Virus record (IMG/VR): IMGVR_UViG_3300045988_125802
Origin: a virus
Reading direction: 5' to 3' (one strand)
DNA length: 64,000 nt
How positions within the stretch are numbered: position 1 is the stretch's first letter; each line of letters starts with the position of its first letter. Under the pieces are notes generated by a model. It was not told the DNA's origin. It made no database searches and saw only the letters and a list, made by a program, of their open reading frames with translations. Below are positions 1-64,000 of this stretch, piece by piece. The position numbers and the translations under genes were made by a program.

Positions 1-40
1 GATTGACAGTCAAGCACATTAACCACTATGCTACACACTC
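1..40 (-). tRNA. tRNA-Asp(GTC), 5-prime part only (the rest lies left of the window)
   Basis: Reverse complement reads GAGTGTG-TA-GCAT-AGTGGTTA-ATGT-G-CTTGA-CTGTCAA-TC. This gives an acceptor strand, a D arm with GG, an anticodon stem and the loop CT-GTC-AA. It is truncated by the window edge. Confidence 0.6.
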
Positions 41-209
41 TAAATTATAAAAACTATTATAAGATTTCCTAAAACCAATCTTCCTTGGATTACATTACAA
101 ATGTAAGTATAATATTTGAATTATGCAATCTTTTCTTCAATTACTTTTCAACTTAAATATCATTCTCTTGTCTTGAAGACATATAAAAGAATTGATTTCT
201 AGGTTTGAT

Positions 210-620
210 CTATATTCTCTTTGGGTTAAGACCTGCTAGCCTGTTAGCCCAAGTCTCAGCATAAAACTTGAAGTAGTTCCATTTAATTCCTACCTTACTA
301 CATAGGTAATATGCTATGTTATGTAGTAATGATGGGATTACTATTACTATCAAATATAGTGGGCCTAATATATCAGATTGTTTACTGTGCCCACATTTAT
401 GTCTCATAGATTCTTCTGATATAGGACCATTGATGAAGATATAATCTCCTAGAGGTATACATGAAGGTAAAATATTACTCAATATAATAATATTGCCATC
501 TACTATACCACATCTATATGCAGTTTGACATAATATACCTTCTATACATAAAGCAAGTATATTCTGTGGTAATTGCCATAACCATTTGATTGAATCCTTG
601 ATATAATCTGTAACTCTCAT
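210..620 (-). CDS. hypothetical protein, hydrophobic C-terminal half (136 aa)
   Basis: ATG-start ORF and the only minus-strand gene at the left end. No motif recognised except an HKCGH stretch. Confidence 0.45.
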   Translation of the reverse strand: MRVTDYIKDSIKWLWQLPQNILALCIEGILCQTAYRCGIVDGNIIILSNILPSCIPLGDYIFINGPISEESMRHKCGHSKQSDILGPLYLIVIVIPSLLHNIAYYLCSKVGIKWNYFKFYAETWANRLAGLNPKRI

Positions 621-1148
621 TTTTATATAAAATATCCCTGGAATTTTCTTTTAGAGAAAAAAAAAAGAAAATTCAAAGACTAATAATCTTCTCATTCAAT
701 TACTAACTTCATTAAGCCCGTTCTTTTAATACCCCTAAAGTGTGATTCCCTGTGCTTTTTCTCAGATAGATGCGCTCACACAACTTAATTTATATAGTAA
801 TCATTTTAGTAGTATCGGGGACAACCTCAAGAACTATGTAAAAGTGTTCTCTACTAACCCGACTTCTGACCCATTACTTTTTTACCTCGTGGGTGATAGG
901 TATATCTATCTATACCTCTACTAGGGCACAAAGATATGTAAAAAATTTGATATATGCAAATATATAAATAAAAAAGAATTATTGAGATAAGAATTTTTTT
1001 TTTGAAATTTTTTTTTCTAATTTTTTTTTCTTGGTATTTACAGAAGTGGTAGATACACCAACCACACCCTCCCCATCACTTAGCCCAAGGGGGTCCTACC
1101 CCCGTAGCTAAAACAATTTCATTATTAACAAATTAACATTTTACCATT

Positions 1149-1409
1149 ATGGAAAAGAATTTAGTATTCAATGACACTCTGACAGTAGAGCAGTTCAAGG
1201 CACAAATGAATGTATCACGCATTGATGTGAAGAAGAATCCCAAGACAGGCAAGCTCTTCTTCACCTATGGTGCAAAGACAGGTGCAGTTGCAGTCAAAGG
1301 CATTCCACAGCATCCAATGCTGAGCAATGTCACTGGCTCTGATGGTTCTAACTTCTGGCTTCTGCATGAGGAAGGTCAGGGAGGTGCACCTGTATTGGCA
1401 AGCTTCTAA
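1149..1409 (+). CDS. hypothetical small protein (86 aa)
   Basis: ATG ORF followed directly by the hairpin terminator at 1416-1445. The antisense ORF 1215-1457 is judged a shadow. Confidence 0.6.
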   Translation: MEKNLVFNDTLTVEQFKAQMNVSRIDVKKNPKTGKLFFTYGAKTGAVAVKGIPQHPMLSNVTGSDGSNFWLLHEEGQGGAPVLASF

Positions 1410-1415
1410 GGGATT

Positions 1416-1445
1416 GCAGGCTTTATGCCTGCTTTCCTTTTTATT
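1416..1445 (+). terminator. rho-independent terminator
   Basis: GCAGGC-TTTAT-GCCTGC hairpin followed by the T-rich TTTCCTTTTTATTT. Confidence 0.55.
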
Positions 1446-1756
1446 TCCTCTAAGCATTAATAGTGTTTAATCCTTTGAACATTAATAGTATTTGTGTGTA
1501 AAAGTTATATGAGTAAGCATTAGTATGCTCTTAGTATAACTCCAAGATATGTTACACATTATATTATATGTAATAGGATTTAACCCTGTTAGTGTATGGA
1601 GTGAGATAAGATGTGCTCTATTTACATCTCTTCCTGACAAGAGGATTAGAGAGGTAAGTAGAGTATTTAGAAGTTCAGTTCATTGAGTAAGTAGGATAGG
1701 ATAATAGAGTGTGGAATACACTTTATATCCTATCTCCTTTGTTTTGTGAGATAGTA

Positions 1757-1771
1757 CTGACATTTTGTCAG
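1757..1771. promoter_or_regulatory. palindromic operator-like site CTGACA-TTT-TGTCAG
   Basis: Perfect 6-3-6 palindrome in a long noncoding region. A second copy lies at 1822-1836 and a related one at 3821-3835. Confidence 0.4.
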
Positions 1772-1821
1772 TCTGTCATTAATCTATAACTTGTTGATTT
1801 ATTGAGAGTTAATAACATAAA

Positions 1822-1836
1822 CTGACAAAATGTCAG
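1822..1836. promoter_or_regulatory. palindromic operator-like site CTGACA-AAA-TGTCAG
   Basis: Perfect 6-3-6 palindrome with the same arms as 1757-1771. Confidence 0.4.
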
Positions 1837-1947
1837 GTGTATGACATTATAACACCCTCCCACAAATACCTCTCATCAAAATCACAGTCAGTAAAACAAT
1901 TATTCAATAATATATGACTGTTTTTACTATTACAGTGATTACGTATA

Positions 1948-1955
1948 TACTTTTG
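1948..1955 (+). promoter_or_regulatory. Bacteroidota-type -7 promoter box (TACTTTTG)
   Basis: Matches TAnnTTTG, 24 nt upstream of the ATG at 1979. No clear -33 TTTG was seen. Confidence 0.35.
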
Positions 1956-1978
1956 TTAAGCCTTATGATGATTAAACT

Positions 1979-2191
1979 ATGGCAAGAAAACATACATATC
2001 ACCGAGAAAACTGTGACTGTTTTGTAAGAGAAGTCATAGTAGATGTCTATGGAAGAACAATAGTTCTGGGTGGACAACATGCCTTTGAATGGTCTATAAC
2101 TATTCACACAAGAGAAAGAATAGTAAAGACTGTTTATCCTAATGGCAGAGAAGCAAGAAAAGAGTTCTACAAATATAAAAGAAAGAAGTGA
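1979..2191 (+). CDS. hypothetical basic small protein (70 aa)
   Basis: ATG ORF and first of a chain of overlapping small ORFs (TGATG overlap with the next one). Confidence 0.5.
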   Translation: MARKHTYHRENCDCFVREVIVDVYGRTIVLGGQHAFEWSITIHTRERIVKTVYPNGREARKEFYKYKRKK

Positions 2192-2283
2192 TGGATTTAT
2201 TCATATACTTATTAGTAGGCTTACCATTAAGCCTACTCTTTCTTTATATCATATTTGATGCAGTAAATGGAGATAACAAATGA
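2191..2283 (+). CDS. putative 30-aa single-pass membrane peptide
   Basis: MDLFIYLLVGLPLSLLFLYIIFDAVNGDNK. The start overlaps the upstream stop (TGATG) and the stop overlaps the next start (ATGA). It is below the ORF-track length cutoff. Confidence 0.35.
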   Translation: MDLFIYLLVGLPLSLLFLYIIFDAVNGDNK

Positions 2284-2537
2284 AATACATTCTATTATTA
2301 CTATCAATTATGGTATGTTCTTGTGGACCACAGGAGCCATTTGAAGAACAGAGAGAAACAACAAAAGTAGATTCAAGTTATTACTTTAGAAATATGGCAG
2401 AATTAGAACTTGAAACACAGCAAGTGGTAGAAGAATCCATTGCTTGTGACTATGGCAAACAGTTTACATGTCCTAACTGTGGTGAGCCTTTTGATGGACA
2501 TGAGTGTGAGAATTGTAAATACACAGAAGAAAGATGA
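2280..2537 (+). CDS. putative lipoprotein with a C-terminal Cys-rich zinc-ribbon-like motif
   Basis: Signal peptide MKYILLLLSIMVCSCG with a lipobox-like Cys. C-terminal CPNCG...CENC. Confidence 0.5.
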   Translation: MKYILLLLSIMVCSCGPQEPFEEQRETTKVDSSYYFRNMAELELETQQVVEESIACDYGKQFTCPNCGEPFDGHECENCKYTEER

Positions 2538-2773
2538 AAAGATTCAAGCTTATACTTAAAGGAGTGTTACTATGGGTAACAGCCTTTGCAGTTATGCTCT
2601 TCATATCAGGAGTAGATAGCATTTATGACAATGGATATTTCATACACTCAATCATTGTGTGTGTAGTATTATGTTATACTTGCTATAAGCTAATATCTGA
2701 AGAGGAATTTGAAATATTGACTCTCTATAAATGGTTTAACAAAATAACAGGAGAAGAATCATGCGAACAATAA
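2534..2773 (+). CDS. small membrane protein (2 predicted TM segments)
   Basis: ATGA overlap with the upstream gene. Two hydrophobic segments. Confidence 0.5.
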   Translation: MKRFKLILKGVLLWVTAFAVMLFISGVDSIYDNGYFIHSIIVCVVLCYTCYKLISEEEFEILTLYKWFNKITGEESCEQ

Positions 2774-3522
2774 TTGTAGTTTTCACAGACAGGAAGGTAT
2801 CTCTCAATGAGGTATCTTCCTACAAGAAGTATAAATTCTTATGCAACTATGATACTATATCTCTCTATGATATGGTAGAAGACCCAAGATATACTGGTAA
2901 GATGATGGTAGTAGGGTTTACTTGTGATACTGATAGAGTTCAACAAGGAATGACACTGAAAGACATCTATATTACCAAGGTAAATGGACAAGTTATCAAT
3001 CAGCCTGCTGGATTGGTTAATGGTAGCTTAGCAGGAAGTGATTTTGACATTGACAAACAAAGAACAAGCAACATGGAAGAGAAAAGAAATATCAAGGTAA
3101 CACTTGAACAGGCAATGGAGTGGTATAATAGTGGTAATAGTACATTGCGTACATTAGCATTGAGTGCATATACTGAGGATGAATTGAAGTTCAATCTCAA
3201 GTACATCAACAGCAAGGTATGCAATACATGCTTTTGTGCCAGTGTTCCTGCTAATGAAGCAGAGAAGTACAATACACTTGCAGACTTGGCAATCATTGCT
3301 AAGTTCTTCAATGGCTCTTGGAAGAAAACCACAAACAATACAGGATATTTCCTTGGCAATTTCAATGCTGAATATGGTCCTGTAGTTGATACTTGTAATG
3401 GTGTTAGTGTATATCAACACAATACTGTACAGTATGCAGGTGTTGTGTATTTCAGGAATCAAGAAGATGCAATCAAAGCAATCAAGATTTTGGGTAAAAG
3501 AGTAAAGAGTCTATTTGATTAA
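2761..3522 (+). CDS. hypothetical protein (253 aa)
   Basis: Long ATG ORF. The antisense ORFs 3000-3365 and 3154-3462 are judged shadows. Confidence 0.6.
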   Translation: MRTIIVVFTDRKVSLNEVSSYKKYKFLCNYDTISLYDMVEDPRYTGKMMVVGFTCDTDRVQQGMTLKDIYITKVNGQVINQPAGLVNGSLAGSDFDIDKQRTSNMEEKRNIKVTLEQAMEWYNSGNSTLRTLALSAYTEDELKFNLKYINSKVCNTCFCASVPANEAEKYNTLADLAIIAKFFNGSWKKTTNNTGYFLGNFNAEYGPVVDTCNGVSVYQHNTVQYAGVVYFRNQEDAIKAIKILGKRVKSLFD

Positions 3523-3688
3523 AGAAAGAATATTTGCACTTAGTAAGATTGTCTATTAACTATAGCTCTGATAGATAGTCTCCTTGTGACGGGTGAAGGG
3601 AAGATAGTTCAATAATCAGGACTATTACCATTAGGGAGGATAGTAGGAAATAACAATGGAGGAATACCTACTATAAGTGCTTATAAAT

Positions 3689-3760
3689 ACTCTCATAGTT
3701 CAGTGGATAGAATAACTCTCTCCTAAAGAGTAGACACAAGTTCGAGTCTTGTTGGGAGTA
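3689..3760 (+). tRNA. tRNA-Arg(CCT)
   Basis: Full cloverleaf read by hand. Acceptor ACTCTCA/TGGGAGT, U8A9, D stem GTTC/GAAT with GG loop, anticodon stem ACTCT/AGAGT, loop CT-CCT-AA, T arm ACAAG-TTCGAGT-CTTGT. Confidence 0.8.
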
Positions 3761-3820
3761 CTGAGGTATTACTCATATAAGGTAATTTGATTGTTTTTAG
3801 GTAAAGGATTTTTAGTTCGG

Positions 3821-3835
3821 GTGACATATTGTCAC
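3821..3835. promoter_or_regulatory. palindromic site GTGACA-TAT-TGTCAC
   Basis: Perfect 6-3-6 palindrome sharing the TGACA-N3-TGTCA core with 1757 and 1822. It lies between the two Arg tRNAs. Confidence 0.35.
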
Positions 3836-3876
3836 TACAGGTCAAAGGTTCGTGAGAATATTTGACCTTTTGTGAT

Positions 3877-3950
3877 GTCTCCATAGCTCAATTGGATAGA
3901 GCAACAGACTTCTAATCTGTAGGTTGTGAGTTCGAGTCTCACTGGAGATA
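3877..3950 (+). tRNA. tRNA-Arg(TCT)
   Basis: Acceptor GTCTCCA/TGGAGAT, D arm GCTC-AATTGGATA-GAGC, anticodon stem ACAGA/TCTGT with loop CT-TCT-AA, T arm GTGAG-TTCGAGT-CTCAC. Confidence 0.85.
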
Positions 3951-4091
3951 CAATGTCTATTTAACCACTATTTCCTGACCATGCTGGGCAAAATGACTGA
4001 AAATGTGGTGCTGGTAGGTAAGCTACTGTTTCTTGTTTTAGCTTGTACTTTGTTCTTAGAAAAGAATCAAAGCAATAGGGAATCACATTGG

Positions 4092-4175
4092 GAATGTATA
4101 GCTTAATGGTAAAGCAGCGTGGTACCACTTCAAAACAATGAGAGCAAGATGTAGGTTCAACTCCTACTACATTCC
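4092..4175 (+). tRNA. tRNA-like gene, 84 nt, anticodon arm unresolved
   Basis: Perfect acceptor GAATGTA/TACATTC, U8A9, D arm GCTT-AATGGTA-AAGC, T arm GTAGG-TTCAACT-CCTAC. The 34 nt between them (4117-4150) do not fold into a canonical anticodon arm. Confidence 0.5.
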
Positions 4176-4540
4176 TATCTTATAATGGGGCATGATTGGT
4201 TTTGATTACTGATTATTTGGTAAGAGAACATGCAAAGACTGATGGAAAGACATCAAACAATTAAATGGCACATCCTATAGAATTGCTGCCTGATTTAGGC
4301 TGAGTAGCACTTACTTGGAAACAGAAAGGTGTATTGCCTTAATAAATGGTTCTCTGTTTTATAGATTAAGGCACTTATGAAACAAAAATAGAGGTTTATA
4401 TATGATAAGATTAATCTACTTTAAAGTCTTATCTGTAACTATGAGTAGGTAGGAAAATTTCCTTATCAAATAGGAATATTATTAAATTGACAGATAACTA
4501 ACTGTATAACAAATAAGTAAGCATGTGAAATTCTTTTATT

Positions 4541-4579
4541 AGAGGTTAGTAAGACAGGGGTTCGAGTCCCCTATGCTCC
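4541..4579 (+). pseudogene. orphan tRNA 3-prime half (T arm plus acceptor 3-prime strand)
   Basis: AGGGG-TTCGAGT-CCCCT followed by ATGCTCC-A. No adjacent 5-prime acceptor strand or D arm was found. Confidence 0.3.
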
Positions 4580-4614
4580 ACAAAACAATCTTAGTATTAA
4601 CAAAAAAAAAAAGT

Positions 4615-5010
4615 ATGTTTTATGTATTAATGTTTGAGTTCATGCTATTGGGAGTAATAGGTGGACTATTAGGTATATTCTATAGGAATTGCCTGAAGGT
4701 TGAGGATATGATATTCTATCCTTTGTATAGTAAAGTGTTTGTACCTATGGTTAAAAGTGGCAATAGGTTCTTACATTTTATAGCATATCCATTGGGATTC
4801 TGCATCTATTGTAGTACCTTTTGGATAACCATGCTCATTCTTATACTCTTCTTGACAAGCTGGGACTCACTTCCTAAGTGGCAGGATATTGTAATAGGAA
4901 TTATAGCAGCAGAAGGTGTAGCTCACCTGATAGTGTGTATAAGTTGCAGATTCTTAATACATAAACATCCTGACTTAGATAAGGATTACTTAAAACATTT
5001 ACATGAATAA
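4615..5010 (+). CDS. integral membrane protein (about 4 TM segments)
   Basis: The ORF track starts at 4573 inside the tRNA-like element. The ATG at 4615 follows an 11-nt A run and begins MFYVLMFEFMLLGVIGG. Confidence 0.55.
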   Translation: MFYVLMFEFMLLGVIGGLLGIFYRNCLKVEDMIFYPLYSKVFVPMVKSGNRFLHFIAYPLGFCIYCSTFWITMLILILFLTSWDSLPKWQDIVIGIIAAEGVAHLIVCISCRFLIHKHPDLDKDYLKHLHE

Positions 5011-5025
5011 CTAAAACAGTAAGAT

Positions 5026-5925
5026 ATGCAAAAGGATTTAGTTTTCTTCAAGAAGGAAGGTGAAGAAGGAGTAGCCTTAACTTCTACAAGTGCTAACCAT
5101 ATTGCTAACTTAGCTAAGGAGTATATTCAAGGTGCGGAGACACAATTGAATAATATAAGCTTCTTTAATGTTGAGGTGGCATTGGTAGGCAGTACTGGAG
5201 GTGCAAGTACCATTCAGACAGGGGAATCATCCGAAGTTTTAGATAGCTTACAATCATTGCTTGAGGGAGTAGCACAGGCTAAATCCCTTATAGCTTGGTT
5301 GAGAGAAGGCATCAAAGCTAAGGAGAATCTGATGAAGGGCTTGCAGACTATCAGCCTTGAGGATTGGTGTAAGGAGAATGGAATGGTTAAGCCTGAAACT
5401 CCTAACTATGGTCATGTATTGACTGAAGTAGAGTATTATGCTTCTCTTCCTATCAAGGAGAGAAACAGATACTATCAGTTAGAGACTGAGGCTGCTGTAT
5501 TAGGTAAGTATATTCATCCTGATGGGCACTTGTCTGATGTAAGAAAGGAGTTAAAGGACAATATTTATCATCCTCATAAAGTGGATGGTAAAGGCAGGGA
5601 TGCCCTTATCTACACCTATACTCCTACTACAAGCATAGCTATAGTAGACAATGTATTCTATGAACTTCAAAAGAAGCACAGAGAAATACAGGCTCAACTG
5701 AATGCTATGAAGTACAGCTGTGAGCAGGCTATCAATGAGTCCACTAATAAGGTGAACACAGAGTTTATGGCTGCTTCACAGAAGTACCAAGCTGAACTCA
5801 AAGATGTATTAGGAGCCTTCAAGACATGGAAGGATGAGAAGTCTCAAGAGTACAGCAAGTTGAAGATTGTAGTACCTAACTCACTGTTAGGTATTTATAA
5901 TACTATCAACTCTTTGGGCAAGTAA
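5026..5925 (+). CDS. hypothetical protein (299 aa), partly coiled-coil
   Basis: Long ATG ORF with no recognised motif. Confidence 0.6.
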   Translation: MQKDLVFFKKEGEEGVALTSTSANHIANLAKEYIQGAETQLNNISFFNVEVALVGSTGGASTIQTGESSEVLDSLQSLLEGVAQAKSLIAWLREGIKAKENLMKGLQTISLEDWCKENGMVKPETPNYGHVLTEVEYYASLPIKERNRYYQLETEAAVLGKYIHPDGHLSDVRKELKDNIYHPHKVDGKGRDALIYTYTPTTSIAIVDNVFYELQKKHREIQAQLNAMKYSCEQAINESTNKVNTEFMAASQKYQAELKDVLGAFKTWKDEKSQEYSKLKIVVPNSLLGIYNTINSLGK

Positions 5926-6178
5926 ATAAGGACTTGGGATATTAATCCCTAACCTTATTGAATACACATAGCAGGTATCTGTTCTTATTCATAGAATTAA
6001 TTGCTAATAAAAAGTGATATATCTAATGCTCAGCCATTAGATAGTCTGTTATTCCAAAATAACCAACCCTATGAAGTCTGACTGATGGAGGGATGTTCTT
6101 GTTCTTGATGGAATGACAGGTTCTTGCTATTGATATTGGCTTTGTGTTGGTAGGTATTTGCTATGTGTAACTTGTCTT

Positions 6179-6264
6179 TGTATCTTGGTGTAATTGGTAG
6201 CACATCAGAGATAGGAGTAATCCCGTATTGCATCTGGAGGTTAGGTTCGAGTCCTAAGATACAC
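6179..6264 (+). tRNA. tRNA-like gene with a 23-nt anticodon loop
   Basis: Acceptor TGTATCT/AGATACA, D arm GTGT-AATTGGTA-GCAC, T arm TAGG-TTCGAGT-CCTA. The stem TCAGA/TCTGG encloses 23 nt (6210-6232) instead of 7. Confidence 0.45.
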
Positions 6265-6293
6265 CACATTTATTGTTTCACTTCTAAAAAAAG

Positions 6294-6659
6294 ATGGAAA
6301 AGAATGAAGAAAAGGTTCTGGAAAGAAATCTGGAACAGGAGCATTTTGAAGATGCTGCAATAGCCATTAAAGGTGGCAAAGAGAATGGTGGTTTAACCAA
6401 TGTTGAACTTGTTGAAAACTTGGTAGAAAGCTACAAAGGTAAGACAGTGCAAGCACCTATTGAGGTGATTATAACAAGTGCAATATTCCTCAATGTGAGA
6501 GAGTTGATGGGTATTATTGAAGCCTTGAAATATACTCTTCACGTTAAAATGACAGAGGAGTTGAGAGAAAAAGCAGATAAGGGAGAAGCTACAGCAAGAG
6601 ATGCAATAGCTGCTCTTATGCTTGCTGTAACTATGAAGAAAGAATCTGAAGAAGATTAA
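6294..6659 (+). CDS. hypothetical acidic protein (121 aa)
   Basis: ATG ORF preceded by an A-rich leader. Confidence 0.55.
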   Translation: MEKNEEKVLERNLEQEHFEDAAIAIKGGKENGGLTNVELVENLVESYKGKTVQAPIEVIITSAIFLNVRELMGIIEALKYTLHVKMTEELREKADKGEATARDAIAALMLAVTMKKESEED

Positions 6660-6664
6660 TAAAC

Positions 6665-7099
6665 ATGAGTGAAATCAAGTTAAGTCTGAGTATTGAGCTT
6701 CGAGGAAGCACAATGTTCAGCAAGGAGGAGTGCCTTAAAACAACTCACAAAGTGATTGAGAAGAAGACCAAAGCTGGTAAAATCTACAAGAAAACCATTG
6801 AGGTAAAAGTAGAGGATTGGGACAAGATGGAGAAGCACACTATGAGAGTGACTGACACAGATGGCACCAATCCAGAGATTATCACTTTCCATACAAGGAA
6901 GTGTAAGCCAGCTACACAGTCCCTGAACATGAGCAAAGAGGCTTATGAATATATGATTGATAAGGATTCTTGTCCTTCATGGTCTAAGCCTGGCAGGTGG
7001 GCTGCAATGAGTGAAAAGGAAAGACTTGAAGCTCATTTGCAGAGAACCTGTGAGCATGTAGGAGGTAAATCTTTCACTTATGAAGTGTTAGGAGATTAA
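6665..7099 (+). CDS. hypothetical protein (144 aa)
   Basis: ATG ORF followed by the terminator at 7115-7158. Confidence 0.6.
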   Translation: MSEIKLSLSIELRGSTMFSKEECLKTTHKVIEKKTKAGKIYKKTIEVKVEDWDKMEKHTMRVTDTDGTNPEIITFHTRKCKPATQSLNMSKEAYEYMIDKDSCPSWSKPGRWAAMSEKERLEAHLQRTCEHVGGKSFTYEVLGD

Positions 7100-7114
7100 T
7101 TATCTCAGTGTAAG

Positions 7115-7158
7115 AAGAAAGGAGTATGCTGAATAAGCTGCTCCTTTCTTTTTTTTTT
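7115..7158 (+). terminator. rho-independent terminator
   Basis: AAGAAAGGAG ... CTCCTTTCTT 10-bp stem followed by a T run to 7158. Confidence 0.6.
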
Positions 7159-7242
7159 AGTGTAAACTGATTAAATAATAAGGTTATTATGACTAAAAAA
7201 AAAGTATAACATAGTCTTAATGCCAAGGTAAATGATGGAGAT

Positions 7243-7785
7243 ATGGCAGAATTTGTATATTTCAAGAATGCTTGTAGGATGTGGTATCCTGTAGGACAGT
7301 ATTTCTCTTCAGATAACTTTGATTATATAAGAGAAGCTGCATCTTCCATTAATAAAGTGTTCCCAACAGGTAAACTTATCTTGGTGGTAAGAGGTCATTC
7401 AGGCTCCATACTTGCAGGTAGTATAGCATATATACTGAAAAGGAAAGGTAGAAAAGTGTTAATATCTGTATCAAGGAAAGCAGAATCTACTCATGGTGAC
7501 AATCTTGAAGGTGTATATCCTTCATGTATTTCAGATGATACACACATAATAGTTATTGATGATTTTGTCCAATCAGGTGAAACTATTGAGGCTATACTCA
7601 AAGATTTGACTGAAAGAATAGAGGGTGTGGAAGTATTTGACATGTTATGTGTTGCTAATCACTGGGATGAGGATGATTTGACTGAGGAAGGAGGAAAGAG
7701 AGGAACTAACAGATATTGGGAGGCAAACAAAAGGATTGCTTCTCATTTTGAGTATATATTGTGCAACAGACCAGATGAGAAATGA
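7243..7785 (+). CDS. phosphoribosyltransferase-like protein (type I PRTase fold)
   Basis: PRPP-binding signature HIIVIDDFVQSGETIEAI (four hydrophobic residues, DD, xx, SGxT). Confidence 0.6.
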   Translation: MAEFVYFKNACRMWYPVGQYFSSDNFDYIREAASSINKVFPTGKLILVVRGHSGSILAGSIAYILKRKGRKVLISVSRKAESTHGDNLEGVYPSCISDDTHIIVIDDFVQSGETIEAILKDLTERIEGVEVFDMLCVANHWDEDDLTEEGGKRGTNRYWEANKRIASHFEYILCNRPDEK

Positions 7786-7952
7786 AAGTATTAGTGGTAC
7801 TACTTCTATTCTACTTAGTATGGGCATACATTAGGTATGACCCTAAGTTGGATTGGATAGAGAAAGAGGGTAAAACCCTGCACATCATACTGTGGTATAA
7901 CAAGTATTATTGGAGTGGGGAAGTAAAAAGAGTCTATGTAAAACTATTTTGA
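7782..7952 (+). CDS. putative small membrane protein (56 aa)
   Basis: MKVLVVLLLFYLVWAYIRY... with an ATGA overlap on the PRTase stop. It ends 3 nt before the next ATG and is below the ORF-track cutoff. Confidence 0.4.
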   Translation: MKVLVVLLLFYLVWAYIRYDPKLDWIEKEGKTLHIILWYNKYYWSGEVKRVYVKLF

Positions 7953-7955
7953 GAC

Positions 7956-8699
7956 ATGATAGAATTTGGAACTAAAAGGTCAGGTGGTGGTAAGAAATCA
8001 AGACTTCATAAGAAGTTTCCAAGAAAGAAGATAGACAGGGTAGGTGAGAAAGTTGCTGGATGGTTTAGAAGAAATTGGGATGATGATAGTTATCCTTATT
8101 TCAGTGGAAACCTTCATAAATTTCTCTTATCTAATGTAGACAGACCTGTTGATAAAGTATTCTCTGAGTTTTTGGGTAGATGTAGAACATCAGCAAAGAG
8201 GTACAATCTTAAGCATGAGTTCTATAGCATGTTTGAGGAAAAAGAGGATATTGGCTGTTGGGGAGGATTCTATCTTACTAATGGTATTATCAACTATAAG
8301 AAGAAAAGAAAATCTCCTCATAGAAAATCTCCTGCATCTATATTAGACCTCAATAGAAATCTCATCCCTGAAAACCTCAATGCCATATGCAAAAGATGTG
8401 AAGAAACACATAAAAAGCAATATTTAGGGAAGTTTTGGGTAGATTATAAAACCTTTCAAGAAGTGTACATCATAGAAAGAAAGGTATGGGATGATTGGAT
8501 TTATGACTATAATACATTCAAACTCACGCAACACTACAAGAGATGTTATCTTTATGGAGTAGGCTCAGGTGCACATAAGCATTCTTGGACTTCACAGAGT
8601 AGATTACATCCAAAAGTTACTTATGGAATAGTTGATTCTTTTGATATTATGAGAGATAAGTCTGATATTATATTCATTACTAAATACAAATCCCAATAA
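7956..8699 (+). CDS. hypothetical basic protein (247 aa)
   Basis: Long ATG ORF with a Lys/Arg-rich N-terminus. Confidence 0.55.
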   Translation: MIEFGTKRSGGGKKSRLHKKFPRKKIDRVGEKVAGWFRRNWDDDSYPYFSGNLHKFLLSNVDRPVDKVFSEFLGRCRTSAKRYNLKHEFYSMFEEKEDIGCWGGFYLTNGIINYKKKRKSPHRKSPASILDLNRNLIPENLNAICKRCEETHKKQYLGKFWVDYKTFQEVYIIERKVWDDWIYDYNTFKLTQHYKRCYLYGVGSGAHKHSWTSQSRLHPKVTYGIVDSFDIMRDKSDIIFITKYKSQ

Positions 8700-8724
8700 G
8701 AAATACAATTTTATTAAAAGGAGT

Positions 8725-8916
8725 ATGAAAACAAGTACAATAAGTAAGCTGGTGGTATGGGTTATCTTATTTATAATCCTACTTAATGTAGGATTTAGTA
8801 TGATAACAATGCCTAATACAATAGGGAATGTGATTGGGTTTCTTATTGTAGTAGCTATAGTGGTTATTTCAATCAAAACAAAATGTCTAACAACTATTAA
8901 ATTCAATAAGAAATGA
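8725..8916 (+). CDS. small two-TM membrane protein (holin-like topology)
   Basis: 63 aa with two hydrophobic helices and a basic C-terminus. It overlaps the next ATG (8913). Confidence 0.45.
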   Translation: MKTSTISKLVVWVILFIILLNVGFSMITMPNTIGNVIGFLIVVAIVVISIKTKCLTTIKFNKK

Positions 8917-9167
8917 CTGAAGAAAAAGTGAAACAAGGTGAAGAACTACTCAGGAGGCTAAGTAGACTCAAAGACCAAAGAAGCAGGTGGGAGAAGGGAG
9001 TATGTTTCTTTAGACTTGAGCTTGCTGATGTCACGGGGTATAATGGGAGGTAGAATACCTTCAGTATAGATGATTCCTTTATCAACTTTAATGAGGTCAA
9101 GCTACTTGCCATAGCCAAGATTGATAGGAGAATTTCAGAAGTTCAGGAGGAGTTTGATAGGTTGTAG
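8913..9167 (+). pseudogene. 84-codon coiled-coil-like ORF interrupted by an in-frame TAG at 9051-9053
   Basis: ATG at 8913 gives 46 codons, then TAG, then 37 more in-frame sense codons without any ATG/GTG/TTG start until TAG at 9165. Confidence 0.3.
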
Positions 9168-9178
9168 AAAGAAACCAA

Positions 9179-10042
9179 ATGTTTAACAATAAATTAAAAG
9201 AAAACGTGAAAAGTAAGTTTATTAAAGGGCTTTTGTTCACCTTTATGGTGATGACAAGTGTGATGTTCACCTCTTGTGGTTATGAGAGGGTGGATGCTGG
9301 TTATGAAGGCATCAAAGTGAATCTTTATGGTGATGACAAGGGAGTGGATGACATTACTCTTGTCACTGGTGCAGTATGGTATAATCCTGTTACTACTGCT
9401 GTGTATGAGTATCCTACATTTGTACAGACTGTAGACTATGCTCCATTCAGTATCAATGCCAAAGATGGTAGCTCATTTACAGTAGACCCTACTATCTCCT
9501 TGAAAATTGTAGATGGCAAATCTGCTGAGGTATTCAAGAAGTATAGGAAGGAGGATATTACTGAGGTTATCAATACAACTCTGTACAACTATGTAAGGAA
9601 TGCTTTCAGAATCCAGTTGAATAATTACACTACTGATGAACTGGTGAGCAAAAGAGAAGAGTTTGAGAAAGCTATTGAAGATAGACTGGCTAAGGAGTTA
9701 CTTGCTGAGAATTTTCAGTTAGAGCAGATGACTTCAGGTCTGCAATATCCTCAGACTCTTGTAAATGCTATTGATGCAAAGAATGCAGCAGTTCAAGAGG
9801 CTCAGAAAGCACAGAATGAGGTATTGAAGATTAAGGCAGAAGCTGAGAAGAAGATTGCAGCAGCAGATGGTGAAGCACAGGCTTTGAGAATCAAGGGTGA
9901 TGCAGAAGCAGAGTATAATAGAAAGATTGCTGCATCCTTATCTCCTTTGATTGTACAGCAAATGATGCTTGACAAGTGGGATGGTAAATTGCCTGTATAT
10001 GGCACAGTGCCTACATTATTCAAAGATATAGCAGGTAAATAG
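9179..10042 (+). CDS. SPFH/band-7 (prohibitin/HflC-like) domain lipoprotein
   Basis: Signal plus lipobox (VMFTSCG). The SPFH-like core is followed by an Ala/Glu/Lys-rich helical region (AEAEKKIAAADGEAQALRIKGDAEAEY) typical of the family. Confidence 0.7.
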   Translation: MFNNKLKENVKSKFIKGLLFTFMVMTSVMFTSCGYERVDAGYEGIKVNLYGDDKGVDDITLVTGAVWYNPVTTAVYEYPTFVQTVDYAPFSINAKDGSSFTVDPTISLKIVDGKSAEVFKKYRKEDITEVINTTLYNYVRNAFRIQLNNYTTDELVSKREEFEKAIEDRLAKELLAENFQLEQMTSGLQYPQTLVNAIDAKNAAVQEAQKAQNEVLKIKAEAEKKIAAADGEAQALRIKGDAEAEYNRKIAASLSPLIVQQMMLDKWDGKLPVYGTVPTLFKDIAGK

Positions 10043-10043
10043 T

Positions 10044-10382
10044 ATGTGGTGGATTATTATAGCTATCATATTTATTCTCATTACTATCTATATACTCAAA
10101 GATACTCATGTCAAAGTATATGATAGTGACTACTATGCTAAATTACAAGAGGAGTATGACCTCAAGTTACCTGTATGGGCATTACTGCTCATAATACTTG
10201 TGTATCTTATCCCTATTGTAAACATTATAGCATTTGTAGCTTTTCTTATTTTCTACATTGTACATGCAGTATGGGACCCTAAAGATTGTGAGGATGAAAC
10301 TCATGTGTTCTCATTAAATGGGAACAACTGGGTAACTAAAAGCCTGTTGGCAATAAAAGAAATATTAAACAAGAAGATATGA
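10044..10382 (+). CDS. membrane protein (3 hydrophobic segments)
   Basis: The ATG lies 1 nt after the SPFH stop. Stop and next start overlap (ATGA). Confidence 0.5.
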   Translation: MWWIIIAIIFILITIYILKDTHVKVYDSDYYAKLQEEYDLKLPVWALLLIILVYLIPIVNIIAFVAFLIFYIVHAVWDPKDCEDETHVFSLNGNNWVTKSLLAIKEILNKKI

Positions 10383-10870
10383 AACAAAGAGTATTCAATG
10401 TACTCATTTCTCTTGCAGTATTAGGTCTGGGGGCTGTAGTGCTCTCAGACCACTACAAGGGAGATGACCCGCCTCAATATGAGGTGGTAGATGTCAAATT
10501 AGTGCAACCAGAGTTTCTGTTATCAGAAAATCCTGAGGAAGACTTAATTGCTGTGATGGACTATTATGGGGTAAAACACCCTGAAATAGTCTATGCACAA
10601 GCTGTACTTGAAACTGGTCATTTTAAGTCAGACTTATGTCTGAATGGTAATAATCTGTTTGGCTTATACAATAGTAAGAAACACAGATACCATACATTTG
10701 ACCATTGGACTGAGAGTGTGGTTGCATACCTTGACTATGTGCAATATAGATACAAACCTCCGAATGATTACTATAAGTTTTTATCAGACATAGGGTATGC
10801 AGAAGACCCTGACTACATTAACAAACTAAAAGGAATTGTAAGTAGAAATGACAAGAGAAGAAGTGAATAA
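10379..10870 (+). CDS. N-acetylglucosaminidase-family peptidoglycan hydrolase with signal anchor (endolysin candidate)
   Basis: YAQAVLETGHFKSDLCLNGNNLFGL matches the glucosaminidase/FlgJ-type motif (A-x-LE-S/T-G ... NNLFG). There is an N-terminal hydrophobic anchor. Confidence 0.7.
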   Translation: MKQRVFNVLISLAVLGLGAVVLSDHYKGDDPPQYEVVDVKLVQPEFLLSENPEEDLIAVMDYYGVKHPEIVYAQAVLETGHFKSDLCLNGNNLFGLYNSKKHRYHTFDHWTESVVAYLDYVQYRYKPPNDYYKFLSDIGYAEDPDYINKLKGIVSRNDKRRSE

Positions 10871-11987
10871 CTTAGCTTTGTCCAAGATAGACAAAGCTAA
10901 GTATCTTATCTTAGAACTTATTACTGGGATGGGAAAGACCAAAGTAGCAATAGACCTCATTAATCATATATGTGATAGGGTATTCAGAAATGATGAAAGT
11001 CCTACTACTATACTTATTCTTGTGGCTAAGACTGTGCATAAGCAGACTTGGAAGGATGAGATTGAGAAATGGGGAGGTATCAAGTCTGACTATATTACCA
11101 TTGAATGCTATGAGTCACTAAAGAACTATGAGAACTCATACTTTGATGTAGTAGTGGCAGATGAGATGCAGCATTTGTCAGAAGCAAGAATTGATGTATT
11201 GGAGACTATCCATATCAATGAGTCTTTCATTGGATTGTCTGCCACTATTAAGAGAGACATGAGGGATTATTTCATCTACAACCACAAGGCTGAGGTCATT
11301 AAGTGTGGTCTCAAGGAAGCTGTAGAAGATGAAGTATTACCTGAGCCTACAGTATATCTACTGCCTTTGACTTTGGACACTACTAATTATACCTATAAGG
11401 TTAAGAAGTTTGGTCGTGATATAATCACCACCCAGAAAGGTTGCTATGATAGTATCTCTTCACTTATAGAGTGGTACAAGAATAAGTACTTTAATTCAAG
11501 AAATGAGAGAATAAAGAACTTATGGCTTTCAACAGCAGGCAAAAGACTGAAGTGGTGTGCTGAACAGAAGGAAGCCCTTGTACTATCTCTTCTTGACAAG
11601 TTCAGGAATTACAAGACTTTGACTTTCTGTAGTAGTATTGAGCAGTCAGAGAGGTTAGGTAAATACAATATCACCTCGAAGAATAAGGCTTCAGTGAAGA
11701 ACCTTGAGATGTTTAATCTCAATAAGATTAAACATATTACTGCCTGTAATATACTCAATGAGGGTGTGAACTTGACTAATTGTAGGATAGGTATATTCTG
11801 CAACTTGAATAGTTCGGAGATTGTAGTAAAGCAAAGAGTTGGTAGAATACTTAGACACAAATCTCCTATTATCATCATACCTTATTTTAAGGATACAAGG
11901 GAAGAGGAACTTGTGCAGAAGATGATAGAGGAGTACTCTGAGGATTCTATCATAAGTGTTGATAGTATTAATGACATTAAGCTATGA
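10848..11987 (+). CDS. superfamily 2 (DEAD/SNF2-like) helicase
   Basis: Walker A LITGMGKTKVAI, DExH box VVADEMQH, C-terminal helicase motif QRVGRILR. Confidence 0.7.
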   Translation: MTREEVNNLALSKIDKAKYLILELITGMGKTKVAIDLINHICDRVFRNDESPTTILILVAKTVHKQTWKDEIEKWGGIKSDYITIECYESLKNYENSYFDVVVADEMQHLSEARIDVLETIHINESFIGLSATIKRDMRDYFIYNHKAEVIKCGLKEAVEDEVLPEPTVYLLPLTLDTTNYTYKVKKFGRDIITTQKGCYDSISSLIEWYKNKYFNSRNERIKNLWLSTAGKRLKWCAEQKEALVLSLLDKFRNYKTLTFCSSIEQSERLGKYNITSKNKASVKNLEMFNLNKIKHITACNILNEGVNLTNCRIGIFCNLNSSEIVVKQRVGRILRHKSPIIIIPYFKDTREEELVQKMIEEYSEDSIISVDSINDIKL

Positions 11988-12583
11988 CAATTTGTTTAAG
12001 TAAAGAAGGATGTCAGAAGAACAACATTAGTCTTGCTGAGGCTCTCTTGATGCTTGCCATCCATAATAATGCTGACCTTGATACAGCTCAGAAGGAGCTG
12101 ATTAAGAAGGGCTATATAACTGCTAATAGGGATGACTTATTCCAACAGATTGGATGGAGACTTACTAATAAAGGCACTGAGGTAATAGATTCTGTGATTG
12201 TGGATTCTGATAAGAAACAGGAACCTAATGACAGGTTAATTCAGTTGGCTACAAGGCTCAAAGAGATATTTCCTAAAGGCAAAAAAGATGGTACTAACTA
12301 TTATTGGGCAGATGGAGTAGCTTTGATTGTACGAAGATTAAAGTTATTCTTTAAGAAGTATGGAAATACTTATACTGATGAGCAAATCATACAGGCAACC
12401 AGTAAGTATGTGGAAGGTTTCAATGGAAACTATACATATATGAGGTTATTAAAGTATTTCATATTCAAAGAGAAAGTTGGTGCTGCTGGGGAAGTTGAGG
12501 GGGATTCGGAGTTGATTAGTTATATTGAGAATGCTGACCAGACAGATAACCTTAAAAATGATTGGACATCTACATTAAAATGA
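11984..12583 (+). CDS. hypothetical protein (199 aa)
   Basis: ATGA overlap with the helicase gene. It sits between the two helicases. Confidence 0.5.
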   Translation: MTICLSKEGCQKNNISLAEALLMLAIHNNADLDTAQKELIKKGYITANRDDLFQQIGWRLTNKGTEVIDSVIVDSDKKQEPNDRLIQLATRLKEIFPKGKKDGTNYYWADGVALIVRRLKLFFKKYGNTYTDEQIIQATSKYVEGFNGNYTYMRLLKYFIFKEKVGAAGEVEGDSELISYIENADQTDNLKNDWTSTLK

Positions 12584-13758
12584 ATACATTAAGAGAAAGA
12601 GTAACAAAGAATCTACATGCTAGAAGGCAAAGGATTCTTGATGGACAATTAAATTGTATTCCATCCCCATTTAAAAGATTTAGTAATGACTTTATAGGTA
12701 TAGAACAATCCTGTTACTATACTATAACTTCATTCACTAAGGGTGGTAAATCACAATTTATGTCATACACCTTTATCTATAAGCCTCTTATGTTCTGTTA
12801 TTATACAAAGGCAGATATAGATATAAAGATATTGTATTTTCCTCTAGAGGAAACTCCAGAGAGAATTATGCAGAGATTTATATCTTGGTTGCTGTTTGAT
12901 TTTAGTCATGGAAGGATAAGAGTAAGTCCAAGAGACTTAAGAAGCACTACCAAGGCTGTTCCACAAGAAATACTTGATATAATTAATACTGAAGAGGTAC
13001 AAGATATAATCAGGTACTTTGAAGAACATATAGTATTTCCTGATGAAGCTTGCAACCCTACAGGTATATATAAGTGTTGTGTTAGATATGCAGAGGAACA
13101 TGGTAGTACCTATTATAAGACTGGGCAATATAAAGACGAGTTTGGGGTAATACAAGAGAGACAAGTATTTGATAGATATGAGCAAGATAATCCTAATGAA
13201 TATAGATTAATAGTGATAGATACTATTAATCTCATAGATACTGAAAGAGGGATGACCCTCAAACAATCTATGGATAAACTCAGCGAATACTGTGCTAAAT
13301 ATTTGAGGAATAGGTATCATTATTCCCCTGTAATAATCCAGCAACAAGCTTTTGATCAGGAAGGAAATGAGGCCTTCAAATTGGGTAGGGTAAGACCTTC
13401 GGTTGCAGGGTTAGGAGATAGCAAGTATACCTCAAGAGATAGTAATGTAGTACTTGGTCTATTTTCACCATTCAGATTTGCTATCAAGGACTATGAAGGA
13501 TATGACATTTCCAGGTTCAGGGATAACATAAGGTTTCTTGAAATGATTGTTAATAGAGATGGTGAGAGTGGTGGACTATGTCCTCTGTTCTTTGATGGAG
13601 CTGTATGCTACTTTAATGAGCTTCCAAGACCTAATGATAAAGATGGGTTATCAGAAGTATATAGGTACATAGATTCAACAATAAATCAAACTAACAAGAC
13701 TGCTAAGTCCTTCTTTAGTCATATTAGGAGGAAATTAGGTAAAGGGTTGCATCAGTAA
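12562..13758 (+). CDS. DnaB-like / RecA-fold replicative helicase (putative)
   Basis: P-loop-like FTKGGKSQF and Walker B-like YRLIVIDTINLID. The assignment rests on family resemblance only. Confidence 0.5.
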   Translation: MDIYIKMNTLRERVTKNLHARRQRILDGQLNCIPSPFKRFSNDFIGIEQSCYYTITSFTKGGKSQFMSYTFIYKPLMFCYYTKADIDIKILYFPLEETPERIMQRFISWLLFDFSHGRIRVSPRDLRSTTKAVPQEILDIINTEEVQDIIRYFEEHIVFPDEACNPTGIYKCCVRYAEEHGSTYYKTGQYKDEFGVIQERQVFDRYEQDNPNEYRLIVIDTINLIDTERGMTLKQSMDKLSEYCAKYLRNRYHYSPVIIQQQAFDQEGNEAFKLGRVRPSVAGLGDSKYTSRDSNVVLGLFSPFRFAIKDYEGYDISRFRDNIRFLEMIVNRDGESGGLCPLFFDGAVCYFNELPRPNDKDGLSEVYRYIDSTINQTNKTAKSFFSHIRRKLGKGLHQ

Positions 13759-13823
13759 GAAATATCTCATAGATTTGAAGTCTAATTTAGAAGTAATAAT
13801 ATTATAAATGAGAAGAAAAGAAA

Positions 13824-14124
13824 ATGGCAAATGCAGTGATTCTATTAGGAAAAAGTGGGACAGGTAAAAGTTCTAGTATCAGGGGTTTAGATCCCAAAGA
13901 GACTGTGGTACTAAATGTCCTTGGCAAAAAATTACCATTCAAAGGCAGTAATAATTTGTACAGTGAGAAGAATAAGAATCTATTCAGAATAGATGATTAT
14001 ACTCAAGCTATTAACATGTTACAAGGTATAGATAAGAATGCCTCTTATGTTCATAACATTATCATAGATGATGCTATCTATATCATGAGAAAGGAATACT
14101 TTAAAAGAGCTAAAGAAACTGGAT
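13824..14124 (+). CDS. AAA-type (Sak4/AAA_24-like) ATPase, exon 1
   Basis: Walker A GKSGTGKSS and Walker B NIIIDDA. The reading frame runs into the intron and stops at 14132. The 5-prime splice site after U14124 is supported by the P1 pairing. Confidence 0.65.
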
Positions 14125-14899
14125 TAAATTAGCCATAGTTCAGTATAAATTACTCAAATTGCTGGGAAGCCCTTAGAGCCTTTAGACTACAAAGTAGCCA
14201 GTAATGGCAAGCTTGAATGTTTGAAAACTAAAGGATTGGGTAATCAGCAGCTAAGGGTGCTATGTTATAGCATCAAAGTTCAACGACTAAAAGGGTAAAT
14301 GTATGAAGATAAAGAATAAACATCCAAGAGAGTACAGAATTTGGAAAGCAATGAGAAGTAGATGTAATGCTCCTTGCTTTGATAAAAGCACTTACAGGAT
14401 AAAGAATATAAAATGTTGCAGAAGATGGGATTCTTTTGCTAATTTTATAGAAGATATGGGTCAATGCCCTGAAGGTTGTAGCATAGATAGAATAGATAAT
14501 AGTAAAGACTATGAGCCTTCAAATTGTAGGTGGGCAAATAATAAGGTTCAAGCATCTAATAGAGGTGATTTTACTCCTTTAATAGAATACAAGGGGGAGA
14601 AACATATTCTCAAAGATTGGTGTAGGATTCTCAATAAAAATTATTCTACCATGAGGAAGAGAATGTATAGACTGAACATGTCTTTTGAAGATGCTTTGAT
14701 TTACGTAGACCCTAGAGATAAACTTATTCTGTGGGAGGGGAAATATTATACAAGACAGGAACTATGTGCACTGTATAATATACCTTTACAAAACTTTTAT
14801 GATAGAAGTCATAAGGGTTGGTCTCTTGAGAGGATACTTAAAACACCTATACATACATAAGATATAGTCTATTCCTTTATGAAAGTAAAGGTAGTTAAG
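14125..14899 (+). mobile_element. group I intron with HNH-like endonuclease ORF in P8
   Basis: P AATTGCTGGG (14157), Q AATCAGCAGC (14242), R GTTCAACGACTA (14278), S AAGATATAGTCT (14859). P1 is CUGGAU (14119-24) with GUUCAG (14138-43). P10 is AUGG (14900-03) with CCAU (14133-36). The terminal G is 14899. The exons sum to 681 nt, in frame. Confidence 0.8.
14303..14860 (+). CDS. intron-encoded homing-endonuclease-like protein (W-x-x-M-x-x-RC ... DRIDN ... NCRW family)
   Basis: YRIWKAMRSRC ... CSIDRIDNSKDYEPSNCRWANNKVQASN. It lies between intron elements R and S. A paralog is at 29919. Confidence 0.6.
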   Translation: MKIKNKHPREYRIWKAMRSRCNAPCFDKSTYRIKNIKCCRRWDSFANFIEDMGQCPEGCSIDRIDNSKDYEPSNCRWANNKVQASNRGDFTPLIEYKGEKHILKDWCRILNKNYSTMRKRMYRLNMSFEDALIYVDPRDKLILWEGKYYTRQELCALYNIPLQNFYDRSHKGWSLERILKTPIHT

Positions 14900-15279
14900 A
14901 TGGCAAATATACAGAATTAGCTATGCACTTTCAACAAATCATATCTACTATTGAGAGCATGAGAGATGATGTAAATGTATTCTTAATCCTTCATAGTGAA
15001 GATGTTCAAAGTGATAAAACCACTATAGGATATAAAGTAAGCACTGTTGGACATTTGATTGATAATCAATATAATCCTGTGGAAGTAGTTCCTATGGTAC
15101 TATATTCCTCTATCAAATATGATGATAAAGGGATAGCCACTTATGGATTTTATACTCACAGATTTATGGATGGTGTGGTAGAAATACCTGCTAAATCTCC
15201 TGCAGATATGTTCACTGAAGATTTTATTCCCAATGACCTTGGAATAGTAGTTAAAGCTATGAAGGAATATTATGGATAG
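14900..15279 (+). CDS. AAA-type ATPase, exon 2
   Basis: The in-frame continuation is open from 14899. The spliced junction reads KETG-Y-GKYTELAMHFQQ. Confidence 0.65.
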
Positions 15280-15544
15280 ACAAACAGTAGTAGAGGTAAG
15301 TAATATTTTGAATCAAGGAAAAATCCCCAACAATTCTCTGCAAATTATAGTTGAGTATTGCAGAGAGAAAGGTAAACAGGAAGATGCTATACCTGCCTTT
15401 ATATCAGTAATTTCTACGGAAAATATGTTAATCAGGAAGTGTCTGGAAGGGGCTATGGATTATTATAAGACAAAATTCAAAGTGTGCGAGTTATATAGTG
15501 CTCCCAATAGTTTAGGGATCCGAAACTTATTATTAATATATTAA
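15272..15544 (+). CDS. hypothetical protein (90 aa)
   Basis: ATG ORF overlapping the upstream stop. Confidence 0.5.
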   Translation: MDRQTVVEVSNILNQGKIPNNSLQIIVEYCREKGKQEDAIPAFISVISTENMLIRKCLEGAMDYYKTKFKVCELYSAPNSLGIRNLLLIY

Positions 15545-15558
15545 AAACAAAGAGAAGT

Positions 15559-15999
15559 ATGAACAAAGTATTGTCAATAAGACAGTTTGCATCAGTAAAA
15601 AGGATTGCAATGAATGTAAATCCTCTGGTGGTTAAAAAGAATAAGGTCGCTGCCAGGATTAATGAACTTAATGCAGAGTATAATGCTCTGACTGAGGAAA
15701 TTGAAGGACATGAGATGGGCATCAAAGCCCTTACTGGCGGTTATACCAGTGAAGATTTGGTTACTAAGAGAGTAGAAGATACTGGTAAGGTAGACAAGGA
15801 GGGCAAACCTATCAAGAAAACTACTTATGAACCTAAAGAGGGAGTAGTTATCTTCAATGAACAGGCTAATGTATATGAGATTCATATAGAAGAGCCTAAA
15901 CTTGAATATAGAATTATCGAAGTAGGTAATACCGAAAAAGTTCCTGAAGTAGAGGTAAAAACAGGAATAGATACCTCCATAGATCCTTTTAATGAGTAG
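15559..15999 (+). CDS. hypothetical protein (146 aa)
   Basis: ATG ORF. The antisense ORFs are judged shadows. Confidence 0.5.
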   Translation: MNKVLSIRQFASVKRIAMNVNPLVVKKNKVAARINELNAEYNALTEEIEGHEMGIKALTGGYTSEDLVTKRVEDTGKVDKEGKPIKKTTYEPKEGVVIFNEQANVYEIHIEEPKLEYRIIEVGNTEKVPEVEVKTGIDTSIDPFNE

Positions 16000-16067
16000 T
16001 AAACTATACATGAGAGATAATAAAGAAGATTTGAAAGTATAAAAAACAGCTTATAAAAACAATAATT

Positions 16068-17012
16068 ATGTATAAGAAGAAAACAGGTTCCACTTTTATG
16101 GCTTTTAGTAAAGGTACAGAAAGCAAAGAGGGTAATGAAATTGTAAGATATACAGGTGTTGCTCCTGTGTTTGTATTGGCTGTGAACCCTAGCAAAGAAG
16201 AATTGGAGAAATTATATAATACACAACTTGAGAATGCTCCTGAATACCTCGGAGAGATTGAAGTAGGTGAAGATAAACATAAAGTGAAAAATGTCAGGCT
16301 TGATTTTATTGTCAAAACCGATGCTGAAAAGTGTAATGGTATTGAGTTTGTTACTAAAGTAGCTTTCTTCATTAGAAATGAATATAGGTATAATAAAGAT
16401 CGAACCAAAGTACAGGTAATTGACAAGTATGGTAGAACTGCTTGGGTTACTATTGAACAGGCTAAAGCACATGAGATCCCTATGTATAAAAATGGTCCAG
16501 CTAATCTTGATAAAGACTATAGACCTGCTTATCATGGTGAGGAAGAGCTTACTGGATTTATAAAGGCATATCTCAACATTCCTAATGTAATGAAGTATGT
16601 CAATAATACTTGGGTTATGGTAGACAAACCTGAGGATTGTGAAGCAAGACTTGAGAGCATTGCTGAGTACTTCAAGGGTAATTTCAAGGAGCTGAGAGAT
16701 GTTATTGCATTGCAGCCTAATAACAAGGTTAAAGTATTGTTTGGTGTAAGAACCACTGATGATAACAAGCAGTATCAGGCTGTTTATAATCAGATGTTCT
16801 TGAAGAACAATATCACTGACTACAGTAAGTTGGATGCAGACTTGCAGGAAAGAAAGGCTGCTGGTGCATATCCTACTACTGAGTTTACTGTGGGTGACTT
16901 GAAGGAGTATGATGTAGAATCTACTGACCTTAGTAACTCTGGTGCAGCAGGTGATATGCCTTTCCCTGCTGGTGATACTGCTGGTGGTACACCTTGGGAT
17001 TTTGGTAAGTAA
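16068..17012 (+). CDS. possible ssDNA-binding protein (T7 gp2.5-like acidic/aromatic tail)
   Basis: C-terminal GDMPFPAGDTAGGTPWDFGK resembles SSB interaction tails, and the gene sits beside the primase. This is weak inference. Confidence 0.35.
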   Translation: MYKKKTGSTFMAFSKGTESKEGNEIVRYTGVAPVFVLAVNPSKEELEKLYNTQLENAPEYLGEIEVGEDKHKVKNVRLDFIVKTDAEKCNGIEFVTKVAFFIRNEYRYNKDRTKVQVIDKYGRTAWVTIEQAKAHEIPMYKNGPANLDKDYRPAYHGEEELTGFIKAYLNIPNVMKYVNNTWVMVDKPEDCEARLESIAEYFKGNFKELRDVIALQPNNKVKVLFGVRTTDDNKQYQAVYNQMFLKNNITDYSKLDADLQERKAAGAYPTTEFTVGDLKEYDVESTDLSNSGAAGDMPFPAGDTAGGTPWDFGK

Positions 17013-17036
17013 GTAGTAATTTCTAAAAAAAAAGCA

Positions 17037-18077
17037 ATGGCAATCAGCAAAGGTAAATCTTCTGTGAGCCTTGATGATATTCTAAGTAAAGTGACAGAAG
17101 CAGACATTTTGTCATATTACTTAGGAGTCACAGAGGTTCCTTGTATTATAAATAGTCCTCTTAGACAGGACAGGAGACCTTCTTTTGGTCTTTATTCTAC
17201 TGATGGTAGAAGAATATTTTACACAGATTTATCCACGAGGGATAGAGGAGGTCTGTTTGACCTGCTTGGTCATATGTGGAACTGTGGTTATAAGGAAGTT
17301 CTAACAAGGGTTAATGAGGACATTTCAAAGTTCTGTGGTGGTGCCAATATTCATTCATATACTCCTTGTGCTGTAAGAAGTACAAATAGTTACAACAAAG
17401 ATACAGACTTGCAGTGCAAAGTCAGAGATTGGAGGAGTTATGATATTGAATACTGGGCATCCTATGGTATAACTTTAGAATGGCTCAAGTATGCAGAGGT
17501 TTATCCCATATCTCATAAGATTGTCATAAAGGATGGTCATAGATATGTGTTTGGAGCTGATAAGTATGCCTATGCTTATGTAGAACACAAGGAAGGTAAA
17601 GTTACTCTAAAGATATACCAGCCTTTTAATAAAGCTGGTTATAAGTGGAGTAACAAGCATGACAATTCTGTAGTAAGCCTATGGACTAAAGTACCTGAAT
17701 ATGGGGAACAGATTTGCATCTGTTCTTCACTGAAAGATGCTTTATGTCTATGGGCTAATACAGGTATTCCATCTCTTGCCATTCAAGGCGAGGGATATAG
17801 GATGAGTGATACTGCAATTAGTGAACTGAAAAGAAGATACAAACAAGTCTTCATTTGCTTGGATAATGATGAGCCAGGATTGAAAGATGCTCAGAAGTTA
17901 GCTGAGGAAACAGGATTTACTAATGTAGTATTACCACCCTTTAATGAAGGGAAAGATATTTCAGACTTGTATAAGGCTAAGGGCAAAGATGAGTTCCTTA
18001 GAATAATCAAGCCTTTATTCAACTCTTCAAGACAAGAGGACAATGATTGGAATGATTTGCCCTTTTGTATAGATTAA
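17037..18077 (+). CDS. DnaG-like Toprim DNA primase
   Basis: Toprim region ICSSLKDALC ... FICLDNDEPGLKDAQKLAE. The N-terminal segment aligns to the DnaG zinc-binding motif but lacks the Cys/His ligands. Confidence 0.7.
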   Translation: MAISKGKSSVSLDDILSKVTEADILSYYLGVTEVPCIINSPLRQDRRPSFGLYSTDGRRIFYTDLSTRDRGGLFDLLGHMWNCGYKEVLTRVNEDISKFCGGANIHSYTPCAVRSTNSYNKDTDLQCKVRDWRSYDIEYWASYGITLEWLKYAEVYPISHKIVIKDGHRYVFGADKYAYAYVEHKEGKVTLKIYQPFNKAGYKWSNKHDNSVVSLWTKVPEYGEQICICSSLKDALCLWANTGIPSLAIQGEGYRMSDTAISELKRRYKQVFICLDNDEPGLKDAQKLAEETGFTNVVLPPFNEGKDISDLYKAKGKDEFLRIIKPLFNSSRQEDNDWNDLPFCID

Positions 18078-18118
18078 AGTTTCAATAAGTCCAATTTATA
18101 AAAAAAAAAAGTGAAAAC

Positions 18119-18826
18119 ATGGAAGCAAGAAAAATTACAGTCGTACAGACTAAGAATCAGAAAAAGAGTGTTATCATGTCAGCAGCCACGACCCTTGCTG
18201 AGTTGAAAAGTGACCTGAGAGCCAATGGTATTGACTATAATGGTATGACCTTCTTTGAGGGTACATCAAAGGTTGAATTGAAGAATGATGCTTCAGTTCT
18301 GCCACATGATGTTCCTTACAAGGGCACTATCACAAATGAGTTGGTTTTCATGCTTACTAATACCAACAAGAAAATCAGAAGTGGTGCTGTTGCAATGAGT
18401 AGAGCTGAGGCATACAATGCTATCAAATCTATGGGTTTGCAGGATGCTTGTGTAAAGAAGTTTGGCAAAAACTTCACTATGTGTAAGACTGCTGACCTTA
18501 TTGCATTGGTACAGAGTAATGGTGCTTCAAAGCCTGCTCCTGCTGCTCCTAAAGCTGAAGCTAAGGCTGAGACTAAGAAGGAGGGAAAGGTAGAAGCACC
18601 TGTAAGTAATGGTGGTGAGTGTGTTGATACTGTAGCAAGAGCTGCTATCAGCAAGTTGGTGGAAATTCTTGAGGACAATGGCACAATTGAAGATTATGAG
18701 AAAGAGAAAGTGCTTGATATTCTTGGGGGTGCAGTAGAAGTTGCACCATCTGAGGAATATAAGCCTAAGTCAGCTTCTCCTTACTCTGATGATGAGATTG
18801 ATGATATGTTTAATTTTGTAAACTAA
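18119..18826 (+). CDS. hypothetical protein with Ala/Pro/Lys-rich linker and acidic tail
   Basis: ATG ORF after an 11-nt A run. Confidence 0.55.
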   Translation: MEARKITVVQTKNQKKSVIMSAATTLAELKSDLRANGIDYNGMTFFEGTSKVELKNDASVLPHDVPYKGTITNELVFMLTNTNKKIRSGAVAMSRAEAYNAIKSMGLQDACVKKFGKNFTMCKTADLIALVQSNGASKPAPAAPKAEAKAETKKEGKVEAPVSNGGECVDTVARAAISKLVEILEDNGTIEDYEKEKVLDILGGAVEVAPSEEYKPKSASPYSDDEIDDMFNFVN

Positions 18827-18831
18827 ATTAT

Positions 18832-19371
18832 ATGGTTGAAATATGGAGACCTATACAAGGATATGAAGGGTTATATGAAGTTTCTAATTTAGGGAATGTG
18901 AAATCTCTAAGTAGGAATGCTTTACTAAGCAAGCACAAGAATAACAGAGGATATTTATCTGTAAGCTTATACAAGGAAAATGTAGGAAAACATTATCTTG
19001 TACATAGACTTGTAGCACAGGCTTTTATTAATAATCCTTTCAACTTACCTTATGTAAATCATAAAGATGAGAACCCTATTAATAATGTTGTAAGCAATCT
19101 TGAGTGGTGTAGTCAAAGTTACAATGTAAATTATGGGAGTGCTCAAGAAAGACTCTCTTCAAAGAAAATTAGTAAAAAGAGAGGACTAAAAATAGCACAA
19201 TATAGGGCAAGTATTCTTGTAAAGACTTATAACTCAGCTTCTCAAATACAAAGAGAGTTAGGATATAATACTGCTCCAATACTTAATTGTTGTAGAGGAG
19301 GATATTATAGAGGAGGTAAGTGGGTCTCAGTATCTCAATCTTATGGCTTTGTTTGGAAATTTGCAGAATAA
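18832..19371 (+). CDS. free-standing NUMOD4-HNH homing endonuclease
   Basis: WRPIQGYEGLYEVSNLGNVKS (NUMOD4-like) and VNHKDENPINNVVSNLEW (HNH). Confidence 0.8.
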   Translation: MVEIWRPIQGYEGLYEVSNLGNVKSLSRNALLSKHKNNRGYLSVSLYKENVGKHYLVHRLVAQAFINNPFNLPYVNHKDENPINNVVSNLEWCSQSYNVNYGSAQERLSSKKISKKRGLKIAQYRASILVKTYNSASQIQRELGYNTAPILNCCRGGYYRGGKWVSVSQSYGFVWKFAE

Positions 19372-19375
19372 TATA

Positions 19376-19421
19376 GTAGGTGAGGAGATTAGAAATGCCC
19401 CCTTACCTACTTTTTTTTTTA
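19376..19421 (+). terminator. rho-independent terminator
   Basis: GTAGGTGAGG ... CCTTACCTAC 10-bp stem (one G-U pair) followed by 11 T. Confidence 0.65.
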
Positions 19422-19428
19422 CAGTAAT

Positions 19429-20733
19429 ATGAGTGGAGAAACAATTAAATTAATTGAGGAGAAGATAGAAGAACTATATAACTCCTTGATGGACAGACCA
19501 CTCCGAGTATTAAGCATATTCAATGACTTTTTTGGAGAGGATAAAGTTGATATGCAAGGATATTGGAGTTTGGACAAGTTCAAATCTTGGATGAATATAG
19601 AGCCTTTATCTACTTATATTCCTGATGGTAATATTGTAAGCATGAACAGGAATGACTGGAGCATGTATAAAACATGGGCTATTACTGATTTACCTGGAGA
19701 CCAGGTAGAAAAGGTTGTAAATGTGCTTACAAGTACTACAGTAAAGGAAAGAATTGGTAATGCTAAGTTCAATGGCATATTCATTCTTGTACATTTTCCT
19801 CATATAAGAGTAACTAATGAGCATGACAGATTTGTGGATATTAACCATCTGTGGGCTAAGGTAAAAGTAATGTATAATGGCACATTGAATGGTGGATTTA
19901 CACTTAACAGGTCAGAATATACTATGCTTCACATTAGCAGTGGATATATGCACAGTCATATCGATAGTATTCCTACAAGTGACTTTACCAGTTTTCAGAA
20001 TCCTTGCACAGGCAATGGTCCCATCAATGGTACTATTAGTGCCCTCAATAGGGATTATGATGAGGATATATGGAATATGTTTTGTCTTGAGCTAAGTAAG
20101 TATGTAACTGTAGAATCCATTGCTGGCAGACCTTATAAATATCTGGAAAAGTTAGGTACTAATAACATGGAGATGGGTGTAGATAGGTTTGTTACATATC
20201 TATCACCAGGCTACTACTATGGGGGTGCTCTTAGTTCTGATAAGTTGAAGGAGTTTGTAAGAGGCTTTATCAATTCAAAGAAACTTAAATTCAATTATGT
20301 AAATGGCTCTTATTCTATTGGTATGTCACTTATTGAGTTTATTGTACTTATTAGCAATGAATTTATTAAGTGGTATAATGACCAGTTTAATAAAGAGGAA
20401 CTAACTGCCAAGTTTGCAGAATTGAAGAGGAAAGGTACCTTGAAAGAATGTATCATAGATAATGGGAAGATTTACTATGATAAAGGTAGGAACAATGTAA
20501 ATACCTATGCCCAATATATAGGCAAGAAGGTTTGCATGTTCAAGGGAAGAGAGGTTACTGTTGATATTACAGATATTGCTGAGGTAAGGAATGAGAATAA
20601 GAGTATAATTCTTAATATTCGTACCGCACTATACATATTAGCAACAATACTTAAAGTGTTAAATTATAGATATGGAAGAAGTAAAGCAACCCACGAAAGT
20701 AATCAGCTTGGTACAGAAGTCAGGTACTTATAA
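19429..20733 (+). CDS. hypothetical protein (434 aa), first gene of the JAB/E1 cassette
   Basis: Long ATG ORF. Its last 62 nt overlap the JAB gene. It contains YMHSH...NPCTGNGP, which is not assignable by eye. Confidence 0.6.
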   Translation: MSGETIKLIEEKIEELYNSLMDRPLRVLSIFNDFFGEDKVDMQGYWSLDKFKSWMNIEPLSTYIPDGNIVSMNRNDWSMYKTWAITDLPGDQVEKVVNVLTSTTVKERIGNAKFNGIFILVHFPHIRVTNEHDRFVDINHLWAKVKVMYNGTLNGGFTLNRSEYTMLHISSGYMHSHIDSIPTSDFTSFQNPCTGNGPINGTISALNRDYDEDIWNMFCLELSKYVTVESIAGRPYKYLEKLGTNNMEMGVDRFVTYLSPGYYYGGALSSDKLKEFVRGFINSKKLKFNYVNGSYSIGMSLIEFIVLISNEFIKWYNDQFNKEELTAKFAELKRKGTLKECIIDNGKIYYDKGRNNVNTYAQYIGKKVCMFKGREVTVDITDIAEVRNENKSIILNIRTALYILATILKVLNYRYGRSKATHESNQLGTEVRYL

Positions 20734-21889
20734 TTATAAGCTGATTATCCCAGCAGAAGTGGAGAGAAAGATAAGATTTGCCTGCCAAAAGGTGTGGAGT
20801 ACTGAATGGTCAGGTACACTATTCTTTACACATGAAGGTTCATTTGAAAATAATGACCTTGTAATAAGATGTGTGGATATTTACATTATGGATATTGGTA
20901 CTCAAGCCTATACAGAGTTTGATATGAATCCTGATGTGATAGCCTATATGTGTGAGAATCCTGAGCTACTTGATTGCCAAATAGGTCTTATACATTCCCA
21001 TAACAATATGAGTACTTTCTTTAGTGGAACAGATACTGCTACTCTAAAGGAGGAAGGTAGGGATAGAAATAACTTTGTATCTCTCATTGTGAATAATGCA
21101 GGTACTTATACTGCTGCAATTACAAGGAGAGTTAAGTCAAAGCAGGTCAAAGAGTCTGTGTCTTATGAGTTCTTTGGTGATGGTGAAAAGCATGATACTA
21201 AGGAATATGTAAGTAGTGCAGATGAAATTGAATGGTTCTATCTTAAAATAGAGAATGAAAATGAAACATTTTCATTCCCAGACATGGCAGCAAGACTTGA
21301 GGAAATCGAGCAAGCCAAAGCAGAAAGGGCAGAGAAAGCTAAGAAAGCTCGAACACCTGTATATCAAGGTGGCTATAAACCTGTTATTGCTAATTCCTAT
21401 GGTACAAAGGCAGGTCCAGCAAATCTTGTCAAGAAGGAAGCTGATAAGCCTAAGGTAGCTCAGCCAACTCTCTTTGATAATGCAGATGACTTGCCATTTG
21501 AAGAGGGGTATGACATACCTTATGGTCATGTATCATTTGATAAGGTTACTTTGAAATCTCTTGTACTTCAATTGATTACAGGTAGTATTATCATTTCTAA
21601 TGATAGTAAGATTGACATTACTAAATGGGCTAAGTCAATGCCTACACTGTATGAAAAGAGGTTTGGTAAAGGCAAAGCTGGTATGGATAATTTCAAGATA
21701 TGGGCAGAGACCTATGCAGAGTATCTGACATGGTATATAACAGATGAGAAATTAGAAGAGCTTGGCTTTGATGAAACAGAAATTTGTGCTATTTGTGCCC
21801 ATGATATGATAGAGGAGCTTACAAAACTCCCTGAAAATGATTATATCAAAGGGTATATTGATGCACTTCAAAAGTATTTAGTATTATGA
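20672..21889 (+). CDS. JAB/MPN+ (JAMM) metalloprotease domain protein
   Basis: Upstream Glu (TEWSG) plus H-S-H-x7-S-G-T-D (IHSHNNMSTFFSGTD, 20993-21034) gives a complete JAMM motif. About 240 aa at the C-terminus are of unknown function. Confidence 0.75.
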   Translation: MEEVKQPTKVISLVQKSGTYNYKLIIPAEVERKIRFACQKVWSTEWSGTLFFTHEGSFENNDLVIRCVDIYIMDIGTQAYTEFDMNPDVIAYMCENPELLDCQIGLIHSHNNMSTFFSGTDTATLKEEGRDRNNFVSLIVNNAGTYTAAITRRVKSKQVKESVSYEFFGDGEKHDTKEYVSSADEIEWFYLKIENENETFSFPDMAARLEEIEQAKAERAEKAKKARTPVYQGGYKPVIANSYGTKAGPANLVKKEADKPKVAQPTLFDNADDLPFEEGYDIPYGHVSFDKVTLKSLVLQLITGSIIISNDSKIDITKWAKSMPTLYEKRFGKGKAGMDNFKIWAETYAEYLTWYITDEKLEELGFDETEICAICAHDMIEELTKLPENDYIKGYIDALQKYLVL

Positions 21890-23004
21890 GTGAAGAAGCA
21901 ATTGAGGCATATAACTCTCTTATGGAGAGCCTCAATGAAGGTGATGTTCGTGAATATAATGAGGTGGGACATGCTGACCTTAGTACCTTCAACAGTGTCC
22001 TTAATAGTATTAGAATGGGTCTCATTACCTCTCTTTATGTTGTTGGTTTGGATGGTGTACCTAATACCTATAAAATTGTATATAGTAGCACTGAAGGTGT
22101 AACAGGTAGAATCTTTGTCAATGAACACTTCAAAAGTTTAATTGAAGAGGCTTGGGCTATAAGGATAGGTAACTCTGTAGAAGATGATGGTGACAGCATT
22201 AGCTTTGAACTTTCAGAGGAAGAACAGGCTATTCTTGACCAAGCTGTAGAAGATGCACACCAAGAGATACCTACAAACTCTGCAACTTTGCTTGTGGATG
22301 AAGCTACAAGTAGGTTTAGTTCTGCCATTTGGTATGAGAACATTCAGAAGAAGACTGTCATTTTGGCAGGTGTAGGTGGCATTGGTAGTTATGTAGGCTT
22401 CTTATTGGCAAGAATGAAGCCAGCTTCCATGTTTATCTATGATGATGACATAGTGGAAACTGTCAATATGTCAGGTCAGTTATATGGTCAATCTGATTTA
22501 GGTAGACCTAAAGTATCTGCACTGGCTGAGATGATTAGAAACTATGCTGGCTATAGCAGTGTCTTTGCAATAAGGGAAAGATTCACTGATGAATCTGAGG
22601 CATCAGACATTATGATTTGTGGCTTTGATAACATGGCAGCAAGAAGACTCTTCTTTAATAAATGGGTAAATCATGTTCAATCCAAACCAGAGGAGGAAAG
22701 GAAGAATTGCCTGTTCATTGATGGTAGGTTGGCAGCAGAGGAGTTTCAGGTATTGTGTATCAAGGGAGATGATGAGTACAACATCAATAGGTACAATAAT
22801 GAGTTCCTATTCTCTGATGCAGAAGCTGATGAAACTATCTGCTCCTATAAACAAACTACCTTCTGTGCAAATATGATTGCATCTTATATGGTTAATTTGT
22901 TTGTAAACTTCTGTGCTAATCAATGTGAGCCTCTCATTGATAGAGACCTGCCATTCCTTACCACATATAATGCAGAAACAATGTATCTTAAAACTGAAGT
23001 ATAA
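21886..23004 (+). CDS. E1-like ThiF/MoeB-family adenylyltransferase domain protein
   Basis: ILAGVGGIGSYVG (22369-22389), DDDIVETVNMSGQ, GRPKVSA and FDNMAARR match the ThiF/E1 Rossmann core. About 150 aa at the N-terminus are unknown. ATGA overlap with the JAB gene. Confidence 0.75.
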   Translation: MSEEAIEAYNSLMESLNEGDVREYNEVGHADLSTFNSVLNSIRMGLITSLYVVGLDGVPNTYKIVYSSTEGVTGRIFVNEHFKSLIEEAWAIRIGNSVEDDGDSISFELSEEEQAILDQAVEDAHQEIPTNSATLLVDEATSRFSSAIWYENIQKKTVILAGVGGIGSYVGFLLARMKPASMFIYDDDIVETVNMSGQLYGQSDLGRPKVSALAEMIRNYAGYSSVFAIRERFTDESEASDIMICGFDNMAARRLFFNKWVNHVQSKPEEERKNCLFIDGRLAAEEFQVLCIKGDDEYNINRYNNEFLFSDAEADETICSYKQTTFCANMIASYMVNLFVNFCANQCEPLIDRDLPFLTTYNAETMYLKTEV

Positions 23005-23774
23005 TGGAATTTAACCCAAGATTTGCATATAATGTAATGGGTGTTTTCAATAGCAGTGAGTCTGGTAATCCAGACCAGCTTGAAATGAATCTGTCTCTTG
23101 ATAGTAACAATGTATTTAGAAGAAGCCTTGTCATTGAAGTAAACAATGATGAGGTAGAGATACCTGTGATTGCAAGAGAACACTTTGAGAAGCTGGTTTC
23201 AGACAATATGGCTTATCCCGCAATTATGGGAATCAAGAGGATAATATTGCCATTATATGACAATGCACCAAGCCAAGAAAGAAGAACCTTTGATAGTATC
23301 ATAGCTCAATTATTTACTAATGTAGGATATGGTAAAGGATTGCAGAAGATAACTACCAATAAGGGTGAAGTGTATTATGGTGGTAAAGGTATCATCTTTG
23401 ATGAGAGCTACACTCCATTACTATTATGTACATTAACTGCAAGAAGTGTACATACTGAGGATAATGGTAATGCTATGGTCTATTACAGACCTGTATGCCA
23501 TGTCAGTCCCAAAGTATTCTTAGAGTCTGATAAGTTGATTAATAAAGGCATCATCAAGAAATTGATTCCCTATTATACAAGTAGGGATATAAATTTCCCA
23601 AGAAACAATTACAGCTTCAGCAGTAATCCAGAGGACAGGAAAGTAAAGGTCATAGTAGATAATTTCAATAAGTTCTTTGTAGAACCTATTAAACCTACTC
23701 CATCTGCCTGCTCTAATGATGCACTGAATGAATGCCTTATTGACAATATTGATGACATAATGATGTTGATATGA
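23004..23774 (+). CDS. hypothetical protein (256 aa), last gene of the JAB/E1 cassette
   Basis: TAATG overlap with the E1-like gene and ATGA overlap with the UDG gene. Confidence 0.55.
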   Translation: MEFNPRFAYNVMGVFNSSESGNPDQLEMNLSLDSNNVFRRSLVIEVNNDEVEIPVIAREHFEKLVSDNMAYPAIMGIKRIILPLYDNAPSQERRTFDSIIAQLFTNVGYGKGLQKITTNKGEVYYGGKGIIFDESYTPLLLCTLTARSVHTEDNGNAMVYYRPVCHVSPKVFLESDKLINKGIIKKLIPYYTSRDINFPRNNYSFSSNPEDRKVKVIVDNFNKFFVEPIKPTPSACSNDALNECLIDNIDDIMMLI

Positions 23775-24448
23775 CATTAGATGAATACTTTGGAGATTGG
23801 ATGAAGGTAATTGATAGGACAGAGCTTAATAATGTAATGGCTAAGGTTGGGCAAGAATACAGGAGGAAACCATTGTGTCCTGCCCAATCTGATGTATTCA
23901 GAGCATTTGAGCTTTGCCCTCTCAATGACTTGAAAGTAGTTATGTTAGGTCAAGACCCCTATCCACAAAAGGAAGTGGCAACTGGAGTATTATTCGGGAA
24001 TAGAAAGGAAGTTGATGAGGATAACTTATCTCCTTCATTAAATGTTGTTAAAGAGGCAGCAATTAATTTTGAAGTTCCACATTATTGTATTACCTTTGAC
24101 AACTCTCTTGAGAGTTGGTCTAAACAAGGAATACTAATGATAAATTCTGCACTCACTGTAGAAATGAATAGGATAGGTTCCCATGTGATGTTGTGGAGAC
24201 CCTTCATAGCTAAATTGCTAAAGAACTTGTCTGAATATAATACAGCTATAGTATATGTATTGTTTGGCAGGCAAGCCCAAACCTTCAAACCTTATATTAA
24301 TGATAGGTTCAATCATATCATAGAGATTGAACATCCTGCATACTTTGCAAGGAGTGGTACTAAGATGCCACATCAGCTATTTGTTGATATAAGTAATAAG
24401 GTAAAAGAGATTTATGGTGTACCTATAAAATGGTACGAAGAGTATTAA
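23771..24448 (+). CDS. ung: uracil-DNA glycosylase (family 1-like)
   Basis: VVMLGQDPYP catalytic motif, GVLFGN, and C-terminal EHPAYFA in place of HPSPLS. Confidence 0.75.
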   Translation: MTLDEYFGDWMKVIDRTELNNVMAKVGQEYRRKPLCPAQSDVFRAFELCPLNDLKVVMLGQDPYPQKEVATGVLFGNRKEVDEDNLSPSLNVVKEAAINFEVPHYCITFDNSLESWSKQGILMINSALTVEMNRIGSHVMLWRPFIAKLLKNLSEYNTAIVYVLFGRQAQTFKPYINDRFNHIIEIEHPAYFARSGTKMPHQLFVDISNKVKEIYGVPIKWYEEY

Positions 24449-24465
24449 TACTAAACAAAAAAAAA

Positions 24466-25020
24466 ATGGAAAAGATTTATTTGACAAATGGTAAGGAAGT
24501 ACAGATTGGAGACACTTTGACTAAAGTATCTAAGGTAGTAGACCCTTTCTTTGGTGAGGGTACTGTAGTTCAGCACATTGTGGTAACTAAGGACATTCTT
24601 CCTAAGCTCCTTGAGGCTGGCATTGTTACTACTACCAAGCCTGCAAAGTCTGCTGTGGTTGAATCTGAGGTTCCTATGGAGCTGGAGTACTACATTCAGA
24701 AGATTGCAGAGAAACTTGGTTGGAAGATTGAGAAGGTCTATAACTATCTCAATAGTGTAGATACTATTCTTCCTGCTGCTGCATTCTCTATGGTACTTAG
24801 AGAAGTAGCCATTGAGTTGGACAAGAAGTATGAGGACCATATTGAGAAGAGTCCTGAGATTTATGTAATCTCTATGCTTGATGGTAGAATCACTAAGGCT
24901 AACAAAGCCCACATCAAGAACTATAGGAACTTCGCAGCATTTAGATCTATAAATGATGCTAAAATTGCTTGCAGAATCACTAAAGACCTACTTAAAAGAT
25001 TATTCAAGAGTGACAAATAA
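24466..25020 (+). CDS. hypothetical protein
   Basis: The ORF track starts at 24430. The ATG at 24466 is the end of a 10-nt A run. Confidence 0.5.
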   Translation: MEKIYLTNGKEVQIGDTLTKVSKVVDPFFGEGTVVQHIVVTKDILPKLLEAGIVTTTKPAKSAVVESEVPMELEYYIQKIAEKLGWKIEKVYNYLNSVDTILPAAAFSMVLREVAIELDKKYEDHIEKSPEIYVISMLDGRITKANKAHIKNYRNFAAFRSINDAKIACRITKDLLKRLFKSDK

Positions 25021-25498
25021 GAAAATTAGGAATGCCACTATATGTACTGCCAAGAATGTAACTTTTAAAAGTGTATTAGAGAAGTCATGCTTTACTTATC
25101 TTGAAGAGCAAGGATTTATGCCTGAATATGAACCAAGAAAGTTTACTATCTTTCCTTCCTTTATTCCCATAACTCCCTTTTATGATAAAGAGACTGATGT
25201 ACAACAGAAGAAAAGAGTTGAATCTCTAGGCGGGCAAAGAGGCAAAGAGCTTAGGTTATGTGATAAGTCAGTTCCACCAATTACATATACCCCAGATATA
25301 TATATAAGGTATAATAATTTGGATATTTGGATAGAGTGTAAAGGATTCGCTAATGATGTGTTTCCTTATAAGAAAAAGATGTTTAGGAAGTTGCTTGATG
25401 ACATATATATAAAAACAGGACAAAAAAGTATGTATTTTGAAATATATTCCAAGAAGCAGCTTTTACAGGCTATAGAAATTATCAAAGGTCATGGATAG
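24953..25498 (+). CDS. T7 endonuclease I-like PD-(D/E)XK nuclease (Holliday junction resolvase candidate)
   Basis: YTPDIYI ... IWIECKG reproduces the PD...E-x-K arrangement of T7 gp3. It overlaps the upstream gene by 68 nt. Confidence 0.55.
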   Translation: MMLKLLAESLKTYLKDYSRVTNKKIRNATICTAKNVTFKSVLEKSCFTYLEEQGFMPEYEPRKFTIFPSFIPITPFYDKETDVQQKKRVESLGGQRGKELRLCDKSVPPITYTPDIYIRYNNLDIWIECKGFANDVFPYKKKMFRKLLDDIYIKTGQKSMYFEIYSKKQLLQAIEIIKGHG

Positions 25499-25805
25499 TA
25501 AAGAACCAGTAAGCAGAATAAGAGCCTTAATTCCTTCATTACCTGAAGGAGATATAGAGCTTGCATATAAATTCTTGAATGATAGAGATTTTGGCTCTCT
25601 CCAACTCTTGATTAATTCATCTCTTGTTAGAGTAAAAAAGGGCCTCAATAGAGAGAATCCTAGAGAGGAATATCTAAAAGCAGACCTTGGAGGGATGGAA
25701 AAACTTAAGTTGGAGATAGATCTCTATTGTGAGGTATTTGAATTACCAGAACAAGATGGATGTGATGGTTTTAGTAGTGAAGAATATAATCAAGATTATT
25801 ATTGA
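25491..25805 (+). CDS. hypothetical acidic protein (104 aa)
   Basis: ATG ORF overlapping both neighbours. Confidence 0.5.
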   Translation: MDSKEPVSRIRALIPSLPEGDIELAYKFLNDRDFGSLQLLINSSLVRVKKGLNRENPREEYLKADLGGMEKLKLEIDLYCEVFELPEQDGCDGFSSEEYNQDYY

Positions 25806-26854
25806 TGGAAAGAAAATCTTTGAAAAGTATATCTTGGGATGTTCCTGAAGAAATATATAGGATAGATCCTGCACTAAGCTACTCGATCCTCGCAAAATAT
25901 GAAAGAGAGGGATTTAATAACTTAGATAAACTATTTGACAAGTTAGAGACACCTTCTCTTACCTTTGGTAGTGCTGTAGATAGTATTATCACAGGTGGTC
26001 AGGAAGAGTTTAAGAAAAAGTTTATAGTTGCTGAGTTTTCTTCTACTCCAGACTCTATTATAAAGATAGTAAAATCTTTGTTCAGTCAGTATGGAAATTC
26101 TTATAGGAGCCTTATTATGATTCCTGATGATGCAATTATTAAGGAGACTGAACATCAGAGTTATCAGATGAACTGGAGACCTGAAACAAGGGCTAGGGCT
26201 ATCAAGGAGAAAGGAGCTGACTACTATAATCTGTTATTTATAGCAGACGGTAAGACTATACTTGATACTCAGACTTATCAAGATGTATGCAATGCAGTAA
26301 GAACATTGAAAGAGAGTAAATCCACTCAGTTCTACTTTGCAGAGGATAATCCATTTGAACCAGATATTGAGAGATTCTATCAGTTAAAGTTCAAAGGAGA
26401 GTTTAATGGTGTAAAGTATAGAAATATGGCTGACTTAATCATAGTCAATCATAAAGAGAAGTGGGTAAGGCCAGTAGATTTGAAAACAAGTTCCCATACA
26501 GAGTGGGATTTCTATAAATCCTTTGTAGATTGGAGATATGATATTCAAGCCAGACTATATTGGGCTATTATAAGGCAGAATATGGATAAGGATGAGTGCT
26601 TCAAAGACTTCAAGCTGCTTGACTATGATTTTATTGTAGTCAATAGGAGAATCCTTGTCCCATTGGTGTGGACTTGTCCATTTACACAGGCAGTAGGTAC
26701 ATTGAAATTTGGAAAGAATGACCAAATAGAAATGAGAAGTCCTTTTGTGATAGGAGAAGAGCTTTCTTCTTATCTCACTTCCAGACCAAAGGTGCCTATG
26801 GGAATTAGTGAAACTGGCCCTAATGATTTAAGAGAATGGTTAAATACATTGTAA
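25802..26854 (+). CDS. RecB/Cas4-like PD-(D/E)XK nuclease
   Basis: MADLIIV ... VDLKTS (D ... D-x-K) and QARLY (Q-x-x-x-Y). Confidence 0.6.
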   Translation: MMERKSLKSISWDVPEEIYRIDPALSYSILAKYEREGFNNLDKLFDKLETPSLTFGSAVDSIITGGQEEFKKKFIVAEFSSTPDSIIKIVKSLFSQYGNSYRSLIMIPDDAIIKETEHQSYQMNWRPETRARAIKEKGADYYNLLFIADGKTILDTQTYQDVCNAVRTLKESKSTQFYFAEDNPFEPDIERFYQLKFKGEFNGVKYRNMADLIIVNHKEKWVRPVDLKTSSHTEWDFYKSFVDWRYDIQARLYWAIIRQNMDKDECFKDFKLLDYDFIVVNRRILVPLVWTCPFTQAVGTLKFGKNDQIEMRSPFVIGEELSSYLTSRPKVPMGISETGPNDLREWLNTL

Positions 26855-26855
26855 T

Positions 26856-27922
26856 ATGCAAGTAGTAAAAAGAGATGGCAGTATAGAGGAATTTAATGTT
26901 GATAAGATTATAAGTGCTGTAGAAAAAGCCTTTAAGTCTTGCAACAAGAAAATGCCTCAGTATCTGTATGATATGCTGGGTGCTTTATTTGGCACTTTGG
27001 AAGGAGATACTATAGGTATTGAGGAGATACAAAATAAGGTTGAGGATGTTCTTATGAATGATAAACACTTTGATGTAGCAAAGAGGTATATCATTTATAG
27101 GGAACAGCATAAGCAGGCAAGATTCATTAGGGAAAGAATTGACTATATGAATGAGTATAGTCAATCCAATGAGAATGCAGCTACTTCATCAGAGACAGAT
27201 GCTAATGCAAATGTAACTATGAAAAATGTTGCCAACCTTGAGGGTGAAGTGTATAAGACTACTAATAGGGTTATTCAGAGGCAAAGAATGAAAGACAAGC
27301 TGAATGAAATGTACCCTGAAGTAGCCAAGAAGTATGAAGAGGATTTGAACTCTCATGTCATTTATACACATGATGAAGCAACTACTCCTGTCTTGAAGCA
27401 GTATTGTATGGCTGTGAGTCTATATCCTCTTATGATTGAGGGAGTAGGAAACATTGATGGCATCACTCCTAATCCACCTAATGATTTACAGTCATTTAGT
27501 GGTCAAGTAACCAATCTTATCTTCTTATTATCTTCACAGTGTAAAGGTGCAGTAGCAGTAGGTGAATACTTTATTGCTCTCAACTATTATATTGTGCAGG
27601 AATTTGGAGTTAATTGGTATGAGAAACTGGATGTGATAACTACTACAGGATATTGTATCAAGCAGAGGACTATCAGAGATGCTATATATAAAGCATTCAA
27701 GCAGTTTATTTATGGTATAAACCAGCCTGCTGGTAATAGGTCATATCAAAGCCCATTTACTAATGTGTCTTATTATGATCACACCTATTTTGATTCACTA
27801 TTTGGAGAGTTCTACTATCCTGATGGTACTAAACCTCAATGGGAAGCGGTAGACTGTCTACAAAGGCTGTTTATGAAGTTCTTTAATAAGCTGAGAACTA
27901 AACAGATTCTTACATTCCCCGT
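26856..27922 (+). CDS. nrdD: anaerobic ribonucleotide reductase NrdD, exon 1
   Basis: ATP-cone-like N-terminus (VVKRDGSIEEFNVDKI). The frame runs into the intron and stops at 27941. The splice site after U27922 is supported by P1. Confidence 0.8.
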
Positions 27923-28757
27923 AAATTATTCTGCGGCTTAACAGAGTAATCTGTTATGAAAACCTCTTTAACTGCTGAAAAATCCTAGTATAAGATTTGG
28001 AAATGTTAGAAATATTTTTCAACTTTATAGGACAATTAGCAACTAAGATTATGCAAAATGAAGTTTGGAAAGAGATAAGTGGATATGAGGGTTACTTTGA
28101 AGTAAGTAACCTTGGTAATTTCAGAAGTAAGGATAGGATCATTAGGTATAAAACTAATGGAACTAGATTATATCCTGGAAAACCCTTAAAGACGGAAACT
28201 ATAGTAGAAGGTTACCAAAGGATAGTACTTATGAAAGAAGCTATAAAGAAGAGACACATGTGTCACAGACTTGTAGCTCAAGAATTTGTACCTAATCCCA
28301 ATAATAAGCCCTATGTAAACCATATCAATGGTAATAAAGCTGATAATAGAGCTGAAAACCTTGAATGGGTAACTCAATCAGAAAATGAATTACATTCTCA
28401 TAATGTTCTTGGAAACACCATGAGGGGTAAAACATATCCTAAGAAAGTAATAGCAACTTTTCCTAATGGAGGAGATAAAGTAATATTTGACTCTATGAGT
28501 GATGCTATCAAGTTCTTAGGAGCTGGCTGTATTGAAGGGCTTAAGAAAGCTATATCTGCTAATAGAGTTTATCATGATTTCAAATGGGAATTTGCATAAT
28601 AAAGTTCAACGACTATTCCGAAAGGAAGTACACCTAAGTAGGTGGAAATGGGAGGAATCCTAGAAATAGGATTGTGATATAGTCTGAACTGCATAGTAAT
28701 ATGCAGAAGTTCATAAGAGAACTGCATAGAATTAACGACTCTATGTGAACACATTTG
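27923..28757 (+). mobile_element. group I intron with NUMOD4-HNH endonuclease ORF upstream of R (P6-type position)
   Basis: R GTTCAACGACTA (28604-15) and S GATATAGTCT (28676-85). P1 is CCGU (27919-22) with GCGG (27933-36). P10 is GGAA (28758-61) with UUCU (27929-32). The terminal G is 28757. The exons sum to 2166 nt, in frame. Confidence 0.75.
28051..28599 (+). CDS. intron-encoded NUMOD4-HNH homing endonuclease
   Basis: MQNEVWKEISGYEGYFEVSNLGN and VNHINGNKADNRAENLEW. The start at ATG 28051 was chosen by alignment to paralogs (the track ORF begins at TTG 27997). Confidence 0.8.
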   Translation: MQNEVWKEISGYEGYFEVSNLGNFRSKDRIIRYKTNGTRLYPGKPLKTETIVEGYQRIVLMKEAIKKRHMCHRLVAQEFVPNPNNKPYVNHINGNKADNRAENLEWVTQSENELHSHNVLGNTMRGKTYPKKVIATFPNGGDKVIFDSMSDAIKFLGAGCIEGLKKAISANRVYHDFKWEFA

Positions 28758-29856
28758 GGAAACAATGGCCATGGTGTATGACCCTAAGACCAGTGATATT
28801 ATAGATAAAGACTATAAGGATTTTACTGCTGAAATGTATGCAGAAGGACATAGTTTCTTTACTTATATCTCAGATAGTGCTGACAGCCTTGCATCCTGCT
28901 GTAGATTGAGAAATGAGCTTGCAGAGAATACCTTTAACCCTACATCAGGATTGACTGGGGTTATGACTGGTAGCTGTAATGTTATTACTCTTAATATCAA
29001 TAGAATTGTTCAAGACTGTGTGAAAAAAGAACATCTCGGAAGCAAAAAATCCCAATGGAGTGATGAAGATATTATAATTCTTAAAGAGTACTTGATAGAT
29101 ATTCTTGGAAGGGTTTATAAGTATCATATTGCTTTCAAGACTATGCTTTATGAAATGGAGGATATAGGAATGTTTGCAGCTTCTAATGGTGGTTATATCC
29201 ATATTAGCAAGTTGTATAGTACAATAGGAATCAATGGGCTAAATGAGGCTGCAAGGTTCTTAGGTATGACTGTTAGCAACAATAGAGATTATATTGAGTT
29301 TTTGCAGTTGATCCTTGGTACTATTAAGGAACAGAATAAATTGCACTCTATTCATGATAAGAAGAGGCCATTCTTGTTTAATTCTGAGGTAGTTCCTGCT
29401 GAAGGATTAGGAGGTAAAAACTATAGATGGGATTTGGAAGATGGATATGTAGTTCCAGAGGATGAGAATTTATATAATTCATACTTTTATAATGCACATG
29501 ATGACACCTCAGTACTTGATAAGTTTATACTTCATGGAAGACAGACTTATCAATATACTGATGGGGGTAGTGCAGCCCATATCAATCTTGAAGACCACCT
29601 TAGTAAGGAACAATATCTCAAGCTGATAGACTTTGCAATAGCTAATGGAACCAACTACTTCACATTTAATATTCCTAATAGTAAGTGTGATGACTGTGGC
29701 TACATTACTAAGCATCCTATCACTGAATGCCCAAAGTGCCATAGTAAGAATATCACTCAATATACAAGAGTGATTGGCTATCTCAGACCTATCAAATCAT
29801 TTGGCAAAGACAGGCAGATTGAAGCTAACAAAAGAGTTTATAGTAAAGGTGTATAA
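28758..29856 (+). CDS. nrdD: anaerobic ribonucleotide reductase NrdD, exon 2
   Basis: SCCRLRNE active-site Cys motif, CDDCGY...CPKCHS zinc ribbon, glycyl-radical motif TRVIGYLRPI. The spliced junction reads LTFPV-ETMAMVYD. Confidence 0.8.
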
Positions 29857-29870
29857 TTTGTCCTTAAGAT

Positions 29871-29901
29871 TTTGTTATTTGCATTATTTTTAGTACCTTT
29901 G
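29871..29901 (+). promoter_or_regulatory. Bacteroidota sigma-A-type promoter (TTTG-N19-TACCTTTG)
   Basis: -33 TTTG at 29871 and -7 TAnnTTTG at 29894-29901, 18 nt upstream of the ATG at 29919. Confidence 0.5.
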
Positions 29902-29918
29902 CATCAAAATAATTTAGT

Positions 29919-30647
29919 ATGGAAGATAAAATTTTACAAAGTTGTGGTGATGTCTTGGTAATAGAAGGTAAATCAACAAAGAAAGTAAGGAATAGGTACT
30001 ATTACACAGGACATTTTGAGGGATATACCAGAAGGCTATATTTTAGATTAGATAGTGCCCAATATGGTAATGTCTCTAATCCAGATAAGAGAGATGAATA
30101 TGGATTTATCTGTGATGAGTCTATTACTGATAAGCATATTTATAATGTTTGGAAGAATATGGAGAGGAGATGTTATGACCCTAAATGTCCTGCTTACAGT
30201 ACTTATGGAGCTAAGGGGATAATAGTATCAGAAGAGTTCAAGATATATTCAAATTTTAGGAGATGGTATGAAGAAAATGGAGATAGTAGTCATAGTCTCG
30301 AAATAGATAAAGATTGCAAGCCTCTTATACTGAATATTCCTAAAATATACTCCTCTAATACCTGCATCCTCTTACCTCCAGAAATTAACACTTTTATTTC
30401 AACTATAGGTAAGGGTATTTATCTTACTTCTCATAATACATATTGTGTTAGGTTGAGAAGAAGATTTGCTAAGGTTAATAGAAATTTCAAAACTTTGGAA
30501 GAAGCAATTGCTTATAAAAAGGATAAAGATATGGAGTATCTTAATATCTTGGTAGAAAAATATCCTCTATCTGTAGATAATCTTAACATAGTTAAAAAGT
30601 ATGTTGAAATATTTGAATACTCAAGTGACATTTGCAGAAGTGCCTGA
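29919..30647 (+). CDS. free-standing homing-endonuclease-like protein (paralog of the 14303 ORF N-terminal module)
   Basis: YNVWKNMERRCYDPKCPAYSTYGAKGIIVSEEFKIYSNFRRW parallels YRIWKAMRSRC...CCRRWDSFANF. It is inserted between nrdD and nrdG. Confidence 0.5.
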   Translation: MEDKILQSCGDVLVIEGKSTKKVRNRYYYTGHFEGYTRRLYFRLDSAQYGNVSNPDKRDEYGFICDESITDKHIYNVWKNMERRCYDPKCPAYSTYGAKGIIVSEEFKIYSNFRRWYEENGDSSHSLEIDKDCKPLILNIPKIYSSNTCILLPPEINTFISTIGKGIYLTSHNTYCVRLRRRFAKVNRNFKTLEEAIAYKKDKDMEYLNILVEKYPLSVDNLNIVKKYVEIFEYSSDICRSA

Positions 30648-31089
30648 CGAAATTACATTATGTATAAACATTACAGGATGTAAAAATGGATGCAAAAACT
30701 GTCATAGCTCTTACTTGGCAGAGGATATTGGTAATCCACTGAATAAGACAGTCCTCAGCAAACTTTTGGAAGATAACAAGGGAATATCTTGTGTGTCTTT
30801 CATGGGTGGTGATAGGGACACTATACATATAGTAGCTTTGGCAAGTTGGGTAAAAACTCATACAAACTTAAAGGTTGCATGGTATAGTGGTAGGCAAGAG
30901 ATTAGTGATATAGTAGCAAGGCAATTAAGGTGGTTTGACTACATTAAACTTGGACCCTATAAGGAAGAGTTTGGTCCACTTAACAGTAGGACTACTAACC
31001 AGAGATTCTATAAGGTTAGTGATGGAGAATTAGTAAATATAACAAGCAGATTTTATGACAGAAATTTGGAAACCTGTAGTGGGATATGA
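30601..31089 (+). CDS. nrdG: anaerobic RNR activating enzyme NrdG (radical SAM)
   Basis: CxxxCxxC cluster motif GCKNGCKNCHS near the N-terminus. The size and context beside nrdD fit. Confidence 0.75.
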   Translation: MLKYLNTQVTFAEVPDEITLCINITGCKNGCKNCHSSYLAEDIGNPLNKTVLSKLLEDNKGISCVSFMGGDRDTIHIVALASWVKTHTNLKVAWYSGRQEISDIVARQLRWFDYIKLGPYKEEFGPLNSRTTNQRFYKVSDGELVNITSRFYDRNLETCSGI

Positions 31090-31594
31090 AAGTCAATATC
31101 AAGTATCAAACCTTGGCAATGTAAAATCCCTTAATAGGGGAATATTAATGTCTCCCTCTACTACTCCTAATGGATACTCTATAATTAATCTTAGTAATAA
31201 TGGCAGAAGGAAGTGTTTTGCAATTCATAGATTAGTAGCTCAAGCTTTTCTGTCTGACTATAATGATTCACTAGAAGTTAATCATAAAGATGAGAATAAA
31301 GCTAATAATTCTGTAGAAAATCTTGAGATGTGTACTAGGCTATATAACATGAGATATGGCACTGGTATAATAAGACATGCTGAGAGTAAAAGAGCTAATA
31401 ATCATAGAAAAGTATTACAGTATGATTTAGACGGAGGTTTAATTAAAGAGTGGGAGAATGCAAGAATAGCATCTGAAACTCTTGGAATTAGTCATGCTAA
31501 CATCATAGTAGCCTGTAGAGGCTATTATACTAAGAATAGTAGGAAATATCCTGTAAAGTCAGCTTATGGGTATGTTTGGAGATATGCAGATTGA
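31055..31594 (+). CDS. free-standing NUMOD4-HNH homing endonuclease
   Basis: TEIWKPVVGYESQYQVSNLGNVKS and VNHKDENKANNSVENLE. It overlaps the nrdG 3-prime end by 35 nt. Confidence 0.8.
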   Translation: MTEIWKPVVGYESQYQVSNLGNVKSLNRGILMSPSTTPNGYSIINLSNNGRRKCFAIHRLVAQAFLSDYNDSLEVNHKDENKANNSVENLEMCTRLYNMRYGTGIIRHAESKRANNHRKVLQYDLDGGLIKEWENARIASETLGISHANIIVACRGYYTKNSRKYPVKSAYGYVWRYAD

Positions 31595-31615
31595 TAAAAT
31601 ATAAGTTTTGGAAAC

Positions 31616-32146
31616 ATGAAACTGAAAATTAAAGTAAAAGTATTGACTGAGGGCTGTATGCCTGTAATTAGTGAGAATGGTGATTGGATTGATTTGAAAT
31701 CGGCAGTAGATATTACTATTCCTGCACCACAGGCCAGTGTCCTTAAAAGGAAGATTGTTGAAGGAGAGAGAGTAGGTCATAGGAATATAGAGATCTCTAC
31801 CTATTATATCCCTCTCGGAGTTGCAATGCAACTACCTAAAGGATTTGAAGCTATTATTGATTCAAGGAGCAGTGGTCCTAAGAAGTTAGGATTGTTCATC
31901 CCAAATGGTCAAGGTGTAGTGGATAATACATATAATGGTAATAATGATCAATGGCACTATGTATGTTCTCCTATGAGAGAGACTACTATTGAAACTGGCA
32001 ATAGGATCTGTCAATTTAGGATACAGCTTAGTCAGAAAGCTACTATGTGGCAGAAGATTAAATGGCTATTAAGCTCTGGTGTTAAGCTTGTGGAAGTAGA
32101 TAATCTAGGCAATAGTGATAGGGGAATGAATATAACTGGTATATGA
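31616..32146 (+). CDS. dut: dUTPase
   Basis: DSRSSGPKK (motif 2), GVVDNTYNG (motif 3), RICQFRI (motif 4), C-terminal SDRGMNITG. Confidence 0.7.
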   Translation: MKLKIKVKVLTEGCMPVISENGDWIDLKSAVDITIPAPQASVLKRKIVEGERVGHRNIEISTYYIPLGVAMQLPKGFEAIIDSRSSGPKKLGLFIPNGQGVVDNTYNGNNDQWHYVCSPMRETTIETGNRICQFRIQLSQKATMWQKIKWLLSSGVKLVEVDNLGNSDRGMNITGI

Positions 32147-32150
32147 TAAT

Positions 32151-32339
32151 ATGGAAGGTTACTTAGAATATAAGTCTGACAAAGTATACGAAGCAAAATG
32201 TGAGAATTCACCATATGCCTATTCGTGTGAGGGATTTAAATATATAATTCCCCCTAAAAAGTCAGAATTTGACCCAGTAGGGGCTTTTATTGATAAATTA
32301 TCTCTCTCTATTGTATTGAAAGAAAAAGAGAATAACTAA
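32151..32339 (+). CDS. hypothetical small protein (62 aa)
   Basis: ATG ORF in the operon gap. Confidence 0.4.
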   Translation: MEGYLEYKSDKVYEAKCENSPYAYSCEGFKYIIPPKKSEFDPVGAFIDKLSLSIVLKEKENN

Positions 32340-32375
32340 TCTTTATTATAAGAATTAAAAAAAAAAGAATGAAAC

Positions 32376-32870
32376 ATGGTATTAGAAATAATTGGTATTA
32401 TGCTCTCAGTGGCTCTTCTAACTGTTGTTATCAATGGAGTAGAAAGCCATTGTAAACTTAGTAAAGGAGTAATGTCCTTTAAAGAGGCTATGGATCTTGT
32501 AGAGTTGCCTGTAGTAACATTTCTTAATGGAAAGAAAAAGCTCAACTTTCTACTAGATACTGGCAGTAATATTTCTCAAATTAATAGTTCTGTTCTTCCT
32601 CTTCTTGACTATAAGAAAATAGATGGAAAGGATATGGATGTGATGGGAATTGAAGGTAATAAGGTAAATACTAAATTTTGTGAGATGATAATTACCTATA
32701 AGGGACAGGACTTTATAAACGAGTTTTGTATTCATAATTTAGATGAAGCATTTGCTATTATTAAAGAAGAGTCTGGTGTGCAAATTCATGGTATCCTTGG
32801 TAGTTTATTTTTCCAGAAATACAAGTATATTCTTGATTTTAACTCATTAATAGCATATAATAAGAAGTAG
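32376..32870 (+). CDS. membrane-anchored retropepsin-like aspartic protease (putative)
   Basis: N-terminal TM helix, then FLLDTGSNISQI (D-T-G active-site motif) and HGILGSLFFQKYKYILDF, typical of clan AA retropepsin-like domains. Confidence 0.55.
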   Translation: MVLEIIGIMLSVALLTVVINGVESHCKLSKGVMSFKEAMDLVELPVVTFLNGKKKLNFLLDTGSNISQINSSVLPLLDYKKIDGKDMDVMGIEGNKVNTKFCEMIITYKGQDFINEFCIHNLDEAFAIIKEESGVQIHGILGSLFFQKYKYILDFNSLIAYNKK

Positions 32871-32885
32871 GGAAAGGAACAATAT

Positions 32886-33155
32886 ATGGAAGATACTATA
32901 AAACTTAAATCCAGGTACAGAGCTAGAAATTATCTGGAGAGGATACAGAATCTTGGAGATATTAAGTCCAAGACTTATGCTCTTAAGACTGATACACCTT
33001 CATTGAGAATAGGAGAGACTAACAAAGGTGATAAATTTATTGACCCATCAGGAGGACCTATGATTATAGAGAATCATTATCTTGAGGAAGCTGGGGCAAC
33101 TGTCAAATCTATAGACTTTATAGTGGGATATGGGTGGACTATAACATTGGAATAA
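32886..33155 (+). CDS. hypothetical protein (89 aa)
   Basis: ATG ORF ending 1 nt before the polA start. Confidence 0.45.
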   Translation: MEDTIKLKSRYRARNYLERIQNLGDIKSKTYALKTDTPSLRIGETNKGDKFIDPSGGPMIIENHYLEEAGATVKSIDFIVGYGWTITLE

Positions 33156-33156
33156 T

Positions 33157-35322
33157 ATGATATACTTTGTTACTGGACAGAGAGAGCTATTTGAATTTCC
33201 TGATTCAAAGTATAAATGTATCTCTGTAGAAGAATCTCTTGAAATATTGGAGCATCTTCGCATTGTAGGGTTAGATACTGAAACTACAGGTACAGAGATA
33301 TGGCAGGGTAAATTGCTTACTCTTCAGCTTGGCAATAAGGAGGATCAGGTAGTAATAGACTGCATGACTATCAGTATTAAGCAATACAAAGATTATCTTG
33401 AGAGTGACAGACTTTTTATTATTCATAATGCAAAGTTTGATTTGAGATGGTTATATAAGGAGCATATTGTAGTCAGAAATGTTTATGATACTTATTTAGC
33501 CGAAAAGATCCTATTTCTTGGATTCCCTCCAGGTATTGTATCACTCTCTTTACAAGCTTGCTGTAATAGGTATTTGAATATCTATCTTGACAAAACTGTA
33601 AGAGGACAAATACATGCTGGTATGACAGAGGAAGTCATAGTTTATGCTGCAAATGATGTGGTGCATCTTGAGGATATTATGAACTTGCAGACAGTTAGAA
33701 TTAATGCAAGAGGTCAGTCAGTGGCACTTTCTATTGAAAATGAATTTGTAAGAGTTCTTGCATATATTGAATTTTGTGGTATTAAACTTGACCCCGTTAA
33801 ATGGAAAGCTAAGATGGCCAAAGATGCAGAGAGGTTAAAGGTTACTGAGCAAAAGCTTAATGATTGGGTAATAAACTATGTAATGGAGAAGAATGACCCT
33901 TCTCTTATTGCAAGAAACTATGACCCTCATAAGAAAGGTAAGTCTGTTAAACTCCCAGACAATGTGTATGTAGTAATACCTACCCCTTCATTATTTTCTG
34001 AATTTGATACTGGGCCTCAATGTGTTATTAACTGGAATAGTTCCAAGCAAGTAATCAAATTGTTTGAGGAACTTGGATTTGACTTATTAGTTAAAGATAA
34101 AAAGACAGGTAAAATGAAAAAATCTGTGGAATCCAAGTTTATAGAATTGCAAGCAGATAAGAGTACTATTGTTCCTTTATATCTAGAGTATTCAGCAGCT
34201 TTTAAGGTAGTAACATCTTTTGGTCAAAACTTCCTTGATGCTATTAATCCTGTTACAGGTAGAATACATCCAACATTTAATCAGATGATGGATACTGGTA
34301 GATTATCTTGTGGGTCAGGAGGTAAAGGTAAGGGAGGTAAGACTAAGGATGACGATATTGCGGAGGAGGAAGATGATAACAAAAACACTTCTATTCAATC
34401 AAATGATAAGAGTGTTAATGTTCAGCAGCTTCCTGCTACAGAAGAAACAAGAGCAGCGTTTATTCCAGATAAAGGACACATGTTAATAGATTGTGATTAT
34501 GGAGATCAAGAAGGCCATGTATTCACTGAGTTATCAGGAGATGAGGAATGGATTGCATTCTATAATGACCCTAGCCAAAGAGATGGACATTCTTTTGTAG
34601 CCAAGATGTGTTTTCCTAAGGATCTTGATGGGGTTGCAGAGAAGGATGTCAAGAAGGTAAGGAAAGATCTTAGGGATTTAGCTAAGAAGGCAAGGTTCTG
34701 TTTCAATTATAATGGTCAAGCTCCTACAATGGCAACTAATTGTAATATTCCTATAGACTTTGCAACTAAGATTTATAACAACTATTTCAAGAGATTTAAT
34801 GGTATAGCAAACTATTTCAAGGTTCAGAAAAGGGACATGTGGAATAGAGGTTATATCTTGATCTCTAAGATAACTGGATTAAGGGCATATATCTATGACT
34901 ATCCTATACTGAAAGGTATTGAAAAGAGAAAGAATAGTATGGAAGATTTCTGGGATATATACAAAGCTGCAAGAGATAGCGGTAGAGTAATATCTGAAAT
35001 TCCACCATCAGTTATGCAAGAGATTGCCAAAAGATTTGCTGAAGGCAAACCTATTGAAGAAATAGCTGTTAGGTATTTATATAAGGTTAAAAAGGCAGGT
35101 AAGATAGAGGAAAGATTTATAGACATTAACAGGGAAACTGTATATGTGTCTGTAATGAAACACTTATGGAAGAGAAAGAGTGCTTCTGATAATCAGTCAT
35201 GCAATTATCCAAGTCAGGGGATAGCCGCAGCTATGACAAAAATAGCAGGAATCAGATATTTTAATCATTTGGTAAATGATAATTTGATATTCAAAGTATT
35301 GATACCTAATGATGTACACGAT
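33157..35322 (+). CDS. polA: family A DNA polymerase with 3-5 exonuclease, exon 1
   Basis: Exo I VGLDTETTG, Exo II HNAKFDLRW, Exo III YAANDVVHL, TGRLS, motif A LIDCDYGDQE, motif B RDLAKKARFCFNYNG. It ends inside motif C (VHD|E). Confidence 0.9.
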
Positions 35323-36207
35323 AGAATACTTGTTGTGTATAAACTGTGTTAATTGCTGGAAACTCCTAAAGAAGTAAAGTACTATACATTTGTATATGTG
35401 AAAATCTTTACTTATCTTTGTACATTAAATTGTATGAACAATATGAGTACAAGAATGGACAATCAGCAGCTTTATCTAAATGATAAGCAAATTCAAGTTA
35501 TTGTAAGTGGTAAATTTGGAGATGGATATTTATATCCTGAAGGTGACAGGTCATATTACATGACTAACTGCAAGTATAAAGAATATCTCCAGTATAAAAA
35601 GGACTTATTGGGAGAGTTATGTGACACTACCAATATAAACAGTATTGAATATAATGGATTCTTAGGTACTAAGATTTACACTCTTAAAACTAAGAGGGAT
35701 GAATCAATTGGTTACTTGAGAGATTTAAGCCTTGAAGATTCGTTAGAGTTAATGAATGATTTAGGACTGGCATTATGGATATATGATGATGGTAGTTTGC
35801 ATAAGAATAAGTTATTCTACAACATAAATACTCAAGGATTTCCAAAAGAAATTCAGGAAGAGCTATTTATACCTTTCTTTAATAGGTTCAACATTTACCC
35901 AAAACTTACAGTGGAGAGAAAAAGAGATGGGAGGGAGTTTTGGTATCTTAGAATTTCAAAGTATGAAGGTGCTTATGAAATCTCCAAGGTACTGGAGAAG
36001 TATCCTATTGAATGTTATGCTTACAAGAGATGGAGTTCAGAGACTATCCAGAAATGGAGTAAGCTCCAAGAGGAGCTGAAAAACACAGATATAGATAGGA
36101 GAACTTTAGCAGCAATGCTAAAGAAAGTGTCTATATAAGATATAGTCCGACCTTATAGGAAACTATAAGAGAATAAGTGGATTCGACTTATTCGTAACAT
36201 TAAAATG
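35323..36207 (+). mobile_element. group I intron carrying a LAGLIDADG endonuclease, inserted in polymerase motif C
   Basis: P AATTGCTGGAAACTCC (35351), Q AATCAGCAGC (35461), R GTTCAGAGACTA (36035), S AAGATATAGTCC (36137). P1 is CACGAU (35317-22) with GUUGUG (35332-37). P10 is GAGUA (36208-12) with UACUU (35327-31). The terminal G is 36207. Confidence 0.85.
35434..36138 (+). CDS. intron-encoded double-motif LAGLIDADG homing endonuclease
   Basis: VIVSGKFGDGYLY and LALWIYDDGSL motifs. There is a TATCTTTG -7 box at 35413-35420. The coding region overlaps intron elements Q, R and S. Confidence 0.8.
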   Translation: MNNMSTRMDNQQLYLNDKQIQVIVSGKFGDGYLYPEGDRSYYMTNCKYKEYLQYKKDLLGELCDTTNINSIEYNGFLGTKIYTLKTKRDESIGYLRDLSLEDSLELMNDLGLALWIYDDGSLHKNKLFYNINTQGFPKEIQEELFIPFFNRFNIYPKLTVERKRDGREFWYLRISKYEGAYEISKVLEKYPIECYAYKRWSSETIQKWSKLQEELKNTDIDRRTLAAMLKKVSI

Positions 36208-36351
36208 GAGTATCTGATAGAACCACCTGAGGAAATTGCAGAGCAGGAAGCCAAGAAGTTAAGTGAGTGTATGGAGTATGCAGCAGCAATCTTCTGTAAG
36301 AAAGTAACTATTAAGGCAGTACCTGAAATTGGTTCATGTTGGATTCATTGA
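36208..36351 (+). CDS. polA: family A DNA polymerase, exon 2 (47 aa)
   Basis: It begins with the Glu that completes VHDE. It reads EYLIEPPEE...VPEIGSCWIH and ends at TGA 36349-51. Confidence 0.8.
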   Translation, partial: EYLIEPPEEIAEQEAKKLSECMEYAAAIFCKKVTIKAVPEIGSCWIH

Positions 36352-36375
36352 ACCCTAAGTAATTTGTTTTTGGTC

Positions 36376-36404
36376 TTGCATATTTGAATTTATTTGTATC
36401 TTTG
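36376..36404 (+). promoter_or_regulatory. Bacteroidota-type promoter (TTG-N18-TATCTTTG)
   Basis: -7 box at 36397-36404 followed by a 9-nt A run and the ATG at 36418. Confidence 0.45.
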
Positions 36405-36417
36405 CAAAAAAAAAGAT

Positions 36418-36546
36418 ATGAGAGTAAAACAAATAGCAGGACCAAATCAAACAAAGGCTTGTCCTATAAGAGGGTTCACAAAGGTAGTAGAGTTTAAGGT
36501 TTCTATTGTAACAGGTATAATGAGACCATGCTATCTATGTGAATGA
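36418..36546 (+). CDS. possible 42-aa ORF
   Basis: MRVKQIAGPNQTKACPIRGF... sits directly behind a promoter and an A-run leader. It is below the ORF-track cutoff. Confidence 0.25.
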   Translation: MRVKQIAGPNQTKACPIRGFTKVVEFKVSIVTGIMRPCYLCE

Positions 36547-36648
36547 TAAAGGAAGGCATATCAGCATACCTTAGAATCTTGAATGTGTAATTGCTCGAAA
36601 ACTAATTAAAGAGAATAACTTGATAACAGACATTAAAAGAAAGAAAAA

Positions 36649-37008
36649 ATGACTGAAAGTGGATATTATCCCCTAGGGACAGAACATAGCTCTAATGCAC
36701 CTTGGAATCAGGTTGATAACCCTGAAAGGGAAATTGAGGTTACAGTAAGTATAACCCTTAGTAAAACTGTCAAGATTAAAGTTTCCGATTACGAAATTAT
36801 TGATTCTGGAAAGGATGAAGATGGTGAGTATTTTGAAGATATAGACTACTCAAACTGTGACCTTAAAGGTGCAGTAGAAGAGCAAGTTATATTGCCTCAA
36901 AAAGCTTGGGACTATATAACTCCTAAATCAAAGAGAGATGTCAATGTTATCTCTGACTTAAAGGGCTGGAATGTTGATGACTTTGAAGTTATCTATGACA
37001 ATTTATAA
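36649..37008 (+). CDS. hypothetical acidic protein (119 aa)
   Basis: ATG ORF. Confidence 0.5.
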   Translation: MTESGYYPLGTEHSSNAPWNQVDNPEREIEVTVSITLSKTVKIKVSDYEIIDSGKDEDGEYFEDIDYSNCDLKGAVEEQVILPQKAWDYITPKSKRDVNVISDLKGWNVDDFEVIYDNL

Positions 37009-37027
37009 CTATTAGTTCTATATATTT

Positions 37028-37210
37028 ATGGAGGATGAGAATAACATCAGATATTGCTGTAGTGAGTGTGGTGGAACCAACATTCAAGTAAGGGCATGGA
37101 TAGATGCCAACACTAATAAATATATAAGTGATATAGATGATGGGGAGTGTTGGTGTGCAGACTGCATGGATTATACTAAAATTGAAGAATATGAGGTACA
37201 TAGTAATTGA
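37028..37210 (+). CDS. small zinc-ribbon protein (60 aa)
   Basis: CCSECGG ... CWCADC, two Cys pairs. Confidence 0.45.
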   Translation: MEDENNIRYCCSECGGTNIQVRAWIDANTNKYISDIDDGECWCADCMDYTKIEEYEVHSN

Positions 37211-37343
37211 AGATTTTAATGATAATATTGCCATAGTAAGTGATCCTGAGACTGGTGAAGTAAAGGTATTTGATACTGAAGTAGAGGCACAGGAAGAAGC
37301 AGATAAGTGCCAACATGGTATAATAGTAAACTTAGGTAAATAA
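37191..37343 (+). CDS. hypothetical small protein (50 aa)
   Basis: The ATG at 37191 (MRYIVIEDF...) is preferred over the longer track ORF from 37137, which overlaps the zinc-ribbon gene. Confidence 0.4.
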   Translation: MRYIVIEDFNDNIAIVSDPETGEVKVFDTEVEAQEEADKCQHGIIVNLGK

Positions 37344-37345
37344 AT

Positions 37346-38266
37346 ATGAAACTTATAAAACCATCATTTGAAATTTGGGAACAGCCTAATGGACTTGAAG
37401 GAATTTATAAACAGATCGAGAAAGCTGGAAGAATCTGTTATAAATCGGAAGATAGAATAACAGAAGATTCTGCTAAAGGATTTGTGGATAGAATGATTAA
37501 CTCTAAACATTTATCTACTTTGGAGCATGGTACTGTGTATCTTAAAATAGATAATAGAGATGATGTCTTGTATAAGCATTATCTTGAGGCCTCTACCTAC
37601 TATTATGACAATCCTTATTCAAAAGTAGAAACAAATAAACTTGAAAGTTCTCATACCCCTATTCACTATGTAACTACTAACTTTAGGGTGTTGATAGAGA
37701 ATGACAGACTTAGTGATTTGAAATATATTTGTGAACCTACAGAGTATCATGAAAAGAGAGTAACTGTACACTTTGTATGTGATAGGGGTGTATCCCATGA
37801 ATTTGTAAGGCACAGAGTAATGTCTTTTGCTCAGGAAAGTACAAGGTATTGTAACTATTCTAAAGATAAGTTTGGTAATGAACTTACCTTCATTATTCCT
37901 GAATGGTGTCCTGAAATTAGAGAGAATTCTAACAAAGGATGGGATCCTTGTAGTATGTATGACAAGTTGTATCTACAGCATCTTCAAAGTGCAGAAGATA
38001 GCTATTTTGCTCTACTAAAGCAATGGGATGAGAGAGTACCAGATAAGAGATATAAATCTGGATTCAGAAATAATCCTTGGGTGCCTCAGCAGGCAAGAGC
38101 TATCTTGCCTAACTCCTTAAAGACAGAATTAGTTGTCACTGGATTTGTATCTGATTGGGAACACTTTTTTGCATTAAGGTGTGATAATTCAGCCCATCCA
38201 CAGGCTAGAGAATTAGCCATTCCTTTGAAAGATGAATTTATTAAGAAGGGCTATTTAAATGGATGA
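37346..38266 (+). CDS. thyX: flavin-dependent thymidylate synthase ThyX
   Basis: ThyX signature RHRVMSFAQESTRY (RHR-x7-S-x-R-Y). Confidence 0.85.
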   Translation: MKLIKPSFEIWEQPNGLEGIYKQIEKAGRICYKSEDRITEDSAKGFVDRMINSKHLSTLEHGTVYLKIDNRDDVLYKHYLEASTYYYDNPYSKVETNKLESSHTPIHYVTTNFRVLIENDRLSDLKYICEPTEYHEKRVTVHFVCDRGVSHEFVRHRVMSFAQESTRYCNYSKDKFGNELTFIIPEWCPEIRENSNKGWDPCSMYDKLYLQHLQSAEDSYFALLKQWDERVPDKRYKSGFRNNPWVPQQARAILPNSLKTELVVTGFVSDWEHFFALRCDNSAHPQARELAIPLKDEFIKKGYLNG

Positions 38267-38486
38267 GAGGGAGAAAATATTTGAAGAAATAAATAGTTGT
38301 ACTAATCCGTCATCTATAAAAGATGAATACCTGAGTAATAGTAATCATGTAGCAAGATTTAAAAACATATTTGCTTTCCTGGATGTGTGTAAATCAAGAA
38401 GAGTTACCACAGAAAATAGTATTACCTATTATGATGAAACAGAAGGTTATATGTATATTAAATTCCCATTTATAGGATGTTGTTAA
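38259..38486 (+). CDS. hypothetical protein (75 aa)
   Basis: ATG ORF overlapping the thyX stop. Confidence 0.45.
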   Translation: MDEREKIFEEINSCTNPSSIKDEYLSNSNHVARFKNIFAFLDVCKSRRVTTENSITYYDETEGYMYIKFPFIGCC

Positions 38487-38508
38487 CCATTAAAAAAAAT
38501 TATTCAAT

Positions 38509-39135
38509 ATGATAGAAAAAGTATCACAATTAAAAGAAGGTTCAGTGATTAGTGAAAGTTCCCACTATATTATAAATAGATTATCAGGCTCTACTGTGTA
38601 TCTTACTCACTTTGAAAGTGGTGAAGAGGTACAGATAGGTATCGATTACTTAAAGAGCTATACTAACTCTGCTGACTTATACACTACTGAAGTAAAAGTA
38701 ACTAAGGAAGATAAGAAGGATGGTACTCTTGGTATTAGAAGTATTTGGGAGAACATTCACTCTGGTCAGGTATTTACTGTATGCTTCAAGAAGCAGGATA
38801 AGCCTAAGAGTAAGAGGAAGTTACAGGAAGAGATTGATGCTATTGTAGAGCAGTTCTCAAATAGTATTGATACAGTTAAGAACAATAAGAAAGGTGTTGC
38901 AAATGCAGCAAAGAATCTTATTACTGAGCTGGTTAATAACCCTGTACTTCCTTATGAAGAAGGTGAAGATAGAGTTCTTAGAGGCTATAAGATTCAATTT
39001 GAATCAAGAGATGGCAGATATGATTGTGTAGATATGGATATTCAAAGGACTGATAAGGAAAATGGTATCAGACCTGTCAATATTTTGACCATTAAGTGGC
39101 TAATCTATAATGGTGTGAAATATACTGTAGAATAG
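38509..39135 (+). CDS. hypothetical protein (208 aa)
   Basis: ATG ORF after an 8-nt A run, followed by a strong terminator. Confidence 0.55.
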   Translation: MIEKVSQLKEGSVISESSHYIINRLSGSTVYLTHFESGEEVQIGIDYLKSYTNSADLYTTEVKVTKEDKKDGTLGIRSIWENIHSGQVFTVCFKKQDKPKSKRKLQEEIDAIVEQFSNSIDTVKNNKKGVANAAKNLITELVNNPVLPYEEGEDRVLRGYKIQFESRDGRYDCVDMDIQRTDKENGIRPVNILTIKWLIYNGVKYTVE

Positions 39136-39162
39136 AATCTATTGATTCATATAATTCTAATA

Positions 39163-39193
39163 AGGGAGAGTAAGTCTTTAACTTACTCTCCCT
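39163..39193 (+). terminator. rho-independent terminator
   Basis: AGGGAGAGTAAGT-CTTTA-ACTTACTCTCCCT perfect 13-bp stem followed by TAATTCTTTTT. Confidence 0.7.
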
Positions 39194-39213
39194 TAATTCT
39201 TTTTAATATAATA

Positions 39214-39244
39214 TTGCACATACCAACTAAAATAATTACCTTTG
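39214..39244 (+). promoter_or_regulatory. Bacteroidota-type promoter (TTG-N20-TACCTTTG) in front of the virion RNAP gene
   Basis: -7 box at 39237-39244, 22 nt upstream of the ATG at 39267. Confidence 0.55.
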
Positions 39245-39266
39245 CACAAATGATACTTTTAATTAT

Positions 39267-42200
39267 ATGAGTTGTTTAATTATAACACCAGAAATTAGAG
39301 AATTAGCTAAGAAATTTCCTAATGAAACAGAGCAATCAATACTTAACTTAGTTGGATTGTGGCAGGAAAAGAATAATAAGTCTATTGAGGATATTCCATT
39401 AGGTAGTGAACTCAATGATTTTATTAAGGAGCTTAGAAAGGAAGACCTAATTACTGCTCTGCCTATCAGTAAATATGTGACTACTGAGGGCTTTCTTACA
39501 GAAAGAGGAGAGGAAACTATAGACCCACTTAGCAGTCCTTTTGGTACTCCAAAGGTTACTTCTGTTGAGGAGCAACAAAAGGTGGACCTACTTTTTGATC
39601 CAAGAACAAGAAGAGATAGAGTAACACTTATTGCAAGATTCTTCAGTAATGAAGTTGATAATGCCTTACAGGAAATAACTGATTCCTTGAAGAGAAGGAT
39701 TAATGATGTTAGCGGTGTAGAGAAAGAAGAGTTGCAGACTGAACTTAATAGCTTGGATAGATTCTCTGCTATAGAGAAATACACTCCTGCTGGCATATTC
39801 AAGAGAGTAGCTAACATCTTCAATTCTTATGTACAAGATACAGAAGAGGGCAGGGTACAGCAAGAACTTAATGCAATCAATTCTATGAGAGGTGCAGATA
39901 AGTTCTCTGATGAGCAGAAATTAGAAGCTGCCAAGAAGAAAGCTGCTTATAAGAATCAGGAGTATAAGAAGATAGTTGATGACCCTTATGTCTATAAGGC
40001 TCTTGCTGAGGAAGCAAGTACTTTACTTGTAATGACTGAAGGTATTAGGATAGACCCTAACTACATTGCACCTGCTGATGCAAACCTCAATGATGATGAC
40101 CCTGATGGTAACAGTGAGGTAGATAATGAAGCAGAGGATTGGAGACAAGAAGAGGCTTATAAGGATGGATGGATGACTAATTTCAGACAGGTAAGTTCAC
40201 ATGAGTCTCTGTCACAAGCTGTAAGAAAAGTAATCAGACAAGTACCCAAACTTGACTATAGAGGCAAGTATGAAAAGGATGATTTAGGTTTCACAAGATA
40301 CCTTGATGCTGACTATGTTCATGCTACTTTCATTGACAAGTTAAGGAACATGATTAACTCTGATGATATGCTTCCTTTGATGCAGGATTTGCAAAGAATC
40401 AAGCCTTGGGTTAAGCAAGTAACCAAGTTACTTCAAGGTGATGAGACTTTGTTCTCTCAATTCTACCAAGACTTCAGAAAGGACTTTATGCCTTACTGGA
40501 TTCAAAAGAAGAAGATGATGCCTGATGGTACTTTCAAGATGGAAACTATTGCCATCAATAAGCCTGAAGGTGTGTATTACCTCCTTGATGCTTGGAGAGA
40601 TAACTATGAGAATGGAGTACAGCTTGATGATGATAGTGTATATGAGAAGAATGGGGAAATAAACAAGGATAATGCAGCTAAAGGTTTACAATGGACTGAG
40701 ACATTGAACAATATGTTCCAGAACCTTGATACAGAATCCAGACTTCAACTCTTGGAGAGAGAAGATGTATGGAATACCATAATGAAGTTGCTTCATATGT
40801 TAGGTATTGATGCCAATCCTTCTGTATTGAAAACTGCATTAACTGATATAAAGACAGCTCCAGGTATCACATTTACTGACCCAATCATGCTTCTTTTACC
40901 ACAATTGAATGTCATATTTAGTGGTATTAAGAAGGGTGAAGTCAAGTCTGAGACAAGAGAGGATGGTACTGAGAAGAGAGGAGACCTTATCAATACTTTT
41001 GGCTCTGCTTACAATATGATTGCAAGTATGATGGCAGAAGTTACTGAGGATGCTATTGAAAGTAGTGTCAGAGAGAATGATAAGTCTTACTATTCTCATG
41101 TTACTCCTAACTACTTAGGTAAACTTATTAAGAATCTCAAGAATGTTATGAATGACAAGGAGAGATTTGAACAGTTTATGCAGACTGAGTTCAAGGACTA
41201 TGAGTGGTTCTTTAAGGATGGTCATTGGAGAAATGACTGGCTAAGACAGCTTGCAGAGTCTGATGAATTGAGAAGAGGTCTTAACCATAAAGTAGTATTG
41301 AACTCTGATAAGGTAGACTATACTAATTGGGATGATTTGGACTATACTTTGGCTCTTCTTACAGAGTATTGGGGAGACCCTGATTCTGCAAAGTCAAGTA
41401 TAAAGTATGCTTGGTATCATGTTCCTATTCTTTCAGATAGCCCTTCTGCTGAGTTTATCAGATTCAGAAAGTACACAACAGGTGATGTACTTGATGAAAA
41501 TGGTAAGAAGAGAACCTATGATGATGTTATTCTTGATAAGTTGGTAGACTTGGTTAATCAAGAGTATGACAGAATCATGCTGGTTAGAGAAAGGGATGAG
41601 GCTTACCAGAGTGGAGATAAGAATGTAGAACCTATTGCAAACCATGATATTGTCAGAAAGAAAGATGGTAGTATAAAGAGTATGGGAGGTGCAGAATTTA
41701 AGTTCCTTCCTGCACTTAACAACCTCAGATATGACAATGGAGAGACATTCATTGATAGGCTAAGCAGACTTAAATCCAAAGGTACTGGTGCTGAACTTAG
41801 GAACTTCCTAAGAACTACTCTTAATGACATGATGGAAGATGGTTTTGAACAGACCTATAGAGATTGGATGAGGGTAGGACTTTTGGATGAGCTTCCTAAT
41901 GGTAAGTACAAGTATCTTCCTTTTGAGGGTCAGTCCAAGCAGAATGCAATAACTGCAAAGGCACTCATTAAGGCTAAGGATGCCTTAGGTTCATTGTGGA
42001 ATACCAATATGGAACTGATGCTTAGAGCCTATAACAATAATAGTGCTTTTGATAGTAGGGAAGCCAATAACCTGATGGAGCAGATTAAGAATTTGCTGAC
42101 AGATAAGGCAACAAGAGGTGAGATGGAATTGAAAGATGCTCAGTCAATCTCAAGAAGTCTGTTTGTTAAGAATAATGCTAAGGATGCACTTAGGGAATAC

Positions 42201-45200
42201 TATTGGAACAGTAAGTTAGCTACTTCACAAATTATCCAGCTTACTACTACTGACCTTGCCTTCTATAAGAACCTTGAGGACTTTCAGAAGAGATATAAGG
42301 AGGTTCATGCTCCTGCCCTTAGGCTGAATACTAAGGCTACTTATAAAGGTGAGAGAATTGGTAGGGATTGGGAAAGAACCATCTACTTGAAGGATGATGA
42401 GATAGTATCTTCTGTACTTGAAGACATCAAGACTGTACTTGATGAAAGGGTTAGAAGAAATGAAATGACCAAGATAGACAGAGATAATATCATCTACAAG
42501 TTTAAGAATGTGAATGTAGCAGATGCTCAGGCATATAGAAGTTTGAGTTCCTATAGGGCAATACTTGGTATGTCAGGTCAGTGGACAGATGATATGGAGC
42601 AAGCATATAACAACTTCAAGAATGGAGATTGGAATATTAAAGACTTCAATATCATTTGGCAGACTAAGAAGCCTTATGTTTATACACAAGTCAATAATAA
42701 CAGTGGCATTGAAGGCCATACTGGAATTAAGACTCCTGTACAGCATAAGAACTCAGAGTTCCTATTACTTGCTATGCACGAACTAATTGCTGGTCCTTTA
42801 GGAAGGTCAGGTAAGCTGAAAGCTATAAATAAGTTTATGGAAGATAATCAGATTGATGTAGTTCAGTTTGAATCTACTACTAAGGTTGGAAAACAAGGTG
42901 TGATAGATTTGAATGATGTTAATACAGAGGCTGATGTAATTCAAAGACTTAAAGATACCACAGGTATTGGATTTGGTAATGAGAATCCTAATGTGGTACA
43001 TAAGGTATCTTATGAAGATTATGGTATTCAGACTGCAACTCCTGAACATGCTATTGATGCAGTTCAGTTGGTAGGTACTCAGATTAGAAAGCTAATTACT
43101 GCTGACATCTCTGATGACACAATCATTGAGGTTAATGGTAAGAAGATGACTAAGAAAGAGTGGCTTGACCTGTATAATGCCATCAATACTGAGAATATTC
43201 TTCAAGCATTTGCTAATGTAGATAAGATATTCAAAGACCCAAAGAAGGTAGAAGAAATCTTACTTGAAGAGATAAGAGGTAATCAAAGATATGGTATGGA
43301 TATGATGAGGGCTTGTACTCTTGATGAGAACAATAACTTCAATATACCTCTCTTTGACCCTGTACAATCTCAAAGAGTACAGACACTTCTTAATAGTGTA
43401 ATCAAGAGTGGAACTAAAAAAGTATCAGGTATTACCAAACAGAAGATTAGAGGAGGAGCTTTAATTCAGGTGTCTGATTATGGCTTGACTGATGAACTTC
43501 ATATAGTGTTTGAAGGTGAAGGTGCTAACAAGAGGATTAAGTATCTTGAGTGCTATATGCCTGCATATAGTAGAGAGTTCTATGAGCCTCTCATGGACCC
43601 AAATACTCACCAGCTTGATGTAACTAAACTTCCTGAGGATTTGAGAAAGTTGATTGGATATAGAGTTCCAACAGAGGATAAGTACTCAATGGCTCCTCTG
43701 TATATTAAGGGATTCCTTCCTCAACAGAATGGTTCTGCAATCATGCTTCCTGCTGAGATTACTACTCTATCAGGTTCTGACTTTGATGTGGATAAGATGT
43801 ATATCATGTTACCTGAGTTCAGAGTTAAGAAATATGATATGAGACAGGCAAGAGAAGACTATGCAAGAATGAATAGCTTATTCAATCAAGTATTGTCACA
43901 ATTCACTCATAGCCAGTTGGCAGAAGATATTCTCAATGCAGATACTGATGACTTTAAGGAATGGTTCAAGGAGAATAAGGAGAAGTACAGACTTGCCAAG
44001 CCTATTATAAGTAAGGTAAAGTATGACTTCAATAAGTCTCCACAGGAGAACAGTCTTGAGGCAAGAAATAACTTGTTGATAGATATGATGTATGGAGTCC
44101 TGACTAATGCAGATACAGCTTCAAAGATTCTTAACCCAGGTGGTTTTGATTATCAGAAGAAGTCTGCAAGAATAATGACTATTCTCAATGATTCTTATGA
44201 GAGTGATTTGGTTAAGGCTCTAAATGAAGGTGGTGTTAAGTTTAATAAGACTATTAAAAGGGCAGGAAAGGAAATAAAAGCCCCAATATCTTCCTACCTT
44301 TTTGACTTGCCATTAGAGTTATCTAATGAGGAAAAAGAGGAAAGGAAGAAGAAAGGGGAACCTTTCATAAGTCTTACTGAATTAGCAGAGAAAACAAAGG
44401 TCAAGATGGACCCATTATCACCAAGAACTCAAGTAATGTTACATCAACAAAACATGACTGGTGCTAAGTTGATTGGTATTTATGCCAACCATAATGCAAA
44501 TCATGCTTTGATGCAACATACTCAGTTAGCTTTGGATGAAGAAAATGGCTCATTTGTATTGAATGGAAAGAGACTTACATCTTTACATGATATTATGAAT
44601 GGTGACAAGGAATTTATCTCAAAGAATAATGCTGGATTCTTGGCTGCTTCTGTGGATAATGTTAAAGACCTTGTGCTTGCAGCACTTAATCAGAATACTT
44701 TCACTGCTGATGCTTCTATGCTTCTTTCAAGATTAGGTTATAATCCTATTGAGATAGGTCTGCTAATGATGCAGCCTATTGTACAAGAGATTACTCAGAC
44801 CTATTTTAGAGAGAGTAGAGAAGGTAAAGGTAAAGATACCATCATTGATGAAGTATTGGATAAGTATAAGGAGAAGGCTGCTCTTAATAATGACTTGACT
44901 TATGATAACTACAAGAATAATAGCTTCTACATTGAAGAGCTTGCAGATAACATAATGTTTGCTAAGGAAGCTGTTACTGACAGGTCTCAGACTTCTGATT
45001 TCAGAAAGATTGAGTTCTATCAGAAACAAGTTGCAGTTGGATATTTGTTCAAGAGAATTATGAACTCTGCTAATGCTTTGGGACAGTTAGTACAGGCTAC
45101 AAGGTCTGATACCCAAGGAGGTGCTGCTGGTCCTACTATTGCAGATACAGAGTTAAAGATGCAGAAAGTGAAAGACCTGTTAGACCAAATAGAGGATAAT

Positions 45201-46631
45201 GACAAGTTCCCATTGAAGAATGCCAATGTAATACTTGATGGTCTGTTATCAGACAATCCTGACACTGACACTCTAAGAGAAAGACTATTGTCAGCTCCTC
45301 TTCCTTTCTTACAAGCTTTCTATACTCTTGGCTTGCAGAAGACAGAAGAAATGTTAGGGTCTTATTTCCCTCAATATACTGAATCATTCAGAACTGTAAT
45401 TGATGACCTTAGAGACATGACTAAGACTGGTAAGTTGAATGTAAAGACTATGAATAGTATTTATAATGACCTGCTTGCCTATATCATGTCAAAGAATGGA
45501 TTCTTTGGTTCTGAATTGATTGTAAACCCTGACTCAGAAGTAGGTGATATTATTGTAACTTCCTCTGATAAGAGAAAGGATTTCATCAATAACTTCCCTG
45601 AATACTTCAAGAGAGTGGTTACAGATAATGAGGATATAGCTGACCTTGAATTTATTAAGAGACTCAAGGTAATTAGGGCAAATGACAGTAATCCTGTAGA
45701 CACAGTAGTGTTTAAGAATGTAGGTCAATTAAGTCCTACTTTGAGAGAAAGATATATGAGGGATTGGGCATCTCTATTATATATGAATAACCCAGAAGCT
45801 CAGAAACTTGCTCTTAATCTATTCAGATATAGCTATTATAGAAATGGCTTTGCATTTGGACCTTCAACCTTCATCCATTTGGCACCTGTGGCAGTGAGAA
45901 ATGCTATCCCAGAGTACATAAGTACATTGAGAACTCTCTTGTCATCAAGTGATGATTATAGTCAATTTGTAGACCAATATGTCTATAACCACTTGGATAA
46001 TAGAAAGTTGGTTCCTGAAATCCCTGATACAGCCTCTGTCCAGTTCATAGGAGAGGATAATGAAGTTAAAGATGAAGTTACATTTGTAATTGATGATAAT
46101 GCTACCTTTGGAGATAAGAAAGTTATCAAGAAAAGGATAGATACTCCTGATGGTCCTGCTTATGACTTCTTTAAGTATATAGGCAAGAGAATTAGAGGAA
46201 GTTATGTCTATTATAAGCTGGCTTCATTAGGTACTGAACAAACTAATGTTGCAACCTATGAAAGGATTGAGCCATTAGGTTTCAGAAACAGCTTCATTGA
46301 ATATGAGTATGGCAAGGATGTGGAAGAGATGGAAACTGTAATTGATAAGAACAGGAAAGATTATGACCCTTATGCAGATACATTGTCAAGATTTGACCTT
46401 GGAGATGCTGAGGTTGATTATGACTCTATGCCTGATTATCAAGATATGCCTCAGGAGTATTGGGATTCTATTCCAGAAGTAGATACTGATGCTTTCCAAC
46501 AGGTATATGGTACTCCTCTTGATACTTCAGCTCCTAAGGCTGATGATGTAACAGCTATTCAGCCTAATACAGAGTATAAGGATGAGAATGGTGATAGTAT
46601 TTGTGGTGCTCCAACATTATATAGTTTATAA
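39267..46631 (+). CDS. crAss-type giant virion-packaged RNA polymerase (phi14:2 gp66-like, two-barrel fold)
   Basis: 2454-aa ORF containing SGSDFDVDKMY (DFDVD at 43779-43793), the D-x-D-x-D metal-binding motif described for the crAss-like phage RNAP. The size and position fit. Confidence 0.75.
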   Translation: MSCLIITPEIRELAKKFPNETEQSILNLVGLWQEKNNKSIEDIPLGSELNDFIKELRKEDLITALPISKYVTTEGFLTERGEETIDPLSSPFGTPKVTSVEEQQKVDLLFDPRTRRDRVTLIARFFSNEVDNALQEITDSLKRRINDVSGVEKEELQTELNSLDRFSAIEKYTPAGIFKRVANIFNSYVQDTEEGRVQQELNAINSMRGADKFSDEQKLEAAKKKAAYKNQEYKKIVDDPYVYKALAEEASTLLVMTEGIRIDPNYIAPADANLNDDDPDGNSEVDNEAEDWRQEEAYKDGWMTNFRQVSSHESLSQAVRKVIRQVPKLDYRGKYEKDDLGFTRYLDADYVHATFIDKLRNMINSDDMLPLMQDLQRIKPWVKQVTKLLQGDETLFSQFYQDFRKDFMPYWIQKKKMMPDGTFKMETIAINKPEGVYYLLDAWRDNYENGVQLDDDSVYEKNGEINKDNAAKGLQWTETLNNMFQNLDTESRLQLLEREDVWNTIMKLLHMLGIDANPSVLKTALTDIKTAPGITFTDPIMLLLPQLNVIFSGIKKGEVKSETREDGTEKRGDLINTFGSAYNMIASMMAEVTEDAIESSVRENDKSYYSHVTPNYLGKLIKNLKNVMNDKERFEQFMQTEFKDYEWFFKDGHWRNDWLRQLAESDELRRGLNHKVVLNSDKVDYTNWDDLDYTLALLTEYWGDPDSAKSSIKYAWYHVPILSDSPSAEFIRFRKYTTGDVLDENGKKRTYDDVILDKLVDLVNQEYDRIMLVRERDEAYQSGDKNVEPIANHDIVRKKDGSIKSMGGAEFKFLPALNNLRYDNGETFIDRLSRLKSKGTGAELRNFLRTTLNDMMEDGFEQTYRDWMRVGLLDELPNGKYKYLPFEGQSKQNAITAKALIKAKDALGSLWNTNMELMLRAYNNNSAFDSREANNLMEQIKNLLTDKATRGEMELKDAQSISRSLFVKNNAKDALREYYWNSKLATSQIIQLTTTDLAFYKNLEDFQKRYKEVHAPALRLNTKATYKGERIGRDWERTIYLKDDEIVSSVLEDIKTVLDERVRRNEMTKIDRDNIIYKFKNVNVADAQAYRSLSSYRAILGMSGQWTDDMEQAYNNFKNGDWNIKDFNIIWQTKKPYVYTQVNNNSGIEGHTGIKTPVQHKNSEFLLLAMHELIAGPLGRSGKLKAINKFMEDNQIDVVQFESTTKVGKQGVIDLNDVNTEADVIQRLKDTTGIGFGNENPNVVHKVSYEDYGIQTATPEHAIDAVQLVGTQIRKLITADISDDTIIEVNGKKMTKKEWLDLYNAINTENILQAFANVDKIFKDPKKVEEILLEEIRGNQRYGMDMMRACTLDENNNFNIPLFDPVQSQRVQTLLNSVIKSGTKKVSGITKQKIRGGALIQVSDYGLTDELHIVFEGEGANKRIKYLECYMPAYSREFYEPLMDPNTHQLDVTKLPEDLRKLIGYRVPTEDKYSMAPLYIKGFLPQQNGSAIMLPAEITTLSGSDFDVDKMYIMLPEFRVKKYDMRQAREDYARMNSLFNQVLSQFTHSQLAEDILNADTDDFKEWFKENKEKYRLAKPIISKVKYDFNKSPQENSLEARNNLLIDMMYGVLTNADTASKILNPGGFDYQKKSARIMTILNDSYESDLVKALNEGGVKFNKTIKRAGKEIKAPISSYLFDLPLELSNEEKEERKKKGEPFISLTELAEKTKVKMDPLSPRTQVMLHQQNMTGAKLIGIYANHNANHALMQHTQLALDEENGSFVLNGKRLTSLHDIMNGDKEFISKNNAGFLAASVDNVKDLVLAALNQNTFTADASMLLSRLGYNPIEIGLLMMQPIVQEITQTYFRESREGKGKDTIIDEVLDKYKEKAALNNDLTYDNYKNNSFYIEELADNIMFAKEAVTDRSQTSDFRKIEFYQKQVAVGYLFKRIMNSANALGQLVQATRSDTQGGAAGPTIADTELKMQKVKDLLDQIEDNDKFPLKNANVILDGLLSDNPDTDTLRERLLSAPLPFLQAFYTLGLQKTEEMLGSYFPQYTESFRTVIDDLRDMTKTGKLNVKTMNSIYNDLLAYIMSKNGFFGSELIVNPDSEVGDIIVTSSDKRKDFINNFPEYFKRVVTDNEDIADLEFIKRLKVIRANDSNPVDTVVFKNVGQLSPTLRERYMRDWASLLYMNNPEAQKLALNLFRYSYYRNGFAFGPSTFIHLAPVAVRNAIPEYISTLRTLLSSSDDYSQFVDQYVYNHLDNRKLVPEIPDTASVQFIGEDNEVKDEVTFVIDDNATFGDKKVIKKRIDTPDGPAYDFFKYIGKRIRGSYVYYKLASLGTEQTNVATYERIEPLGFRNSFIEYEYGKDVEEMETVIDKNRKDYDPYADTLSRFDLGDAEVDYDSMPDYQDMPQEYWDSIPEVDTDAFQQVYGTPLDTSAPKADDVTAIQPNTEYKDENGDSICGAPTLYSL

Positions 46632-46634
46632 GAT

Positions 46635-49600
46635 ATGGCAAGAAGTTGTGCAATTATTCCAAAGGTAAGAAATAGAAATGGTCAGGTAGTGGACAGCAAG
46701 TTATTTAAGGACTTGCTGTCCTTCACTTCAAACAATAGAAGTGAGGCTACAAGATTGTATCTTATCACAAAAGCTGACTCTTTTATAAGAGATTGGAATC
46801 CAAGGCTAACATTAGATGAAAACAATGAACCTACATTGAGGAGTTTGCTAAAGCAGACTAATCTCAGTAAAGTCATTCCAGAAACTAAGGTACTTGAGAG
46901 ACTTAATAGGGAGATTGGGTACTATAAGAAAGGAATGGATAGACCAGCTCTATGGGTAAACAATGATGAGAATTATCAGAAGTTGAAACAAAGGGCTATA
47001 GCCTTTAATCAGAACTCAGAGTATAGAGATGATTATGTGGCTAATATAGTTAAGATTCAAGACAGTGAATCTCCAAGAGTATTCATTGGAGTAAAGGTTG
47101 AGAAAAGAAACAGGCTTAACTCTATTAATGCAGATAAGATGGAATACAATGAAAACCTTAATAATAGGTTGAGGGGTATTCTTGAGTCTCATGGAATAGG
47201 GATAGGTGCTTTGACTGACCTTGAAAAGAGAATGGGTGTTCATGGTGTGACTGATTTTGATGTTGCAAGAAATGCAGCAAATGGTCTTGTTGAAATGATT
47301 AGGCTTGCTAATAGTATTCAAGGTGAAAGAGCACTTCCTGAGGAATTTGCACACTTTGCCATTGAAGCTATGGGAGATAATCCACTTATCACAAGACTTA
47401 TCAATAATATATCTTCCAATGGACTGGCAAGAGAAATTATAGGTGAGGACTATGATACCTATGATACTCTATATCATAGTGATGATACTAAGTTGGCAAA
47501 AGAAGCTGCGGGTAAACTACTTGCAAAGCATCTTCTTCAAGGTGAGAATATCCCATCTGCTCCTTATAAGAATCTACTGCAAAGAGTAATCCAAGCAGTT
47601 AAGAGTTTCTTTAAGAATATTAGTGCAAGTCCTATACAAAGAGCCATGAAGGAGGCTGACAAGAACTTTGGTTCTTTAGCACAGCAAATACTTAATGGCA
47701 GCATGGATGAGGCTATTGATGTTAGCAATATAGCTTCAAATGGGGTATTTTACAGTACCTCAGAGAGAGTGGCAAGAGATAAGAAGTTACTTCAAGGAAT
47801 CATTGAGAATGAGTTGAAGAGATTGAAGATTTATGAAAAGAGAAATCCTAATAGCCAGTTTAGTGCTAATCAAAGGTTACTAATTGATAGATTGGATATT
47901 GAATTAGCTGATAACAATGAGATTGAGGGTATTTATACTTTTGTAGAGAATGCTCTTGAAGAATTGACTAAGGTAAGTGACAGACTTACTATGCTACAGA
48001 ATACTCCTGCTACTAATGTTAATGAGAGAGCCAGAGTACTAAGAGATGTCAGAAACTACTTGTATAGTTACAAGCATATTACTGATGATATTAGGAAGGC
48101 TCTTATTGATGAAGAGAAGTATGCAGACAATAGATATGGTCAAAGGGTAAGGGTAGTATTGGACAACACAACTACATTACTTGGAGACTTGTTTGTAAGG
48201 TACAATGAAGTATCAATGCCTCTCTTTGTTGATTTCATTAAACCTTTTGTAGGAGAGAGCATAACTGTTCCTTTTGGCAAGTTCAAAGGTAAGACTATGA
48301 CTGCTGAAGACTTGGTTAAGGTAGCTGACAAGGACATATCTTTCTTTGATAGGTGGCTTGATTCTATGGCAGACTCTTCAGATTATATGCTGAAAGTTAT
48401 GGACCAAGCTGTCAAGAAGAGTAAAGAAAATGCAAGGTTGGAGACTATCAATGTTATGAAGGAGCTTCAAGCTGCTACCATTAAGTTAGAGCAAGCTGGG
48501 GTTAAGAGCACTGATTGGATGTTTGAAAGAGACAGTAAAGGTAACCTTACAGGTAATTATATCTCTGAGATTAACCAAGGTCTATTCAAGGAGAAAGTCA
48601 GGGAAATGTTCAAGTCTCTCAATGAAAAGTATGGTAAGAATCCTGTAGGAGATAATGCAGAGAAGTACAGAAAGGAGAGACAAGCTTGGTTTGATGCTAA
48701 TATGGAGATAGTCAATGGAAAGAAGCAACCTAAAGTATCAATCTATGGCAATAAGGCTTATCAGAACTTGAATCCTGCCCAGAAAGAGTACTACAACAAG
48801 GTTATGGAGATAAAAGCTAAGCTGGATTCATACCTTCCTGACAAGTACACTACCTTAACTAATGCAGTTAAAATCAGAAAGGACTTACTTGAAAGAGTAA
48901 AGGCATCTGATGGTGTAAAGTCAGGTAGTACGCAAGTATGGGAAGCTGTTAAAGACCAATTTATTAGAAGGACAGATGACACTGAGTTTGGAGATAGGGC
49001 TACAGTAAAGGACTTTGAAGGTAAAGAGGTACAAGTACTTCCTATCTACTATACTAAGATGAAAGAGGGTGAAAGTCCTAATGACCTATCTACTGATATA
49101 GTATCTACTCTCACAGCTTATGCAGCTATGGCTAATGACTTCAATGAAATGAATAAAGTAATTGATGTTCTTGAGCTTGGTAGGGATATGCTAAAGGAGA
49201 GGGAAATTATACAGACAAGAGGTGGTAAACCATTGGTTGAGAAGTTTAAGTCTGTAGGTAGAAGAGTAGAATCTACTCTCACTAAGTCTGGTGATGAAAC
49301 AAGATTTATGCAGAGACTAAATGACTTCTTTGAGATGCAGGTCTATGGTAGATACATGGCTGATGAAGGCACATTTGGTAATACTAAAATTGATAAAGGA
49401 AAGGTGGCTAACTTTGTTAATAGGATGACTTCTCTTAATACATTAGCTGTCAATGTACTATCAGGTATTTCCAATGTGGCTACTGGTGGAGTTATGATGA
49501 GGATTGAATCTTTCTCTGGAGAGTTCTTTAATGAATCTAATACTCTAAGGGCTGACAGGAACTATGGTCAAGCATTACCTGAGTTCCTTGCAGAGATTGG

Positions 49601-50690
49601 TAATAGAGTCAAGACAAGTAAACTTGCCTTATGGGATGAATTATTCAATGTATTGCAGGAATATGAAACTGATGTTAGAGAGGTAAACTTTGATAGAAAG
49701 ACTTGGTTCAGTAGAATGTTTGGTGCTTCTGCCTTGTTCCTTATGAATAATGCTGGTGAGCATTGGATGCAGAATAGAACCTCATTAGCACTTGCAGATG
49801 CTTATAAAATGAAAGCCCCTGATGGTAAGATAGTATCTCTATGGGATGCTATGGAAGTGGTTCCTATTGATAAGAATAACAAGAAATTAGGTGCTAAGTT
49901 ACAGCTAAAGCAAGGTTATACTAAGGAGGATGGGTCTGCATTTACAAGAGATGATATTATAGCATTCAGTAGAAAGTCTGCTGCTATAAATCAGAGAATG
50001 CACGGTATTTATAATAAGGCTGACAGAAGTGCAGTACAAAGGTTAGCTGTAGGTAGAATGGGTGTTATGTTTAGAAAGTGGATTAAGCCATCTCTGAACA
50101 GAAGATTCAAGTCTGCCACATATAACTATGACTTGCAAGCATGGACAGAAGGTTACTATAATACCACAGGTAGGTTCTTGATGCAGCTTGCTAAGGAATT
50201 AAAAGAAGGTCAGTTTGCACTAGCTGCAAATTGGAACCAACTTTCCAAGACTGAGAAAGCAAATATCAAAAGAGCTGCAACTGAAGTAGGACACTTCTTA
50301 GCAGTAGCACTTGTACTTGGTCTTATGGACTGGTCAGATGACAAGGATAGACCTTGGCTGGCTAAGATGGCAGAATATCAGGCAAGAAGATTATACACTG
50401 AATTAGGTTCATTGATTCCTGGACCTCAGATGGTTGGAGAAGGATTGAAGATTATAAAGTCTCCTGCTGCTGGCATTAATACTCTTGAGAATACTCTTGA
50501 TTTAATTGGACTTATGAATCCATTTAATTATGAAGTATTTGCTGGAGAAGATGCTTTGATACAGTCAGGAAGATATGAAGGGGAGTCTAAGGCAACAAGA
50601 CTATTCTTTGAATCTCCACTTATTCCAATGAATAGAACCATTTATAGAGGTTTACATCCTGAGGAAGGTATTCCATTCTTCAAGCAATAA
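46635..50690 (+). CDS. large virion/ejected-cargo-type protein (1351 aa), function unknown
   Basis: It starts 3 nt after the RNAP stop and has hydrophobic segments near the C-terminus. The assignment rests on synteny with crAss-like RNAP/cargo blocks only. Confidence 0.45.
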   Translation: MARSCAIIPKVRNRNGQVVDSKLFKDLLSFTSNNRSEATRLYLITKADSFIRDWNPRLTLDENNEPTLRSLLKQTNLSKVIPETKVLERLNREIGYYKKGMDRPALWVNNDENYQKLKQRAIAFNQNSEYRDDYVANIVKIQDSESPRVFIGVKVEKRNRLNSINADKMEYNENLNNRLRGILESHGIGIGALTDLEKRMGVHGVTDFDVARNAANGLVEMIRLANSIQGERALPEEFAHFAIEAMGDNPLITRLINNISSNGLAREIIGEDYDTYDTLYHSDDTKLAKEAAGKLLAKHLLQGENIPSAPYKNLLQRVIQAVKSFFKNISASPIQRAMKEADKNFGSLAQQILNGSMDEAIDVSNIASNGVFYSTSERVARDKKLLQGIIENELKRLKIYEKRNPNSQFSANQRLLIDRLDIELADNNEIEGIYTFVENALEELTKVSDRLTMLQNTPATNVNERARVLRDVRNYLYSYKHITDDIRKALIDEEKYADNRYGQRVRVVLDNTTTLLGDLFVRYNEVSMPLFVDFIKPFVGESITVPFGKFKGKTMTAEDLVKVADKDISFFDRWLDSMADSSDYMLKVMDQAVKKSKENARLETINVMKELQAATIKLEQAGVKSTDWMFERDSKGNLTGNYISEINQGLFKEKVREMFKSLNEKYGKNPVGDNAEKYRKERQAWFDANMEIVNGKKQPKVSIYGNKAYQNLNPAQKEYYNKVMEIKAKLDSYLPDKYTTLTNAVKIRKDLLERVKASDGVKSGSTQVWEAVKDQFIRRTDDTEFGDRATVKDFEGKEVQVLPIYYTKMKEGESPNDLSTDIVSTLTAYAAMANDFNEMNKVIDVLELGRDMLKEREIIQTRGGKPLVEKFKSVGRRVESTLTKSGDETRFMQRLNDFFEMQVYGRYMADEGTFGNTKIDKGKVANFVNRMTSLNTLAVNVLSGISNVATGGVMMRIESFSGEFFNESNTLRADRNYGQALPEFLAEIGNRVKTSKLALWDELFNVLQEYETDVREVNFDRKTWFSRMFGASALFLMNNAGEHWMQNRTSLALADAYKMKAPDGKIVSLWDAMEVVPIDKNNKKLGAKLQLKQGYTKEDGSAFTRDDIIAFSRKSAAINQRMHGIYNKADRSAVQRLAVGRMGVMFRKWIKPSLNRRFKSATYNYDLQAWTEGYYNTTGRFLMQLAKELKEGQFALAANWNQLSKTEKANIKRAATEVGHFLAVALVLGLMDWSDDKDRPWLAKMAEYQARRLYTELGSLIPGPQMVGEGLKIIKSPAAGINTLENTLDLIGLMNPFNYEVFAGEDALIQSGRYEGESKATRLFFESPLIPMNRTIYRGLHPEEGIPFFKQ

Positions 50691-50714
50691 CATAACAGAT
50701 AATAATTAGCAGAT

Positions 50715-50762
50715 AGGGAGAGTGAGTAGATTAAGCTCTACTCCTCCCCTTATTTTTTTTTA
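50715..50762 (+). terminator. rho-independent terminator
   Basis: GGGAG(AGT)GAGTAGA-TTAAGC-TCTACTCCTCCC hairpin followed by TTATTTTTTTTT. Confidence 0.7.
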
Positions 50763-50769
50763 TTCAAAA

Positions 50770-50801
50770 TTTGCTACCCTGCAAAAACTTTTGTATCTTT
50801 G
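50770..50801 (+). promoter_or_regulatory. Bacteroidota-type promoter (TTTG-N20-TATCTTTG)
   Basis: -33 TTTG at 50770-73 and -7 box at 50794-50801. The ATG is at 50819. Confidence 0.5.
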
Positions 50802-50818
50802 CAGAAAATTTATATGAT

Positions 50819-51343
50819 ATGGAAAATTGGAAATTAATAGATGAAAATTCTAAGTATGAAGTGAATAATGAAGGACAAGTGAGGAATGTAAAAACAGGAA
50901 GATTACTAAAGCCATTCCTTAGTCATAATAGGTATCTAAAAGTAAGTTTAGGAGGTAAAAATAGGATGATACATAGACTTGTGGCATTAGCTTTTCTTCC
51001 TAATCCCAATAATTATCCTTTTATAAACCATAAAGATGAAGATAAGGAGAACAATAGTGTAGAAAATTTAGAATGGTGTACCGCTAAATATAATATAAAT
51101 TATGGAGATAGAACTGCAAAATTTGTAGAGACCATAAATACTAAGAGAAAAATTAGACCTTATTTATATAGACCTGTATTACAGTACTCTCTTGATGGTG
51201 AATTTATACAAGAGTTTCCATCTATAAAAGCTGCTGCACAAGCTATAAATGCTAAAAATGACTCTGGAATTGGGCTATGCTGTAGAGGGAAATATAAATA
51301 TGCTATGGGATATATTTGGAGGTATAAAAATAGGGCAAGGTAA
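50819..51343 (+). CDS. free-standing NUMOD4-HNH homing endonuclease
   Basis: MENWKLIDENSKYEVNNEGQVRNV and INHKDEDKENNSVENLEW. The track ORF from TTG 50771 covers the promoter. Confidence 0.8.
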   Translation: MENWKLIDENSKYEVNNEGQVRNVKTGRLLKPFLSHNRYLKVSLGGKNRMIHRLVALAFLPNPNNYPFINHKDEDKENNSVENLEWCTAKYNINYGDRTAKFVETINTKRKIRPYLYRPVLQYSLDGEFIQEFPSIKAAAQAINAKNDSGIGLCCRGKYKYAMGYIWRYKNRAR

Positions 51344-51354
51344 CAACCCTGCCC
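51333..51354. terminator. hairpin at the convergent gene junction (possible bidirectional terminator)
   Basis: GGGCAAGG-TAACAA-CCCTGCCC (7 of 8 bp), flanked by A/T runs on both sides. Confidence 0.35.
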
Positions 51355-51378
51355 TAATAAAAAATTTCACCCTACTGA

Positions 51379-54300
51379 TTAAAAGGCTATACACTTAATA
51401 GCTTGGTCTCTCTCCTTTTGAGAGATTGAATCAAACTTCTCTGCTGTCCAACCTTTCTTCAATAAATTCTCTTGCATAGAATCACTTAAAGTATTAAATG
51501 ATGTAGTAGTTGAAGTAGTACCTCTCAATTCACTGATGGTAGGAACTTTGAATGTACTATCTGCATACTTACCCTCATTAATTCTTCTATAGTAGTCTAT
51601 CAAGGAAGGTCTAAAGTTATTCCAGTTAGTAACCTTAGCAAAGAGTTCCTTGAAGAAATCAAGTATTCTCTTACCTAAGCCCCTATTCTGTCTTGTCATT
51701 ACATACTCTCTGAATCCTTCTGCCATATCTTCCTCAAGAGAGAGATTATCTTTCTCACCATATAACTTTCTTGCTTCATCATATAATGCCTGTCTCTCAT
51801 TATTGTCAAGAAGGAGATTAAATACAGCATGAAATGCTTCATGGTATGCAGTACCTTCAGCAGCTATGTCAGACAATGTGATTACACCTTTATCAAATTG
51901 ACCCCAAGCTAAGGCACCTTGTCTGCCTACTTTAATAAGACCTTTTACTACTTGTACTTTATCATTCTCACTTAATTGAGGTAGCACTCTACTAATCCAA
52001 TTAAGCTCCTTTTCCTGATTCCATACTGGAGCCTCTGTGTCATCTACTCTTCTTAGGGTAAATTCATCCTCAAACTCTTCATCATGGTCATTAATTGCCT
52101 GTTCCTTTTGGGCAGTATAGGCAGCACCTGTCTGGGTATTACCTTGATTAATAGTTGCAGGAGTTTCCACAGTAGTAATAGGAGTAGCACTTACAGTAGG
52201 TACTGCATCAGGGTCAAACAATATAGTCTTTTCTGATGCTAATTCCTTAACTTTCTGTGGCTTAGCCTCAAGTCCCTTTCTAATTGCATCCTCAACTTGT
52301 GATTGGGTCATACCCCCCTGCACAGGATTATTCTTCAAGAATAGGAATGTCTTACCATTAGGGAATACTGCATAGAAGCTATTTGAAGCTACATGAGCAG
52401 CTTCCTTACCAAATCCCTTTGTAATATTAGGAACCTTAGTTACATGAACTTCAACCCCATCAATTACAGTCAGTGGTGTAACATATCCCTTGTGTAATTT
52501 GCCATCCAACTCAAAGTAACCTACTCCCTCATCAGCATTATTCATACTGTGTTCAGGTGTTAAATCCTCAATAGGATTTTGTGTCTCTAATGAGGTTTCA
52601 AAAATAGGCAATACTGTCTGAGCCTGTGCTGGAGTGGCAGGAGTTTCTGTAGATTTATCTACCTTAACTGCACTTGCTAAAGGTACATTAACAGCAGGAT
52701 TGTATGCAATAGGAATACCTTTTTCACTCTGTACTGCTGATACATTCTCCTTATCATAACTCAGTACAAATGGCATTACAGCTAACTTAGTAACTGGTAC
52801 ACCATACTGAGATTCAAAGAGGTTCTTGTATGCAGAAAGTTGTAAAGTATAATAATCCTTTGCACTCATCCTTTGAGTAGCAGATGGAGTAGTAAAGTCA
52901 TAGAAGCTGTATCTACTTGTCTTTACATCATAAATCCTAAAGTTACCATCCTTATCAACAGAAAGAATATCAACCTCACCTGCAACTCTTGTGCCATCAG
53001 GATACTTTTGGAACAATACAATATTGTCAGCAAGGAACCTTTCCCCCATTTGCTCCATATTTGATTTAACCCTATTGAGAGTAGTAATCAAATCTATAAA
53101 AGCATTCTCTGACATATTGGATGGCTTTACTATCTTAGATACATCTCTTATAGTAAAGTACTGTCTGATGATACTATCTACTGCTGAACCAGCATCAAGT
53201 GCCCTTTGTGAATTAGTACCAGACATCTTGTCTCTTACTATATTCACAATAGTATCTCTACTCTTGGCATCAGTCTTTCCTCTATAAGCAGTCAAGTCTA
53301 CCTTAAACTTGTTCTCCAAGTATTTCAGATAATTCTCATACTGAGTAGGATTATCTACAAACTTGCTAAGATTAAGTCTTGCTAATTCAAGAGCCTTTGT
53401 CTGCTTGTCAGATTCTACCCAATTAGAACCTAATCTACTATGCACTCTACTATATTGGTGATATTCACCATCATCTTCAAGTACATAATAAAACTCTCCA
53501 TCAGTTCTTGTCTTGTCTATTCTCTTTTGGTTCTCATATATTTCGCTGATAACCTCCTTAGACTTGGCAACTCTATCTTCTCTTTCTTTCTTCCTACCTG
53601 CAATAGTATCCTTAACATCTTGTGCCTCTTGACCACTGAGATATGTCTGCTTGCTTCTATCAAGTACCTTACCATCAGGGGTAAGAACTTTGTTATCTAC
53701 CATCATTGATGAGTTAGTGGAATCCCCAAAGTTATCTTGTGCCCAAGCCAAGTCAAATAATATTCTATTACTGTCAGTAACTTCTACAGTCCTGCCTTGG
53801 TCATCTCTGATAGTGTTTGTCTTTAAGTCTACATAGTATGGCTTATTTGAGAATACAGATACTATTCTTGTACCTGCAATAGCACCCTCAGTACCTCCTA
53901 CAGGAGTTTCTACTTTCCTCTTAGGTTGAGGAGCTACAGAAGCTGGACTTATAGCCTGATGTAAGTTACCTTCATTATCAAAGTAATCAGTTGTAAACCA
54001 ATTACTTCTTACTGAAGCCTCAGTAATATTTGAAGTAAGGATATTAGAGTTTATCAATCTATTGTTGTATGCACCTTCATTTATTCTCCTTGTGCTGACC
54101 TGTAAAGGAAGATTGAACTTGATAAGGTGTCCAAGTATCTCATTGTATATATCCTCAGGATTCTTAGGAGTACCTAATGCACTTGTATCTCCCAAGTCTT
54201 CAAGAGCAGTTACATCAAAGTTTATACCATTGATTTCTGCACTCTTACTACTTGTAGAGAAATATACATCATATTTATCCTCCTTGATTTGCTCCTTTCC

Positions 54301-57300
54301 ATTAATGATTACCTTCTCATAAGTACCATCTGGTTTTCTTACCTTCTTACTGATAACAATACCATCACCTGCCCTACTACTAAACCAAGTAACCATAATA
54401 TCCTGCATATACAAGTCTTGTGCTAAATCTTGCATAGCAGCAGATACATCATCTTGTGATGTAGCAGTTGATAACTTAGTAATGGCATTCTTTATATCCT
54501 CTCCAACAGGAGTAGAACTTACATTGCTATCATTCAGATTGAACTCTTCATTATTAAAATGCTTAACCCTCACAGCAGCAGGAGAATACTTACCAGCTCC
54601 ATTAGGTATAAGCAGATATAATCTACCTTCCTTTTGGCTCATATCCACTGGCTTGATAATAAGACTATCATCAACCTTACCATTAGTGGTAAGAACACCA
54701 TTCTTTATAATACCAAAGACAGGTTTTCTATCAGTTGAAGATACATTAGGTATTTCAGACAAACTCCTTTCAGTATTACCATAAGGAACTCTACCTACCA
54801 TTACCTTAGATACCTTTGTAACAGGTGTGGCAATGAACTTGCCAGTCTTATTCTGCCTATTAGCATACTCACCTCTTATCTTCTCTTCAAGACCCTTCAA
54901 ACCCTCATACCTTGAAACACTATAATCAGACTCATCCAAACTACCTACTACTTGGTTGTTTCTTTTGTCTACAATGAAGATTGTACTCTCATTATAGTCT
55001 GGGTCAATCATAAAGCCAAGTTCATCACCTGCCTTTAAGTTACCCTCATTTACATATCTGAATGCTCCTTGGTCTCTTAGATAACCATAAATGCCAGAGA
55101 AGTCTACATTCTTTTCTCTCTCACTTACTACAATATCAAATGGTCTAAAATCTCCTTCTTTACTTGCTTCTATATGTAATTCAGGTATAGCAGGCCTATA
55201 GAATTGATTGGAGGTATCTCTATTTGGTCTCTGTGGAGTTTCTACCCTCTCATTGGCTTTCTTATTCTCCTCATTAACCATCTCAGCGGTTATATTACCT
55301 ACAGGTAATTCTGTTGCAGGAAAGTTCCTACTACTTGTTACAGTAGGAATTGTAGATGTGCCACTATCTCCTGTAGTGGTTCTATCATCACCTCTTACAG
55401 TTCCCTCTCTTTTTTCTGCAGGCTTCTTATATTCAGGTGAGAATCTATCCTTGAATCTATTGTCATTGTTTACTTGAAACATTGCATTCTGCAAAGCATA
55501 TTGAGCTTCTTGGAATCTTGTTGCAGATAACTCAACATCACCCTCAGAATCCTCATCAAAGGCATTCTCATTATTGATATAGACTGAGTTAGGGTTAGCC
55601 AACTGTTCAAGATCTTTGGAGTTATTGAACTGGTCTTGAAGAAGCTTTATTGCATCCTGTTTAGTTTGTACATCTGCATCTGAAGAATTGATAGCTAGCC
55701 TTACTTCATTATTATATTGTGAAGTTTCTCTATAGTTCTTAGCCATTTCATTTCCTTCATTCTCTAAAGATTCCAAAATACCATTTACATTTCCTGTATC
55801 ATCTTGAGAATCTATAATGCCTCTAAACTCTTGTAGATTTGTGGCAGAGTTCAATAAATTCTTTAAATCTTTAGATTTCTTCTCTACTTCTTGTTGTATA
55901 GATTGCTTATCTGCCTCTATATGATTCTCTATCTGCTTTTTAGGATTTCCAAGGTATTCTTTTAATTTTGCGTTATATACTTTTGAAGCATTCCCTAACC
56001 TAACAATATCATTAAATTTGGTTATAATATTTTGTTTTTCATCCGCATTAAGTGTAATGTCATCAACTTCATTAATCTCTTTAATAAGCCCATCTACAAG
56101 CTTAGGTCTATTAGCTAATATATATGCAAGTGATTTATCATCTTGATTCATAACTATATTAAGGGCACTAATAGTTTCTTCAATAGCTCTTATATTCTTA
56201 TCTGATTGTAAATATTCCTTAGATAAATTAGCATGTGCTTGGCCCTCATAGCTTCTTATTGCTTGATTAAATCTAAGTATTGCAGATAAATTTCCTATAA
56301 CATTATCAATAGAAGATCTAATATCTTTTGACATCTCAACTGCTCTGTCAGACCAATTATCTATTTGGGATTTCATCCATGTAAGCTCCTCAAGTTGGTC
56401 ATCAGATAATTGCTGTCCAGTTATAATATCAAGCTCATCTCTTATAGTTTGGTATTGCTTAATTGTATTAAGCATATCATCCTTATTCTGAGTGAGTTTT
56501 TCAATCATCTCCTGCTTACTCTCTTCATTCCCAAAATTGACTGATATAGTGCCATCGGCATTTTTTATGGCATATTGAGCAAATGGTCCCACTAAATCTC
56601 CTTTATCTGTTATAGCAGTTGTATTCTCCACTATAGCAATTAAGTTCTCATCTGAAATGTCATAAGCAGAAGAGATTAATGTCTTAAGGTCTTCTGTCCT
56701 ACCTGCATTATCAAACATTGCAATATCAGAGACTAACTGGGCATGTTCTGCATTTTTAAAGTCAAATTCATCACCTTGCTCAGCAGCCTGGTTCATATCA
56801 TTTTGATACTTATTATGTCTAATAAGGCCTTGATAATAATTTCTAAATTCAGGAGAATTTACTCTATTATTTATGTAATCAGCAATATTTCGTTCCCTTG
56901 CTATTTTCTCTCTATATTCTCTCCATTTATTTATGGAACCCCCTTCAATAGTAATAGGAGACTGTAATGAGCCAGACTCATTCTTGATTCCTCTAAATCT
57001 TGGCATACCTAATGCACCTGTCAAAGAACCAATAAAGAACTCTTCCCATGCTGACCCATCATTTACTGTCTCATTGATTCCTTTAGCAAAGGACTTAACC
57101 CATGATAATGTTTCTTGTGCGGCTTCTGGGTTAACCTTTGCTTTGTAGAAATTATTTACGTCAGTAGAGTAGAAATCACCTGATATTCTACTTGCAGCAC
57201 TTTGTAAGATCTCTTCACTACCTTCAGACAGTGCACCTCCTGTAATAGCTACAGCAGTACCTAACTTTGTAGTCCCTGCTGTATATTTCCCAGACTTTTC

Positions 57301-58368
57301 TACTATATTAGTTGCTTTCCTTGCTGTCTTGAAGCCATTGGCATATAATTTATCAAACTGTATAATATTTGACGCAGTAAGGATAGGTAGGTTCATGAGC
57401 ATATCTGCATTACCCATTTTTATCCTATCCTCATTTATTTTACTCAGTACCTCATTATATGTATTAAGCTGTCCTAGAGTTAAATTAGAAGTATTATTAT
57501 CTATTACACCAAACTGATCATCTAGCTTAGCTTTATGTAGGTCGAACCAATCTGTAGAGTTATTCAGAGCTTCAATCCTTCCTTCATTAACTGCTGATAT
57601 AGTGGCACCTACAGCAGAAGTAGCAATAGATGGGAATTGTGAGGCATCTTTTACTATCCTCATGGTTTTAGCTAAATTAGAGGCCTTTTGAGTTAATTTA
57701 GGGGCTGCCCTTAATGCTCCTTTAATTCCAGCAGAGGCGACACCTCCACTATAGAAAGCACCAACTGTAAAGCCAAGATTTTTAATAAATTTATCACCCA
57801 GAAAATTTGAGGTAAGAATATTTTTAGTCCAAGGTTGTTCTCGCTCAGCATCTGTATAATAATTAGGCAATGCTTCCTCTGACCATTTGTTAACAGATTG
57901 CATAGCTCTGGAGAAATCATTATCCCAAAGACCAGATCTAAATCCAGTGTTAGGATCTCCATCTACCAAATTATATACTCCTTGCCCAGCACCAAGTACT
58001 AAACCTATGGTACCATCAAGAAAAGTTGTACCTGCAAGAATAGCACCCTTAGCCAACCCTGCTCCTATTTGTGCATACCATGGTTGTAGCTCTCCCCTTG
58101 TATTAGCTAAATTATCAAGCTGTGATGCAGATGTGATATATTTATCATACCTACTATCATTAATCCCGACAAAACCTATATCCTGTTTTGGTGTAGTAGC
58201 TTGATTGATTGCCTCCATTGTGCCTCTATAGTCATCAGGAAGAGTAAGGATAGAGGTATTAATGTTAATGCCCTTCTCTTTCAATCTATTAATACCTTCC
58301 AAACCCTTTAAGCCCGTAACTCCATTTACAGAAGGGTCTTGTATTTGTTGATCATCTAATACTGCCAT
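51379..58368 (-). CDS. giant virion-type multidomain protein (2329 aa) with RecB-like nuclease and HExxH zincin-like motifs
   Basis: GEVDILSV...RIYDVKTS...QLSAY (52918-52980 region) forms a PD-(D/E)XK set. YHEAFHAVFN is an HExxH motif at 51829-51843. Confidence 0.6.
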   Translation of the reverse strand: MAVLDDQQIQDPSVNGVTGLKGLEGINRLKEKGININTSILTLPDDYRGTMEAINQATTPKQDIGFVGINDSRYDKYITSASQLDNLANTRGELQPWYAQIGAGLAKGAILAGTTFLDGTIGLVLGAGQGVYNLVDGDPNTGFRSGLWDNDFSRAMQSVNKWSEEALPNYYTDAEREQPWTKNILTSNFLGDKFIKNLGFTVGAFYSGGVASAGIKGALRAAPKLTQKASNLAKTMRIVKDASQFPSIATSAVGATISAVNEGRIEALNNSTDWFDLHKAKLDDQFGVIDNNTSNLTLGQLNTYNEVLSKINEDRIKMGNADMLMNLPILTASNIIQFDKLYANGFKTARKATNIVEKSGKYTAGTTKLGTAVAITGGALSEGSEEILQSAASRISGDFYSTDVNNFYKAKVNPEAAQETLSWVKSFAKGINETVNDGSAWEEFFIGSLTGALGMPRFRGIKNESGSLQSPITIEGGSINKWREYREKIARERNIADYINNRVNSPEFRNYYQGLIRHNKYQNDMNQAAEQGDEFDFKNAEHAQLVSDIAMFDNAGRTEDLKTLISSAYDISDENLIAIVENTTAITDKGDLVGPFAQYAIKNADGTISVNFGNEESKQEMIEKLTQNKDDMLNTIKQYQTIRDELDIITGQQLSDDQLEELTWMKSQIDNWSDRAVEMSKDIRSSIDNVIGNLSAILRFNQAIRSYEGQAHANLSKEYLQSDKNIRAIEETISALNIVMNQDDKSLAYILANRPKLVDGLIKEINEVDDITLNADEKQNIITKFNDIVRLGNASKVYNAKLKEYLGNPKKQIENHIEADKQSIQQEVEKKSKDLKNLLNSATNLQEFRGIIDSQDDTGNVNGILESLENEGNEMAKNYRETSQYNNEVRLAINSSDADVQTKQDAIKLLQDQFNNSKDLEQLANPNSVYINNENAFDEDSEGDVELSATRFQEAQYALQNAMFQVNNDNRFKDRFSPEYKKPAEKREGTVRGDDRTTTGDSGTSTIPTVTSSRNFPATELPVGNITAEMVNEENKKANERVETPQRPNRDTSNQFYRPAIPELHIEASKEGDFRPFDIVVSEREKNVDFSGIYGYLRDQGAFRYVNEGNLKAGDELGFMIDPDYNESTIFIVDKRNNQVVGSLDESDYSVSRYEGLKGLEEKIRGEYANRQNKTGKFIATPVTKVSKVMVGRVPYGNTERSLSEIPNVSSTDRKPVFGIIKNGVLTTNGKVDDSLIIKPVDMSQKEGRLYLLIPNGAGKYSPAAVRVKHFNNEEFNLNDSNVSSTPVGEDIKNAITKLSTATSQDDVSAAMQDLAQDLYMQDIMVTWFSSRAGDGIVISKKVRKPDGTYEKVIINGKEQIKEDKYDVYFSTSSKSAEINGINFDVTALEDLGDTSALGTPKNPEDIYNEILGHLIKFNLPLQVSTRRINEGAYNNRLINSNILTSNITEASVRSNWFTTDYFDNEGNLHQAISPASVAPQPKRKVETPVGGTEGAIAGTRIVSVFSNKPYYVDLKTNTIRDDQGRTVEVTDSNRILFDLAWAQDNFGDSTNSSMMVDNKVLTPDGKVLDRSKQTYLSGQEAQDVKDTIAGRKKEREDRVAKSKEVISEIYENQKRIDKTRTDGEFYYVLEDDGEYHQYSRVHSRLGSNWVESDKQTKALELARLNLSKFVDNPTQYENYLKYLENKFKVDLTAYRGKTDAKSRDTIVNIVRDKMSGTNSQRALDAGSAVDSIIRQYFTIRDVSKIVKPSNMSENAFIDLITTLNRVKSNMEQMGERFLADNIVLFQKYPDGTRVAGEVDILSVDKDGNFRIYDVKTSRYSFYDFTTPSATQRMSAKDYYTLQLSAYKNLFESQYGVPVTKLAVMPFVLSYDKENVSAVQSEKGIPIAYNPAVNVPLASAVKVDKSTETPATPAQAQTVLPIFETSLETQNPIEDLTPEHSMNNADEGVGYFELDGKLHKGYVTPLTVIDGVEVHVTKVPNITKGFGKEAAHVASNSFYAVFPNGKTFLFLKNNPVQGGMTQSQVEDAIRKGLEAKPQKVKELASEKTILFDPDAVPTVSATPITTVETPATINQGNTQTGAAYTAQKEQAINDHDEEFEDEFTLRRVDDTEAPVWNQEKELNWISRVLPQLSENDKVQVVKGLIKVGRQGALAWGQFDKGVITLSDIAAEGTAYHEAFHAVFNLLLDNNERQALYDEARKLYGEKDNLSLEEDMAEGFREYVMTRQNRGLGKRILDFFKELFAKVTNWNNFRPSLIDYYRRINEGKYADSTFKVPTISELRGTTSTTTSFNTLSDSMQENLLKKGWTAEKFDSISQKERDQAIKCIAF

Positions 58369-58376
58369 AATTATCT

Positions 58377-60047
58377 TTATTTACTAGATGTATTGCTTTG
58401 TCTCTTTTCAAGAGTGTTAAATCTATTATATATGAACTCCATTAGACCAGGATGGTGAATTCCATTTTCATCATCATATCCATTTATGAATAAAGTAGCT
58501 ACTTCAGGCTCTCCGTTATCTAATGCTATTCTGATGTTTTCTTGGAATTTCTTAACAGTTCTATTAGAATCGTCTAATAATTCAGTATCAATAACTGCTG
58601 ATCTTACCTTACCCTTATTATCAAGGGAAGTAATAATAAATCCCAAATCAGGATCAAATTCTATATTAGCATCTGGTGTGAAATACTTATCTAAATCTTC
58701 AGTATCTATCTCATTCCCTATTACCCCATCCTCAAGCTCTGATAAGCCAGAATTATTAGATCTTCTATAGCGTGATAATGAATTTTTTCTCAGAACATCA
58801 ACAATCAAATCATTCTGTGTAATATTGGGGATATAAGTAAATTCCCTTACTGCACTACTTTTAATATCATTTTCAATCTGCTGTGCAATGTCTTTAAGAT
58901 TACCACTTAGTTTACCATCTGTAATAGTATAATTTATATCTCCATATTTTTTTGCCATCTCTTCTAGTTTATCCACATAAGGATAATATGTTTCCTGCCT
59001 TGTAGGTCCTAATCCTGCATTAATCCAATAATTAGTCATTGGGTCAGGATTTATCATACTGGGATCTATCACCTCTCTTGTATCTTTTTGTTCAAGTAGA
59101 CTTGGGTTAGCTATTATCTCCTTTAAAATTTGCAAATCTGCATTCATTTGGGAAGTTTTCTTAGTTTCATCTACAGAAGATACAGCAGATGTCCTATAAT
59201 AAAGTCTTTTATCATCCTTATTATTCTTCCTATTTTCAGGAGATATATAACCTCTATTAGGTTGTATCTGATATTGAGTATCCCCAACTGCATTCCATAA
59301 TCCCTGTCTTGCGTACTTATAAGCTCTTTCAAGGAGATCCTTATCTCCCCAGCCTGCAATATTTGTACTCTTTATCGCGTCTTCCACTATATTCTCTAGT
59401 ATAGGAGAAGCATTTGGATCATTTTGTAATACTTGAATAATCTCTTCAGGACTATAGCCTCTTTGCATGATGGTTTCATAATATTGATTTCCAAGAATAT
59501 CTCTCCACCTCCTTGGGTTTTCTCTCATCTCCTTAGCTAAATTTTTAGCAGCAGACCCTACTTGATTCATAAGGTTAGCCCCCGAATATGATTGGTAAGT
59601 TAATTGAGGATTCTTAATTAAATCACCGAGTCTTAGTGCAGAAGCATCCTTATCAAACATCAAAGTGTTATCCTGCGATAGTCTCTTTCTCTGTTCATCA
59701 ACAAGCTCTTGTCTCCTTTTATAAGCTTGCTCTATAGGAATAATATCACTTGAATATCTCTGTCTTAATTTTAGCATATTTTGTCTACTCAAAGGATTTA
59801 ATCCTTCTTTAGATAACAACTCCGCCTGATTTTCTACATCGTTAATGTATTCTTTGTAAGTCTTATAAACATCATAATCAGTTTGTTCATTAAGCATCCC
59901 TTCCAACATATTAGCTCCAGTAGCTAACTCAGAGTATTTATTCTCAAGCTCTTGGTGAGCCTGATTAGCTAATTGAACAGGCTGAATCAATTCTGCATAG
60001 GAGAAAGGATTAAATTTGCTATTTGTTACTATGTAATTAACTGCCAT
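58377..60047 (-). CDS. hypothetical virion-module protein (556 aa)
   Basis: Long ATG ORF, 8 nt upstream of the giant gene. Confidence 0.55.
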   Translation of the reverse strand: MAVNYIVTNSKFNPFSYAELIQPVQLANQAHQELENKYSELATGANMLEGMLNEQTDYDVYKTYKEYINDVENQAELLSKEGLNPLSRQNMLKLRQRYSSDIIPIEQAYKRRQELVDEQRKRLSQDNTLMFDKDASALRLGDLIKNPQLTYQSYSGANLMNQVGSAAKNLAKEMRENPRRWRDILGNQYYETIMQRGYSPEEIIQVLQNDPNASPILENIVEDAIKSTNIAGWGDKDLLERAYKYARQGLWNAVGDTQYQIQPNRGYISPENRKNNKDDKRLYYRTSAVSSVDETKKTSQMNADLQILKEIIANPSLLEQKDTREVIDPSMINPDPMTNYWINAGLGPTRQETYYPYVDKLEEMAKKYGDINYTITDGKLSGNLKDIAQQIENDIKSSAVREFTYIPNITQNDLIVDVLRKNSLSRYRRSNNSGLSELEDGVIGNEIDTEDLDKYFTPDANIEFDPDLGFIITSLDNKGKVRSAVIDTELLDDSNRTVKKFQENIRIALDNGEPEVATLFINGYDDENGIHHPGLMEFIYNRFNTLEKRQSNTSSK

Positions 60048-60070
60048 ATTGCTCCTCGTATTTGTATTAA

Positions 60071-62929
60071 TTATCTCCTTTTCTTTCTCTTATAGTGTAC
60101 TTGACCTCTCTTATTAAGAGTATAATCAGAATAGGGATTACTATTTACCATATTTATAGCAAAATTCTCTTTCCCTAATTCTCCCAAAGAAGTTAATAAA
60201 TTAGAAAGATTTGAGGACTTGGCAGCAGAAGTAGCTCTATCTATCTGGTCTCTAAATGAAGCTTCCTGAACAGCTGCTTGTAACCTTACCTTATCTAAGT
60301 TTTGATTAGCTAAAGCTGCTCTCATAGCTCCTTCACTATTTAACTGCTCAGTGCCCCTATTAAACGTTTCTACCCTTTCTTTTTGACTTCTATTATATTC
60401 CTCAGCTTGTCTGGCAAGATTACCAAGTTGCATCTGTGCATTGTTATCAGCAGCCAGTAATGCAGCCATTGCTGTAGCTCTGTTACCATTAGATTGATTC
60501 ATTATAGCTCTTCTATTAGCAGCTGCTTGTGACCTTAATTGATTTGTATAATAATTTCTATCTAGGGGTTTATATGATAAATAGTTACTTACAGGTCTAT
60601 AGGAAACCTCTCTTAAATTTGAAGCAGCTTTGCCAATTAAATTAGGATTAGAATAATCTGGCCTATTGGTTATACCAAGCCTATCTGTCATAACATTGAC
60701 AGCACTTCCTATTATAGGAGCATACCTACTGCCTACTTGAAATGAAGGCACACCATCAGTGCTTTCATACTCATCAGCTCCTCTATTAGCAGGATTTATA
60801 TACCTATTGTAGGGATTACCTATGAGATTTGGAGCAGCTTTGGTTAGATTAGGAGATGTGTTAAAATCTAATGAAATAGAACTGCCTAATCTTTTAATAT
60901 CAGGAATTTGTTTCCACTGTGAAGCATCAGCACCATAAAAAGGTACTTCATATTTAATACCATCCACTGTTTCTATATAGGAATCATTATAGCCATCAAA
61001 TAAGTGGCCACCTAGCTCTTTATAATTCTTATTGTTCTTTATCTTCTTCATCTCCTTTATAACTTCTTGAGCTTGCTGTAACTTATTCATACTATCTTTC
61101 AAACCACTCATACTTATAGGATCATTAGGTCTTTCTTCAGACTCTTTGCTCAATTTTTCAGCTATATAAGCAAAAGAATAATTATTGTATTTAGTAGGTA
61201 ATCCTACTTCCTGCAACACTTTTTTGTCAGGAAAGAGTCTATTACTATAGACATAGTCATTATAGATTACTTCTCCCTCTTCTACCAGATTAGGTTCACC
61301 ATCAGGTGCAATACCCATAGGAACACCATTAAGGGGATTAGTTTCATGTAAGCCCCCCTCATTGATAGTTTTAACCCCATTGGTGAAATCAGTTCTGCGT
61401 GTATCTATCTTTCCTCCCTCATTATATAAAACAGGGATATTTATTTTAGCTTCAGGTATTTCTAATATAGGAGATATACTAGACTCATCTATCTTGCTTA
61501 AATCTTGTCTCTTAATAGGCTTGGGCTTTACTACAGGTTTATCATACTCAAAAGGTTCAGACCCACTTAATTTAATATAGACAGGATAAGAATCTATTGG
61601 ATTCAATTTACCTTTCCTAATAAGATTAGCAGCTCCTGCATTACCCCTATGATACCCTGCTTGGGCATATGCCCAAAGATTATTATCACTTACTTTAGGA
61701 AATTTCTTCTTCATATAGTCTCTCCTGCTGATTAACTCAGCAGCTACTGCTGAAATAGGCTGATACCATTCATCAAAAATAACTGAATTAACAGGCCTTC
61801 CATGCTCATTCATTGTAGGAAATTCATGTACTGGATAGTCTTCTAGAAGTTTAACATCCCCATTCTTGTAATGGGTATAAAAATCACCTAAACCAAAATC
61901 TGTAAATCCTGATAAAGGAGTTCTAGGTAACTCTTTAGCAGTGTTATACATATTAATGTAACTATCTATGACTCCTTCTTGAGCTAACCTTGTAGCCAAT
62001 ACATTAGTTGGGATATTATATCTTTTTGCAATACTCTTAACAGAATCAGCGAATTCAGTATCCCTATCATAATATTTCTGCCTTGCTCCCCTTGGAGAAC
62101 CTCCTATGTAACTGTATTCATCACCAGACAAATATCCCCCATCAGCATGTTTCCATTTACTGGCATTCCTAGCAAAATTAGCCTTCTTAACCATAGCAGG
62201 AGAATAATCTTCTTTGTTAGCCAACACCTGTCTGGCAAATTCCTGAACTCCTTTCCCTCTTCTTTTAGCAGCTGCTGTAAATGTTCCCTTCTTTGAAGGA
62301 TTTATATGTATTTTTCCACCTTCAGCCATATAATTACTTAATAGATCATTTAATTGTCTATCTTCAATGTTATCAGCTCCAACAGCAAAGGCACTTTGTG
62401 CTGCCAAATTTGCAGCATTTCTCTGCTCATTAAGAGTCCTAGTTAAGTTCTTTGCTTTATCAGAAAACCACCCATCAGTCCCAACCTCATCTTGAGATAT
62501 AATCCCAAGAGGAGTCTGAGAAGCTTGTTGGGCAAGTAAATTATCATAGCTACTTTGATCTACTGTAATATTTCTTTGAGAAGCATTGGCTTGTTCAATA
62601 TCTTTTACAGCCTCTTCATTTATATTAGAACCAAATGCTGCATTTACAAGACCTCCCAAGACATTAACACCAGCTCCTATTATACCTCCTACCCCAGGTA
62701 TATTAGAGGCTAAAGAGCCTATAGTTTGCATAGCACTCCCAACTCCTGTTGAATTTCCGCCAGCTAATACATCACTTACCCCTCCAGCAACTGAACCTAA
62801 AGTGTTAAATAAATTCTGAGATTTATTAGTAAGATTGCCAGACACCTTATCTGATATTTTATTCAATCTGTCACCAAAGGCATATAAGTGTAAGGCTCTC
62901 TTATTATTTCTAATCCTTTTATTAGTCAT
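60071..62929 (-). CDS. hypothetical large virion-module protein (about 952 aa)
   Basis: The start is set at MTNKRIRNNK (ATG 62929) because the track N-terminal extension covers a terminator and promoter. There is a Gly-rich N-terminal region. Confidence 0.55.
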   Translation of the reverse strand: MTNKRIRNNKRALHLYAFGDRLNKISDKVSGNLTNKSQNLFNTLGSVAGGVSDVLAGGNSTGVGSAMQTIGSLASNIPGVGGIIGAGVNVLGGLVNAAFGSNINEEAVKDIEQANASQRNITVDQSSYDNLLAQQASQTPLGIISQDEVGTDGWFSDKAKNLTRTLNEQRNAANLAAQSAFAVGADNIEDRQLNDLLSNYMAEGGKIHINPSKKGTFTAAAKRRGKGVQEFARQVLANKEDYSPAMVKKANFARNASKWKHADGGYLSGDEYSYIGGSPRGARQKYYDRDTEFADSVKSIAKRYNIPTNVLATRLAQEGVIDSYINMYNTAKELPRTPLSGFTDFGLGDFYTHYKNGDVKLLEDYPVHEFPTMNEHGRPVNSVIFDEWYQPISAVAAELISRRDYMKKKFPKVSDNNLWAYAQAGYHRGNAGAANLIRKGKLNPIDSYPVYIKLSGSEPFEYDKPVVKPKPIKRQDLSKIDESSISPILEIPEAKINIPVLYNEGGKIDTRRTDFTNGVKTINEGGLHETNPLNGVPMGIAPDGEPNLVEEGEVIYNDYVYSNRLFPDKKVLQEVGLPTKYNNYSFAYIAEKLSKESEERPNDPISMSGLKDSMNKLQQAQEVIKEMKKIKNNKNYKELGGHLFDGYNDSYIETVDGIKYEVPFYGADASQWKQIPDIKRLGSSISLDFNTSPNLTKAAPNLIGNPYNRYINPANRGADEYESTDGVPSFQVGSRYAPIIGSAVNVMTDRLGITNRPDYSNPNLIGKAASNLREVSYRPVSNYLSYKPLDRNYYTNQLRSQAAANRRAIMNQSNGNRATAMAALLAADNNAQMQLGNLARQAEEYNRSQKERVETFNRGTEQLNSEGAMRAALANQNLDKVRLQAAVQEASFRDQIDRATSAAKSSNLSNLLTSLGELGKENFAINMVNSNPYSDYTLNKRGQVHYKRKKRR

Positions 62930-62949
62930 GAATAATAGTTTTAATCTTA

Positions 62950-62981
62950 CAAAGATATAGAAAGAGTTTGTTATATACAAT
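62950..62981 (-). promoter_or_regulatory. Bacteroidota-type promoter (TTG-N20-TATCTTTG) on the minus strand
   Basis: The plus-strand CAAAGATA at 62950-57 is TATCTTTG on the minus strand. The -33 TTG is at 62978-80, and the ATG is at 62929. Confidence 0.5.
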
Positions 62982-62989
62982 AGTTTACT

Positions 62990-63030
62990 TAAAAAAATAA
63001 TACTAGGTAAATCAAATTGTTTACCTAGTA
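62990..63030 (-). terminator. rho-independent terminator (minus strand)
   Basis: TACTAGGTAAA-CAATTTGA-TTTACCTAGTA followed by TTATTTTTTT on the minus strand. Confidence 0.65.
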
Positions 63031-63036
63031 TTAACA

Positions 63037-64000
63037 CTACTCAAAATAATGCACTATTAAATCATGTATAACTGTCTTAATTCCCGCGTATACATCATTT
63101 TTAGTTAACATAATATTAAGCCAAGGATTTCTCATCCTATCTCTATTATTCTTTGAATCTCTTGGTATTAAAAGATTCCATGTTCTAAATTTCTTCTTAA
63201 CATTAGAATTACCTATTCTATTAAATTTTAAACTTACACTATTAGATTGATATTCATTTTTTACCTCTAATCTATCAAAAGCCATATGATCATACCAGTA
63301 TGTATTATCATCATAAAAACAGTCAGCTCTATATTCAATGTTGTTGAATATTTTGTCACTTGTAGGATCTGGATTAGCTATTATATTTATATAATAAGGC
63401 TGCAACACGTTATAGAAATCGTTATAATTACCTTCATGTTGCTTCCATAGTTTATATCCACCTTCATAGATATTTTTATAAGAACTGAATGGTCTTATAG
63501 CCCCAGTGGTATCTGTTAGGGAAAATATATAAGGAGTTTTTTCATAACTATAGAATGATGTAAACTCATTAAACAATTCATTATAGGCTAGGCACTCTTT
63601 ATTTGTTATAAACAATATATCTCCAGTGGTATTATCATAATAAGTTACCATATTATTAAAATCAACAGGATTCCAAACAATGCCTTCCTTGGAGTTACTA
63701 TATACCCAAGAGTGAAATCCTTTTGAATCACTAAGATTAGTTATAGAATTGTTGAATAAATAAATGCTCTTTGAAATATCATCTGTAAAGTATAGTCCAT
63801 TAGGACTCTGACAAATAGACCACTTATTTTGACATCCTATGATATTACTAATATATCTTACTCCATTAACTTTACCACTATTGCCCAATTCCACTGGAAC
63901 ACCTTCAGTTGTAGATAACTGAGTCCTTGTATTATACAATATTTCTGAAATACCTTTATCTTGAAAAGCTATAAGACTGTTATTTAAAAATTTAATAGCA
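63037..64000 (-). CDS. hypothetical virion-module protein, 5-prime partial
   Basis: The frame stays open upstream of the track TTG start (63939) to the window edge (...AIKFLNNSLIAFQDKGISEILYNTRTQ...). Confidence 0.6.
   Translation of the reverse strand, partial: AIKFLNNSLIAFQDKGISEILYNTRTQLSTTEGVPVELGNSGKVNGVRYISNIIGCQNKWSICQSPNGLYFTDDISKSIYLFNNSITNLSDSKGFHSWVYSNSKEGIVWNPVDFNNMVTYYDNTTGDILFITNKECLAYNELFNEFTSFYSYEKTPYIFSLTDTTGAIRPFSSYKNIYEGGYKLWKQHEGNYNDFYNVLQPYYINIIANPDPTSDKIFNNIEYRADCFYDDNTYWYDHMAFDRLEVKNEYQSNSVSLKFNRIGNSNVKKKFRTWNLLIPRDSKNNRDRMRNPWLNIMLTKNDVYAGIKTVIHDLIVHYFE

What the first reader, a model, noticed from the sequence alone, without database searches (positions are those of the whole stretch)
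19429..23774. Phage-borne JAB/MPN+ protease and E1/ThiF-like enzyme in a four-gene coupled cassette: candidate ubiquitin-like conjugation or deconjugation system
Directly seen: ORF 20672-21889 carries a complete JAMM site (Glu in TEWSG, then HSH-x7-SGTD at 20993-21034). ORF 21886-23004 carries the ThiF/E1 nucleotide-binding core (GVGGIGS at 22369-89, DDDIVETVN, GRPKVSA, DNMAARR). The four genes are chained by overlaps: 62 nt at 20672-20733, ATGA at 21886, TAATG at 23004, and ATGA at 23771 into UDG. Established knowledge: E1-like plus JAB pairs define prokaryotic ubiquitin-like transfer systems such as CBASS Cap2/Cap3, Bil-type operons and the Prok-E2/Prok-JAB neighbourhoods of Iyer, Burroughs and Aravind. 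Those are mostly host defence or conflict systems. Here the pair sits in the replication module of what looks like a lytic crAss-like phage, with a 434-aa and a 256-aa protein that I cannot assign and no obvious E2 or beta-grasp Ubl. Both enzymes also carry large unknown extra regions. The E1 motif reads NMSGQ where canonical E1s have SNLxRQ, so the arginine is absent and the chemistry may differ. Inference: the cassette could modify phage or host proteins, or could reverse host Ubl-based antiphage conjugation.
Basis: partly seen in the sequence, partly recalled or inferred. Interest (0 to 1): 0.85.

Follow-up and report, generated by a model that had tools for sequence, protein, structure and literature searches.

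The report
Phage ubiquitin-like E1/JAB gene cassette
A whole lineage of abundant gut and fish-pathogen phages carries, inside its DNA-replication genes, a strictly co-inherited set of four genes (a probable ubiquitin-like precursor, a large enzyme-like protein with no known fold, a JAB protease and an E1-type activating enzyme) that looks like a virus-owned protein-tagging system whose function nobody has studied.

Summary
All ORFs, motifs and junction overlaps are exactly where stated. The JAMM site is complete and invariant. The ThiF/E1 core is well supported (Pfam 64 bits), and its Arg-less N-x-x-G-Q motif is invariant across the family.

The cassette boundaries need correcting. The fourth gene, D (23004-23774), is detectable only within Steigviridae-like phages. 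The gene upstream, U (18119-18826), is separated from A here by an inserted HNH homing endonuclease and belongs to the unit. U, A and JAB each occur in exactly 74 of 50,697 GenBank phages with the same taxon breakdown. U-A-JAB-E1 keep this order in every complete locus examined, including the distant FpV4-like and Dulem-like phages.

U begins with an ~89-aa domain that aligns collinearly with ubiquitin and ends in a near-universal K-S-G. This support is moderate. Protein A belongs to a family of more than 2,000 clusters. Its model is confident (pLDDT 92.5) but matches no solved structure and is not a detectable E2.

Best reading (about 0.45): a phage-encoded Ubl-conjugation-like pathway in the Bil gene order Ubl-X-JAB-E1. 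It is not a member of Bil, CBASS, PRTRC or ThiF/MoeB. The biochemistry is untested.

The parts
18119..18826 (+). Gene U (235 aa; crAss001 Gp79, FpV4 gp53): candidate Ubl precursor. It has an N-terminal beta-grasp-like domain, a conserved GKNFTxCKTxDLxAL module, a low-complexity linker and an acidic/aromatic tail SxxEIxxMF.
   Evidence: Alignment. It is conserved immediately upstream of A in all loci. crAss-only HMMs hit Dulem at 2.5e-29 and FpV4 gp53 at 2.9e-13. It occurs in 74 GenBank phage records, the same count and taxon breakdown as A and JAB.
18119..18385 (+). U N-terminal domain (residues 1-89), ending in invariant K84...S88-G89 (KKIRSG|A). This is the proposed Ubl moiety and the proposed JAB cleavage and E1 activation site.
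   Evidence: Global hhalign against a ubiquitin-family profile is collinear over b1-b2-a1-b3-b4-b5 and scores 15.6, against a shuffled null of 3.4+-2.3 (0 of 200 reach it). It ranks 1 of 111 real windows, with the next best at 12.3. Sub-threshold PDB hits to DIX beta-grasp domains have E 0.75-1.5. K-S-G (K-A-G in one locus) is kept in all divergent loci, followed by unrelated sequence. No significant HMMER hit to a Ubl.
18832..19371 (+). NUMOD4/HNH homing endonuclease inserted between U and A. It is not part of the system.
   Evidence: Pfam NUMOD4 1.5e-15 and PHROG HNH 6e-49. It is absent at this position in bajarodcaudo virus 1, crAss001 and most loci.
19429..20733 (+). Gene A (434 aa; crAss001 Gp78, FpV4 gp52): a large phage-specific protein with an orphan fold and enzyme-like invariant residues.
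   Evidence: 2,280 clusters at 50% identity with E<=1e-3, and 820 with E<=1e-30. AF2 model with pLDDT 92.5 and pTM 0.85. No PDB match, best E=1.0. BFVD returns only uncharacterised phage orthologs. No Pfam, NCBIfam or PADLOC family.
19945..20007 (+). Conserved core of A: Y173-x-H175-S176-H177 ... P192-C193-x-G195. Together with N130, R161, E221, E229-S230, G233 and P235 this is a putative Cys/His active site.
   Evidence: Invariant or at least 90% conserved in 145 sequences of 31-50% identity. Y.HSH and C.G are kept in FpV4-like and Dulem-like branches.
20677..20730 (+). Disordered C-terminal tail of A (residues 417-434), following near-invariant N412..Y415-G416 and ending in [RK]-[YF]-[LIFV]-COOH.
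   Evidence: pLDDT below 50. In 151 representatives the last residue is L/I/F/V in 143 and the residue before it is Y/F in 111. The motif is specific to the Steigviridae-like branch and is lost in the FpV4/Dulem branches.
20672..20733 (+). 62-nt dual-coding overlap of A (tail) and B (N-terminus).
   Evidence: An overlap is also annotated in crAss001 and other Steigviridae, in FpV4 (125 nt) and in Dulem virus 41 (80 nt). Both frames show suppressed wobble diversity.
20672..21889 (+). Gene B (405 aa; crAss001 Gp77): JAB/MPN+ (JAMM) metalloprotease domain (about residues 25-165), plus a low-complexity linker and a Steigviridae-specific C-terminal domain (about 270-405).
   Evidence: Prok-JAB in 10 of 10 members. 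Nearest PDB hit is Pyrococcus JAMM1 at E=0.014. Alignment. Only HMM positions 20-258 are conserved in FpV4 and Dulem.
20804..21034 (+). JAMM catalytic residues: E45 (20804-20806) and H108-S-H110-x7-S118-x2-D121 (20993-21034).
   Evidence: Invariant. Intact in FpV4 gp51 (HSHNTMAVFFSGTD) and Dulem (HSHHRMGAFFSGED). A LAGLIDADG-carrying insertion targets exactly these codons in L059.
21886..23004 (+). Gene C (372 aa; crAss001 Gp76 'ThiF'): a single-domain E1-like adenylating enzyme (core about residues 128-372) with a variable N-terminal extension (1-~125).
   Evidence: Pfam ThiF 1.3e-17. PDB profile hits to UBA5 (4.7e-8), MccB, TcdA, PaaA and Cap2. Ortholog lengths range from 256 to 403 aa because the N-terminus varies.
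22369..22842 (+). E1 active-site elements: Gly loop G162-S168 (22369-22389), D186/D188, N194-M-S-G197-Q198 (22465-22479, with Gly where canonical E1s have Arg), K209 (22510-22512), D248 (22627-22629) and crossover-loop C319 (22840-22842).
   Evidence: All invariant. FpV4 has HNTGGQ and ...PCTMKQT; Dulem has ENMAGQ and ICSYKQT.
23004..23774 (+). Gene D (256 aa; crAss001 Gp75): a lineage-specific fourth gene of unknown function. It holds this position in Steigviridae-like phages but is not part of the deep core.
   Evidence: Present in all Steigviridae-like loci. No family, PDB or PHROG hit. Not detected in FpV4 or Dulem (E=0.005 at 5.7 bits, and none) nor in 15 divergent loci.
23771..24448 (+). 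Uracil-DNA glycosylase: a neighbour coupled by ATGA, but not part of the unit.
   Evidence: Pfam UDG 6.7e-13. In FpV4 the UDG lies upstream of the U homolog instead.

Best explanation
The unit is a phage-encoded ubiquitin-like protein-modification system of four co-inherited genes, U-A-JAB-E1, in the same order as bacterial Bil operons (Ubl-E2-JAB-E1).

Shown here:
- The JAB has a complete, invariant JAMM site.
- The E1 keeps its nucleotide loop, Lys, Asp and a crossover-loop Cys, but lacks the canonical Arg.
- The four genes are always together and in the same order.
- U's first ~89 residues end in a near-universal Lys-Ser-Gly followed by unrelated sequence.
- A is a conserved, enzyme-like protein of unknown fold.

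Inferred mechanism:
1. U is made as a precursor.
2. The JAB protease cuts after Gly89 and frees a beta-grasp modifier with a C-terminal Gly.
3. The E1 adenylates that Gly and probably takes it onto Cys319.
4. Protein A, through its invariant Cys193/His177 centre, acts as the transfer or specificity enzyme, a functional analogue of an E2/E3.
5. A attaches the modifier to phage or host proteins during genome replication.
6. The JAB may also reverse the conjugates.

In Steigviridae-like phages the lineage-specific D protein, the C-terminal domain of B and the conserved tail of A would be accessory parts such as adaptors, docking sites or targets.
For: - Catalytic integrity of the JAB and E1 across deep divergence.
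- ThiF Pfam hit above its cut-off, and Prok-JAB in 10 of 10 members.
- Perfect phyletic co-occurrence: U, A and JAB are each in exactly 74 of 50,697 phage records with the same taxon breakdown, and E1 is in 83 (those taxa plus 9 other records).
- The order U-A-JAB-E1 holds in about 80 Steigviridae-like loci, seven named genera, Dulem virus 41, FpV4 and 15 divergent viral contigs.
- U's N-domain aligns collinearly with the ubiquitin family (z about 5 against shuffles; rank 1 of 111 real windows), has sub-threshold DIX beta-grasp hits, and ends at K-S-G in all branches, with variable sequence after the Gly.
- JAB pre-processing of Ubl precursors, and the Ubl-E2-DUB-E1 order, are documented for Bil and Bub (PMC10557695; PMC11601596).
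- A's invariant His/Cys/Glu residues across 145 diverse sequences.
- Homing elements insert at the JAB catalytic codons, which implies invariant DNA that the phage cannot lose.
Against: - The Ubl fold of U is not established. There is no significant HMMER, Pfam or PDB hit. The hhalign margin over other real windows is small, 15.6 against 12.3.
- A is not a detectable UBC/E2 by Foldseek on a pLDDT-92 model or by hhalign, so its transfer role rests only on position and on conserved Cys/His.
- The E1 lacks the Arg of the NxxRQ motif in every member, so adenylation chemistry could be altered or absent.
- No target is known.
- All curated E1-family models score far below their cut-offs.
Confidence: 0.45

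Rival explanations
1. Sulfur-carrier pathway. U's beta-grasp domain acts like ThiS/MoaD/CysO. The JAB exposes its C-terminal Gly (as Mec+ does for CysO), the ThiF-like E1 adenylates it, and it is converted to a thiocarboxylate. Protein A, with its conserved Cys, uses that sulfur to thiolate a nucleotide, tRNA or cofactor needed during replication.
For: The best curated matches of the E1 are ThiF-type models (NCBIfam PRK08644 at 66 bits, thiF_fam2 at 56 bits). It is a minimal single-domain E1 like ThiF/MoeB. JAB plus ThiS/MoaD plus E1 sulfur operons are known (Iyer et al. 2006). The cassette sits among nucleotide-metabolism genes: UDG, dUTPase and RNR.
Against: All ThiF/MoeB models are far below their cut-offs (66 against 159 bits). 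There is no rhodanese, cysteine desulfurase or PP-loop protein in the unit. The C-terminus would be Ser-Gly, not Gly-Gly. A has no detectable sulfurtransferase fold.
Confidence: 0.15
2. Cap2/Cap3-like priming of an enzyme. Protein A itself is the E1 substrate. Its disordered tail, either its own end or a JAB-exposed ...Y-G416, is adenylated and A is conjugated to a target to switch on its activity, as CD-NTases are in type II CBASS. U would be an unrelated replication protein.
For: A has a disordered polar tail of median 17 aa with a conserved end, after a near-invariant N..YG motif. The tail is under selection in the dual-coding overlap. PADLOC Cap2 (E1-E2) models are the best defence-library hits of the E1, at 7e-12.
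Against: The tail motif is lost in the FpV4-like and Dulem-like branches, while E1 and JAB stay intact there. The terminal residue is bulky (L/I/F), unlike known E1 substrates. There is no E2 domain on the E1, and the PADLOC matches cover only the E1 Rossmann part. This model does not explain the strict co-inheritance of U and its K-S-G.
Confidence: 0.12
3. Counter-defence only. The JAB strips host Ubl conjugates (Bil, type II CBASS) from phage or host proteins, and the Arg-less E1 is a decoy or scaffold that binds host Ubls without activating them.
For: Host Ubl systems target phage proteins (PMC10557695). The E1 lacks the canonical Arg in all members. The JAB site is intact.
Against: The unit behaves as a fixed core module in one position across very divergent phages, not as a variable accessory gene. 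The E1's Gly loop, Lys, Asp and Cys are invariant, which a decoy would not need. This model does not explain U's K-S-G or A's conserved catalytic-type residues.
Confidence: 0.1
4. Non-protein or peptide carboxylate activation, as in TcdA, MccB or PaaA. The ThiF-like enzyme adenylates a small molecule, a nucleotide derivative or a short peptide, and A and the JAB act as tailoring enzymes.
For: MccB, TcdA and PaaA are among the PDB profile hits at 5e-7 to 1e-5. The E1 has a variable N-terminal extension that could be a substrate clamp.
Against: The N-terminal extension is absent in many orthologs, which are as short as 256 aa. There is no precursor-peptide ORF in the unit. NCBIfam TcdA scores 20 against a cut-off of 304 bits. 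JAB partners are typical of protein C-terminal chemistry.
Confidence: 0.08

Closest known systems
BilABCD (bacterial ISG15-like) antiphage operons
   Same: Four genes in the order modifier - transfer enzyme position - JAB - E1. In Bil the JAB pre-processes the Ubl to expose a C-terminal Gly (PMC10557695). U's domain ending in Ser-Gly followed by extra sequence fits that logic.
   Different: This system is encoded by a lytic-type phage as a core replication-module unit, not by a bacterial defence island. The E1 is a single ~230-aa adenylation domain, not the IAD-AAD-CYS architecture. The protein in the E2 position (A) has no detectable UBC fold. The PADLOC BilD hit is only 4.7e-5. The Ubl is fused to a large C-terminal region.
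Bub (6E/DUF6527) operons
   Same: A highly diverged Ubl pathway in which a JAB cleaves a Ubl fusion pre-protein. Its canonical catalytic residues are replaced, which shows that non-canonical E1/E2 chemistry can still conjugate (PMC11601596).
   Different: Bub uses Tyr and Ser oxyesters and a DUF6527 serine protease. Here a crossover-loop Cys is conserved, no DUF6527 is present, and the system is not bacterial.
Type II CBASS Cap2/Cap3
   Same: An E1-like enzyme plus a JAB act on the C-terminal tail of an enzyme. Cap2 models are the best PADLOC hits of the E1.
   Different: There is no E2-E1 fusion, no CD-NTase and no effector. The matches cover only the Rossmann core.
Archaeal SAMP/UbaA/JAMM1 and ThiS-ThiF / MoaD-MoeB / CysO-Mec+ systems
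   Same: A minimal single-domain E1 with a small beta-grasp protein and a JAMM protease, and no E2. The nearest solved JAB is Pyrococcus JAMM1. ThiF models are the best NCBIfam hits.
   Different: All curated models score far below their cut-offs. There is an extra conserved 430-aa protein A. The C-terminus is Ser-Gly. The E1 is Arg-less. The context is a phage.
Lambdoid and T1 phage tail-assembly TAPI (Ubl) - TAPK (JAB)
   Same: The only previously described phage Ubl-JAB pairing. There too the Ubl domain is fused to a C-terminal domain and is predicted to be released by the JAB (Iyer et al. 2006).
   Different: That system has no E1 and sits in the tail module. The present unit has an E1, sits in the replication module, and shows no sequence relationship to it.

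Membership tests
JAB/MPN+ (JAMM) metalloproteases | Catalytic motif E ... H-x-H-x7-S-x2-D | tested here: met
   E45, H108, H110, S118 and D121 are invariant in 10 orthologs and intact in FpV4 and Dulem.
JAB/MPN+ (JAMM) metalloproteases | Pfam Prok-JAB (PF14464) at or above the gathering score | tested here: inconclusive
   22.7 bits against a cut-off of 25 for the window protein. All 10 members hit at E<0.01. PDB JAMM1 at E=0.014.
E1-like / ThiF superfamily | Pfam ThiF (PF00899) above the gathering score; Rossmann Gly-rich loop, conserved Lys and Mg-binding Asp | tested here: met
   64.2 bits against 28.1. GxGGxGS, K209 and D248 are invariant. UBA5 at 4.7e-8.
E1-like / ThiF superfamily | Arg of the N-x-x-R-Q motif that contacts ATP phosphates | tested here: not met
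   NMSGQ in the window. It reads N-x-x-G-Q in all orthologs, including FpV4 (NTGGQ) and Dulem (NMAGQ).
Conjugating E1s (thioester-forming) | Catalytic Cys in or after the crossover loop | tested here: inconclusive
   C319 (TICSYKQTT) is invariant and kept in FpV4 and Dulem. Its structural position is inferred from linear order only. No E1 model was made.
BilABCD | E1 with tandem IAD-AAD plus a CYS domain, a UBC-fold E2, and a beta-grasp Ubl with C-terminal Gly | tested here: not met
   The E1 core is a single ~230-aa domain. There is no UBC match for A or any other protein. BilD scores 4.7e-5 only. The Ubl-like domain is only moderately supported.
Type II CBASS (Cap2/Cap3) | E2-E1 fusion protein, a CD-NTase and an effector | tested here: not met
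   PADLOC E1-E2 models align only to E1 residues ~150-240. There is no CD-NTase or effector in the locus.
PRTRC (ParB-related, ThiF-related cassette) | NCBIfam PRTRC_ThiF and PRTRC_A above their cut-offs, and a ParB partner | tested here: not met
   33.4 against 144.75 bits and 12.8 against 101.8 bits. There is no ParB in the neighbourhood.
ThiF/MoeB sulfur-carrier adenylyltransferases | Equivalog model scores above the cut-off | tested here: not met
   The best is PRK08644 at 66.4 against 159 bits. MoeB models score 25-35 against 266-449 bits.
Ubiquitin-like beta-grasp modifiers (for U residues 1-89) | Beta-grasp fold with a C-terminal Gly available for activation | tested here: inconclusive
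   Global hhalign is collinear, with 0 of 200 shuffles reaching the score and rank 1 of 111 real windows by a small margin. DIX hits at E about 1. K-S-G is conserved. There is no significant HMMER hit.
UBC/E2 superfamily (for protein A) | UBC fold with an HPN-like motif and a catalytic Cys | tested here: not met
   The pLDDT-92.5 model has no PDB match (best E=1.0; UBC-fold entries appear only at E>5 and TM about 0.2). hhalign against a UBC profile gives E=0.38.

The most novel reading that the evidence does not exclude
A complete, virus-owned ubiquitin-like conjugation pathway is a core replication-module function of a whole lineage of Bacteroidota phages (Steigviridae crAss-like phages and FpV4-like Flavobacterium phages). 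A precursor Ubl is released by a JAB protease and activated by an Arg-less minimal E1. It is then transferred by a new, non-UBC enzyme family (protein A, more than 2,000 sequence clusters) that represents an independent invention of E2/E3-like chemistry.
Probability: 0.35. Interest if true: 0.92.

Novelty: new variant of a known kind. Interest (0 to 1): 0.8.

Why it matters
Ubl conjugation in prokaryotes is currently known as a bacterial defence against phages (Bil, type II CBASS, probably Bub). A phage lineage that carries its own E1/JAB/Ubl-like unit as a fixed part of its replication genes would reverse that picture, because the virus would be using protein tagging for its own infection cycle.

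The carriers are crAss-like phages, among the most abundant viruses of the human gut, with cultured members (crAss001, DAC15) in which this can be tested, and phages of the fish pathogen Flavobacterium psychrophilum.

The work also singles out protein A as a very large, structurally novel family with a clear candidate active site. It gives a concrete mass-spectrometric signature to look for: a Ser-Gly remnant on Lys.

Tried and rejected
- Protein A as an E2. I proposed this from the helix / beta-meander / HSH / Cys / helix order in the first, poor model. A pLDDT-92.5 model found no UBC fold and hhalign against a UBC profile was negative, so I dropped it as a membership claim.
- Sequence-level identification of A and D. 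Pfam, PHROGs, NCBIfam, PADLOC and PDB profiles gave nothing.
- The first AF2 run of A with a shallow alignment (pLDDT 61) and its fold search were uninformative.
- BFVD returned only uncharacterised orthologs.
- A search for this E1 type in 185,579 bacterial and archaeal genomes gave 5 hits. All were 4-111 kb MAG contigs that look like mis-binned phage, so there is no cellular counterpart.
- D as a universal member was rejected.
- A's tail as the universal E1 substrate was weakened, because the motif is absent in distant branches.
- A zinc site made of H175, H177, C193 and C219 is unlikely, because C219 is not kept in FpV4 or Dulem.
- The promoter and terminator scan showed no enrichment over shuffles.
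Back-translation of the A alignment for a genome scan failed.
- Literature searches found no paper on this cassette in crAss-like phages.

Full report
**1. The observation**

Every quoted motif and junction is exact:
- HSHNNMSTFFSGTD at 20993-21034
- TEWSG at 20801-20815
- GVGGIGS at 22369-22389
- NMSGQ at 22465-22479
- a 62-nt A/B overlap
- ATGA at 21886, TAATG at 23004 and ATGA at 23771

Pfam recognises ThiF in C (1.3e-17; 64 bits against a cut-off of 28). It recognises Prok-JAB in B (9e-5; 22.7 bits, just under the cut-off of 25), and all ten B orthologs tested hit Prok-JAB.

The window is a crAss-like phage. Its nearest record is bajarodcaudo virus 1 (80% nt identity). The same genes in crAss001 are Gp78, Gp77 'metalloprotease domain', Gp76 'ThiF', Gp75 and Gp74 UDG.

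**2. Catalytic integrity**

In B, E45, H108, H110, S118 and D121 are invariant.

In C, the Gly loop, D186/D188, K209, D248 and a crossover-loop Cys (C319, TICSYKQTT) are invariant. The motif that reads S-N-L-x-R-Q in canonical E1s is N-M-S-G-Q in every member. The most distant relatives have NTGGQ (FpV4) and NMAGQ (Dulem virus 41), and they keep both the Cys and the JAMM site. The missing Arg is therefore a fixed family trait, not a local defect.

The E1 cannot be assigned to a known clade:
- NCBIfam ThiF, MoeB, TcdA, PRTRC, SAMP-E1 and 6A-MBL models all score far below their cut-offs.
- PADLOC Cap2 models match only the Rossmann part, and BilD scores 4.7e-5.
- The PDB profile hits are UBA5, MccB, TcdA, PaaA, Cap2, NAE1/UBA3 and ThiF.

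The E1 N-terminal extension comes and goes even among close relatives, with orthologs of 256-403 aa. The C-terminal domain of B is conserved only within Steigviridae-like phages.

**3. What the unit really is**

Across 80 related viral contigs the whole replication module is collinear, so synteny there says little. The informative comparisons are the distant ones.

In Flavobacterium phage FpV4 the order is gp53-gp52-gp51-gp50, with the UDG moved upstream. In Dulem virus 41 the same four genes are contiguous. HMMs built only from crAss-like sequences detect U, A, JAB and E1 in both phages:

| Protein | FpV4 | Dulem virus 41 |
|---|---|---|
| U | 2.9e-13 | 2.5e-29 |
| A | 5e-21 | 1e-31 |
| JAB | 1.9e-42 | 4e-42 |
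| E1 | 2.4e-52 | 2.1e-64 |
| D | 0.005 (5.7 bits) | no hit |

Fifteen further divergent contigs, with E1 down to 45% identity to FpV4, all show U-A-JAB-E1 in that order and no D.

In 50,697 GenBank phage records, U, A and JAB are each present in exactly 74 records with identical taxon breakdowns. E1 is present in 83, with the same taxa plus nine records from other phages such as Xanthomonas, Moraxella and Acinetobacter. All seven named genera found are Steigviridae/Asinivirinae.

This E1 type is essentially absent from cellular genomes. There were 5 hits among 185,579 species, all on 4-111 kb MAG contigs that look like phage.

**4. Gene U (18119-18826)**

The alignment shows four parts:
- an N-terminal ~89-residue domain
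- an invariant K84...S88-G89
- a second conserved module (GKNFTxCKTxDLxAL)
- a low-complexity linker and an acidic/aromatic tail (SxxEIxxMF)

The N-domain aligns globally and collinearly with a ubiquitin-family profile over b1-b2-a1-b3-b4-b5. The score is 15.6 against 3.4+-2.3 for 200 column shuffles, none of which reach it. It ranks first among 111 same-length windows cut from the real A, B, C, D and U families, but the next best scores 12.3.

HMMER finds no significant Ubl. Three of the six sub-threshold PDB hits of the domain-only profile are DIX domains (E 0.75-1.5), aligned from a1 to b5. That DIX is a ubiquitin-like beta-grasp is from my own knowledge.

In every divergent branch the domain ends in K-S-G, or K-A-G in one locus. 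What follows the Gly is unrelated from branch to branch. This is the signature of a domain boundary or processing site.

I rate a beta-grasp at about 0.65.

**5. Gene A**

The exhaustive profile search found 2,280 clusters (50% identity) at E<=1e-3, and 820 at E<=1e-30. The representatives whose contigs I examined sit in the same gene arrangement.

A shallow alignment gave a poor model, with pLDDT 61. A 145-sequence alignment gave pLDDT 92.5 and pTM 0.85. That model has no match in the PDB (best E=1.0, TM<=0.13), and in BFVD it matches only uncharacterised phage orthologs.

N130, S176, H177, C193, G195, G197, P198, E221, E229, S230, G233 and P235 are invariant across the 145 sequences. Y-x-H-S-H and C-x-G persist in the distant branches.

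My E2 hypothesis failed both tests.

In Steigviridae-like members A ends in a disordered tail of median 17 aa, after N..Y-G. The tail terminates in [RK]-[YF]-[LIFV]. The tail is encoded in the A/B overlap, where both frames show suppressed wobble variation, so it is a selected sequence. The motif is absent in the FpV4-like and Dulem-like branches.

**6. Mechanism**

The best-supported reading is a Ubl-conjugation-like pathway:
1. The JAB releases U(1-89) by cutting after Gly89.
2. The E1 adenylates that Gly, with C319 as the likely thioester site.
3. A, through C193/H177, acts as the transfer or specificity enzyme.
4. The JAB may also deconjugate.

The gene order Ubl - X - JAB - E1 equals the invariant Bil order. 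JAB pre-processing of Ubl precursors is experimentally established for Bil and Bub. Bub also shows that conjugation can survive replacement of canonical catalytic residues.

The steps shown here are the catalytic motifs, the co-inheritance, the gene order, the K-S-G boundary and A's conservation. The steps inferred are U's fold, its cleavage and activation, A's role and all targets.

The rivals are:
- a sulfur-carrier pathway
- Cap2-like priming of A through its own tail
- a counter-defence deubiquitinase with a decoy E1
- small-molecule or peptide adenylation

**7. Comparison and novelty**

The unit works most like Bil, Bub or SAMP-type systems, but it fails the membership tests for Bil, CBASS, PRTRC and ThiF/MoeB (see the membership table).

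Iyer et al. 2006 describe a phage Ubl-JAB pair only in tail assembly, without an E1. No searchable paper mentions ThiF or E1 in crAss-like phages. GenBank carries only the labels 'ThiF', 'E1 enzyme family protein' and 'metalloprotease domain'.

I therefore class it as a new variant of a known kind: known E1 and JAB parts, a probable Ubl, and a new partner family, in a viral core-gene context.

**8. Limits**

E-values near 1 are reported as hints only.

Noticed in passing
window 18832-19371: A NUMOD4/HNH homing endonuclease is inserted between gene U and gene A. It is absent at this position in bajarodcaudo virus 1, crAss001 and most related contigs. Related HNH copies sit at other positions in other loci.
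   Followed up: partly
L059 4611-6891 (JAB gene); LAGLIDADG ORF at 5096-5830, reverse strand: The JAB gene is split exactly at the H-S-H codons. Exon 1 ends ...GLIH and exon 2 resumes MSTFFSGTD. The ~1 kb insertion carries a LAGLIDADG homing endonuclease, so it is likely an intron. PHROGs also splits the JAB family at residues 105/107, and some Fpv phages show two tblastn pieces.
   Followed up: partly
L110 2991-6490; L114 4730-6007: In L110 both the JAB gene (2991-3302 and 4616-5530) and the E1 gene (5517-5717 and 5954-6490) are interrupted. In L114 about 1.3 kb is inserted between JAB and E1. The unit is a recurrent target of mobile insertions.
   Followed up: no
L012, L018, L021, L032, L049, L057, L064 (UDG gene): In these loci the UDG match starts only at residue 63 and lies about 1.1 kb further downstream than expected. 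This suggests an insertion at or next to the GQDPYP catalytic motif (window UDG residues ~60-65).
   Followed up: no
L085 (uncultured phage cr126_1) 3484-4410: The U ortholog of cr126_1 carries an inserted ribosomal protein L7/L12 C-terminal domain (Pfam PF00542, 5.1e-12) in its linker region.
   Followed up: no
window 21886-22260 (E1 residues 1-~125): The N-terminal extension of the E1 is present, replaced or absent even among phages whose E1 cores are 80-97% identical (ortholog lengths 256-403 aa). This suggests modular swapping of a substrate- or partner-binding region.
   Followed up: partly
window 24430-25498: The 196-aa ORF (24430-25020) and the 181-aa DUF1064 / Holliday-junction-resolvase-like ORF (24953-25498) overlap by 68 nt. 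This is a second long same-strand overlap in the module.
   Followed up: no
window ~50000-52000: GC skew and AT skew change sign near 51 kb, which is consistent with a switch of coding strand between genome modules.
   Followed up: no
L097 12594-13182: The anaerobic ribonucleotide reductase (NrdD) downstream of the cassette in this divergent crAss-like contig carries an intein (Pfam Intein_splicing between two NRDD hits).
   Followed up: no
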